Position numbers and translations under genes: made by a program | NCBI GenBank assembly: GCA_030390025.1 | Contig: CM059431.1 | Location: 158,660,001 to 158,724,000 of the forward strand | Length of the DNA stretch: 64,000 bases | Direction of reading: 5' to 3' | Origin: Squalus acanthias | Taxonomy: Eukaryota | The notes under the pieces: generated by a model | The model's database searches: none | The model's input: the letters and a program-made list of their open reading frames with translations, nothing else | Told to the model about the DNA's origin: nothing | Shown here: positions 1 to 64,000 of the stretch, in pieces | How the letters are laid out: each line of letters opens with the position of its first letter | Position numbering within the stretch: the stretch's first letter is position 1

Positions 1-699
1 TTATTCAAAAATTTGGATTAGCGAAAGGATTGGGAATCTTTCATAGATCGTGAACTCTCAATCGATTGCAAACCGTCAATAATCTGTGAAATTATCAATA
101 GATTGATAATCGATGAATCAGGAAACATTAATTGTTCTGAGATCATGAAGAAGCGGCAAAGATCTGCGATAAATAATTTATGTACGTAACATCGAACGTC
201 TGGAACACAATGTTCACTCTGTGTCAATCGAAAATAAAATTTAAACTGTAGTGAATACTGACCTCAAAAAACGCTACTCCATGGTAAACTACTGCAGCAG
301 AATTTTTAAATGTTCATTGTTTACATGGCGTGTTTGACATTCCAGCGAAGACGATGGGAGACAAGGGAATTGGGGCTATTAAGAGCCTTTCGCGAAAAAA
401 ATAGTTTGTTAAAAATTGGAGCCTCAAAGCTTACACGTACAATGATCGAAACTGCACTCTTCGGTTTATGAGACCGACGCCTTTCTACTTGGACATTGCA
501 ACACACGGCAGTACAGCATATGCTGATGACTGGGCTAAAATGTTTAAATTCAGAAGACAGGTTACAAAGACTAGGCTTGTTTTTCAATGAGTATAAAAGA
601 TTAATGGATCCTCTAATTGAGCTGTTAACATGATTATCTGATTTGATAGCGTTTCTAATTACACGTACAATTAAACTGAATTAAATAAAACAAGGTTTT

Positions 700-1855
700 A
701 TAGGGATGGCAGTGCAGATGGTGTGCCGCAACTGCAGCATGTGGGAGTTTGTGGAGAGCCTTGTGATCCGGGACAACAACGTTTCCAGTAACTGACTGCA
801 ACTTGAGGAACTTCAGCTCAGAGTTATTGAGCTGGTTTCTGAGGTGTGGACATTGCGGGGTTTCAGAGATGGGGAGAGTTACCTGGAAGCTTTGATCCAG
901 GAGGCAGACACACCCCTTAGGTTAGGTAATGATACAGATCTGTTTAGCGGTCAGGGACAGGAGGGTGTGACTGCAACTCAGACAGCGAAGGGGACCCCAG
1001 CTGAAGTGCTGGAGGCGACTCAGCCTTTGCCCTTGTCCAACAGGTATGAGGTTCTTGCTGCATGTGTGGATGAAGGAAAAGCTTGCAGGATGGATGAGCA
1101 AGCTGACCATGGCACTATGGTGCAGGAGGCCATTCAAGTGGGTGAGTGAAAGGGAATGTAGTTGTGGTAGGGACAGTATACTCAGGGAGATAGATACGGT
1201 TCTCTGCAGCCGCGACCGAGAGTTTCAAAGGTTGTGTTGCCTGCCCGGTGCCAGGGTGAAAGACATCTCCTCGCGGCCGGAGAGGAACTTGGAGTGGGAG
1301 GGGGAGGATCCAGATGTCGTGGTCTTCGTAGGAATCATCAAGATAGGTAGAACTAGGAATGAGGTTCTGCTGAGGGAGTTTGAGGAGCGAGGCTCCAAAT
1401 TAAAAAGCAGAATATCAAAGCCAAATATCTCTAGATTGGTACTTGAGCCACGTGCAAATTCGCATAGGGACAAACAGATTCGAGGTTTAAATGCGTGACA
1501 CAAAGACTGGTGTGGAAGGAAGGGGTTTCACTTTATGGAGCACTGGCACCAGTACTGGGGAAAGAGGCAATTGTTCCGTTGGGACGAGCTCCACTTAAAC
1601 CAGACTGGGAAAAATGTCCTGGCGAACCGAATAGCAAGTGCAGTAGACAGGGCGTTAAAGTAATGAAGGAATGGGGGTGGGAGGTTAGAGGAAAGAGCCA
1701 GTTTTAAAGTAGCGAGAGAAATGTCAAGCTCTAGAGCAGAGTAGAGTTTTGGGTAAAAATCAGCAGAGTGGGTCAAAAAGGGACAGAGAGAGTAACCAAG
1801 ATAATAAGGCATCAGTGACAAATTGTTATCAGGGAAGAATAGAAATATGTCAAAG
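700..1855 (+). mobile_element. CR1 LINE (subfamily X), 5' part: degenerate ORF1 (Cys-rich knuckle, coiled coil, SGNH esterase) and ORF1/ORF2 spacer; continues at 5594
   Basis: ATG at 706. Peptides CRNCSMW, LPLSNRYEVL and RLCCLPGARVKDI match the ORF1 at 41565. The sequence resumes at 5594 with the EN start, colinear with the copy at 27450-27520. Confidence 0.85.
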
Positions 1856-4800
1856 CTGAAGAAGTGTGTTGGATAGTACAGGAGGGGAAGGTAGCTGCTG
1901 GAGGCAGAAGTAGTACCATATTAGATAGGAGCAGACTAAGAAAGAGTAGGAAAATTCAAAAAGGGGTTTAGAATGAATGTACATAAACCCAAAAAGTGTG
2001 GTGAATAAAATTGGTGAGCTACAAGCACAATTAGCCGTGTGGTAATACGATGTTGTGTCAATAACGGAAACGTGGATTAAAAATGGTGAGGACTGAGCAG
2101 TAATATTCAAGGTTTGAAGGTGTTCAGAAAAGATAGGGAAGAAAAAAAGGGAGGTGTGGTGACAGTGCTGATCAAGAAAGACATTGGCCCAGAATTTCGG
2201 CTCTTGTCGGATAAGTACGCGCTGTGTACTCACCCGTAAGGCCACTTGAATTGCCGGTTCCCCGCATGCACTGCGCATGCGCGGGAAACCGGAACTTCCG
2301 TTTCCCTGCAGAGAGGGGTTCAGAAGTCAAATGCGTGCACGGGAGAGGCTGCGCGCAAGCAGCGAACTTCGGTTTTTTTCAGGTACTCCGAACGTAAGTA
2401 TGGAGAAGCTGCACTTCTAAAAAGGAGGCACAAGGCTTGTTTTTAACAAGGTAAGTGGTTAATTAATTACAATTTAAACATTTTTTCAACAAGTTTATCT
2501 TTTTTAGATACTTTAAAGAAAGGTAAGTTTATTTTTAGCACCGTTAAAAAGTATAATTAATTTTTTCAAAAGTTTAAATTTTTGTTTGCAGTAGTTAGCT
2601 TATGTAACTTATAGTTATTTTAAAAATGTGATTTTTTTAAAATGTATTTGAAGTTTAAGTGTGGTTTTGGGGCCGATCTCTATTCATAGATTTGTCTGGT
2701 CTTCCTGTCAAATCTATGAATGAAAATGCCCTGCTAGGATTGGCTCCCCATGGCCCACGTGATCCCAGGGGACACTTTGAACTAACTGCGCCCCTGGGAT
2801 ACGCAAGCACTGTGCGCAGGCAGCTGAAGGAGGCCCAGGTCCCGAAGTCCTCGTGGGCCGAAAGCACAACTGCAGGCATGGTAGTTAAGTGCGCGCGCGA
2901 TGCTTTGACCCGCAGGAGGCCGGAAAGCCGAATTTCTGGCCCATTGTAGTGTTGGAAAGCGAAGATCTTCTTGAGAGGATAAGCACAGAATCCATTTGGT
3001 TAGAGTTGAGGAGCAAAAAGGGCATGATCACGCTATTGGGGGTATTCTACAGGCCTCCAAATAGTGAGGTGAAGGCAGAGGAGCAAATTCTGCAGGGAAA
3101 TCGCAGAGATATGCAGGAGCTATAGAGTGGTGCTATTGGGGGACTTTAATTACCCAAACATCGATTGTAATAGTGCTCGGGTAAAGGGAAAGGAGGGGCT
3201 TGAATTTCTGAAATGTGTTCAGGAGAATTTGCTTAACCAGTATGTTCTTGGTCCAACCAGGAAGGAGGCATTGCTGGATCATGTGCTGGGGAATGAGGTG
3301 TGCCAGGTCTGTGGGAGGACACTTGGGTAGGAGTGATCATCGTATCATAAGATTTAGATTAGCAATGGAAAGGAGCAAGGAGCAATCAAGGGTGTAACTT
3401 CTAACCTGGAATAGGGCTAACTTCAATGGGATCCCAGGGTATAATGGAACCAAAGACTGACAGGTGAAACTGTAATGGAACAATGGGTGACCTTTAAGGA
3501 GGAGATATTCCAAGTACAGACTAGGTACATTCCAACAAGACGGAAGGGAAAGGGAACCAAAGCGAGGGCTTCTCGGATGACGAGGGAGATCGAGAAGATG
3601 TTGAAACAAAAAAAAGAGGGTACACAATGAATGTCAGGTGAATTTTTCAAGGGAGAATCAGACCAAATACAATAAGTTGAGAGGAAAAATGAAGTTGAAA
3701 ATAGGATTGGCAAATAGAGAATATGAGAGTAGAATTGTGGTTAACATGAAAGGGAACACAATAATCTTCGACCGGCATGTAAACAGTAAGCGGGTAGTAA
3801 GAGGCTGGGTAGGGCTTATTAGGGACAAATAAGGTGATATATGCTTAGAGGCGCAGGGCAAGGCTAGAATACTCAATGAGAACTTTGTATCGCTGTTTAC
3901 TAAGGAGGTGCACGCTGACAAAATATCGGTATAAGTGGAAAAGGTAAAAGCAATGGAAGGGGGAAAATTGATAGACAGGATGTACTAGAAAGGCTGGATA
4001 TGCTTAGAGTGGATAAGTCGCCTGTTCCAGATGACTTGCATCCCAGGTTGCGAAGGGAATTCGGTGAGGAGATAGTAGAAGGGCTTGCCATAATTTTCCA
4101 ATCTGCCCTAAATGCGAGGGAAGTGGCTGAAGATTGGAATGTGGCAACTGTGAAACGATTGTTCAATAAAGGGTGTAAGGACAATCCTAGCAACTACAGG
4201 AGGGTCAGCTTAACATCAGTCGTGGATAATATTTTAGGAGCAATAATCAAGTAAAATTTGATGGGCACTTGGAGAGGTTTAAGCTAATTAAGGAGAGCCA
4301 ATACGGATTTCTAAAAGGCAGATTGTGTTTGACTAATTTAATAGAATCTTTTAATGAAGTAACAGGGAGGATTGATGAAGGGAATGCAACGGATGTTGTC
4401 AACATGAATTTCAGGAAGGCTTCTGACAAAGTACCACCCAGAAGGCTGGTTAACAAAATTGAGGATCACGGAATAGTTGGGTCAGTGTCAACTTGGATAA
4501 AGAATTGGCTTAAGGACAGAAGAAAGCGAGTGGTGAAAGTGGCTATTTTTCAGACTGGAGGATGGTAGACAGTGATGTTCCCAAGGGTCAGTGCTAGGGC
4601 CAATGCTTTTTTGATATACATAAATAACGTGTATATTGGAATACAGAGCAGAATTTCAAAATCTGCAGATAACACCAAACGTGGACGTGTGGCAAACAGT
4701 GATGACGCTATCAATCGATTGCAGCACGGCATGGAAAGGCTATCAGAATGAGCAGACAAGTGGCAGATGGAATTTAATAAAGATAAGTGTGAGGTGTTGC

Positions 4801-5593
4801 ATTTTGGCAGAATCAACAGAGAGAATTAATATACACTTAATGGGACAGTTTTAAAGATTGTGCAGGGACAGAATTACCTGGGAGTTAATGTGCATAGGTC
4901 CCTGAAGGTGGCGGACATATTGAGAAAGTGTTTAGCATAGCATATGGGATCTTGGGCTTCGAAAATAGAGGTCTGGAGTACAAAAGTAGAGAAGTTATGC
5001 TGAACCTTTATAAAGTGCTGGTTAGGCCACAACTGGAATATTGCTTCCAGTTCTGGTCACCACATTTTAGGAAGGATGTGAAGGCACTTGAGAGTGTGCA
5101 GCGGAGATTTACCAGAATGGTTCCGTGGATGGGGGATTTTAGCTACAAGGACAGGTTGGAGAAGCTGGATTTGTTTTCATTGTAGCAAAGGAGGTTGAGA
5201 GGTGATTTGATAGAGGTGTACAAGATTATGACGGGTTTGGATAGGCTAGACGGGGAAGGGCTGTGCCTACTAGTTGATGGTACATGACTAGGGACACAGA
5301 TTTAAGGTTTTGGGCAAGAGGCACAGGGGGGATGTGAGGAAAAATATATTTTACGCAGCGACTGTTGAGGACCTGGAACTCACTGCCGACGGACGTGGTG
5401 GAAGCGGAGACACTCAATCTTTTAAAGGGGAGGCTGGATAGGCACTTGAGGGAAATAACCTTGCAGGGCTACGGGGATAGAGCGGGGGTAAGGGACTGAC
5501 TGGATTGCTCTACAGAGAGCCGGCACGGACTCGCTCGACCGAATGGCCATCTTCTGTGCCGTTAAGACTCTATGAGGCTATGACCCTATGACT
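1856..5593 (+). mobile_element. 5'-truncated CR1 LINE (subfamily Y), decayed ORF2 (APE + RT), nested in CR1-X
   Basis: Peptides GVFYRPPNS, GDFNYPNID, NYRRVSLTS, CLTNLIE and LVRPQLEYC; (CTCTATGA)-like tail at 5567-5593; colinear with 22600-25583. Confidence 0.9.
2186..2942 (+). mobile_element. 757-bp non-autonomous TIR element (PIF/Harbinger-type MITE), family copy 1
   Basis: TIRs GGCCCAGAATTTCGGCT / AGCCGAATTTCTGGCCC and a 3-bp TSD ATT (2183-2185, 2943-2945). The empty site GACATTGTAG is visible in the paralogous CR1 at 22921. Confidence 0.88.
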
Positions 5594-8570
5594 AAACTGA
5601 ATGCATGGAGCATTCGCAAAAAAATAGATGAATGAATAGCGCAGATAGAAATTAACAGGATTGATCTAATAGCCATAACGGAGACGTAGTTGCAAAATGG
5701 CCAAGATTGGGAAATAAATATTCCAAGATTCTTAACATTTAGAAGAGATAGGCAAAATGGTAGCCCTGATAATAATGGGTGGGATGAAGACAGGCGACAG
5801 AAAGGAACTTAGCTCCGAAAATCAAGAAGAAAAATCAGTTTGGGTGGCACTAACAAACGGCAAGGGGCAGAATACAATATTAGGAGTCGTTCATAGGCCC
5901 CCAAACAGTAGCTGTAATGTAGGGCAGAATATAAATCAGCAAATTAGAAGCACATGCAACAAGGATAATACAGAAGCAATGGGAGACTTTAATATGCATA
6001 TAGACTGAGCGAACAATATTTTGAGTAATAGTGTGGAGGACGTGTTCATGGAATATATGCCAGGTAGTTTTCTAGATCAGTATGTTGAGGAACCAACTAG
6101 GGAACAGGCTATTTTATATCTAGAATTGTGCAATGACAAAGGTTTACTGAATAACCTTGTAATAAAAGGGCCTTTAGGGAAGAATGACCATGATACGATA
6201 GAATGCTATATTGAATTTGAAAGTGGTTTAGTTAAATCGAAACTAGGGTCTAATTCTAATCAAAGCAAACTACGTAGTTATGAGGAACGAGTAGGTTGAG
6301 GTAGATTGGGAAACTATATTAAAAGGTATGATGGTAGACAAGCAATGACTAGCATTTAAAGATTTGATACATTGTTTACAAGAAATATACATTCCTTTAA
6401 GGCACCAAAACCCCACTACAAAATTGTTCCAACTTTGGTAACAAGAGAAGGTAAAGATAGTATTAGATCAAAGGAAGAAACGTATAATGTTGCCAGAAAG
6501 AGTAGTAAGCCTGAGGATTGGGAGGATTTTAGAATTCAGCAAAGGAGGACCAAGAAATTGATAAAGAAAGAGAAAATAGAATAGGAGAGTAAACTTGCGA
6601 GAGGCATAACAACAGACTGTAAAAGCTTCTATCGGTATGTAAAAAAGAAAAGATTAGCAAAAGTAATCGTGGGTCTCTTACAGAATGAGACAGGAGCAAT
6701 TATACTGGGAATAAGGAATTGGATGTGAAATTAAACAAATACTTTGTGTCTGTCTCCACGGAGGTAGACGCAAAAAACGCCCCTGAAATAGTGGAAAACC
6801 AAGTGACTAGCGAGAATGAGGAACTGAAAGAAATTATTAATAGTAAAAAAAAGTACTGGAGAAATTAATGGGACTAAAAGCCAATAAATTCCCTGGACCT
6901 GATGGCCTACATCCTAGGTGGCTGTAGAGATAGTTTATACATTGGTTGTCATTTTCCCAAATTCTAGATGCTGGAACGGACCTCGCGGATTGGAAGGTAA
7001 CACATGTAACCCCATTATTTAAGAAAGGAGGGAGAGAGAAAACGGGGAACTACAGAGAAGTTAGCCTGACATCAGTAGTCGGGAAAATGCTGGTTTATAT
7101 TATTAAGGATGTGGTAACAGGGCACTTAGAAAATAATAGTTAGATTGGGCAGAGTCAACACGGATTTATGAAAGGGAAATCGGGTTTAACGAATCTGTTA
7201 AGTGTTTTTTGAGGTTGTAACTAGCAGAATAGATAAGGGGGAACCAGTTGATTAGGTGCATTTGGATTTTCAGAAGGCATTCGATAAGTTGCAACACAAG
7301 AAGTTATTAAACAAAATTAGGGCACATGGGATTGGGGGTAATATACTTGCATGGATTGAGGATTGGTTCACGGACAAAAAACAGAGCGTAGGAATAAACG
7401 GTTCATTTTCGTGTTGGCAGACTGTTACTAGTGGGGTACTGCAAGGATCATTGCTTGCGCGTCAGCTATTCGCAATTTACATCAATGATTTGGATGAGGA
7501 GACCAAATGTAAGATACCCAAGTTTGCCGATGATACAAAGCTGGGTGGGAAAGTAAGTTGTGAGGAGGATGCAAGAAGGCTTCAAGGGGATATAGACTGG
7601 CTAAGTGTGGGCAAGATCATGGCAAATGGAATATAATGTGGAAAAATGTGAAGTTATCCACTTTGGTAGAAAAAATAGAAAGGCAGAGTAATTTTAAATG
7701 GCGAGAGATTGGGAAATGTTGCTGTTCATCGGGTCCTGGGTGTTCTTGTACACGAATCACTGAAAGTTAACATGCAGGTACAGTAAACATTTAGGAAAGC
7801 AAATTATATGTTCACAGAATCACAGAATCCCCACAATGCAGATAGAAGCCATTTCGGCCCATGGAGCCTGCACCAACACAAATCCCACCCTATCCCCGCG
7901 TATTTAATCCCCCTAACACTAACAGTCAATTTATCATAGCCAAATAAACCTAACCCGCACATCTTTGGACTGTGGGAGGAAACCGGAGCACACGGAGGAA
8001 ACCCACGCAGACACGTGGAGAATGGGCAAACTCCACGTAGACATTCACCGGAGGCCGGATTCGAACCCGGGTCCCTGACCCTGTGAGGCAACAGTGCTAA
8101 CCACTATGCCACCGTGTTGGCCTTTATTACAAGAGGATTTGAGTATAATTGCCAAGACGTCTTACTGCAATTATATAGGATCCTGGTAAGACCACACCTG
8201 GATTATTGGAAGAGTAAGAGGTGATCTCATTGAAACATACAACATTCTTACAGGGCTTGACAGGGTAGATGTAGGGAGGATGTTTCCCCTGGCTGGGATT
8301 CTAGAACCAGGGGTCACAGACTCAGAATAAGGGGTCGGCCATTTAGGACAGGGCTGAGGAGAAATGTCTTCATTCAGAGGGTGGTGAACCTTTGAAATTC
8401 TCTACCCCAGAGGGCTGTGGAGGTTCACTCTTTGGGTATATTCAAGAAAAAGATTCATAGATTTTTGAATGTTTAGGGCAGCAAGGGAATTGGGGATAGT
8501 TCAGGAAAGTGGAGATGAGGTAGAAGATCAGTCATGATCTTATTCAATGGTGGAGCAGGCTCGAGGAACT
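5594..8570 (+). mobile_element. CR1-X remainder: decayed ORF2 and 3' end
   Basis: Peptides GVVHRPPNS, GDFNMHID, DFQKAFDK, SGVLQGS and FADDTKLGG; internal deletion near 8208. Confidence 0.9.
7813..8116 (-). mobile_element. tRNA-derived V-core SINE (HE1-like) with CR1-type tail
   Basis: Minus strand has A box TGGCATAGTGG, B box GGTTCGAATCC, V-core GCGTGGGTTTCCTCC...CCCACAGTCCAAAGATGTG and an (ATTCTGTG)n tail. Confidence 0.88.
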
Positions 8571-9305
8571 CGTCAAATAATCTCTTACATCGTTACCTCT
8601 GGAGTCCCCCAATGATCTATCATTGGTCCTCTTCTATTTCACCTCTACATGCTTTCCCTTGGCAGCCTCATCTGAAAACACAATGTCACGTTACACATGT
8701 ACGCTGATGATGCACATCTCTACCTCACCACCTAATCTCTCGAGCCCTCCACTTGCCCTGATGAGTCACAATCCTTGTGCTACATGCAGTATTGGATGAG
8801 CAGAAACTTTCTGCAACTAAATATTTGGAATACTTGAGCCAATGGCACAGAAATTTGACTCGGAGTCTTGCTGCTGGGGTAAGGATCGCGCGCGATATCA
8901 CACACCATGCCGGGCGTTGTGTTTTGGGCCCACAGGAACTTCGGGTCCTGGGCCTCTCCCTAGTGCCGGCGCGCAGTGTGTGCGTGTCCCAGGGGCGCAG
9001 TTAGTGCGATGCGACCTCTGGGATCACGTGGCCATGGAGAGCCAATGGAGACCTGTCACATCTGTGAATTCAAAGAGACCCCAAAAGAACAGCTAAACGT
9101 CAAATAAATTTAAAAAACAACCATCACATTAATAAAATAACTATAGTTAAATAAATTAACCACTTTAAACAAAAATTAAAATGTTTGTCAAAAGTAAAAC
9201 ATTTTTTAAAACTTATAAAAATAAACTTACCTTTCTTTAAAGTCTCTAAAAAAGATAAATCTGTTGAAAAAATTTAAAAAATATATACTTAATTAACTAC
9301 TTACC

Positions 9306-9576
9306 GTTAGATTTCACACTTCATTCAGCCTTAATCTGTCACATTAACACCACCTCTAGCCTTGCATATCTCTTAATGTCTCTGAATGTCTCTTCATCTC
9401 CTCCTTTGTTCCTTTATCCCCTCCCCCTTTTCCCAGCTTTACCCTGGCCTTAAATCTATTTGATTTCCAGCTCTTCCCAGTTCTGATGAAAGGTCATCGA
9501 CCTGAAACGTCAACTCTCTTTCTCTCTCCACGGATGCTGCCTGGCCTGCTGAGTTTTTCCAGCGTTTTCTGTTGTT
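9306..9576 (+). mobile_element. Penelope pLTR-derived short element
   Basis: 14-bp TSD ATTAACTACTTACC (9292-9305, 9577-9590); hammerhead core followed by the GATGCTGCCTGGCCTGCTGAG tail. Confidence 0.8.
9479..9515 (+). ncRNA. Minimal type I hammerhead ribozyme (GUC cleavage site)
   Basis: AGTT-CTGATGA-A-AGGTC(ATC)GACCT-GAAA-CGTC-AACT: stem I AGTT/AACT, stem II AGGTC/GACCT, palindromic ACGT stem III. Confidence 0.75.
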
Positions 9577-10498
9577 ATTAACTACTTACCTTGTTCAAAA
9601 GGGGTCTTACACCTTCTTTTAACTTGTGTAACATCTTCCATACTTACCCTCGCGTTGAAACCTGAAAAAAAACCTAAGTGTGCAGCGTGCGCACAGCATC
9701 TAGTGCGCACGCGGTTCACCTAGGAACCGCCCCCCTCGCCATACCGGAAGTGCCGGTTTACCGCGCATGCGCAGTGCATGCAGGAAACCGGCACTTCGGG
9801 ACCGAATACGAGTGAGTATGCAACGGGTACTCTCCCGTATTCGGCCGAATTTTTGGGCCATTGTCTTCGGTTGCACCAGTAACTTTACTTTCTAGCCAGT
9901 AACTCCATCGCACTCCCTGCCCATTGTCTGAAGCTGAGACAGACGGTTCGCCACCTTGGTGCTGTATTTGAGCCCTAAATGAGCTCCGACCACATATCCG
10001 CTCCAACGCCAAGACTGTTTACATCCAGCTCCGTAACTTCGCCCGTCTCTTCTCCTGCCTCAGCTCATCTGCTGCTGAAACTCTCATTCACGCCTTTGTT
10101 ATATCTAGACTTGACTATTCCAATGCTTTCCTGGACGGCCACCCACCTATCACAATTCATCAACTTTATCTTATCCTAAACTCCGCTGCAAGTATGCTAA
10201 CTCGTACCAAGACCAGTTCACCCATTACCCCAATGCTTTTGACCTGCATTCGCTCCCGGTCCGGCAAATCCTTGGTTTTAAAATTCTCATGCTTGATTTC
10301 AAATACGTCCATGGCTTTGCCCCTCCTTATCTCTGTAACTTCCTCCAACCTCACAACCCGCCGAGATCTCTGCACTCCAACGAATGCGCATCCCCGTTTT
10401 TCAGCGCCCCGTCTTCAGCTGCCTAGGCCCTAAACTTTGGAATTCCCTCCCGAAACCGCTCTGACATTCTATCTCTCGCTCCTCCTTTCAGACACTAA

Positions 10499-13400
10499 GG
10501 GCTGGCTTTTGATACTGGGGCAGGTTGGGTCGTGTCATTCACTTTTCGTGTTATTAACCCGACTGCAATTGGAGGTGGGAGATTTATGCAATTTTCACCT
10601 AATTGTGCAATTGAGTTCCAGCATGTGGGAACCCATGAACCAATTAGTGTTTTCAGTCTGAAAGTCGCCTCTGATGATGTCATCATTGCTGCTGCATTGA
10701 AGGTCTTCGAAGACTGCCTGGCCTTTGCTGTGAGAGGACCTGCAAAATAAGCAGCAGCCCTAAGTCTGCTCCCAGATAGAAACATAGAAACATAGAAGAT
10801 AGGAGCAGGAGGAGGCCATTTGGCCCCTCGAGCATGCTCCGCCATTCGATGAGATCATGGCTGATCATCCAAACACAGTACCCTGTACCTGCCTTCTCCC
10901 CATATCCCTTGATACGTTTAGCTTTAAGGAATATATCTAACTCATTCTTGAATATATTTAATGACTTGGCCTCAACTACCTTCTGTTGTAGAGAATTCCA
11001 CAGGTTCACCACTCTCTGGGTGAAGCAATTCTTCCTCATTTCTGTCCTAAATGGCTTACCTGTTATCCATAGATTATGACCCCTGGTTCTGGACTCTCCG
11101 ACCATCAGGAACATTCTTCCTGCATCTAGTTTGTCCAGACCTGTCAGAATTGTATATGTTTCGATGAGATCCCCTGTCATTCTTCTATACTCCAGCAAGT
11201 ATAAGCCCAATCGACCCAATCTCTCCTCATATGTCATTCATGCCATCACAGGTATCAGCCTTGTGAATCTTCGCTGAACTCCTTCCATGGCAAGAACATC
11301 CTTCCTCAGATAAGGCGACCAAAACTGCACACAGTACTCATGGTGTGGTCTCACCAATGCCCTGCACAACTGCTGCAGGACATCCCTGTTCCTATACTCA
11401 AACCCTTTCGCTATGAAGGCGTACATACGATTGCCTTCTTCACCGCCTGCTGCACCTGCATGCTTACTTTCAGCGACTGGTGCACAAGGACACCTAGGTC
11501 TCGTTGCACTTCCCCTTCTCCGAATCTATTGCCATTCAGATAATAGTCTGCCTTTCTGTTTTTGACAACAAAGTGGATAACCTCGCACTTATCCACATTA
11601 TAATGCATCAGCCACGCTTCTGCCCACTCACCTAGCCTGTCCAAATCATCCTGGAGTTTCTCGGTATCCTCCTCGCAGCACACACTCCCATCCAGCTTTG
11701 CGTCATCTGCAAACTTGGAGATATTACATTTAGTTACCTTATCTAGATCATTAATGTATATTGTGAATAGCTGGGGTCCAAGGACCGATCCCTGCGGTAC
11801 CCCACTAGTCACTGCTTGCCACTCGGAAAAAGACACATTAATTCCTACTCTCTGCTTTCTGACCTCCAACCAGTTCTCTATCCAAGTCAATACCTTACCC
11901 CCAATCCCATGTGCCTTAACTTTACACGCTAATCTCTTATGCGGGACCTTATCGAAAGCCTTTTGAAAGTCTAAATACACCACATCTACTGGTTCTCCCT
12001 TATCTATTTTCCCAGTTACACCCTGAAAAATTCCAGTAGATTAGTCAAGCACGATTTACCTTTTGTAAATCCATGTTGACTTTGTCCGATCCTGTCACTG
12101 TTTTTCAAGTGCTCAGCTATTACATCCTTTATAATGGACTCTAGCATTTTCCCCAATACCGATGTCAGGAAAAGCGGTCTGTAATTCCCCGCATTCACTC
12201 TACCACCCTTTTTGAATAGTGGGGTAACATTGGCTACCCTCCAATCCATGGGTACTGTTCCAGATTCCATCGAATGTTGGAAGATGATCAGCAATGCATC
12301 TACTATTTCTAGGGCCATGTCCTTAAGTACCCTAGGATGTAGATTATCAGGCCCTGGGGACTTATCGGCCTTCAATCCCGTCAATTTCCCTAACACCATT
12401 TCCCTGCAAATACTGATTTCTTTCAGTTCCTCCCTTTCATCAGACCGTATGTTCTCCAACATCTCTGGGAGGTTATTTGTGTCCTCCTTTATGAACACAG
12501 AACCAAAATATGCATTTAATTGGTCAGCCATTTCTTTGTTCCCCATTATAACTTACCCCGCTTCTGACTGCAAGGGACCTACACTTGATTTCACTAATCT
12601 TTTTCTCTTCACATATCTATAAAAGCTCTTACAGTCAGTTTTTATCTTTCCAGCAAGCTTACTTTCATATTCTATATTCCCCTTCTTAATTAATCCCTTT
12701 GTCCTCCTTTATTGAATCCTAAACTGCTCCCAATCCTCAGGGCTACCGCTTTTTCTGGCCAATTTATATGCCCTCTCCTTGGATCTTATGCAATCCCTAA
12801 TTTCCCTTGTTAGCCACGGTTGAGTCACCATTTTTGTTTAATTCTTATGCCACACTGGGTTGAACAAATTCTGTAGTTCGTCCATGCAGTCTTTGAATGT
12901 TTGCCATTGCCTATCCAAGGTCAACCCCTTGAGTGATATTCCCCAATCAATCATACCCAATCCACGCCTCATACCATCGTAGTTTCCTTTATTTAAATTC
13001 AGGACCCTAGTCTCTGATTCAACTACTTCACTCTCCATCCTGATGAAGAATTCTATCATATTATGATCACTCTGATCCAATGGCCCCGTACAACAAGGTT
13101 GCTTTTCATCCATTCTCGTTACATAATACCCAGTCTAAGATGGCCTGATCTCTGGTTGGTTCCTCGACATATTGTTCCAGAAAACCATCTCGTAAACATT
13201 CTAGGAATCCCTCCTCAACAGTATTTTTACTAATTTGGTTAGCCCAATCTATATGTATATTAAAGTCACCCATGATGACTGGTGTGCCCTTACTGCATGC
13301 TTCTCTAATTCCCTTTTAATGCCGTCCCCAACCTCCGTACTACTGTTTGGAGGTCTATCTACCACTCCCACTAAAGTTTTCTGTACCTTGTTATTTCTCA

Positions 13401-14992
13401 GTTCTACCCATACAGATTACACCTCATCAGAGCTAATATCCTTCCTTTCAATTGTGTTGATCCCCTCTTTAACAAGCAGTGCTACCCCACCTCCCTTTCT
13501 TTTTTGCCTATCTTTCCTAAATATTGAATAACCCTGGATTTTGAGTCCCCAGCCTTGGCCACCCTGGAGCCATGTTTCTGTAATCCCAATCAAACCGTAT
13601 TCATTTACCTCTATTTGCGCAGATAATTCCTCTACCTTGTTCCGAATGCTCATTGCATTAATACACAAAGCCTTCAGGCTTGTTTTTTTAACGCTCGCAG
13701 AACAATATGAATTATTATTTACTGTGACCATGTTTGATTTAAACCGTTGAGTTCTCTGCCTTCTACTTTTGTTTTTCTCCTTCCTGTCTTTAGCTTTTAT
13801 CCTTGTTTCCCTTTCCTCTGTCTCCCTGCTCAGATTCCCAACCCCCTGCCACTTTAGTTTAAACCCTCCCCAACAGCACTCGCAAACACTCCACCTTGGA
13901 CATCGGTCCCGGCCCTGCCCAGGCGCAGACCGTCCCGTTTGTACTGGTCCCACCTCCCCAGAACCGGTTCCAATGTCCAAGGAATTTGAATCCCTCCCCC
14001 TTGCACCATTCCTCTAGCCACGTATTCATTTGAAATATTATCCTATTTCTACTCTGACTAGCACGTGGCACTGGTAGCAATCCTGAGATTAATACCTTTG
14101 TGGTCCTCTTTTTTAATTTACCTCCTAACTCCCTATATTCTGCTTTTAGGACCTCATCCCGTTTTTTACCGATATCGTTGATGCCTATGTGCACCACGAC
14201 AACTGGCTGCTCGCACTCCCCCTCCAAAATGTTCTGTAGCCGCTCCGAGACGTCCTTCACCCTTGCACCATGGAGGCAACACACTATCCTGGAGTCTCGA
14301 TTGCGGCCGCAGAAACGCTTATCTATTCCCCTTACAATTGAATCCCCTATCACTAAAGCTCTTCCACACTTTTTCCTCCCAGCCTGTGCAGCAGAGCCAC
14401 CCATGGTGCCAGGAAGTTGGCTGCTGCCGCCTTCCCCTGATAAGTCATCCCTCCCAACAGCATCCAAAGAGGTATATCTGTTTGAGAGGGGGATGGCCAC
14501 AGGGGACACCTGCACTACCTGCCTGCACCTCTTACTCTGCCTGGTGGTCACCCATTCACTTCCTGCCTGCCTGATATTTTTACAACACCTCTCCCAGATA
14601 TGTCTCCTCTCTATCCATCCATATATGCATCCCCACAGCCAGCCAGCCAGCCAGCCAGCTAGCCAGTCAGCGTCAACTGCCCATATCCAAATGTGCTCCC
14701 GCCAGGTTTCACAATCGTGGTTCAGATCAGGAATGCTTCACGTAGAACAATGTTTAAAATCACAAAGGCCTTTCAAAATGGCATTATCGAGCCAATTTGC
14801 TGCTTGTTACGGACCTTAACAGCCTATCCCGCCTTTCAGAGGCGGGACGGAGTCGGGACCAGCAGACACGATTTAATGAAAATTGCGTGGAGGCAGGATG
14901 GAGGCGGACTTGTGCCCGCCCGCCAGTTTTCGAAATTGTAACCCCCCACATGCCTCCAAACCCGCCTCCACGGGTCAATGAAAATCCAGCCC
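10499..14992. mobile_element. Harbinger-type non-autonomous element (about 0.68 kb of its own sequence) split by a CR1
   Basis: TIRs GGGCTGGCTTTT / AAAATCCAGCCC; TSD TAA at 10496-10498 and 14993-14995. Confidence 0.85.
10779..14572 (-). mobile_element. Relatively young CR1 LINE, 5'-truncated within ORF1 (SGNH esterase, APE, RT)
   Basis: ORF track 13859-14551 (GDSIVRG, HIGIND), 13417-13980, 12016-12546, 11411-11983 (PQGSVLGP, FADD); (TTCTATGT)n tail; 10-bp TSD CTCCCAGATA at 10769-10778 and 14591-14600. Confidence 0.95.
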
Positions 14993-15624
14993 TAAGATCT
15001 ACTTTATGGACCAAGTATTTGGTCACCTGTCCTAATTTGTGGCTCGATGTTAAATCGTGTTTTATAACGCTTCGGTGAGGCGCCCTGGGATGTTTACTTC
15101 GTTAAAGGAGCTGTATGAATTCAATTTGTTGTGGTTGTTGTGTAGGACAGCAGGCGGCCGCTGAAAGACGTTTACAACCACCGTCCATTTCCCTTGCGCG
15201 TTGAGAAAGGTTCTTCCACTTAATGAGCCGATTAGATGTACTCTTAATCCACGCCGCTTGCACTCCAAGGTGATAAAAAGACGCTCAAGCATTGTCATGC
15301 ATCTTGTAAAGGGGCATGAGTGGAAGAGTTTCGCAAACTCATTGAGTGAGTGAGAACAATGACAGAAGCAAACAGTCTAACCACCGTACCATTGAAAAAC
15401 TTCTCAAGTCATCTGTGCAAATACATTTTTCAAATGACTGTTTTTGATATTATGTGAAATCTGTGCCTAATCATCATCATCTTACTGACCAGTCACAACA
15501 AACGATTACTATGTGCTTTGCTGTAATCCTAAAAGCATTTTACTGGTACTTCGGTAAATATTTCAGCTACAGTGAAAACATTTTACCTTCTCAAATGTCT
15601 CTTCAAATCTGTAAATCCTTCGCC

Positions 15625-16055
15625 ATGGCAGTGTTCTACGGCGGGTGATATTGACTGTGGGCGATATTGGAAAATATTAGGCAAAAAACATATTGGCTGC
15701 CCATGATACACCATGACCGCATTTCCTTTCCATTGGGAAAGTTTAACACTGTCGCGTAAAGTCCAGATGTACCCGTTGACATCAATGGAGAAGAAAATCA
15801 GCCGTGGAGCTTAATAGTTGGCTATTTCGACATCGCCCATTTTGCACCACAGGCCAAAGTAAAACTTAGCCACAAAATCTACTGCATGGGATTAAAATGC
15901 ACCTTCCAGAAATGTTGAATCCTTTCAGCCTTATTTGCAGTCGGCGTAGCCGATGCTGAGGCCAAGGAGGTGAAGACCAAAATACATTGAAGTCAATGGA
16001 AAGCAGGATTCGATGGGGTGTGTAATGACCACTCATCATAATGAACCCTTATTAC
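15625..16055. repeat. Degenerate copies of a short palindromic MITE family
   Basis: Centres like CATTGAAGTCAATGG and GTTGACATCAATGG, plus the arm motif CGCCCATTTTGCACCAC shared with 17646-18013. Confidence 0.45.
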
Positions 16056-17350
16056 AAACTATTTGTTGCGTAAAAATATATTGTCACAAATTATGCAATG
16101 TAAAAAAATCTAACACTGAAATGCTGCCATTATAATAAATTCAGTAACTGCAATCTTCTAATGGTAACAATCTGTTATTGTCCATCTTTCATAAGATCAA
16201 AGTATGTTTATTCAAAATTCACAAATATCAGTTGTTAAAACCTCTTATAACACATACTGGCAAAATAAGTCTCTCATTACTTTACACTTTGATTATTACC
16301 TTCTCATTAGAAAAAGTTACAAATCCCTAATTTTATGCTTTATTCGGTGTGTTTACAAATACTTCATTATGATAACCTCTGAAAACAAATCTCCCATGAT
16401 AGCATTGTTTTGTTATGAATCATTTTGTTATTATAGTTTTCGCGTCCGGTCCCCTTACGCGGTGGAACAAGCTTCCTGTGCCCGTTTGTAACAGACTTAA
16501 AATTGTTCAGCCGTAGGTGGGAACTAAGGCCAGCTTTTCGTCAGCACATTGATTTGTATGAGGAGCTGAAAGGCGCTGTGAAGCCAATGTGCAGTCGGAA
16601 CTTGACAGATCGCAAGTTTGGGATTGAGCGCAGCAGAAATGCCGAATTTGCAGTCAGTTTTTTTAAAGGATTGGGTATGATGACCTACTCTGAGGGTCCG
16701 CCGTCAGACAGACCGCAAATTCAGGGACTTCATCTATTTAGTTCTGAGTTACAAAGTATCTACAGCAGATAAACAGGCCATTCGGCCCAACAGGTCCATG
16801 CCGATTTCTACTTCAATATTTAACCCGTCACGTAAATCACTTAAAACCCATAACGACCGACTGTGGAATTGCAACATTTTTTGCTTTGCTTTCAGATTGG
16901 CAGCATTAGTATTTCATATTTTTATTTTCATCTCTGCTTATTATACTACCAACATGTTTTCTCTTTGTAATGCGGGCTGAGCAACAACGGTCTCACAGAC
17001 ATTTATATCGAGGGACTCTGCTGCACACTCCACACAAACTAGTCACTGAGAATATTGGACCTTCGTAACCGTAAAATGACTGGTGAGAAGGAAAACTGTT
17101 TGAAACTGCAGTCATATTGCCAACTGCAAAACCACACGGGGAAAAGTAAGGATCGATTCCTCAGCCGATAATTCACGTTGCTCCATTAGCCTTGTATCCT
17201 GCGACCTATAGGGCGGTCGGAGGCGAGCTAACTTGATGTGGATCTGTTCTCTTCTAGCGATTGCAATATTCGTATGTTCTTCATACTTATATTCCGCGCA
17301 TGGAATAAAAAAAGCGTCTGAGGTTATTCCAGTAAATAAATAAAATCATT

Positions 17351-18013
17351 GGGGCAAAATTGGTCTTGGGCGGTTGGAGAAAAAGGGACATAGCGAAAGC
17401 ACATCCCGTGGTGCATCCCACCTGTCTTTTTTGTCCGTTAAAAGCAATTGAAACGAACGTCTGGTGCAGTTTAAAATGGACAGCCGATTCGGTATCGTTG
17501 AAATACCGCTACCGCTCTAATTACCGTGATATTTAATGGAACAGCGGAATTTTTGCGGGATTTGAAGTAATTACAGCAGTGTAGCTGAAAAATCGCATTT
17601 TATTGCTTTTGAAAGATGAAATGATTGTGAACAGCTGAACGATATGGGCCCAGTAATGCGACTTGGACTGTGGTGCAAAACGGGCCATATCGGATCTGCC
17701 GCCCTTCACACGCAGCGCCCGATGTTTACTAATGACTGCAATGAAATTGAATATCAGGCCCTGCGTATAAGGGGCGGACGATCCGATACCGCCCGTTTTG
17801 CGCCATCGCCCGAGAAAAAGGTCGAGATCAATGGGCCTAGAAATACGTCTCGGCGGGTGGCGATAAACGGGCCGTATAGGATCGGCCGCCCGTTATACGC
17901 AGCGCCTGATATTCAGTTCCATTAACTGCAATAGAACTGAATATCAGGCGCTGCGTATAAGAGGCGGCCGATCCGATACCGTCCGTTTTGCGCCACCGCC
18001 CAGGACGAGTTTC
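17351..18013. mobile_element. Cluster of three ~180-bp whole-length palindromic MITEs (about 17351-17520, 17646-17822, 17833-18013)
   Basis: Perfect 27-bp inverted repeat at 17893-17919 / 17934-17960 with a 14-nt loop, extending imperfectly to about 85-bp arms; GGG-starting termini. Confidence 0.8.
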
Positions 18014-18111
18014 ATTTTCTTACTTGTGCAATAGAGTATTAGTTCAAATGTCGCTTTCCTGTAATCAGCGAATACAACCCAAGAGCTCCCACATTAAATG
18101 CTATGATTTTG

Positions 18112-21050
18112 TTTTTCGTTCACGGCTCTTGGCGTCGCCGGCAAGGCCAGCATTTATTGTCCATCCTTAATTGAACTTGAGAAGGTGGTGGTGAGCCACC
18201 TTCTTGAACCGCCGCAGTCCGTGCGGTGATGGTACTCCCACACTGCTGTTAGGTAGGGAGTTCCAGGATTCTGACCTAGCGATGATGAAGGAACGGCGTT
18301 AAATTTTCAAGTCAGGATGGTGTGTGACTTGGAGGGGAACTTGGAGTTGGTTATGCTCCCATGCGCCTACTGCCCTTGTCCTTCTCGGTGGTAGAGCTCG
18401 CGGGTATGGGAGGTGCTGCCGAAGAAGCCTTGGCGAGTTGCTGCGTGCATCTTGTAGATGGTACACACTGCAGCCACGGTATGCCAGTGGTGGAGAGAGT
18501 GACTGTTTAAAGTGCTGGATGGTTTGCCAATCAAGCGGGCTGTTTTGTCCTGGATAGAGTCGAGCTTCTTGAGGGTTTTTGGAGCTGCATGCATCTAGTC
18601 AAGTGGAGAGTATTCCATCATCCTCTTTGCTTGTGCCTTGTAGATGGTGGAAAGGCTTTGGTGAGTCAGGAGGTGAGGCACTCGCCGCAGAATACCTAGC
18701 CTCTGACATCTCTTGTTGCCACAGTATTTTTTAGGCTGGTGTAGCTAAGTTTCTGGTCAATGGTGACCCCTAGGATGTTGATGGTGGGGGATTATGCGAC
18801 GCTAATGCCATTGAATATAATGGGGCAATGGGTACAATCCAGCTTGTTGGAGATAGCCATTGCCTGGCACTTCTGTGACACTAATGTTACCTGCCACTTA
18901 TCAGCCCAAGCCTGAACATGGTCCAGGTCTTGTAGCTTGAGGGCATGGATTGCTTCCTTATCTGACCGGTTGTGAATGGAGATGAACGCTGTGCAGTCAT
19001 CAACGAAAATCCTCTTTTCTGACCGTACTTTGGAAATAAGATCATTGATGAAGCAACAGCAGATGGTTGGGCCTAGGACTCTGCGCGGAGGAACTCCTGC
19101 AGCGATGACCTGGGGCTGTGATGATTGACATTCAACCACCACAACCATCTGCCTTTGTGTTAGTTATGACTCCAGCCATTGGAGATTTTTCTCCCCGATT
19201 CCCATTGACTTCAATTTTACTAGGGCTCCTTGATGCCACACTCGGTCAAATGCTGCCTTGATATCAACGACAGTCACTCCCACCTCACCTCTTCAATTCA
19301 GCTCCTTTTTCAATGTTTCGACCAAGGCTGTAGTGAGGTCGGGAGCCGAGTGGTCTGGGCAGAACCCAAACTGGGCATCAGTGAGCAGGTTGTTTGTGAG
19401 TAAGTGCCGTTTGATATAAATGTTGATGACACCTCCCATCACTTTGCTGAGAGTAGAGTGATGGGGCGGTAATTGGCCGCTTTGGACTTGTCCTGCTTTT
19501 TGTGGATAGGACATACATGGGCAGTTTCCCACATTGTCGGTAGATGTCTGTGTTGTAGCTGTACTGGAACAGCTTGTCTAGAGGAACGGCTAGTGCTGGA
19601 GCAAATGTGTTTAGCATGATAGCAGGGATGTTGTCGGGGCCCAAAGCCTTTGCTGTATCCAGTGCTTTGAGCCGTTTCCTGATATCTCGTGGAGTGAATC
19701 CAATTGGCTGAAGATTGGCTTCTGTGATGGTGGGGACCTCTGGAGAAGGCCGATATGGATCATCCACTCGGCACTTCTGGCTGAAGATGGTGGCAAACGT
19801 TTCAGCCTTGTCTTTTACAGCCACGAGCTGGGTTCCACCATCATTGAGGATGGGGATATTCATGGAGGCTCCTCCTCCCGTTAGTTGTTCAATTGTCCAA
19901 CACCATTCACGACTGGATGTGGTAGGACTGTAGAGCTTTGATCTGATCCGTTGACTGTGGGATCGCTTAGCCCTGTCTATAGCATGCTGCATCCACTTTT
20001 TAGCATGCATCTAGTCCTGTGTTGCAGCTTCCCCAGGTTGGCACCTCTTATTAGGTATGCCTGGTGCTGCTCCTGGCATGCTCTTCTACAATCATTATTG
20101 AAACAGGGTTGGTCCCCTGGCTTGATGATAATGGGAGAGTGAGGGATATACCGGGCCAAGAGGTTACAGATTGTGGTGGAATACAATTCTGCTGCTGCTG
20201 ATGGCCCTCAGTGCCTCATGCTTGCCCAGTTTGAAGCTGCTACATCAGTTTCGAATCTATCCCATTTAGCAAAGTGGTCGTGCCACATAACACGATGGAG
20301 GGTAACCTCAGCGTGAAGACGGGACTTCGTCAACACAATGACTGTGCGGTGGTCACTACTACCATTACTGTCATAGACATATACATCTGCGATAGGTAGA
20401 TTGGTAAGGACGAGTTCAAAAGATTATCACCGCGTGTTGGTTGTTTCCCCAACTGTCGCAGGCCCAGACTGGCAGAAATGTCATTCAGGGCTCGGCCCAG
20501 CTCGGTCAGTAGTGGTTCTACCGAGCAACTCTTGCTGATGGACATTGAAGTCCCGCACCCATAGTAAATTCTGTACCTTTGTTATGCTCAGTACTTCTTC
20601 CAAGTAGTTTTCAATATGGAGGAGTACTGATTCATCAGCTGAGGGATGGTGGTAGGTGGTAATCAGCAGGAGGACTCCGTGCCCATGCTTGACCTGAACC
20701 CATGAGATTTCATGGGGTCTGGAGTCAATGCTGAAAACACCAAATGCCACTCCTTCCCGAATGTATATCACTCTAATGCCACCCCTGGTTGGACTGTCCT
20801 GCCGATGGGATGGGACATTCCCAGGGATGGTGATGGAGCAGTTTGGGACATTGGCTTAAAGGAATGATTCTGTGAGTATGACTATGTCAGGCTCTTGCTT
20901 GACTCGTCTGTGGGACAGCTCTCCCAATTTTGACACAAGTCCCCAGATGTTGGTGAGGAGGACTTTGCAGGGTCCAATGGGCTGTGTGTGCTGTTGTTGT
21001 GCCCATAGCCAGCGGCGAGGTCGAGAGCGGGTGGTCCGTCGGCTTTTATT
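18112..21050 (-). mobile_element. Decayed APE-RT LINE of a second lineage (CR1/L2-group, distinct from the esterase CR1s)
   Basis: Peptides TTYHHPSAD, RDFNVHQ, KALGPDNIP, DAQFGF, AGVPP-RVLGP and FVDD; 3' end with GGACAATAAATGCTGGCC. Confidence 0.85.
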
Positions 21051-21151
21051 CTGATTATTGTGCTTTTTAGCGGTTCATTACAAATGCGTGGCTTGCTAAA
21101 CCATTTGAGAGGTCAGTTAAGCGTCATCCACATTGGGTCTGAAGTCACATG

Positions 21152-21633
21152 TGGAAAAGGCAGATCGAGTTTGACTAATCTAATTGCATTTTTTGATGAA
21201 GTAACAGGGACGATCGATGAAGGGAATGCAATGGCAGTTGTCTATATGGATTTGAGGAAGGCGTTTAACAAAGTACCAAATAGACGGCTGGTTAACAAAA
21301 TTGAGTATCATGGAATAGGTGTATCAGTGGCAGCTTGGATAAGGAATAGGCGAAAGGACAGAAAACAGCGAGTTGTGTTAAATGGCTGTTTTTCAGACAG
21401 GAGGATGGTAGACAGTGGTGTTCCCCAGGGTCAGTGCTGGGGCCAATGCTGTTTTTGATATATATATATAAATGACCGGGATATTGGAATACAATGTAGA
21501 ATTTCTAAATTTGGCCATGACACCAAACTTGGGGGTGTGGCATACAGTGATGATGATACCAATCGAATGCAACAGGACATAGAAAGGCTAGCAGAACGGG
21601 CAGACAAGTGGCAGATGGAAATTAATACACAGA
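21152..21633 (+). mobile_element. CR1-Y RT fragment
   Basis: Peptides SLTNLIAFFDEV, MDLRKAFNKVP and SGVPQG; near-duplicate of 24315-24790. Confidence 0.85.
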
Positions 21634-24600
21634 AGGAGCTGATTGTTGAGTAACTGGCGAATGTAGTTTGTTTAAGGACACTTCGCTGAGCCTGGACGAT
21701 CACATGTGCGGGAAAAGTCGCCAGCTACAGCAACTCGAGCGCTTGAATGGCGGCTGGAAACACTGCAGTGCATCCGCGAGGCTGAGAGTTACGTAGATAG
21801 CACGTTTCTAGAGGTGGTCACCCCGCGGCTTAAGAGTATGCAGGGCGAGAGGGAATGGGTGACCGCCAGACAGAAGAAGAGGACCAGGCAGGTAGTGCAT
21901 GAATCCCCGGAGTGCATCGCGCCCTCAAACCAGTACTAATTTCTGAATACAGGTGAGGGTAATGGTTCCTCTGGGGAGTGCACCCACTGTCAAGTCCACG
22001 GCATCACGGGTGCTCAGAGTCACGCTGCGAGGAAAAATAACGGAAGAACCATAGTGGTAGGGGATCGATAGTTAGGGGAACAGACAGGCGTTTCTCCATA
22101 GACGTGATTCCAGGATGGTATGTTTCCTCCCTGGTGCCAGGGTCAGGGATGTCACTGAGCGGCAGCAGGACACTGAGCGGGCAGGAGGAACAGCTAGAGG
22201 TCATTGTCCATATCGGTACCAACGATATTGGCAGAAAGAGGGATAAGGTCTTGCAGGCAGAGTTTAGGGAGCGAGGAGAGAGATTAAAAAGCAGGACCTC
22301 AATGCTAGTAATCTCCGGATTACTCCCGATGCCACGTGCTAGTGAGTACGGGAATAGGAGGATAGAACAGATGAAGGCGTTGCTGGAGAGATGATGCAGG
22401 AGGGAGGGCTTTAGATTCCTGAGGCATTGAGACCGTTTCTGGGGAAGGTGGGACCTGTACAAGCCAGATGGGTTACACCTCAACAGAGCCGGGACCAATA
22501 TTCTCGCGGGGAGGTTTGCTAGTGCTGTTGTGGAGGCAGTAAACTAGTTGGCAGGGGGATTGGCACCAGCATATAGCAGTAGCAACGAGGAATAGGGTGC
22601 ATAAATGAGTGAGTGGGTTGGATAGTACTAGAGAAGATAGTACCAGAGGCGTTAGAAGTATCGTATTAGGTAGGAGCAGACTAAGGAAGATTACGAAAAT
22701 TTCAAAAATGGGCTTAGAATGCATGTACGTAAACGCACAAAGTGTGCTGAATAAATTTGGTGAGCTACAATTAGCCGTCTGGCAATATGATTTTGTGGCA
22801 ATAACGGAAACGTGGCTTAGAAACGGTGAGGATTGGGCACTTAATATTCAAGGGTACAAAATGTTCAGAAAATATAGGGGAGGAAAAAAGGGAGGTGATG
22901 TGGCAGTGCTGATTAAGGAAGACATTGTAGCGTTGGAAAGGGAGCATGTTCTTAAGGGGACAAGGACATAATCCATTAGGTTAGAATTAAGGAGCATAAA
23001 GGGTATGATCACGCTATTGGGGGTATTCTATAGGCCTCCAAATAATGAGAGGGTGGTAGTGAATCAAAAAATGCAGGGAAATCGCAGAGATTTGCAAGAG
23101 CTCTGGAGTGGTGATACTGGGGGACTTTATTTACCCAAATATCGATTGGGATAGTGGTAGGATAATGGGAAAGGAAGGGGAGGAATTTCTGAAATGTGTT
23201 CAGCAGAGTTTTCTTGCCCAATATGTTCTTGGCCTAACTAGGAATGCAGCATTGCTGGATATGGTGCTGGTGCATGAAGTGAGCCAGGTCGACTAAGTGT
23301 CTGTGGGAGAACACTTGGGTACTAGTGATCATCGTATCAAGTGCTTTATATTAGCAATGGAGAAGAGCAAGGGACAGTGTAGAGTGGAATTTCCAAACTG
23401 TAATAGGGCTAACTTCAATGGGATGCTAAAGGATCTAACCAGGGTAAAATGGAACCAATCATACAGGAAAAACAGTAACGGAACAATGGATGATCTTTAA
23501 GGAGGAGATGTTACAAGCACAGGCTGGGTACATTCCAACAAGAGCGAAGGGAAAGGGAACCAAAGCAAGGGCTCATTGAATAATGAGGGAGATAGAGAAG
23601 ATGATGAAACAAAAAAAGAGGGTGTATGATGCATGTCAGGTGAATTCTTCAAGGGACAACCAGACCAAATACAATAGGTTGAGAGGGGATGTGAAGATGG
23701 GGAAAAAATGGACAAAGAGAGAATATGAGAATAGAATGGCGGTTAACATTAAAGGGGACCCAAAAATCTTCTACCGGCATGTAAACAGTAAGCGGGTAGT
23801 AAGAGGCGGGGTGGTGCCTATTAGAAACAAAGAAGGTGTTATATGCTTAGAGGCGCAGGACAAGGCTACAATATTCAATGAGTGCTTTGTATCGGTGTTT
23901 ACTAATTAAGTGGATGCTGACAATATATCGGTAGAAGTGGAAAAGGTAGAAGCAATGGAAGGGATGAACATTGATAGACAGGATGTACTATAATGTCTGG
24001 GTATGATTAGAGTGGACAAGTCGCCTGGTCCAAATGGTTTGCGTCCGAGGTTGCTAAGGGAATTGCGGGAGGAGATAGGGGAAGGGCTTGCCATAATTTT
24101 CCAATCTTCCCTACATGCGGGGGAGGTGCCTGAGGATTGGAAATTTGCAAATGTGACATCATTCTTCGAGAAAGTCTAAAGGACAATGCTAGTAATTATA
24201 GGCTGGTCAGTTTAACATCAGTGGTGGGTTAAGTTTTAGAAACAATAATCAAGGTAAAACTTAACAGGCATTTCGAGAGGTTTAAGCTAAGTAAGGAGGG
24301 TCAACAAGGGTTTGTAAAAGGAAGATCGTGTTTGACCAGTCTAATTGAACTTTTTCATGAAGTAACAGAGAGGATTGGTGAAGGGAATGCAATGCACGTT
24401 GTCGACATGGATTTTCGGAAGGCGTTTGGCAAAGTACCACATAGAATGTTGGTTAACAAAATTGAGGCTCATGGAATAGGTGGGTCAGTGGCAGCTTGGA
24501 AAAGGAATTGGCTTAAAGACAGAAACAGCGAATTTTGGTAAATGACTGTTTTTCAGACTAAAGAATGGAAGACAGCAGTGTTCCCCAAGGGTCCGTGCTG

Positions 24601-25583
24601 GGGCCACTGCTTGTTTTGGTATATATATATGACCTAGATATTGGAATACAGTGTAGAATTTCTAAATTTGCCGATGACCCCAAACTTGGGGGTGTGGCAA
24701 GCAGTGATGATGATATTAATCGACTGCAACTGGACACAGAAAGGCTAGCAGAATGGGCAGACAAGTGGAAGATGTAATTTAATACAGAGAAGTGTGAGGT
24801 GATGCATTTTGGCAGAAGGAACAGGGAGAGGCAATATACACTTAATGGTACAGTTTTAAAGGGTTTACAGGGAAAGCGGGACCTGGGGGTTAATGTGCAT
24901 AGGTCCCTGAATGTGGCACGAAATATTGAGGTAGCGGTTGACATACATATGGGATCTTGGGCTTCATAAGTAGATGTATTGAGTACAAAAATAGAGAAGT
25001 TATGCTGAACTTTTGTAAAGCGCTGGTTAGGCCGCAAATGAATTATTGCGTCCAGTTCTCATCACCACACTTTAGGAAGGATGTGAATGTCCTTGAGAGG
25101 ATGCAGAGTGATTTACCAGAATGGTTTCGGGGATGGGGGATCTGAGCTATAAGGACAGGTTTGAGAAGCTGGATTTGTTTCCATTAGAGCAAAGGAGGTT
25201 GAGGGCGATTTGATAGAGGTGTACAAGATTATGATGGGTTTGGAAAGGCTAGACGGGGAAAGGCTGTTCGCACTAATTAATGGTACAAGGACCAGGGGAC
25301 CCAGATTTAAAGTTTTGGGCAAGAGATACAGGGGGGCCGTGAGGAAAAACTTTTTTACGCAGTGAGTGGTGATGACCTGAAATTCGCTGCTGACGGAAGT
25401 GGTGGAAGTAGAGACACTCAATGTTTTCAAGGGGAGACTGGATAGGCACTTGAGGGAAATAAATTTGCAGGGCTAAGGGGATAGAGCGGGGGAATGGGAC
25501 TGACTCGAATGCTCTGCAGAGAGCCGGCACGGACTCGATGGGCCGAATGGACTCCTTTTGTGCCATTATGACTCTATAACTAT
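21634..25583 (+). mobile_element. Near full-length decayed CR1-Y (ORF1 esterase + ORF2)
   Basis: Peptides VHIGTND, ISGLLPMP, YVNAQSV, AITETWL, PQGSVLGP and FADD; (CTCTATRA) tail. Confidence 0.9.
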
Positions 25584-25584
25584 A

Positions 25585-25914
25585 GTTCGCCAAGGCTTCT
25601 TCGGCAGCACCTCCCAAAGCCGCGACCTCTTCCACCGATAATGACAAGGGAAGCAGGAGTATGGGAACACCATCAGCTGCAAGTTCCCCTCCAAGTTACA
25701 CGCCATCCTGACTTGGAAATATCTCGCCGTTCCTTCATCGTCGCTGTGTCAAAATCTTGGAACTCCCTAACTAACTGCACTGTGGGAGTACCTTCACCAC
25801 ACGGACAGCTGCGTTTCAAGAAGGCGGCTCATTACCACATTCTCAAGGGCAATTAGCGATGGGCAATAAATGCTGGCCTGGCCAGTTACGTCCACATCCC
25901 AAGAACGAATAAAA
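25585..25914 (+). mobile_element. 3' fragment of the second LINE lineage
   Basis: Reverse-complement homology to 18112-18440; ends GGGCAATAAATGCTGGCC...GAACGAATAAAA. Confidence 0.85.
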
Positions 25915-26339
25915 CTCAATCATTTGAAATATGTTCGAAACTTCTGGTAACTGTCAACCAGCAGCTGTGCGTGCTTGTCTTGAATAGGTGCTAATTCGGG
26001 TGAATTGGGGGCTGAGATAGCAATTCTAATCTTGTTTGGGTCCAAGGTGTGTAAAAGTAAAGCGTAACTGTTGACGCACAGAGTGGTCTGCACAGAGTGG
26101 TCTTAAATAGAATGCTTCCAAACAGAGAATTAATGTTGGGAATTCGGCGCAGTGTAGGATCGAGTTTTTGCGTTTTGCCTCCAAAATTTGGAGCACTTTG
26201 TGCTACAGGTAAGTATTTAATTGCATCTGCCTTTAAATTAAAATAGATCTACTAATGAGTTAAAAATTAAACTATAAGCTAAGTTAATTAAATATATACA
26301 CTTTATTTAACTAAATAAAGAAAACAAGTATGTAAATAG

Positions 26340-27853
26340 ATGTGGTGCAGGTGGTGTGCCGCAACTGCAGCATGTGGAAGCTTGTGGAGAATATTGCAAT
26401 CCCGGATGACGACGTCTACAGTAAGTGTCTGCATCTCGAGGAACTTCAGCTCAGAATTGTTGAGCTTAAGTCCGAGGTGCAGACACTGCGGGAAATCAGG
26501 GAGGGGGAGTTAACTGGACACTTTGATCCAGGAAAAAGTCACATCTATTAGGTTAGTTTGTGTTACAGGTCTGGTTAGTGGTCTGGAACAGCAGGGTGTG
26601 ACTGCGACTCAGGCAGGTTAGGGGACTCCTGGTGCGCTGCTGGAGGAGCCTCGGCCTTTGCCTTTATCCAACACGTACGAGTTTCTTGCTGCCTGTGCGG
26701 ATAAGGGCGAAGTCTGCAGGGTTGATGAGCAAACTGATCACGGCACCGTGGTACAGGAAGCCATTCAAGGGTCCGGGGCGAGTGAAAAGGAATGTTGTAT
26801 TGGTATGGGACTGTATGGTCAGTGGGATAGATACTGTTCTCTGCAGCCGCGATCGGGAGTTCCGAAGGCTGTTTATCTGAGTTAAGGATATCTTCGCGCG
26901 CAAGAAGAAGAAATTGGTGTAGGAGGAGGACGATCCAGTGGCCATGGTCCACGTAAGAACCAATGACATTGGTTGAACTAGGGATGAGGTTCTGCTGAGA
27001 CAGTTTGTAGAGCTAGTTTCCAAATTAATATGCAGAACCTCAAAGGTAAGAATCTCCGAAGTGCTCCTGAGCCACGCGCAAATTGGCATTGGGACAAGTA
27101 GATGAGAGATTTAAATGCCTGGCTCAAAGATTGGTGTGTTAGAAACCGTATTGATTCATGGGGCACTGGCAACAGTAATCTGGAAAGAGGGAGCTGTTCC
27201 GTTGGGACAGGCTTTACTTATACCGGGCTGGAATCAGTGTCCTGGAGAATCGAATAACTACGGCGATAGATGGGGCATTAAACCTGAAGGCAGAGTTGTC
27301 AAGTAAGGGAAAATTTTGAAATCTAACAATAAAAGTTAAGAAAATGCAGCAGTGTAGCGATTTGTGTAAAGATAAGTAGAGTGTGAAACGAAGGCACAGA
27401 CTGATTTTAACAGTAATAGTTCATCAGCAAATAAGGTGAAACCAGGGAATAATGGTAAAAAGTTAAAATTAATGTCACTTTATCTGAATGTACGAAGCAT
27501 TCGTAACAAGATACAATAATTAGTTGCACAAATACAGATAAATGGCTTTCATCTAATATCCATTAGTGTGTCGTAGTTGTATGGTCTCCGAGTTGGGAAC
27601 CAAATACTCCCGTTTACTTGATGTTTCGAAAAAAACAGGGAGAAAGGAAAAGGAGGGTATAAACCTGATAATAAAGGATGAGATAAGGGCAGTAGTGAGA
27701 AATGATCTTGGCTCGGAAGATCAGGAAATATAATCAGTATGGGTGGAGATAAGGGGCAGAAAACACTGGTGGGAATAATTTATAGGCCCCCTAACAGTAG
27801 CTATACCGTTGGGCATAGGATTAATCAACAAATAATCGAAGCCTGTAACAAAG
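26340..27853 (+). mobile_element. CR1-X 5' portion (ORF1 and start of EN), decayed; 5'UTR probably extends to about 26000
   Basis: MVQVVCRNCSMW...CLHLEELQLR and PLSNTYE; EN GIIYRPPNS. Confidence 0.85.
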
Positions 27854-28129
27854 CTAACCGTGTCAGACCCAAACTCCTGTAGGTTGCCGACCACAATGGT
27901 ATCAGAAGTCCACACCTGATAAACATCAACCTTCTACTGCACATGCTGACGTTACTAGGGGAGAGGAATTCATTCAATAGTAGAACAGGATGGAGGCCGT
28001 GTCAGAAGTCATCATTGGTGAACTCCTGGGTGAAAAATCGGTTTCATTGCTTCTTGTACGCCATTAACGTAGTGCAATTATGATTTTTTTGTATGAGTCT
28101 GTAGCAGTTCACGAGCCTGCACTGTCAGG

Positions 28130-28448
28130 TAGAGAGGTTGGAAGCAGAGCGGTGACAAATGGAACGTGCTCTGATAATGGGATCTTTTGTTTCTACCCTT
28201 GCCTCAGTATCACCTCATTATCCCTCCACCAGCATCACTTTTGTCATCTAATCACTTCTGCCCGACACCCCATCACAGTTAGTTATACAGTTTATTCATT
28301 CTTTTTGATCTTTTCCTACACAACCCCTGTTAATCGCTAATATCTTCCAGTCTGATGAAAGGTCATCGACCTGAAACGGTAACTCTGTTTCTCTCTCCAC
28401 AGATGTAACCGGACCTGCAAGGTGTTTCCACCATTTTGTGTTTTTGTC
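28130..28448 (+). mobile_element. Penelope pLTR-derived short element with a mutated hammerhead (28349-28384)
   Basis: CTGATGA-A-AGGTCATCGACCT-GAAACGGT (conserved U replaced by G) and the same tail as 9306-9576. Confidence 0.7.
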
Positions 28449-29149
28449 ACAATTTGTTAGTTTTTGTTTCTTAAAGAGTTCAGCTCTGAAAGGTTTATTT
28501 AACTACAGTGCATGATAAGTGGGAGAGAAGCATGCAATCAGAATGGTCGGTGTGTTTTCTTTTTAAGAGTGTGCCTGTAATGAGTAAAAAATGCAAGCAG
28601 TTAGTAGAAGAGTAAAAAAAAAACCTTCAGTTTGTGAACGGATGTACCCAGATTACAGTTTGTGAATGTTGGAGGGCATGAGCAGCAGACTGTATTGTTA
28701 TGGGAAGGGGAGCTGTGGCCATAACCTGCTGTCAATGGTGAAGAAATATTCAAAGCGTGGTGAGAGAAGAGTTCAGCATGATTTAATGGATTACCATAAA
28801 AACTTCTATGGAAAAGTGAAAAATATGTAAATGCAACATGAGTACTTAAGTCTCACACTTGCGTTCGGGTAAAACCTATAAACCTGTCCTGCACTGAACG
28901 CAAGTTTTAGGGACGATGCTGCTCGTGCTGATCTGTTTAGTAATTTTCCGACAGCTTTAATGCTGGCTCTGCATTTGGTATCCAACGCTATGATTAAAGC
29001 CAAGACGTAATGGGTTGAGTGACCACTTAATGTGTTTTGTGGTAGTATCGATTGAGTTAGGAATGTTGGCCGAGATATCAGCAGACGCTCCTAAACATAT
29101 TCGTAGGGTACCACGGGGTCATTAGCATTCATCTGAACGACATGAACTT

Positions 29150-29615
29150 CAGCAACAGCAACAACTTGCATTTATATAGCACCTTTATCGTAGTAAAACG
29201 CCGCATGGCATTTAACAGGAATATTATCAGAAAAAAATGAACACCGAGGCAAACAAAGAGAAGATATTGCAGGTGATTATCCGGCTTCGACTAGATCGAT
29301 AGGAATGGAACCAGGCGAGGGCAGTCCCATCAAGCTGAACAACGCTGAAGAAGCGTTGGAGGGCGATGTTATGGTCAAATGTGTGAATGGCTGTGGAGAC
29401 GTCTAGAGGTATGAGGGTGGCTAGTGCACCAGAGTCACAGTCACATGGGATGTCATCTATGAATTTGAGAATGGCCATTCCAGTGTTGTGGCAGGAGCGG
29501 AAACCCGATCGGAGATGTACAAACATGGAGTTGAGGTAAAGATGGGCGTGGGTTTGTGAGGTGAGAACACGTTCAATTATTTTGGAGAGCAACGTGAGGT
29601 TGGAAATGGGGCGGT
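29150..29615 (-). mobile_element. L2 fragments (RT piece and 3' tail)
   Basis: Peptide LSKIIERV...SGFRSCHNT...LDVSTA; CAACAACTTGCATTTATATAGC tail. Confidence 0.8.
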
Positions 29616-30258
29616 TTTCCCTCGATTGAAAGTCACATCTGAAATTTGATTACGGCCTATTAACTCACTCCCAGTGATGCTTTACACTCTATACTGAAAA
29701 ATTAGAAAGCAAGAGGCCTTACTACACTTTGCCTGTTCGTCATTAATAAATATTAATAAAGAGCGCGAAGCCGGGCGCAGCCATCACCCCTCTCACCGCT
29801 CCCCACCGCCCCCCCCCCACCCCACACCCCACTCCCACCTCACCACAGCTTTGTTTGCGCATGATATTGTCAATTTAGCACAGATCAGAAGCTGACTTGA
29901 CAACTTCCTGTTCTTGATTGCTGCAATTCACAGCAGTGAGTCCATTATGTTGCCGGAATAGGTACAATATACAATTAGTTTATTATAGAGTTTAATTTTC
30001 CCTTAAATTTGATAACCATTAACAATCTCAACCTTCTGCTATTCGGATACGTTGAATGCGAGCAGCATAGGCTATTACGTTGATGGAGTATAACAAATGT
30101 ATTGCTCCCATATGTTTCCATATTGTTTGCATTGGATGACGAGGTCTTCCATTGAGTTCATAACGTGCGAATTGAGCGAGCTGCGTTTTTATTGATTAAT
30201 AACACGAAATGTGCTTCAGTTAAATACCACCAATTATTGAGAATATCCTTGAAACATT

Positions 30259-31000
30259 GGGCCGAAAATTGATCCCGGGACGCGAGAGTACGCACTGCGT
30301 ACTCTCGCGTATTCCCACTCCAATTGCCGGTTTTCTGCATGCCCTGCGCATGCGCTGAAAACCGGCAATTGCTCTTCTGAAAAGGGGGTGGGTCCTCGGT
30401 GCATCGCGTGCGCGCTACAGGCTGCGCGCACGCTGTGCACTTCATGCTGTGGACGCGCAGGTAAGTACGGAAGGTTTTGGAAATGTAAAAAGGAGGAGTA
30501 AGACCCACTTTTAAGAAGGTAAGTAGTGAATTAAGTATTTTTTTGAATTTTTTTTAACAGGTATATCTTTTTTAGAGACTTTAAAGACAGGTAAGTTTAT
30601 TTTTATAAATTTTTAAAAGATTTTAAATTTTTTCAAAAATTTAATTTTTTATTTAAAATGGTTAATTTAATTAACTATACTTATTTTATTAATGTGATGT
30701 TTTTTTGTTAATTTAATTGAGGTTTAGCTGTTATTTTGGGGGGGTGTAAGATTCATAGATTTCACAGCCGTGTTGTGAAACTTATGAATGGAAGATGGTG
30801 TGCTGCCATTGGCTCTAACTGAGTCACGTGATCGCACAGCTCGCACGAATTCACTACGCCGCTGGGATACGCAAGCACTGCCCAGCTGATCTCTAGAACA
30901 TCAAGTTCGTGCGAGCTGTATCTGAAAAAGCACAAGCGAGGTGAGAGAACACGGGAAAGCCTTATCCCCGCGGGAACAGAGCGAGATCAATTTCTGGGCC
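30259..31000 (+). mobile_element. Harbinger-type MITE, family copy 3 (742 bp)
   Basis: TIRs GGGCCGAAAATTGATCCCG / CGAGATCAATTTCTGGGCC, flanks ATT/AAT, same internal layout as copy 1. Confidence 0.88.
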
Positions 31001-31524
31001 AATATCTATCGCTATGACATTCACGAAGGATACTATTACTACATCAGTCAAATAAACCTGACATTAAAATCCTATAGCAGAGACTGTATGGTGGACCGCC
31101 ATTAATAGGGAACCAAGTGGGAAGAAATAGATCTGACGCAAAATTAGTGCTAAGGGTCCTGGACAACGTTTCCTCCGCTCTTTGTGTAGCGATCGACCCC
31201 GGAAAAGTCATCTGTTCATAGTGATCACGAAAAGGTAACAAGATGTGGCATCGCCAACGGTGCTTCTGGAAATCAGATAGTTCTATTTTTTGACAAGCCT
31301 TCTCTTAGCGTCTCGCCTGCTACACAGTTGACAGAATTCTCGGTGCGTTACTCAATGGTGAACGGTGGAACAGTCGCCCTGTTTCTGGCAGTCAATCCCC
31401 CGGCACTGCACAGTTCAATATACTTCTCTTTTATGTGTCGTTATTCCAAGCCATCCCCTAAATTTTGGCTGGTGTTATGCAATATAGCCATTGAAATAAA
31501 TCAACCTTATTGACAAACGGCCAT

Positions 31525-31609
31525 TCAGTCAAAGTTACATCTGGTCCTGGTTACCTGGTCCGACTCCAGAGATTTCTGTCCTCCTGGAGTGAAGCAATTG
31601 CGTCCCAAT
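31525..31609 (-). CDS. NLR exon 8 (probable terminal coding exon: LGRNCFTPGGQKSLESDQVTRTRCNFD*)
   Basis: Acceptor ttttacag, phase 2, completes the last LRR (LREIR-LGRN); TGA at 31527-31525. An internal donor CAG|GTAACC at 31555 could lead to a further exon. Confidence 0.72.
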
Positions 31610-31811
31610 CTGTAAAATTACACAAGTAAAAATAATGAAAATAGATGATAGTAAGGGTGAGAATTGTTCTGTCGATTGCATGTAGCGATCTCATAACGCC
31701 TGCCAAAAAGAGGCGTTTATGGTGTCGTTGCAGATGCAACAGAGTAACTCGCTGCAAAACGAATGCGCCATGTTGCTTCTTACCTTGTTTATCAGTTAAA
31801 AACATAGACAG

Positions 31812-32206
31812 ACCCTGCATTTATATAGCGCCTTCCACGAGCTCAGAGAGTCCCAAAACGCGTTACAACCAATGAGCTCTTTTGAAGTGCAGTCACTGTT
31901 GTAATAGTGGAACCAACAGACAACATACGTACAACACGATCCCACAAACAGCAATGACAAAATGACCAGATAATCAGTTTCAAAAATGTCTTTGAGGGAA
32001 AATATTGCCCAGGACAGCAAAATAACTCCCTAGTTCGACTTTGACATGCATCTACTAGGGCAGATGTGGCCGCGGTTTAACGGCACCTACACAGTGCAAC
32101 ATTCCCTCAGTCCTGCTCTGAAGCGCCAGCCAAGATTATGTGCTCTCCAGGCTTGAACTCACCACCTTCTGAAGCAAAGGCGGGAGCGATACCAACTGAG
32201 CCAGTG
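31812..32206 (-). mobile_element. tRNA-derived SINE with Deu-like core and L2 tail (SacSINE1-like)
   Basis: A box TGGCTCAGTTGG, B box AGTTCAAGCC, core GCAGGACTGAGGGAATGTTGCACTGT...GTTAAACCGCGGCC, tail GCGCTATATAAATGCA. Confidence 0.7.
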
Positions 32207-32290
32207 TAAAAAATAAACACTTACGTTATTCCTTGTAAATATTTCACTAATAAATAAAACTTTTACTTATTATATATCTTTTTATCTAAC

Positions 32291-32482
32291 CTGATTTCCC
32301 TCAGATTATGGTTCATCTGGATGAGGCGGCGCAGTGCGGGAATAGAGCTGTCTGTTAGGTTATTGCTGCATTTACTACCCTTGGTTTTGTTACTCAAGTC
32401 CAGCTCCATCACTGACTGGTTTCCAATAATAACGGATGTCAGCTCTTCGATACAACCGTTTGTGAGATTGTTAGCTTTTAAG
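32291..32482 (-). CDS. NLR exon 7 (LRR, 192 nt, phase 2-2)
   Basis: Boundaries ttttaccacag| and ATCAG|gttag; peptide LKANNLTNGCIEELTSVIIGNQSVMELDLS...NNLTDSSIPALRRLI. Confidence 0.9.
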
Positions 32483-32747
32483 CTGTGGTAAAACGAAAAC
32501 ACGGAATCTAATATTAGCATCACACAGGTAAATTATACTGTGACGGAAAACAGCAGTGGAAGAATCTCCAAATCAAGTAGCATATCTGCTCATTTCTGAG
32601 AATGAACATTGACAATACAGCACAGAATTAATTAGAAATTAAAGTAAAATGGTCCATTTTAACGTCTATGCTTCAGACGAGCCACCTCCCATTCTATTTA
32701 TTTTCATCTCACCCCTTCGGCATGTCGTGTCCTTCTTTCTCCCTCAT

Positions 32748-33146
32748 GGCCCGGATTTTGTATTGGCTAATGACGGCGAACTGTCAGCATTCGACATCAT
32801 TACTCCTCTGAAACTGACCGTAAATTCAGGATTCAGCGCATGCACAGATAAATGCAGAAATTCTGAAAGCGGTCAGTCATTCACTTGTCCGACTGAGGCT
32901 GCGCTGTGGAACACCACATCCCAGAGCCGACAATCAGTAAAATCAGTGGAACTGACGAAAACTTAAGCTTTTCCCCCGTAATATCTCTCTTAAGCACCAC
33001 ATTCAATGCTAAACCTTGTTATAATATATATAACAGGGGTTTAACTGCATGTTGACTGCTAAACACCTTTTTGTGCCTGAAAACCTTTATATTTATGGAT
33101 GTCATATTATGGATTAATGCCAGTTCTCCATTATCATGACAATTAC
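32748..33146. mobile_element. Probable left part of another Harbinger-type MITE
   Basis: Starts GGCCCGGATTTTG, contains GCGCATGC and a GC-rich arm then AT-rich core; the partner TIR was not found. Confidence 0.45.
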
Positions 33147-33148
33147 TA

Positions 33149-36100
33149 GGGTCTTAAAATTCGGGGGTTTAGCGCAACCCGTTTCAGCCAGATTCAGGAA
33201 GAAATAGCGGCCGCTGTATTTCCGCCCCCTGCCGGCGGCTCCAGCGGCGCCCGCCATTTTTGGCTGGGCGGTAACGTTGCCGATGTCTGCGCTCGAGAAA
33301 ATTATGTAGATTATGCATAACGTGACGTCAGATAGTGTGCAACGCTCACTTGACGCCCGATCTGCCATTTTCAACTTCGCCGCTCCACTTATCAGAATCT
33401 CTTATCTGCGACCAGCTGAGCAAGCGTTGACAAGCAGGAATGAAGCTCCAGCAGTGTTATTTAAAGGGATCATCAGCAACAGCTCGCAGCTGACATGTTA
33501 CTGCAGTATGACTGGCTCAGAGTAACTTTCTGCAACTCCAGCAGCTCTATAAATGTATTTGTTATACCTTATATCCCTAAGGTATAGGGAGTGTTTGGGC
33601 AAGTGGAGAACGTTTTCATTCTTATTTACTTCACTTGCTCACCGTCATGGGGATTCTACTTGCAGACCCCCTCGCGCTCGAGTATCTTCGAGAGAAGGAG
33701 CGGAGGCAGGGGAAAATTCAAATTCCTGAGGCATTGGAACCAGTTCTGGGGGAAGTGGGACCTGTACAAAAGGAACGGTCTGCACTTGGGCAGGACTGGA
33801 ACCGATGTCCTCGGGGTAATATTTGCTAAAGCAGTTCGGGAGGATTTAAACTAATATGGCAGGGGAAGGGGAACCTATGTAGCGAAACAGGGGGAAGTAA
33901 TATGCAGTCAGAAACAAATGTTAGAAGGGTGAGAAACAACAGGGGAAGGCCGAGTAAACAAAGGCAAGAAACACAAAGGGCCATACTAAATCATAAGTCT
34001 AAAAGGACAAAGGATGTTAATAAAATAAGCCTAAAGGCTCTGTGTCTTAATGCAAGGAGTATCCGTAATAAGGTGGATGAATTGACTGTGCAAATAGATG
34101 TTAACGGATACGATGTGATTGGGATTACAGAGACGTGGCTCCAGAACAATCAAGGCTGGGAACTGAACATCCAGGAGTATTCAACATTCAGAAAGGATAG
34201 AATAAAAGGAAAAGGGGGTGGGGTAGCATTGCTGGTTAAATAGGAGATTAATGAAATAGCTAGGAAGGAAATCAGCTTGGAGGATGTGGAATCAATATGG
34301 GTTGAGCTGCAGAACACCAAAGGGCAGAAAACGTTAGTGGGAGTTGTGTACAGACATCCAAACAGCAGTGGTGAGGTGGGGGAGGGTATGAAACAGGAAA
34401 TCAGAGGTGCGTGCAAAAAAGGCACGGCAGTTATCATGGGTGACTTTAATATGCATACAGATTGGGCTACTCAAACTGGAAGCAATACGGTGGAGGAGGA
34501 TTTCCTGGAGTGTTTAAGGGATGGTTTCCTAAACCAATATGTTGAGGAACCAACTCGAGGGGAGGCCATCCTGGACTGGGTGTTGTGTAATGAGGAAGGA
34601 CTAATCAGCAATCTTGTGGTACGAGGCCCCCTGGGGAAGAGTGACCATAGTATGGTGGAGTTCTACATTAGGATGGAGAAGGAAACAGTTAAGTCAGAGA
34701 CCATGGTCCAGAACTTAAATAAGGGCATCTTTGATGCTATGAGGCGTGAATTGGCGAGGTTAGATTGGCAAGCGATATTTAAGGGGCTATCAGTGGAAGG
34801 GCAATGGCAGACATTTAGAGATCGCATGGATGAACTACAACATTTGTACATCCCGGTCTGGCGTAAAAATAAAAAAGGGAAGGTGGCTCAACCATGGCTA
34901 ACAAGGGAAATCAGGGATAGTATTAAAACCAAGGAAGTTGCATAAAAATTGGCCAGACGTAGCAGCAAACCCGGGGACTGGGAGAACTTCAAAACTCAGC
35001 AAAGGAGGACGAAGGGTTTGATTAGGGCAGGGAAAATAAAATATGAAAGGAAGCTTGCAGAGAACATTAAAATGGACTGCAAAAGCTTCTATAAATATGT
35101 ATAAAGAAAGAGGTTAGTAAAAACAAACGTAGGTCCCTGCAGTCGGAAACAGGGCAAGTCGTAATGGGGAACAAGGAAATGGCAGATCAATTGAACAAGT
35201 ACTTTGGTTCGGTGTTTACTGTGGAGGACACACACAACCTGCCGGAAATAAAAGGGGTCAGAGGATCTGGTAAGAGGGAGGAGCTGAGGGAAATCCTTAT
35301 TAGTCGGGAAAAGGTATTGGGGAAATTGATGGGACTGAAGGCTGAAAAATCCCCGGGGCCTGATGGTCTGCATCCCAGAGTACTTAAGGAGGTGGCCTTG
35401 GAAATAGTGGATGCATTGACGATCATTTTCCAACATTCCTTAGACTCTGGATCAGTTCCGATGGAGTGGAGGGTGGCCAATGTAACCCCTCTTTTTAAAA
35501 AAGGAGGGAGGGAGAAAGCAGGGAATTATAGACCGGTCAGCCTGACATCGGTCGTGGGTAAAATGATGGAAGCAATTATAAAAGATGTCATAACAGACCA
35601 TTTGGAAAGTGGCGACATGATAGGTCCAAGTCAGCATGGATTTGTGAAAGGGAAATCATGCTTGACAAATCTTCTGGAATTTTTTGAGGCTGTTTCCAAT
35701 AGGGTGGACAGGGGGAACCAGTAGATGTGGTGTATTTGGACTTTCAGAAGGCCTTCGACAAGGTCCCACAAAAGAGATTGGTGAGCAAAGTTAAAGCACA
35801 TGGGATTGGGGGTAATGTGTTGACGTGGATTGAGAACTGGTTGGCACACAGGAAACAAAGAGTAGGAGTAAATGGGTACTTTTCAGAATGGCAGGCAGTG
35901 ACCAGCGGGGTACCGCAGGGTTTGGTGCTGGGACCCCAGCTGTTTACATTATATATTAATGATTTGGACGAAGGGATTAAATGTAATATCTCCAAATTTG
36001 CGGATGACACTAAATTGGGAGGCAGTGTGAACAATGAGGAGGATTCTAGGAGGCTACAGAGTGACTTGGACAGATTGGGTGAATGGGCAAATGTATGGCA

Positions 36101-37095
36101 GATGAAATACAATGTGGATAAATGTGAGGTTATCCACTTTGTGGTAAAAATAGAGAGGCGGACTATTACCTGAATGGTGGCAGATTAGGGAAAGGGGAGG
36201 TGCAACGAGACCTGGCGTCATGGTACATCAGTCACTGAAGGTGGGAATGCAAGTGCAGCAGGCAGTCAAGAAAGCAAACGGAATGATGGCCTTCATAGTA
36301 AGGGGATTTGAGTACAGGAGTAGGGAGGTGATGCTGCAGTTGTACAGGGCCTTGGTGAGGCCACACCTGGAGTATTGTGCGCAGTTTTGGTCTCCTAACT
36401 TAAGGAAGGACATTCTTGCTATTGAGGGAGTGCAGCGAAGGTTCACTAGATTGATTCCTGGGATGGCCGGACTGACATATCAAGAAAGATTGGGTCAACT
36501 GAACTTGTATCCTCTGGAGTTCAGAAGAATGAGGGGGGATCTTATAGAGACATTTAAAATCCTGACTGGTTTAGACAAATTAGATGCGGGCAGAATGTTC
36601 CCAATGTTAGGGAAAACTAGAACCAGGGGTCACAGTCTAAGGATTAAGGGGAAGCCATTTAAGACTGAGCTGAGGAGGAACTTCTTCACCCAGAGAGTGG
36701 TGAATCTATGGAATTCTCTTCCACAGAAGGTTGTTGAGGCCAGTTCGCTAAATATATTCAAAAGGGAGTTAGATATAACACTCACAACTAGGGGGATCAA
36801 GTGGTATGGCGAGAAAGCAGGAATGGGGTACTGAGGTAGCATGTTCAGCCATGAACACATTGAATGGCGGTGCAGGCTCGAAGGACCGAATGGTCTACTC
36901 CTGTACCTATTTTCTATGTTTCTAAAATAGGAGAAGATGCATGCAGAGGGAGGAGGAGGGGCAGGTTGGCTCTCAACAGGAAGCCTCGCCTATCTATGGT
37001 ATTCAGAGAGCTATTCTCTCTTCAGCGAGGAGCGGTGTATTAGGATGCTCCGCTTTACCAAGTCGGCGGCCCGAGGTTTTCAACTCCTCCAACTG
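33149..37095 (+). mobile_element. Harbinger left arm plus N-terminal stub of a HARBI1-like transposase (33149-33701 and 36925-37095), split by a CR1
   Basis: TIR-like GGGTCTTAAAATTCGG; after removing the CR1, a frameshifted peptide reads MGILLADP...RGRRRGRLALNRKPRLSMVFRELFS / FSEERCIRMLRFTK, which I recognise as resembling the Harbinger transposase N-terminus. Confidence 0.6.
33702..36924 (+). mobile_element. Young CR1 LINE, 5'-truncated at the end of ORF1, ORF2 with few lesions
   Basis: ORFs 33902-34243, 34277-34945, 35164-35724, 35727-36173 and 36220-36834 tile APE+RT; TTTCTATGTTTCTA tail. Confidence 0.95.
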
Positions 37096-37177
37096 GAAAC
37101 AATAGTATTTTCTTTTTCATTTAAAAATTGCGAATCATCATTCCTATTTAATATTAGTCAGTATTGCAGTTATTATA

Positions 37178-37770
37178 CAAAAGCAAAATACTGTGGATGC
37201 TGGAAATCTCAAATAAAAACAGAAAATGCTGGAATTACTCAGCAGGTCAGTAAGCATCTGTGGAGAGAGAAACAGAGTTATCGATTCAGGTCAATGACAC
37301 CCCGTCAGAAATGGAAACAGCTGGAGATGGAACAGGTTTTTAAGCAAGTGTAGGGGCAGGGAAAGGGGAGAGGGGAGAAAACTGCAAAAGGGAAGGACTG
37401 TGATAGGATGAAAGGAAGAAGAGATTAAGAGACAAAAGGGATGATGCTGGACAGAAAATTCTGGAAATACTCAGTAGGTCCGGCAAAATCTGAACAGAAA
37501 ATGCTGGAAATACTGAGCAGGTCAGGCAGCATCTAAACTCCATCATCCCCTTTGTCTCTTAATCTCACCTGCCTTCCATCCTATCACAGACCTTCCCTTT
37601 AATTATTTCCACCCCTCTCCCTTCCCCTGCCGCTACACTTGCTTAAAAACCTGTTCCATCTCCAGCTTTTTCCAGTTCTGACGAAGGGTCATCGACCTGA
37701 AACGTTAACTCTGTTTCTCTCTCCACAGATGCTGCCTGACCTGCTGTGTATCTCCAGCATTTTCTGCTTT
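37178..37770. mobile_element. Penelope-derived insertion with two inverted pLTR arms
   Basis: Arms at about 37213-37446 and 37541-37775 are reverse complements; 16-bp TSD TATTGCAGTTATTATA at 37162-37177 and 37771-37786. Confidence 0.85.
37674..37710 (+). ncRNA. Minimal type I hammerhead ribozyme (GUU site)
   Basis: AGTT-CTGACGA-A-GGGTC(ATC)GACCT-GAAA-CGTT-AACT. Confidence 0.7.
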
Positions 37771-37801
37771 TATTGCAGTTATTATAATTAGCTTCACTTA
37801 C

Positions 37802-37888
37802 TCCAGTGTTTGTATTTTGCAATCATTTTTCTTCAATGCTGTAGACAGCCTTTTCACTCCCACATCTTCCAGTTTATTGCCATTGAGC
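37802..37888 (-). CDS. NLR exon 6 (LRR, 87 nt, phase 2-2); absent from the ORF track
   Basis: Boundaries tgtttttag|G and CTGGA|gtaagt; peptide LNGNKLEDVGVKRLSTALKKNDCKIQTL is an RI-type LRR. Confidence 0.92.
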
Positions 37889-37971
37889 CTAAAAACAAAT
37901 AATATTAGACATAACGTGGAATGTGTTTAAGCTCCGTCGTTGGGGAATAAATTCCAGTGTTTAAAACTATA

Positions 37972-38126
37972 GGATAGAAATTCGTCTCAGGCGGTAGCGT
38001 AATGCGGCCGGTGTTGCACTGCCCGCCTCTTATAAGCCAAGCCTGATATTCGGCTCCATTGAACAGTATAACAGGCGGACAATGCGATCGTGTCCATTCT
38101 GCTCGGTTGTACTAGACGAATTTCAG
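37972..38126. mobile_element. Internally deleted copy of the short palindromic MITE
   Basis: GAAATTCGTCT / AGACGAATTTC termini; GCCTGATATTC motif shared with 17833-18013. Confidence 0.65.
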
Positions 38127-41100
38127 AATTTCTATTACGTTGTTCATATAGTTGATTCATCTGATTTACGAATTTCTTGAGGTTCACAAAATAAAGTATC
38201 ATAAATAATATTCTAATCATTGGAGCCCATCATTGATAATACATATCAGAGAAAGATTTCACGTAAGGTAGGAGCGATTACACATGATCTATAATTGCCA
38301 TTGTTCCGCTTGAGATATCTACCCAAGAACGTTAGTCTTCGTTAGAGAGAGCCCATAAAATACAGACGTAACAGACTAAATTTAAAGTGAACTTGGTGAA
38401 CATAGATTTGAGTTACCCTATTTGGAAATCGAAATGAGCCGTTAGCTTTTTGAAATTTACAAGAATGTACTCAATTTATGTGGAGGAAATTGATACTACC
38501 ACTAGAAGAATGCCAGGGAATGCGTCAGTGCCGCTTGTAACAGATGATGGATCGTTGTTCGACATAAAAAAGGACGATTTTGACTTTGTACGATAATATA
38601 AGACTGGTGATAGAGAATTGGTTACCCATTATACATCTCTCCCAATCAAACCCAGCCCGTTTTCCATTTTGTGACAAAAATGAAAAATCACCTCATGCAG
38701 AGGAACATCACTTTTTCTCCCTTTCTTGCTCCCCTTCTTTTTTCAGGGGACGAATATCAGGTGCTTATGTTTCGCAGTTTTCTGCCCATAAAATGCCAAT
38801 ACATTTTTAAGGTAAGCGTTAAGGCATTTAAAGGCTATTTTTGTAAAATATGTCACTTGGACTTTCGATAACCTTTGCCCCGGTTAATAACATGCATATA
38901 GTTACCCAGTTCCCTTTATTGTCACCAGAGGGTGTGCCAATATGAAGGCATATGGGATACTTGCCTTCATTAGCCGAAGTATAGAATATAAGAGCAGGGA
39001 GGTTATGATGGAGCTGTACAAAAAGTTAGTTAGGCCACAGCTGGAATACTGTGTGCAGTTCTGGTCGCCACACTATAGGAAGGATGTGATTCCATTAGAG
39101 AGGGTGCAGAGGAGATTCAGCAGGATGTTACCTGTGGCTGGAGCGTTTCAGCCATGAAGAGAGAGTGGACAGGCTGGGGTTGTTTTCCTTAGAGCAGTGA
39201 AGGCTGAGGGGGGACCTGATTGAGGTGTACAAAATTATGAGGGGCATAGATAGGGTAGATAGAAAGGAACTTTTCCCCTTAGCAGAGGGTTCAATAAACA
39301 GGGGGCATTGTTTCAACGTAAGGGACACGAGGTTTAGACGGCATTTGAGGAAAAACTTTTTCACCCAGAGGGTGGTTGGAATCTGGAACTCACTGCCTGA
39401 AATGGTGGTAGAGGCAGGAACCCTCAATACATTCAAGACGCATTTAGATGAGCACTTGAAATACCATGATGCCCCATCGGACTCGCGGCAGACACAGAGG
39501 AATTCATAAGGAGAATGAGGCTCCGGCTATTCTTCCACGAATATCAAGATGTCAGCAGCGAACCCAATGAGACAATCAATGATCCGGAAGAGCAGACAGA
39601 GGGACCCGCAGTGCAGCAACCGAAGAATAAAGAGTCAAATTGGACCCATCCGGAGGGTCGCTGCCCTAAGCTTGACATGTATGCTCAAGCTGTTAGGAGA
39701 TGCATCAACGCCAGATTCATCAGCCGCACTCGCAAGACATTCCAGAATGTCACCCGAGCACAACGCAACGCCATCCACGCTCTCAAGACCAACCGTGACA
39801 TCGTCATCAAACCAGCAGACAAAGGAGGAGCAATCATCATACAGAACAGAATGGACTATTGCAAAGAAGCATACCGTAAACTGGACAACCAGGAACACTA
39901 CAGACAGTTACCCGCAGATCCGACCAAAGAACACACCCACCAACTCAATAGACAGATCAAGACCTTCGATCCAGACCTTCAAAGTATCCTACGCGCTCTC
40001 ATCCCGCGTGGGAGAATTCTACTGCCTCCCAAAGATACACAAAGCCAACACACCCGGACGTCCTATAGTATCAGGCAACGGTACCCTGGGTGAGAACCTC
40101 TCTGGATACGTCGAGTGCTTCCTGAAACCCATCGTACAGTGAACCCCCAGCTTCTGTCGCGACAATACAGACTTCCTACAGATCTCAGCAACCACGGACC
40201 AGTTGAACCAGGAACACTCCTCGCCACGATGGACTTCTCGGCACTCAACACCAGTATCCCCCACGATGATGGCATCGCTGCGACAGCCTCAGTACTCAAC
40301 ACCAACAACAGCCTATCTCCAGACGCCATCCTACAACTCATCCGCTTCATCGTTGACCACAAATTCTTCACATTCGACAACCAGATTTTTACACAAACAC
40401 ACGGAACAGCCATGGGGACCAAATTCGCACCCCAATACACCAACATCTTGATGCACAAGTTCGAGCAAGACTTCTTCGCTGCACAGGACCTCCAACCAAT
40501 GCTATACACCAGATACATCGACGACATTTTCTTCCTATGGACCCACGGCGAAGAATCACTGAAAAGACTACACGATAACATCAACAAGTTCCATCCCACC
40601 ATCAAACTCACCATGGACTACTCCTCAGAATCGGTTTCATTCTTGGACACACGAATCTCCATCAAAGACGGACACCTCAGCACTTAACTCTACCGCAAGC
40701 CCACGGACAACCTCACGATGCTCCACTTCTCAAGCTTCCATCCTAACCACGTTAAAGAAACCATCCCCTATGGACAAGCCGGGCAAGTACACAGGATCTG
40801 CTCAGACGAGGAGGAACGCGATGGACACCTACAGACGCTAAAAGACGCCCTCGTAAGAATGGGATATGACGCTCGACTCGTCGATCAACAGTTCCGACGG
40901 GCCACAGCGAAAAATCGCATAGACCTCCTCAGAAGACAAAGACGGGACACAACCAATACGTCGTCCAGTAGTTCCCGGGAGCGGAGAAACTATGCCATGT
41001 TCTTCGCAGCCTTCAACAAGTCATCGATGATGACGAACACCTCGCTAAGGCCATCCCCACGCCTCCACTACTCGCCTTCAAACAGCCACCTAACCTCAAA

Positions 41101-41564
41101 CAGACCATCGTTCGCAGCAAATTACCCAGCATTCAGGAGAACAGCGATCACGACACCACACAACCCTGCCACGGCAACCTCTGCAAGACATGCCAGATCA
41201 TCAAAACAGAGGCGGCGGACCTGGGTGGAGCAACAGCGGCGAGGCGGCAGCGGTAAAAGGCGGCAGCGACCAGGTAGGCCCACAGAGGCGGCGGACCTGG
41301 GTGGAGCAACAGCGGCGAGGCGGCGGCGGTAAAAGGCGGCAGCGACCAGGTACGCTTTCACCAAGCCGAGAGCAGGAGAGAGGTAAAAAATAATCGAAGT
41401 GTGACGTCACCAGAAAGCAGGTAAGTGATTGGTTGGTGAGTATTTCTCTTTTTTTTTATACAAAACTTCAATTTTATTGTTTCTCGGGTATCTGTGGTGT
41501 AGCAGAGACTGCTGGCATAAATTAACTGAAGGGTAAATAATAAATTTTTAATTAATTACATAGA

Positions 41565-42521
41565 ATGGGAGAGCAGGTGATGTGTTACTGCTGCAATATG
41601 TGGGAGCTGGTGGACACCATTGATGTTCACGGTGAACACATTTGCAGTAAGTGTTGGCTGCTCGAGGAACTCCGGCTCCGTGTTGATGAGCTGGAGTCCG
41701 AGCTTCAAACACTGCGACACATCAGGGAGGGGGAGAGTTACCTGGACTCCGTGTTTCAGGAGGTAGTCACACCAATTAGAGTAACAAATTCAGAAGTAGC
41801 CCGTGGTCAGGGACAGGAAGGTGTGACTACGAGTGAGGCAGGTACAGGGATCCAGGAGGTAGTGTTGGAGGAGCCGCAGCCCTTGCTCTTGTCCAACAGG
41901 TTCGAGGCTCTTACTCCCTGTGTGGATAGGAGCGGGGACTGCAGGGAGGATGAGCAACCTGGCCACAGCACCGTGGTAAGGGGGGCCATTCAAGTGGGGG
42001 GAGTAAAAAGAAATGTTGTAGTGGTAGGGGATAGTATCATTAGGGGGATAGATAGGGTTCTTTGCAGCCAAGAGCGAGAGTCCCGAAGGCTGTGTTGCCT
42101 GCCCGGTGCCAGGGTTAAGGACATCTCCTCTGGGCTGGAGAGAAACTTGGAGTGGGAGGGGGAGGATCCAGTTGTCGTGGTCCATGTTGGTACCAATGAC
42201 ATAGATAGGACAAGGAAAGAGGTTCTGCTGAGGGAGTTTGAGCAGCTAGGGGCCAAATTAAAAAGCAGAACCTCGAGGGTAATAATCTCTGGATTACTAC
42301 CTGAGCCACGAGCAAATTTGGCTAGGGTAAATAAAATCAGGGAGTTGAATGCGTAGCTCAAAGACTGGTGTGGGAAAAATGGGTTTTGCTTCTTGGGACA
42401 CTGGCACCAGTACTGGGGCAGGAGAGAGCTGTTCCGTTGGGACGGACTTCACTTGGCCAGTGCTGGGACTAGTGTCCTGGCGAATCGAATAACTGGGGCT
42501 GTGGAGAGGGCTTTAAACTAA
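41565..42521 (+). CDS. CR1 ORF1p (Cys/His knuckle, coiled coil, SGNH esterase), one premature TAG at 42354
   Basis: Motifs CYCC..HICSKC, GDSIIRG, HVGTND and DGLH; natural end ...ERALN* at 42519-42521. Confidence 0.9.
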
Positions 42522-42559
42522 TTAGTGGGGGGGAGGTTTCAAGAGAGCAAAAAATAAAA

Positions 42560-45510
42560 ATGACAACAGAGAGGGTCATAGACATAGGTAGCAGTAGGGG
42601 AATCACAAATCAGAGCGTGGCAGGAAGGGACAGAGTGTGTGGAGTAAAAGGTAAACTGGTAAAAAGTGAAAAAGCAGGAACTAAGTGCCACAAAGCATAT
42701 TTGAAAGTTCTCTATCTGAATGCACGTAGCATTCATAACAAAATAGACGAGTTAATGGCACAAATAACTACATATGGTTATGATATTGTGGCCATTACAG
42801 AAACATGGCTGCAGGGTGACAATGCCTGGGAATTAAACATACCAGGTTATTTAACGATCAGGAAGGACAGGCAGGAAGGAAGGGGAGGTGGGGTGGCTAT
42901 GTTAATAAAGGAAGGAATCACTGTAATACAGAGTAATGATATTGGGTCAAAAAATCATGATAATGAAACAGTTTGGGTGGAGATAAGGAATAATAAGGGG
43001 AAAAAAACATTAGTGGGCGTAGTCTATAGGCCTCCGAACAGTTGCAACTCTATTGGACGGAGTATCAATCAGGAAATAGTTGAGGCATGTAATAAGGGAA
43101 CATCTATAATTATGGGGGATTTTAACTATCATATTAATTGGACAAATCAAATGGGGCAGGGCTGCCTTGAGGATGAGTTCATTGAGTGTATTAGCGATGG
43201 GTTTCTTGAGCAGTATGTAACTGAACCGACCAGGGGGCAAGCAACCTTAGATCTGGTCCTGTGTAACGAGACAGGATTAATTAAAAATGTCCTAGTAAAG
43301 GATCCCCTTGGAATGAGTGACCATAACATGGTTGAATTCCATATTCAATCAGAGGGTGAGAAGGTTGGATCTCAAACAAGCGTGCTAAGCTTGAATAAAG
43401 GAGACTATGAAGGTATGCGAGCGGAATTGAGTAGAGTGGATTGGGAAAATAGATTAAAGGGTAAGACGACACATGATCAGTGGTGTACATTCAAGGAGTT
43501 ATTTTACAACTTCCAAAAAAAATATATTCCACTGAAAAGAAAAGGGTGTAAAAGAAAGGACAGTCATCCGTGGCTAAGTAAAGAAATTAAGGATAGTATT
43601 CGACTAAAAACAAGGGCATATAAGGTAGCGAAATCTAGTGGGAGGACAGAGGATTGGGAAAACTTTAAAAGGCAGCAAAAAATAACAAAAAGATTGATTA
43701 AGAAAGGGAAGATAGATTATGAAAGTAAATTAGCAAAAAATATAAAAACAGATAGTAAGAGTTTTTATAGTTATATAAAAAGAAAAAGGGTGGCTAAAGT
43801 AAATGTTGGTCCCTTAGAGGATGAGACCGGGAAATTAATGGTGGGAAATATGGAGATGGCAAAAACACTGAATGAATATTTTGTATCAGTCTTTACAGTA
43901 GAGGACACTAAGAATATCCCAACACTGGACAAACAGGGGGCTATAGGGGGAGAGGAGCTAAACACGATCAAAATCACTAAGGAAGTGGTACTCGGTAAAA
44001 TAATGGGACTCAAGGCGGATAAATCACCTGGAACTGATGGCTTACATCCTAGAGTCTTGAAGGAAGTGGCGGTAGGGATTGTAGATGTATTGGTAATAAT
44101 TTTTCAAAACTCCCTGGATTCCGCTAAGGTCCCGGCAGACTGGAAAACTGCTAATGTAACACCCTTATTTAAAAAGGGCAGTAGACAGAAGGCTGGTAAC
44201 TATAGACCGGTTAGCCTAACATCTGTGGTAGGTAAAATTTTGGAGTCCATTATTAAGGAAACAGTAACAGGACATTTGGATAATCATAATTTAATAGGAC
44301 AAAGTCAGCATGGTTTTACGAAGGGGAAGTCATGTTTGACAAATTTGCTGGAGTTCTTTGAGGAAGTAACATATAGAGTGGATAAAGGGAACCAGTGGAC
44401 GTAGTGTATTTAGACTTCCAAAAGGCATTTGACAAGGTGCCACACAAAAGATTATTGCTTAAGGTAAAAAATCACGGGATTGGGGGTAATATTCTGGCAT
44501 GGATAGAGGATTGGCTATCTAACAGAAAGCAAAGAGTTGGGATAAATGGTTCATTCTCAGACTGGCAATCAGTAACTAGTGGTGCTCCACAGGGGTCAGT
44601 GCTGGGTCCCCAACTCTTCACAATCTATATTAACGATTTGGAGGAAGGGACCAAGTGTAACATATCAAAATTTGCAGATGATACAAAGATGGGAGGGAAA
44701 GTAGTGAGTGAGGAGGACATAAAAAACCTGCAAGGGGACATAGACAGGCTAAGTAAGTGGGCAGAGATTTGGCAGATGGAATACAACACTGGAAAGTGTG
44801 AGGTGATGCACTTTGGCAGGAAAAATCCTAGAGCAATTTATTATCTTAATGGCAAGAAACTGGAGAGTACTGAAGTGCAAAGGGATCTGGGGGTCCTGGT
44901 GCACGAAACTCAAAAGGTTAGTATGCAGGTGCAGCAAGTGATTAAGAAGGCAAATGGAATGTTGGCTTTCATTGCTAGGGGGATAGAATATAAAAATAGG
45001 GAGGTATTGCTTCAGTTGTACAAGGTATTGGTGAGACCGCACCTGGAATACTGCATACAGTTTTGGTGTCCTTACTTAAGGAAAGACATCCTTGCTCTCG
45101 AGGCAGTGCAAAAAAGGTTCACTCGGTTAATCCCGGGGATGAGGGGGTGGTCATATGAGGAGAGGTTGGGTAGATTGGGACTCTACTCATTGGAGTTCAG
45201 AAGAATGAGAGCCGATCTTATTGAAACATATAAGTTTGTGAAGGGGTTGGATCGGGTGGATGCGGGGAGGATGTTCCCGATGACGGGTGAGACGAGAACT
45301 AGGGAACATAGTCTTAGAATAAGGGGCTGCTCTTTCAAAACTGAGATGAGGAGGAACTACTTCACTCAGAGGGTGGTAGGTCCATGGAATATGCTGCCAC
45401 AAAAAGCTGTAGAAGCTACAACATTAATTAAATTTAAAACAGAAATAGACAGTTTCCTAGAAGTAAAGGGCATTAAGGGTTACGGGGAGCGGGCAGGAAT
45501 TTGGACATGA
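42560..45510 (+). CDS. CR1 ORF2p (APE endonuclease + RT), one 1-nt deletion near 44388; the reading frame is also open upstream to 42512
   Basis: ORFs of 614 aa and 371 aa with YLNARS, ITETWL, GDFN, SDH, PQGSVLGP and FADD. Confidence 0.93.
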
Positions 45511-46420
45511 GTCTAGGTTCGGATCGGTCATGGCCCTGTGGGTAGTGGAGCGGGCCCAGGGACCGTGTAGCCTGATTCTGCTCCTATTTCGTGTGTGCAA
45601 TTCTGTTAGATGCAGGAGATGGTTCTGTGATAGATAGTAGATTGGCGGTTAGGATCAGATCAGCCATGATCTTATTGAATGGCGGAGCAGGCTCGAGGGG
45701 CCGATTGGCCTACTCCTGCTCCTATTTCTTATGTTCTTATGTTCTTATACCATCAACACACGTGAGGACACCACCCACCAGGTACATGGTACATACTCAT
45801 GTGACTCGGCCAACGTTGTCTACCTCAAACATTGCAGGAAAGGATGCCACGGAGCATGGTTCATCGGCGAGACCATGCAGACAATGCAACAATGTATGAA
45901 CGGACACCGCGCAACAATCGCCAGGCAGGAGTGTTCCCTCCCAGTCGGGGAACACTTCAGCAGTCAAGGGCATTCAGCCTCCGATCTTTGGGTATGCGTT
46001 CTCCAAGGCGGCCTTCGAGACACACGACAACGCAAAATCGTCGAGCAGAAACTGATAGCCAAGTTCTGGACCCATGAGGACGGCCTCAATAGGGATATCG
46101 GGATCATGTCACACTACATGTAACCCCACCTGAAGTAGAGTCATCCAGACTCGAGTCGTCGTTGGCTTGTTCTCTCTACACAGATGCGGCCGGACCTGCT
46201 GTGATTTCCAGCATCTGCCACATTTGACCCCTTGTGACCCCACCTCATTGCCTTTGATGTAATGTTTTCCTGACTGACCTGTTTGGACACCATCCACACC
46301 TTTGATTGCCGTGATTATCTCTCTGCCGAGGTGTGATAAAGGGCAGTTAGAAAGATTAACTGTAATCATCTGGCAGTGTTCTCTGACTATATATGCTGTG
46401 CCTATATGCATCTCTTCCCT

Positions 46421-46457
46421 TCACCTGACGAAGGAGCAGCGCTCCGAAAGCTTGTGA
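46421..46457 (+). ncRNA. Minimal type I hammerhead ribozyme in the Penelope pLTR
   Basis: TCAC-CTGACGA-A-GGAGC(AGC)GCTCC-GAAA-GCTT-GTGA: stem I TCAC/GTGA, palindromic AGCT stem III. Confidence 0.72.
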
Positions 46458-46935
46458 TTTCAAATAAAGCTGTTGGACTATAACCTGGTGTTGTGCGACT
46501 TCTCACATTTGAAATACCATAGCATACAAGGCTACGGACCAAGTGCTGGAAAATGGGATTAGAATAGATTGTGCTTGATGGCTGGCGGAGACACGATAGG
46601 CCGAAGGCCCTCTTTCTGTGCTGCATAAATCTATTAATCTATGACTCTATGAAGCCTGTAAGCTGATGCGCTCGGAGGAAGTAAAGCGCCTGAGGGCGAA
46701 TGCCAGGCAGTTCAAGCTGCCCAAATCGATGCACTTTCCACCAGGAGATAGTAATGTGACCTATAAAGGCCCTACAATTATCCCGGTGTCTTGAATGTGC
46801 GATTATGTAAATTAAATCTCTTTCTTTATTTTTTCCTATGTCAGCCGATGCAAAGACCTCTCACGGAATTGCTGCCATGCTTATGTAGACGCCACGGAAC
46901 TCGTTAGTACATTTCAGTAACTTATTTAAAATTAC

Positions 46936-48658
46936 CTCAGAATTTTGCATTTGTGTAAAACCCCTGTCAGTCTCTGGATCCCTTCATCTTGTATTGAGCA
47001 CATTGTCAGATCTAGTTCTTCTAAAATTTCACAAGGCGTCAGGACCGTCGCCAGTACCATGCAATCCACCGGACTAAGTTCTAAACGACAAAATGCAACC
47101 TTCTTTACAGATCCAAGCAATTTCTTCATCAGTGGTGAGTTTCGGGATTCAGACAGTAGGTAGAATGTGGCCAGAAGTTTTGTTTTATTCTCCTGTCCCT
47201 CACCCTTTTCAATCATTCGCTGAACCTCCTCTTGCAACCAATCTATCACTTTGTGGCATGTTGATTCATCGAACGAGCCCAAGTCCTTTGTTAGCTCTCC
47301 AGTTGAATATGAAGAGGAGAGACCAGCCAGGAAACGGAAGAATATCTTAAACCGATTATCACTGTCCCAGGTTGCTTTACTCAGGAGCTGTTCCATTTTC
47401 TGTGGAGTTGATTTCAGGAACAGTGAGAGAGCGGCGAGAAACTCTTGTAGTTTGAGATGAGTAAATGTGTGCACGGCACTCCTGGCTGAGTTGTGTTCGA
47501 AGATAATTTGCATCATAAACCCGGAAGTGAATTTTGAAGGTTGCAGGTTGTGACGTTTGAAATCATCATCATGAAATATCAGGGATCTCTTGCTGACTCC
47601 GTCATAGGCCATCTCCGCGAGTTTGAGTAAAAGCTCACGTCTGTTTTTAATATTACAACCTTCTCTTTTTAACAAGCTTGCCAAGAAATTTGAAAAGATT
47701 TCGGTGATAGTTTCAGGAAGTTGCCTTTCTCTTTTCTCTTGTCCTCTAAAGAGCGGGGCCAACGTGGAACAGATGATCCAGCAGTACTCGGGAATATAAC
47801 ACATGGTGTACAGGATGTCGTTCTCTTCGATGTATTTGAAAACGGCGTCCGCCATCTTGGCATACCCGAAAAATCTCCGACAATAATCTCTTCTTTCTTC
47901 TGCAAGGAAACCGAGTATCTCAGCCCAGAGATTGACATCGGATTTATTCAGCGAACCCAGGGCACTGGGTCGGCTCGTGACCAACACCGAACAACCCTTC
48001 AGTAACTTCCCCTGAACCAGACACCGGACAATATCAGACACTTCACACCGACACTCGGGATCGAAACACTGATGCTCTGGGTCCACGTTTCTCTGCTGAT
48101 CACTAAAATTGATATCCTCATGAAATGCATCTAACCCGTCAAATATAAGCAGTATCTTCGCTGGTTCTTCCCACACGCGCTCAAGGTCCTTCCCAAAATA
48201 AGGATATGAATCTAGTACTAGCTGCTTCAGACTTGTCTTCTCTTTTACGTTTCGTAATTCCCGACATTTGAAAAGAAAGACAAAGTTGAACTGTTGATAT
48301 ATTTTGCCTGCGGCCCAGTCATGGAGAATCTTCTGCACCATGGTAGTTTTACCGATACCAGCCACACCTGTTACTACCGAGGCTCCAGACAGGCTCGTTC
48401 GACCGAAACTGCTTCTGAATAATTGATTAATTCCAACTTTCTCCAGCGAATTCGTTAGGTGTTTCTTTTGCAATTTTTCGAGCTTTCTACCTGTTTCCCA
48501 AAGTTCGTCACTTACAGTTCTACCTTCCAGAGGGATTTTAATGATTATTACTTTTGTGTATCGATCTTCAAGCGAAAAAATACTTGTCCGTTCCCCACTA
48601 TTCACGTTCATCTTGTCGCATTGTTGGCGGAGAGTTTCTTTATGTTTGTTTTGAATCT
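46936..48658 (-). CDS. NLR exon 5: FISNA-like/NACHT/WH/HD2 and first LRRs (1723 nt, phase 1-2); NLRP3/NLRC3-like
   Basis: Walker A GVAGIGKTT, Walker B ILLIFDGLDA, sensor 1 VTSRP, FTHLKLQEF; boundaries gatttgcag| and CTGAG|gtaatt. Confidence 0.96.
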
Positions 48659-49128
48659 CTGCAAATCAATTAAAATTAATAAAGTCGACGGCAAAATCAG
48701 TACACGTTGAATGAGTATGCGCATAATGCCTCAAAAGATAAAACATAATGACCAGGTGACATGAAACGCAATGGTACTGTCTAATATCTATCCATACATC
48801 TCTCTATCGATATTTTTTTTGTTTGTTTCATTCTTTCTTCGTTTCTATCTTTCCTTTTTAATTTCTTTCCTTTCTTTATCTATCTATTTCTGCTGTTGTC
48901 ACTTTATTTATCCTTCCATTTATCTAGCTATAATTTTCTGTTATCTCGGTGTGTATATCTTTATCTTTCTACGTATCTATCAATATTTTCTATCAACTAT
49001 AACTATCTATCTATCTAGAATTTGGGACCTGTTGAGGATATGAAAAGCGTTATATAATTGTACGCTGTTTCTTTCATAGTAACCGAAGAGCGGTTTTATA
49101 GTACATGAAATGTTTAAACACCACGAAC

Positions 49129-49194
49129 CTTCTAAATAAGGCGGTACTTTTGACGGTATTTGGCTCCAGGTTGCTTCATATTGTAAATTACCAC
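49129..49194 (-). CDS. NLR exon 4 (66-nt linker GGNLQYEATWSQIPSKVPPYLE, phase 1-1)
   Basis: Boundaries cttttctcaatag| and GAAG|gttcgt; open and phase-compatible with both neighbours. Confidence 0.75.
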
Positions 49195-49302
49195 CTATTG
49201 AGAAAAGTGTGATTCAGATTCATCATCAACGGAATAGTACACCCGATGTTTAGGAAAATATATGTTAATATTTACATGTTGTGCAAATTAACCAGCTAAT
49301 AC

Positions 49303-49474
49303 CTTTTGCTTGCATTTCTTTCAGTATTTCCCTCAGCATTGGTATCGTACTCTGCATGTTCACAAATATTTCCCACATTGCTCTCCCTGCTTTAGCTCCG
49401 ATTGACATCACTTTTTCGAAAAGGAATTTTGAAGCTTCGGTCCTCTGTTTACTTTCCGTCAGCTCCCTGACGTG
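49303..49474 (-). CDS. NLR exon 3 (second half of the N-terminal helical domain, phase 0-1)
   Basis: Boundaries gtgtttccag|CAC and AAAAG|gtatta; peptide HVRELTESKQRTEASKFLFEKVMSIGAKAGRAMWEIFVNMQ. Confidence 0.88.
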
Positions 49475-50295
49475 CTGGAAACACAATGCAGAAAGATTCA
49501 ACCCAACATCTTGAGGTGCACCATAACAAGTTGTGTCTAATACTTGCGAGACAAATATGTCCAGCGCAGTTGTTCCAATTCGGGATGCTATGGTTATTGA
49601 CTTTACGAAATCAGCAGGTGCTGGACACACCCTGCGTGTTGAGTTATCGTCAATTCATGAGGTATTTAAAAAGCATTTTGTTCTCTTTCAGATTTCCAGC
49701 ATTTGCAGTTATTTCCGAATTATTAATTAATTCTGAAACTGAATTTGAGGATGTTTTAACATTATTAGCAATTGATAGATCAAAATTAAAACAATACATT
49801 TAATGCAGTAGATATGATACACCACAGAGTGCTGCATCAAGTAAATGAAAAATCGAGAAAACTGACATTCAAGGAGGAAATTATTCAATACGAGAGGCAG
49901 CAGTGGATTAAAAACAAGGTAACGTTGAAACACTATTTAAAACAACGACAAAAAAAAGTACATAACTGCTAATGTATTAGCTTTACCTCAAAGGCAAAGG
50001 GAGACATTGGGATCTTTATTTTATTTAATGAAGAGGCTTGTAATGACATGTAATGTCACACGAGAGACAGAGATGGAATCAGAACTGTATTACTTTTTCA
50101 ATGGGAAGTGGACAAATATTTGAAAAAAGGGAATAGAATATTGGGAAAGGGCAGCGCAAAGTGGATAGCTCTCTCAGATTGGCAAGATAAGTACCATAAA
50201 TTAAATGATCTCCTTTTGCGTTGTCGACTGCATTAGAATAATTTCAGTCATCACCAGGTGGACAGTAACTGGAGGAGCTGATAACCATCATCAAG

Positions 50296-50890
50296 AGCAA
50301 CAACAACTTGTATTATATAACACCTTTAACGTAGTAAAACGTCCCACATCGCTTCACATAAGTATGAAAAGAAAATAGATTTGACACCGAGCCACATACG
50401 GAGGAATTAGGGCAGGTGACCAAAAGGTTGGTCAAAGAGGTAGGTTTTAAGGAGCGTCTTAAACGAGGAAAGAGAGGTAGCGAGGCGGAGTGGTTTAGGC
50501 AGGGAATTCCAGAGATTAGGGCCCAGGCAACGGAAGGCACGGCCACCAAAGGTTCAGAAATTAAAATGAGTGATGCTCAAGAGGCCAGGATTAGAGGAGC
50601 GCAGATATTTCGGGGGGATGTGGGGTTGAAAGAGATAACAGAGATCGGGAGGGGCGAGGCCTTGGAGGGGTTTGAAAACAAGGATGAGAATTTTGAAATA
50701 GAGGCGTTGCTTAACCGGGGGCCAATGTAGGTCAGCGAGCACAGGGGTGATGGGTGAAACGGTTGGCGAGTTTTGGATGATCACAAGTTTATGTCGGGTA
50801 GAAAGTCGGAGGCCAGACAGGAGTGCATTGACATACTCAAGTCTAGAAGTAACAAAGGCATGGATGGCGGATTCAGCAGTGGATGGGCTG
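50296..50890 (-). mobile_element. L2 3' fragment
   Basis: Peptide IHAFVTSRLEYVNALL...PITPVLADLHWPPV; CAACAACTTG tail. Confidence 0.85.
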
Positions 50891-51093
50891 TTAAACAGTC
50901 TGTTATAGAAACCGTCAGCCGTTCTGTCCATTAATTTCAACACAATTACAATTGTGCAGGTTCTACAGTGGGCTTGTGGTCTTCCCGGCCAAATTAGCAA
51001 GCAGTGAAGACGGAAATAAATCAGTAATACTCAATTAAAATATTTGCCAAATTATCTGAATCGATCACTTGGGTAAAATAAAAATTGAGTATA

Positions 51094-52370
51094 ACCAACA
51101 TCAACAACTTGTATTGATATAGCGCATTTAGCATAGCAAAATGTCCCAACGGGCTTCACAGGTGTGTTATCAGACACATTTGTAAACGAGTAACATAAGG
51201 ACATGTTAAGAGAGGTGACAACAAGCTTGGTCATAAAGGTAGAATTTAAGGAGCGTGTTAAAGGAGGAGCAAGCAGTCGAGAGGCGGAGTTATTAAGGAG
51301 AGGAATTCCAAAGCTTAGGGCCTGGGCAGCTAATGGTGGGCGATGGAAATTGTTGATGTACAAGATGTCAGAATTAGGGGAACGCGGAGATTTCGTCTGT
51401 TGTACTACTGGAGGAGCTTGCATAGAATGGAGGTGCTGCACAAGGGTCGCATTCGAGCACTGGGATAAGAATTTTAAATTCGAGGCGTTGCTAGAATGGA
51501 CCTACTGTAGGCCAGATTACACATGGGTGAGCGAACCTTGTTGCGAATTAGGATATCGGCAGAAAAGTTTTGGATCAACTGAATTTTCCGGAGGGAGGAA
51601 GGTGAGATGCCGACCATTGGAGCATTGGAAAACTCGAGTATGGAGTTTACAAAAGCATGAAGGCCGGATTCAGTAGCTGATGGGCAGAGACGGGCATATT
51701 ACGGAGGTGGAAGTAGATGATCTTGGCGATGGAGTGGATATGGAGTCGGAAGCTGAGCTCAGGGTCCAATAGGACGCCGAGATGGCTAAATGTCTGATTC
51801 AGCCTGAGGCAGTGGCCAGGGAGAAGCATGGATTCGGTGGCTAGGGAACGGGTTTTGTTGCGGGGAACGAAGGCAATGGCTTCAGTTTTCCCATTATTTC
51901 ATTAGAGGACGTTTCTGCTCATCTAATCCTGGATGTTGGACAAGAAGCGTGACAAAGCAGTGGCAGTGGAGGGGTCATAGAGTTGGTGGTGATGCATATC
52001 TGACTGTCGTCAGCCTACATGTGGAACCTGACGTTGCGCTTTTGGAAGATGTCGTCAAGGGACAGCATGTAGATGAGAAAGAGGTGGGGGGCAAGGATGG
52101 ACCCTTGGGGGAATCCAGAGGTAACGGTGCTGTAGCGATAAGATACGCCATTGCAGGAGATTATTTTGCTATGGCTGGATGGATAATAATGCAAACAGGT
52201 GACGGCTGTCCCACCCAGCTGCACAACGAAGGAAAGGCGTTGGCGGAGGATGCTGTGGTCAACCGTATCAAAGGCTGCAGAGATGTCGAGAAGGATGAAG
52301 AAGGAAAGATCGCCACGATCACATTCACACAGGAAGTCATTTGTAAATTTGATTAGGGCCGTTTGGGAGG
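51094..52370 (-). mobile_element. L2 fragment (RT to 3' end)
   Basis: Peptides SGFPQGSILAPHLFLIYM and HLGVLLDPELSF; tail at about 51097-51125. Confidence 0.82.
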
Positions 52371-53483
52371 CTACAACACGAAAATAACCAGGGCGATTGG
52401 ATTCAAAGGTTGTGAATTTCTGTCTGAATAAACCGATTATCCTTTGTGATGAAGTGAACGTTAGGCGCCCGATGTTATAACATAGTTATGATTCTTTTAA
52501 ACCTTCAAAGAAGATTCACTTGAAAAACGGCTACACAGTCTACCTAGGTGAAACTTGGAATGGACGAGGAATTGTGTAAAACAAAGGAATTAATCGTATT
52601 CATAAGGTGAGTGATGTTAAGGGGAGTTAGATTGAATGGATCGTTCTAAAGATCGTTGTTTCCAACTAATATTTATATTTCCATAACCTACCTGAATTCT
52701 GAAGTTCAACACAAATTGGTCAAAATTGGAAGAACATTTTAAATTAGGATTTAAAATCCAGATGAATGAGGCAGCCAAGGTAATACAGAGGAACTTAGGC
52801 AAAACGTTGAAGTGAATAGAATTATGACAGGTGAAATTCAATGAGCATGCTTGCGAGATGGACAGATTGAAAATTGAGCAGATATTCAATTTGGAACTTG
52901 TGCAGGGGTTGGGGCTGAAAGGACTTGTTGTGCCAATTAGCTCAAGATGACCGTAGGAACCCAGGATGGAGTTGTATCCCTGGGGCCACATATCCAGAAC
53001 TTGCATTTTCATAATTAATTGTCCATCCACAATGGTGTGCAGCTTGCCAACATGCAACATGGGCATGGGGCACAAAAGCCCCCAAAAAACACCTGCCCCC
53101 ATGACGAAATAAGGCAGAAAACTTATCAGTAAAGCAAAGAGAGTGCAAATTATTTTGCCAAATCGCTAGGTATGATTTGACACTGAATTGTATTATGGTC
53201 AGGACACATATCGGGTACTTGATTCACTTCTGATTATTTAAGCACAGAGGAAACATCCAAGACCTAGAAGTTTTACAGCGAACGGCGACCAAGCTAATTG
53301 TAATTATCAGAATTATGAGGGAATGTTGCGTAAATACATATACTACAGACTTGAAAAGTGATCTTAGGACACGTTTCAGTGGACCGCAAAATCCCAGAAG
53401 TAAATTGCAATGACCCTTTGATTCTGAATTTGACGTTTCAGTTCGAAATCGTTAACAATGCCAAACGCTGGTATCCAATTTAC

Positions 53484-53650
53484 CTGATACTCTATGTTAT
53501 CAATTACATCTTTATTCAGTAACGCCAAACCAACAGAATCAGCAAATCTTTCAATAGCAACTTCCAATCTCTGACGGTAGAATTCTGTGATTCTACGAAG
53601 ATCAATGTCTCTGAAACTTGCCAGTAGTTCGTTTATTTGAGCCTCAGGTT
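53484..53650 (-). CDS. NLR exon 2 (first half of the N-terminal helical domain, 167 nt, phase 1-0)
   Basis: Boundaries ctctcgactgtag| and TATCAG|gtaaat; peptide PEAQINELLASFRDIDLRRITEFYRQRLEVAIERFADSVGLALLNKDVIDNIEYQ. Confidence 0.88.
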
Positions 53651-53700
53651 CTACAGTCGAGAGATAAAGGAGAAAGAAAAATGATTACAATAAAAATAAC

Positions 53701-54369
53701 GGACCAGAATTTGCTCTGAGAATACGCTAAATTTGCTTCCGCATGCGCTAAGTCCCGGACTTGCGATCTGTCAGTGTACGCATTGACAGATCATCTGCAC
53801 CAGCTAAGAAAAATCAATTGCTGGCGCAGAGTTGGGCTATTTTCCCAGCAATTACGTACGAAAATGTAACGCTTGATGCAAGCAGACACAGGGCCTTATG
53901 CTTGTTTTAACCATTTTAATCTCGAAAACAGATTGCTTAATTGAATCACATGAGTTCTTTTTCTGCTTCTGCAAAGATTAGAATTTTTAATGATGTTGAT
54001 AATTATTATCAGCAAAATTGTTGTTTTACTAACAGAACTAAGCTTTGGTGGAATTGCTGGAAAGAAGCTAATTAGGGATTAAATTCAAATCCTGTAAAGT
54101 AACAGTAATTAAATCTGATTATGGGATTCCCTTCTGAAATGATGTTAAATCTAAATCTGTTTACTGATTTGCAGCACAGGCCCACATTGTCCCAGGGACG
54201 CTTCCACACAGTCTGCGTCCCTGGGATCTGTGGGCCATTACGCTGCCCTCCAGTATGCAACATCAGAGAGCGAGTTCACGAAGGAGAGGGAACATCAGGT
54301 AGGTTCTTAATCTTTTGACAGATCCGCCTCATACTCCCGAGCAACACCGCAGACTGAAATTTCTAGGCC
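53701..54369. mobile_element. Older Harbinger-type MITE in NLR intron 1
   Basis: Imperfect TIRs GGACCAGAATTT / AAATTTCTAGGCC; CGCATGCGC arm; AT-rich core. Confidence 0.55.
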
Positions 54370-54446
54370 AATATTATGGCAATTATTTCTGACAGATCGG
54401 TAATTGAGTAAAATTTAAGAGATTTGATTTGCATCGCTGGATTAAC

Positions 54447-54495
54447 CTGAATCACTGACATATCTCAGTTTCGGAACTCCACCCGGCTCCTCAAT
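54447..54495 (-). CDS. Candidate NLR exon 1 coding part ((I/M)EEPGGVPKLRYVSDS), phase-1 donor
   Basis: Donor TCAG|gttaat matches the phase of exon 2; no in-frame ATG after the upstream TGA; GCACC-ATT-G at 54495. Confidence 0.45.
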
Positions 54496-54746
54496 GGTGC
54501 CAATAAAAAGAAAAATGTGTTCACTACTGTAGATCAGAGAATCGAAATCACTACTGCCATGTCCTTTCCTAACCTTGGTTCACTATCTGGCTGTGTCGGG
54601 AATAATAAACAGAAACATTCAGAATCTCTACGATCATGTACATCTCCATGTTTAAATCGGAAAAATACTCAACATCTTTGTAAATTTGAAAGGATTCAGG
54701 GAAATAGGAGTTCAATATTTTCTCCTGTACACATTCTCGGATATAT

Positions 54747-57700
54747 CACTGACCCAGCCCTACAGCGGCGCCCCACTTACCCAGCCCAACACCGATACCC
54801 CACTGACCCAGTCCTACACTGACAAACCACTGACACAGACCAACAACTACACCACACTGACCCAACACCGACACCCCACTGAACCAACACCGACACCCCA
54901 CTGACCCAGTCCTACAGCGACAACCCACTGACCCAGACCAACACCGACAACCCACTGACCCAACACCGACACGCCATTGACCCAGTCCTTCACCGATAAC
55001 CCACAGACCCAAACCAACACCGACACCACACTGACCAAGCCCAACAACGACACCTCAAGGACCCAGACCAACACCGACAACCAACTAACCCAGCCCAACA
55101 CCGACACCCCAATGATCCAGACCAACACCGACACCACACTGACCCAGCCCAACACCGACACCACACAGACCCAGCACAACACCGACACCCCACTGACCCG
55201 GCCCAACACCGACAGCACACTGACCCAGCCCTACACCGACACCCCAGAGACCCAGCTCTACACCGACAACCCTCTGTCCCAGCCCAACACGACACCCACT
55301 GACCCAGACCAACACCGACAAAACACGGATCGAGTCCAAAACCGACAACACACTGACCCAGCCCTAAACCGACACCCCACTGACCCAGCCCAACACCGAC
55401 ACCCCACTGAACCAGCACAACACCGAAACATCACTGACCAAGCCCAACACCGACACCCACTGACCAAGCCCAACACCGACACCCCACTGACCCAGCCCAA
55501 CACCGACACCACACTGACCCAGCCCAACACCGACACCACACTGACCCAGCCCAACACCGACACCCCACTGACCAAGCCCAACACCGATACCACACTGACC
55601 CAGCCCAACACCGAAACCCACTGACCCAGCCCAACACCGACACCCCACTGACACAGCCCAACACCGACACCCCACTGACCAGTCCAACACCGACACCCCA
55701 CTGAGACAGCCCAACACCGAAACCCCACTGACACAGCCCAACACCAACACCACACTGACACAGCGCGAAACCGACATCACACTGACACAGCCCAACACCG
55801 ACACCACACTGACCAAGACCACCACCCACACCCAACAGACCCAGTCAAACAACGACACCACACTGATCCAGCCCTACACCGACAACCCACGGACTTAGCC
55901 CTACCCCGACAACATACTGAGCAAGCCCAACACCGGCACCACACTGATCCAGCCCAGCAACGGCACCCCACTGACCCAGCCCTAACCCGACAACCCACTG
56001 TCCTAGCACAGCACCGTCACCCCACTGACCCAGCACCACACCGACACCCTCACTGACCCAGCCCTACACGGACACCCCACTGACCCTGCCCTACCCTGAC
56101 AACCCACTGTCCTAGCACAACACCAAAACAACACTGACCCAGTACTGCACCGACACCCCACTGACCCAGCCCAAACACCCCACTGACACACACTATCCCC
56201 GACACCTTGAGATAACCAACACCGACACCACACTGACCCAGCCCTAAACCGACAACCCAATGTCCCAGCACAACACCGACACACCACTGTCCCAGCCCTA
56301 CACCGACAACCAACCATCCCAGCACAACACCGACACCACACTGACCCAGCCCAACACCGAAACCCCACTGTCCCAGCACTACACCGACATCCCACTGGCC
56401 CAGGCCAACACCGACACCACACTGATCCAGCCCTACACCGACACCGCACCGACCCAGCCCAACACCGACACCCCACTGACTCAGCCCAACACCGACACCC
56501 CACTGGACAAGTCTTACACCGGCAGCCCATTGACCCCATCCAACACCGACACCATCTCTGACACAATAGTGACACCCCACTCACCTTGCCTAGAGACCGA
56601 TAACCCACTTACCCAGACTTGCAACCTCACCCCACTGTGCAAGCCCTACACCAAAAAACAACCTAAAACAGCACAAAAACGACACGCCTCTGACCCAGCC
56701 CAACACTGAATCCTTCACTGGCCCGACAGCGACACCCCACTGACCAAGACCTACACCGAACCCCCACGGACACAGACATACAACGACAACACGCTGACCC
56801 AGCCCTAAACGAAACCCCACTGACCAAGCCCTACACCCAAACACCACTGACCCAGCCAAACACCGTCACCCCACTGACCCAAACAAACAAAGGCATCGCA
56901 CTGACCAAGTTCAACATCAACACCACACGGACCCAGCGCAAACCTGCAACCCCAATGACCCAGCCCAACACCGACACCCCACTGACCCAGACCTACACCG
57001 ACACCCCACTGACCCAGCCCAACACCGACAACCCACGGACCCAGCCCAACACGGACACCAAACTGACCAGGCCCTACACCGATATCCAACGGACCCAGCA
57101 CACCACCCACACCCCACTGACACAGCCAAACACCGACACCACACTGACCCAGCCCTACACCGACACCCCACTGACCCAGCCCAACATCGACACCACACTG
57201 ACCCAGCCCAACACCGACACCCCACTGACCCAGCCCTACACCGACACCCCACTGACCCAGCCCAGCAACGCACCCCACAGCCCCAGCCCTACCCCGACAA
57301 CCCACTGTCCTAGCACAACACCGTCACCCCACTGACCCAGCCCAGCACCGACACCCTCACTGAGCCACACCTACACCGATACCCCCTGACCCAGCCCTAC
57401 ACCGACACCCCACTGACCTGCCCTACCCTGAGAACCCACTGTCCCAGCACAACACCAACACAACACTGACCCAGGCCTACACCGACACCCCACTGACCCA
57501 GCCCAAACACGCCACTGACACACACCATCCCTGACACCTTGATATACCCAACACCGACACCACACTGACCCAACCCTACACCGACAACCCAATGTCCCAG
57601 CACAACACCGACACCCCACTGTCCCAGCCCTACACCGACAACCCACTGTCCCAGCACAAAACCGACACCACACTGACCCAGCCCAACACCGACACCACAC

Positions 57701-59625
57701 TGACCCAGACCTTCACCGACAACCCACTGTCCCAGCACAACACCGACACCCCACTGACACAGCCCAACACCGACACCACACTGACACAGCCCTACACTAA
57801 CACCCCACTCTCCCAGCAAAACACCGACAACCTCACTGACGCAACACCGACACCCCACTGACCCAGGCCAACACCGACACCACACTGATCCAGACCTACA
57901 CCGACACTGCACCGACCCAGCACAACACGGACACCCCACTGACTCAGCCCAACACCGACACCCCACTGGACAAGTCTTACACCGGCAGCCCATTGACCCC
58001 GTCCAACACCGAGACCCTCTCTGACACAATAGTGACACCCCACTCACCTTGTCTAGAGACCGATAACTCACTTACCCAGACCTGCAACCTCACCCCACTG
58101 TGCAAGCCCTACACCAGAAAACAACCTAAAACAGCACAAAAATGACACCCGTCAGACCCAGCCCAACACTGCATCACTCACTGGCCCGACAGCGGCACCC
58201 CACTGACCAAGACCTACACCGAACCCGCACGGACATATACATAAAACGACAACACGCTGACCCATCCCTAAACGAAACCCCACTGACCCAGCCCTACACC
58301 CAAACAACACTGACCCAGCCCAACACCGTCACCCCACTGACCCAAACAAACAAAGGCATCGCACTAACCAAGTGCAACACCAACACCACACGGACCCAGC
58401 GCAAACCTGCCACCCCACTGACCCAGCCCAACACCGATACCCCACTGACACCGCCAAACACCAACACCCCACTGACCCAGCCCAACACCTACACCCCACT
58501 GACCCAGCCCAACACCGACACCCCACTGACTCAGCCCAACACCGACACCCCACTGACCCAGACAAACACAGACAACCCACTGACCCAGCCCAAAAACCGA
58601 CACCCAACTGACACATCTAAACACCGACACCTCACTGACACAGCCCAACACCGAGACCCCACTCACCCAGCCCAGCGCCAAAACACCGCTGACGCAGTCC
58701 TAAACCGACAACCCGCTGATTCAGCCCAACAACGACATCATACTGACCCAGACCAACACCGACAACCCAAAGACCCAGCCCCACACCGACACCACACTGA
58801 CCCAGCCCCATACCGGCACCTCGCTGACCCAGCCCAACACTGACACCGCAATGAAACAATCCCAAACCGACAACCCACTGACAGAGCCCAACAAAGACAC
58901 CCTCACTGATCCAACACCGACACAACACCGACCCAGCCCAACACCGACACCTCACTGACCCAACAGCGACATCGCACTGATCTTGTTCAACACTGACACA
59001 CCACTGACCCAGCCCTACAACGGCACTCCACTGAGTCAGCCTTTCACAGACACCACATTGTCCGAGCCCAAAACTGACACCCCTGCGACACAGCTCAACA
59101 TCGAATTCCTCAATGGCCCGTCAGCGACACCGCACTGACCCAGCGCAACACCGATACCCCACTGACCCAGCCCGACACCGAAACACCACAGAGCCAGCCA
59201 TACAACGACACCCCACTCACCCAGCTCAACACCGACACCACACTGATCCAGACAAACAACGGCACCGCAACTGATACAGTCAATTCCTATACGCCACAGA
59301 CGCAACCCAACACCGACATCCCACTTACACAGCCCAACACCGACATCCCACTGACATAGCCCAACACTGACACACTCACTGACCCAACATCGACACTCCA
59401 CTGACATTGCCCAAGAACGAAACACCACTGAGCCAGCCCTACACTGACAACCGACTGACCTAGACCGAAACCGACCTCCACTGATGCACCCTGCACCGAC
59501 ACCCCAATGACCCTGCCTTACACTGACACCCGACTCACCCAGACCAACACCGACACCCCACTCACCCTGCTCAACACTGCACTTACCCAACTAGACAATG
59601 ACAATGCACGGACCCAGCCCTACCC
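54747..59625 (+). repeat. 27-bp minisatellite, about 180 units, consensus CCAACACCGACACCCCACTGACCCAGC
   Basis: Direct tandem repeats that translate as TQPNTDTPL in shifting frames; degenerate at the right end. Confidence 0.97.
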
Positions 59626-59805
59626 CACGGGATGACATTGCACCGTGTCTGGCACAAGAGGGCGGGCGGTGTAATCTAGGGCACCGAGCACGCATGCTGG
59701 CACTGTAGTTAATCTGGCAGGAATTTGCGGACACGCTGAATGTACGGAAATATATCTGCAGGTCCCAGGGACTGATTCCGAATGAGATGACGTACAGCAA
59801 AGATC

Positions 59806-61812
59806 CTGGCTGGGTTCCTGCCTCTACCAACCTTTCAGGCAGTGAATTCCAGATTCCAACCACCCTCTGGGTGAAAAAGTTTTCCCTCAAATCCCCTCTA
59901 AAACCCCTGCCACTTACGTTGAAACTATGGCACCTGGTTATTGACCCGGTTGTAAGCGGAAAAGTTCCTTTCTATATAAACTATCTATTCCCCTTATAAT
60001 TTTGCACACCTCAATCAGGTCCCTCCTCAGCCTTCGCTGCTCTAAGGAGAACAACCCCAGCCTGTCTAGTCTCTCTTCATAGCTAAAGCGCACCGGCCCA
60101 AGTAACATCCTGGTGAATCTCCTCTGCACCCTTTCCAAAGCAATCACGTTCTTCCTATAGTTTGGCGACCAGAACTGCCCACAGTATTCCAACTGTGTTC
60201 TAACTAACGTTTTGTACAGTTCCATCATAACCTTCCTGCTTTTATATTCTATGCCTCGGCTAATGAAGGCAAGTATCCCATATGCCTTTTAAACCACCTT
60301 AACTAAGTGTCCTCCTGCCTTCAGAGATCTATGTATATGCACACGAAGGTCCCTCTGATCCTCTGTTCTTCCTAAGGTCCTACCATTCATTATGTATATC
60401 TTTGCCTTCTTAGTCCTCCCAAAATGCATCACCTTACACCTTTCAGGGTTAACTTCCATTTGGCACTGTTCTGCTCATCTGACCAACCCGTCTCTATCGT
60501 CCTGTCGCCTGAGGCTTCCCTCCTCGCTATTTACCACTCCAGCAATTTTCGTGTCATCTGCGAACTTACTGATCATACCTCCTACATACATATCTAAATC
60601 ATTAATGTACACTACAAACAGCAATGGACCAGGCACCGTACCCTGCGGTACACCACTGGACACAGGCCTCCAGTCACAAAAACAACCTTCGACCTCACCC
60701 TCTGCCTCCTGCCACTAAGCCAATTTTGGATCCAATATACCAAATTGCCTTGGATCCCATGGGCTCTTAACGTCTTGACCAGTCTCCAATGCGGGACTTT
60801 GTCAAAAGCCTTACTGAAGTCCATTTAGACTACATCAACTGCACAACTCTCTTCCACACACCTAGTTACCCCTCGAAAAATTAAATCAGATTGGTTAGAC
60901 ATGATCTCCCCCTGACAAAGCCGTGCTGAGTATACTTGATTAATTATTGCCTCTCGAAGTGAAGAATAATTCTGTCACTCAGAATTGTTTCCAATAATTT
61001 CCCGAACACTGATGTTAGGCTCACTGGTCTGCAGTTCGCTGCTTTATCCCTACTACCCTTCTTGAATAATGGGAACTCGTTAGCTGACCTCCAGCCCACT
61101 GGCACCTCCCGTGTGGCCAGAGAGTATCTGAAAATTTGTGTCAGATCCCCTGCAATCTCCTCCCTTGCCTCACACAGCATCCTGGGATACATCCAGTCTG
61201 GGCCTGGGGATTTATCCATATTTAAGCCGACTAAAGCCGACAGTGCCTCCTCCCTCTCAATGATAATTTGTTCAAGTATATCACAACACCCCTGCCTGAT
61301 TTATATGCCTACTTCGTCCTTCTCTATAATGAAAACATATGCAAAATATTCATTTAAAACCTCACCTACATCTTCCGGCTCTGCACACAGATTGCCACTT
61401 TTGTCCCAAATGGGCCCTACTCTTACCCTGGTTATCCTCTTGCCCTTAATATACTTATAAAACACCTTGGGATATTCCTTCAGTTTGCAAACCAGTGTTT
61501 TTTATTGACCCCTCTTCGCACTCCTAATTTCTTTCTTAAGTACCGCTCTGCACATTCTATACTCTTCTAGGGCTTCCACTGTTTTTGGTACTTTGTATCT
61601 GCCAAAAGGCTCAATTTTTTTCCTAAATCCATTCTTGTATATCCCTTGACATCCAGGATTCCCTGGCCTTGTTGGTCCCACCCTTGACTTTTACGGGAAC
61701 ATGTTGGAACTGTACTCTCTCTATTTCCTTTCTGAATAACTCCCACTGCTCTGATATGGATTTTCCTACAAGTAGCTGATCCCAGTCCACTTTGGCAAGA
61801 TCCTCCCTTATC
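59806..61812 (-). mobile_element. CR1 ORF2 fragment
   Basis: Peptides DKSPGPD, MDFSKAFDKVP, SGVPQG, FADDTKI and RENFFTQRVV. Confidence 0.92.
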
Positions 61813-64000
61813 AGCGCGGCGGCGGAGGCGGCGGACCTGTTAGGGAGCGAAGGAGAGCGGAGTACAAAAGGAAAGCCCGAGGCGTCAGCGAGGCCGAGAG
61901 CAGTGCGGCGGTGGAGCCGGCGGACCTGTGCGGGAGCGGAGGAGAGCGGAGTACAAAAGGTAAGCCCGAGGCGGCAGCGAGGCCTAGAGCAGCGCGGCGG
62001 CGGAGGCGTCGGACCTGTGAGGAAGCGAAGGAGAGCTGAGGACAAAAGGTAAGCCCGAGGCGGCAGCGAGGCCTAGAGCAGCAGCGGGAGCAGCGGCGGA
62101 GGCGGACCTGTTTTGTGCTGTTATAGTGCGGGTCGCAGTGGTTGCTGGGTAAGTGATAATTTTTTACCTACATATAAGTTGGGCAGCTCCTAAATCCGAG
62201 ACACTACACTTGTATTGTCCCCCACCCTTCCACCTCCTCTAACCTAAAGGGGGTTAGTGAATATCAAGTAAGCTCTTTCTTGTTCTAGTTTAATCCGCAA
62301 GTTAGCTGGGGGGGATGGCAGGGGAGTCAGTGAAATGTTCCTCCTGCAGAATGTTTGAGGTGAGGGATGCCGTCGGTGTCCCTGCTGATTACACCTGTGG
62401 GAAGTGCACCCATCTCCAGCTCCTCGAAAACCACGTTAGGGAACTGGAGCTGGAGCTGGATGAACTTCGGATCATTCGGGAGGCAGAGGTGGTCATAGAT
62501 AGAAGCTTCAGGGATGTAGTTACTCCAAAGAATGAAGATAGATGGGTGACGGTGAGAGGGGCTAGGAGGAAGCAGTCAGTGCAGGGATCCTATTTGGTCG
62601 TTACCCTCATTAACAACTATACCGCTTTGGATACTGTTGAGGGGGACGACCTACCAGTGGTAAGCCACGGTGACCAGATCTCCGGCGCTGAGTCCGTCCC
62701 TGTGGCTCAGAAGGGAAGGGGGGAGAGCAGGAGAGCATTATTAATTGGGACTCAATAGTCAGAGGGACAGATAGGAGGTTCTGTGGCAGCAAAAGAGACT
62801 CACGGATGGTATGTTGCCTCCCGGGTGCCAGGGTCCGTGACGTCTCCGACCGTGTTTTCAGAATCCTCAAGGGGGAGGGGGAACAATCACAAGTCGTGGT
62901 ACACATCGGTACCAACGACATAGGTAGGAGAAGGGACGGGGATTTAAAACAGGAATTTATTGAGCTAGGTTGGAAGCTCAGAGCCAGTACAAACCATGCT
63001 GTAATCTCTGGTTTGTTGCCGGTGCCACGTGTTAGCGAGTTGAGGAACCGGGAGAGAGTGCAGATAAATACGCGGCTGCAGGGATGGTGTAGGGTGGAGG
63101 GTTTCAGTTATGTGGATAATTGGTGCACATTCTGGGGAAGGTGGGACCTGTACAAACAGGACGGTTTCCACCTGTCCAGAAGGGCACAAATATCCTGGGA
63201 GGGAAATTTGCTACGGCTCTTCGAGGGGGTTTAAACTAATTTGTCAGGGGGATGGACAAAGGGCTGTAGTCTAGGAGCCAGTGGTGATTGTAGGGAGGTA
63301 CTGAGGAGGGTATCAAGGTCGCAGGAATGTACCGGCAGACAGGAATGTGGCTTGAAGTGTGTCTACTTCAATGCAAGGAGCATCCGGAATAAGGTAGGAG
63401 AACTTGGAGCGTGGATTGGTACTTGGGACTACGATGTGGTGGCTATTACGGAGACATGGTTAGAACAGGGACAGGAATGGTTGTTGGAAGTTCCGGGGTA
63501 TAGATGTTTCAGTAAGTGTAGGGAAGGTGGTAAGAAAGTTGGAGGAGTAGCATTGTTAATCAAGGATAGTTTAACAGCGGCAGAAAGGCAGTTCGAGGGG
63601 TATCTGCCGTCTGAGGTAATATGGGCTGAATTTAGAAATAGGAAAGGAGCGGCATCGTTGTTCGGAGTCTTCTACAGGCCCCCAAATAGTAATAGAGATG
63701 TGGAGGAAGAAATTGCAAAGCAGATTATGAATAGAGTAGTTGTCATGGGTGACTTCAACTTTCCAAATATTGATTGGAACCTTTATAGGTAAAACAGTTC
63801 GGATGGGATAGTTTTTGCACAGTGTGTGCAGGAGGGTTTCCTGACACAATATGTGGATAGGCCGACAAGAGGTGGGGCCACATTGGATTTGGTACTGGGT
63901 AATGAACCGGGCCAAGTGTTTGATTTGTATGTGGGAGAGCACTTTGGAGATAGTGACCACAATTCGCTGACTTTCACTATTGCAATGGAGAGGGATAGGG
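61813..64000 (+). mobile_element. 5' half of a full-length CR1 (tandem-monomer 5'UTR, ORF1 from 62315, EN start); runs off the window
   Basis: Peptides CSSC..CGKC, HIGTND, YFNARSIRNK, ITETWL and GDFNFPNID. Confidence 0.93.

Follow-up and report, generated by a model that had tools for sequence, protein, structure and literature searches.

The window (the whole stretch of DNA analysed, 64,000 nucleotides from Squalus acanthias) contains a CR1-type LINE in which the two open reading frames meet at a candidate ribosomal slippery site. The features of this focal copy are:

41203..45746, plus strand: CR1-type LINE copy, with 5' UTR, esterase ORF1, endonuclease-reverse transcriptase (EN-RT) ORF2, 3' hairpin region and (TTCTTATG)n tail
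41565..42521, plus strand: ORF1, 318 codons, with a Cys-motif N-terminus, a coiled-coil-like stretch and an SGNH/GDSL esterase
42512..42518, plus strand: slippery heptamer T_TTA_AAC, made of the last base of an Ala codon and the Leu and Asn codons of ORF1
42519..42521, plus strand: ORF1 stop, directly after the heptamer
42529..42533, plus strand: conserved G-run, candidate 3' stimulator, at +11..+15 after the heptamer and part of a G7 run (42527-42533)
42512..44404, plus strand: first segment of ORF2 in the -1 frame, with a variable linker, the APE endonuclease and the start of the RT (PF03372, PF14529, PF00078)
42560..42562, plus strand: first in-frame ORF2 ATG of the focal family, codon 16 from the heptamer start; other lineages lack it or have it at another place
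44386..45510, plus strand: second segment of ORF2 (RT), out of frame in the focal copy

The copy, whose ends are approximate, sits within another retroelement and is not functional. A premature TAG (42354-42356) interrupts ORF1 upstream of the heptamer, and ORF2 is frameshifted near 44390, so that this copy is unable to use the slippery signal; in its intact relatives L216 and L217, ORF2 is open over 999 codons. The esterase domain is recognised by PF13472 above cut-off (E 4e-10, in the intact relative L003), and protein homologues are named SGNH esterase. CR1 LINEs characteristically end in short tandem repeats, without poly(A) or LTR. The focal copy has such an end (at about 45725-45746, again without poly(A) or LTR) together with the other canonical features, namely an esterase-type ORF1 and an ORF2 encoding APE endonuclease and RT, and its junction and flanks resemble, in a comparison by eye, published entries labelled CR1. 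Canonical vertebrate CR1 shares this layout of esterase ORF1 and APE-RT ORF2, the esterase-type ORF1 being described in section 15 of PMC13343379.

ORF1 ends in GCT TTA AAC TAA, which places TTTAAAC in the X_XXY_YYZ register, as the initial annotation had stated. It had also described the -1 frame as stop-free into a 614-aa ORF2; the frame (FKLISGG...) is indeed open to 44404, while the figure of 614 counts from the ATG at 42560-42562, the segment being 630 codons long when counted from the heptamer. The motif had further been ascribed to three other CR1 copies, and TTTAAACTA is found exactly four times in the window, at the places named; a scan of the window showed that all four occurrences end an esterase ORF1. 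The other junctions are:

33845..33851, plus strand: heptamer of a second CR1 lineage, GAT TTA AAC TAA, -1 frame open to the EN
13857..13863, minus strand: heptamer of a third CR1 lineage, GGT TTA AAC TAA, -1 frame open to the EN
63230..63236, plus strand: heptamer of a fourth CR1 lineage, in which ORF2 lacks a Met upstream of the EN motif; the copy is frameshifted on both sides
1654..1660, plus strand: decayed junction GTTAAAG-TAA of an older lineage, most relatives of which keep the motif
22538..22544, plus strand: decayed junction AGTAAAC-TAG
27277..27283, plus strand: decayed junction ATTAAAC-CTG

The -1 frame is open into the EN motif in the second and third lineages, and the motif has been lost in the three old copies, both as first described. 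In the copy at 63230 the -1 frame closes after 14 codons; it is open in 13 of 16 relatives. The relatives of the GTTAAAG-TAA and AGTAAAC-TAG copies carry the exact motif in 7/11 and 9/11 fetched copies, respectively. The bare heptamer is mildly enriched in the window (22 occurrences versus 12.6 +/- 3.7 expected); the signal is carried by the position and register of the heptamer, not by its count.

The ending of CR1 ORF1 in T_TTA_AAC plus TAA or TAG extends far beyond the 64-kb window. We compared 22 lineages, 11 from the S. acanthias genome and 11 from metagenome contigs; they are related by descent and were grouped by hand, with ORF1 core identity between groups down to 10-45%. At first clustering, 38 of 147 profile matches were left out because they had no in-frame tail. 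The X base is T in 22/22 lineages, in codons for A, G, D, C, S, H, Y or F; the heptamer Leu is TTA in 22/22, the Asn is AAC in 21/22, that is in every lineage having Asn, and the stop that follows is TAA in 9 and TAG in 13. In the same ORF1 cores, TTA accounts for 44/246 Leu codons, AAC for 51/105 Asn codons and T for 20% of third bases. Four-fold site identity between groups is 0.26-0.36, and on the 22-lineage tree ORF1 third bases show a mean of 5.3 changes, with 1/116 columns unchanged, whereas heptamer positions -7, -6, -4 and -1 show none. Other synonymous sites of ORF1 are thus saturated and those of the heptamer frozen; the invariance at silent positions that had been proposed as a test of frameshifting is upheld. 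This tree-based count is preferred to a naive probability (1e-7 for 4 groups), which ignores shared ancestry. Copies with tail indels were excluded from the codon table and included in the tally of individual copies, where the exact motif is present in 65/78 (from queries ending before the ORF1 tail, plus blind genome stretches). At the protein level, ORF1 products sharing 24-39% identity with one another's reference finish in LN.

It is extremely improbable that this ending is kept for the Leu-Asn C-terminus of ORF1p, or for overlapping protein frames, with no recoding. The LN end is indeed invariant in 23/23 aligned ORF1 proteins, but a protein need would allow codon variation, none of which is seen at the heptamer, and the preceding residue is one of eight amino acids whose codon always ends in T. 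In the focal copy the -1 frame upstream of the heptamer closes 13 codons earlier, leaving no long coding overlap, and entering the FKL frame by translation would itself require a shift.

Blind 8-kb genome stretches yielded 3 junctions in 20, and searches were therefore targeted. Among metagenome profile matches, 18/34 have at least 2 mismatches to the motif; most of the 33 loci outside the lineages have no ORF2 match (distant esterase ORFs, cut-off contigs), and several are decayed junctions of the same type. In viral contigs, 71 pattern matches were obtained and none was confirmed. Of 20 matches to tttaaacta[ag] in the supplement of PMC13343379, 17 fall on the junction between CR1 ORF1 and ORF2; the entries concerned bear the labels AllMis, CroPor, LatCha, CalMil, AmiCal, AquCat, AldAff and four shark/ray codes (host names of homologues are those of the protein and supplement labels). 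Six silent heptamer variants with TAG give 7 matches there, none in CR1 entries. Among the matches listed for the PMC2817409 supplement (2 of 8), the 10-mer occurs only near the ORF2 3' end. The main text of PMC13343379 makes no mention of frameshift, overlap, start codon, translation or slippage, and no earlier report of -1 frameshifting in CR1 was found in the literature outside the original CR1 papers.

Wherever a lineage has an intact junction, its ORF2 is in the -1 frame; the second condition that the initial annotation gave as refuting is not observed. For 15/22 lineages there is a copy whose frame stays open between the heptamer and the endonuclease Asn, a figure that rests on one open copy per lineage and is no clean test; the remaining 7 are decayed or cut off. 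Within three young families, the same interval is open in 21/30, 11/17 and 13/16 copies. The linker varies from 35 to 72 codons across lineages, and before the first Met 55 of 802 codons in the other two frames are stops. Indels adjoining the site have brought about an in-frame fusion in a few genomic copies (L089).

These observations bear on termination-reinitiation, the mechanism recorded for L1 and SART1 (PMC2881922, PMC3708506), in which ribosomes would restart at a near AUG or a non-AUG codon and the conserved letters would form a reinitiation signal. The geometry would allow it in places: the ATG of the focal family is 38 nt past the ORF1 stop, and in three lineages an AUG lies next to it (S5 reads UAAUG; in B1 and B2 the AUG is 4 codons in). 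Moreover, L1 ORF2 initiation is described as AUG-independent (PMC5009743). However, reinitiation predicts neither an exact X_XXY_YYZ heptamer in ORF1 register, nor a -1 frame that stays constant across linkers 35-72 codons long, nor a frame open before the first AUG. A Met precedes the EN motif in 10/15 open lineages, anywhere from codon 4 to codon 63, its position not being conserved, and five lineages (S3, T1, I1, I2 and I3) have none; in S3 the first Met is at codon 166 in 9/13 open copies. No conserved AUG of the SART1 type, overlapping or near the ORF1 stop, was found across the lineages, UAAUG occurring in one only. We consider reinitiation improbable as the explanation of the junction; where a lineage has an AUG close by, it may serve as an additional route.

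Two readings place the signal outside translation. A motif acting in DNA or pre-mRNA (a TATA-like internal promoter, a branch point or a splice acceptor) would generate an ORF2-only RNA. TTTAAA is AT-rich, the CTAAT of some lineages resembles the branch-point consensus, a donor-like CAGGTAAG site is present in the focal 5' UTR, and 2 published consensus entries also have the junction 10-mer in their 5' UTR. Yet CTAAT lacks conservation, since positions +3 to +5 vary, and what follows downstream is rich in purines and has no pyrimidine tract; translation of an ORF2-only RNA would still require a start codon, which is missing in five lineages, and the codon register would go unexplained. This makes such a motif highly unlikely. 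Alternatively, transcriptional slippage at the T3A3 run could add a base, giving some RNAs with a fused frame. Like frameshifting, it would call for the same frame and dispense with a start codon, and the indel-fused genomic copies (L089) fit with it, but the runs are just three bases long, polymerase slippage needs neither the final C nor the register, both of which are conserved, and the G-run is located after the stop; we give transcriptional slippage almost no credence. As a separate observation on joints, in contigs from 4 public runs presumed to be RNA, compared with an intact relative, the 15 of 20 joints listed include no GT..AG joint leading into ORF2, contigs being unable to show absence.

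Silent-site conservation and the consistent -1 frame together support the fusion first suggested for these elements, a Gag-Pol-like esterase-ORF1p::EN-RT protein. Judging from sequence, esterase-type CR1 LINEs very probably use programmed -1 ribosomal frameshifting, with a predicted esterase-EN-RT fusion of about 1,315 aa (318 + 997) in the focal family. Most ribosomes would stop after the heptamer and release ORF1p ending in ...LN. A minority would slip with both tRNAs, from UUA to UUU and from AAC to AAA, and continue as ...ERAL(N/K)-LISGG... into ORF2.

Most -1 frameshift signals carry a 3' structure, which in the structure-stimulated class is a stem-loop or pseudoknot 5-9 nt downstream. 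In 16 lineages, no stable fold beyond shuffles was found in +4..+93 (z -1.85 to +1.26; the method models no pseudoknots), and the G-run has no shared long-range partner in the 5' UTR, ORF1, ORF2 or 3' UTR, its best pairing partners lying in a different place in each lineage and many of them outside the element. A universal G-quadruplex was rejected on inspection by eye, several lineages (I group, T1) having a single G tract. The five G's at +11 to +15 are conserved in 20-21 of 21 lineages per position; in published consensus junctions, inspected by eye and apparently indel-rich, the G-run is at exactly +11..+15 in 6/17. Because no RNA structure follows the heptamer, the pause, more tentatively than the slip itself, would probably arise from the G-run (as a protein-binding site or an mRNA-entry contact), from slow termination at the adjacent stop, or from both. 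The five-G element at +11..+15, a candidate stimulator, is new here.

How LINEs translate ORF2 has been described as unclear (PMC3708506); L1 and SART1 are the basis of reinitiation as the accepted answer. The seven-base target makes the question testable for CR1. If frameshifting is confirmed, CR1 ORF2 is mis-annotated when begun at the first Met (S3 would lose much of its endonuclease), the CR1 enzyme has the esterase ORF1p as its N-terminal part, the proportion of ORF1p to RT is fixed in the retroviral manner, and the G-run becomes a natural, apparently unstructured 3' addition to the short list of -1 stimulators. CR1-group elements are, according to the abstract of PMC13343379, the dominant retrotransposons of most vertebrate species. 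A broader proposal, which we hold at somewhat less than even chances, is that this dominant vertebrate retrotransposon makes all its RT as a Gag-Pol-like esterase-EN-RT fusion, through a structure-free -1 signal (heptamer, immediate stop and a five-G element 10 nt on, read by a host or element protein or by the ribosome) that would have been retained without change between sharks and archosaurs, and in animal lineages farther away as well.

U_UUA_AAC is named as one of the heptamers on which mammalian ribosomes shift most readily (PMC5009743). The initial annotation had equated it with the coronavirus slippery site: the heptamer and its register are the same in CR1 as at the 1a/1b junction of the coronavirus IBV (PMC5009743), without the pseudoknot or stem-loop, none being found after the CR1 site. 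In Rous sarcoma virus gag-pol, as in CR1, the polymerase is in the -1 frame and unshifted ribosomes soon stop. The IBV and RSV signals use a 3' pseudoknot, whereas no fold was found in 16 CR1 lineages; CR1 also differs in that the stop follows the heptamer directly in every lineage, and in being a non-LTR retrotransposon. The PRRSV nsp2 frameshift is protein-stimulated, by nsp1beta and poly(C)-binding protein acting on CCCANCUCC (PMC5009743), a short, structure-free motif situated 11 nt 3' of where the shift occurs, and the CR1 G-run starts at +11. The likeness is in spacing only: the PRRSV motif is C-rich and follows a different heptamer, while that of CR1 is G-rich and is not known to bind a protein.

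Among LINEs, the Dictyostelium elements TRE5-A and TRE3-A require a -1 frameshift for ORF2, according to a review figure legend (PMC5911963); they are APE-type non-LTR elements like CR1, with a different clade and ORF1 type. In L1 and SART1, too, the LINE RNA carries two ORFs, the output of ORF2 being dependent on translation of ORF1 (PMC2881922, PMC3708506). They yield a separate ORF2p, whereas the CR1 junction predicts a fusion. In the zebrafish element ZfL2-1, ORF2 is reportedly reached by suppression of the ORF1 stop. ZfL2-1 belongs to the L2 clade and has an esterase ORF1 of the same type as CR1 (PMC3905857); its in-frame readthrough would likewise produce an esterase-EN-RT fusion, which CR1 is predicted to reach by a -1 shift.

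The window (G000:C7:158660001-158724000, in a 3.7-Gb genome) is rich in CR1-type LINEs: tblastn detected the ends of seven ORF1s and the starts of nine endonucleases. In addition, the closest named homologs of its ORF1 come from sharks and rays. The focal copy is the following.

about 41203-45746: focal CR1 element, with an esterase ORF1, an endonuclease-reverse transcriptase ORF2 and a (TTCTTATG)n tail

This copy is dead, because ORF1 contains a TAG at 42354-42356 and ORF2 goes out of frame near 44390. The initial annotation had proposed that the two ORFs of CR1 are joined by a programmed -1 ribosomal frameshift at the heptamer T_TTA_AAC (42512-42518), directly followed by the ORF1 stop; all of its coordinates agree with the sequence, and TTTAAACTA is indeed found four times in the window, each time at an ORF1 end. 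The ORF2 segment of 614 residues has this length only when counted from an in-frame ATG at 42560, which had been missed. In two relatives (L216 and L217) the frame that begins at the heptamer runs for 999 codons without a stop, and L003, at the same place as L216, has an ORF1 open for 318 codons from its own ATG. A unit of about 78 nt, duplicated in tandem, opens the 5' UTR of the focal copy (41204-41355 for this stretch), which also contains a TGACGTCA site and a donor-like CAGGTAAG site near 41403-41425. The element is nested in another retroelement (39470-41202 and 45747-46123), presumably Penelope-like; this has an RT ORF, and its C-terminal Cys/His nuclease-like part picks up again beyond the CR1 tail. 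Elsewhere, a 577-codon open frame (46932-48665, plus strand) that encodes the Walker A motif GVAGIGKTT and ends in a leucine-rich part is, judging from these motifs, likely an exon of a putative NACHT/NLR-family immune gene; positions 54800-59500 hold a long array of degenerate tandem repeats that is strongly skewed in GC and AT and open in several frames.

Among 22 lineages, grouped by hand and each represented by its majority codon, the base before the final Leu codon is always T, whichever of eight amino acids its codon specifies, Leu is always TTA and Asn is AAC in 21, the remaining lineage (two copies) being tied with CAC; the stop that follows is TAA in 9 and TAG in 13. In the ORF1 core, 18% of Leu codons are TTA, 49% of Asn codons are AAC and 20% of third bases are T, and no conserved residue there keeps a single codon. 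On the lineage tree, the mean number of changes at a third base is 5.3 (1 of 116 columns is unchanged), and conserved Leu codons change three to nine times; no change falls at the four free positions of the heptamer, whose synonymous sites, singled out for checking at the outset, are invariant. The constraint acts on nucleotides, the silent positions being frozen, which argues against a constraint on the protein, an explanation to which we give almost no credence. Transcriptional slippage is just as improbable, and a DNA or splicing signal is very unlikely. Since a one-tRNA shift would require A_AAC alone, the invariant first base suggests that both tRNAs slip.

The sample from the animal's own genome comprised 109 loci fetched by six protein searches, one of them biased because its query alone contained the ORF1 tail. 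When copies reaching the end of the esterase profile were pooled from the five tail-free searches and 20 blind stretches, TTTAAACT[AG] was present in 65 of 78 (by search 17/19, 19/19, 7/11, 9/11, 10/15 and 3/3); copies without the exact motif mostly carry single changes and are old. In L089 (G000:C4:74969084-74972263), a one-base indel beside the heptamer places ORF1 and ORF2 in one open frame of 888 codons; the same search returned several further matches with open frames of 563-1983 codons.

The ORF1 homolog search returned 58 proteins, and the terminal Leu-Asn is invariant in the query and in the 22 homologs picked for a complete esterase end (24-39% identity to the first alignment row). 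Three distant proteins (P0045, P0047, P0050) still terminate in LN, with an extra stretch of about 60 residues, which we take to be SH3-like, lying upstream of the esterase. A metagenome scan yielded 73 loci, 12 with an in-frame tail, adding 11 lineages: six that we presume from likeness to be bird-like, one unlabelled (L101) and four distant. Two further loci (L094, L099), outside the lineage table as their profile match is short, share this junction, with ORF2 lying in the -1 frame there too. In the supplement of PMC13343379, at 400 characters per cell, tttaaacta[ag] has at least 20 matches, at least 17 of them by eye at CR1 junctions, in entries whose codes we read as alligator, crocodile, coelacanth, elephant shark, bowfin, bullfrog, halosaur, rays and sharks; this search by motif has no denominator, and full-length sequences could alter the count. 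Six silent variants, taken as a control in the same cells, gave at least seven matches, none in CR1 entries. Two shark CR1 consensus entries of this supplement (rows 891 and 896) also have the tttaaacta[ag] 10-mer in their 5' UTR, and among the matches listed for the PMC2817409 supplement it lies close to the 3' end of ORF2 in galliform CR1; both are probably unrelated. A distant esterase-ORF1 LINE (L154:1990-2400 and L155) lacks the heptamer, and its endonuclease lies in the same frame past a single TGA (TGA CCA TGC), suggesting readthrough of the stop or a restart at the Met three codons on; it marks a boundary of the -1 signal.

The placement of ORF2 in the -1 frame holds beyond the window: 15 of the 22 lineages include a copy with no stop in this frame between the heptamer and the endonuclease N-A-R-S motif, across 35-72 codons, and the others end at a contig edge (two) or are decayed (five). 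Reinitiation could draw on a Met before this motif in 10 of the 15 open lineages (codons 4 to 63), the junction of lineage S5 being UAAUG, and is a possible second route in some; however, it is unable to serve all lineages, because five have no such Met, and we consider it unlikely to be how ORF2 is made. Programmed -1 frameshifting, with a predicted ORF1p-ORF2p fusion beside free ORF1p, is very probable. Ribosomes would shift at the heptamer with either AAC or the stop in the A site, and the stop, always present directly after the heptamer, may slow them.

Downstream, G occupies positions +11 to +15 after the heptamer in 20, 20, 21, 21 and 20 of 21 lineages; +4 to +7 and all positions beyond +20 are variable. 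In the -1 frame, +11 and +14 fall on third codon positions, +14 is unchanged across the tree, and nearby Gly codons are GGG in 48 of 173. No local RNA fold was found near the junction, nor a distant pairing partner for the G-run common to the lineages. [quoted passage not shown] We hypothesize that this second conserved element has a role in shifting.

Readthrough is reportedly used by ZfL2-1. Among the papers listed in full-text literature searches, and in passages of PMC2881922, PMC3708506 and PMC4255032, no proposal of frameshifting for CR1 was found; original CR1 descriptions, subscription journals and Repbase reports lie outside this scope, and an earlier suggestion is possible. The term 'CR1' is absent from the first 300,000 of the 449,034 characters of PMC5009743, and 'frameshift' from passages of PMC4120745 and PMC3905857. 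For Paramecium LINEs, a +1 shift, reinitiation or readthrough is suggested in passages of PMC5405496, and passages of PMC5911963 describe TRE5-A and TRE3-A as dependent on a -1 shift. The CR1 feature is real, and is a variant of known recoding in an element class that does not appear to have a record of it.
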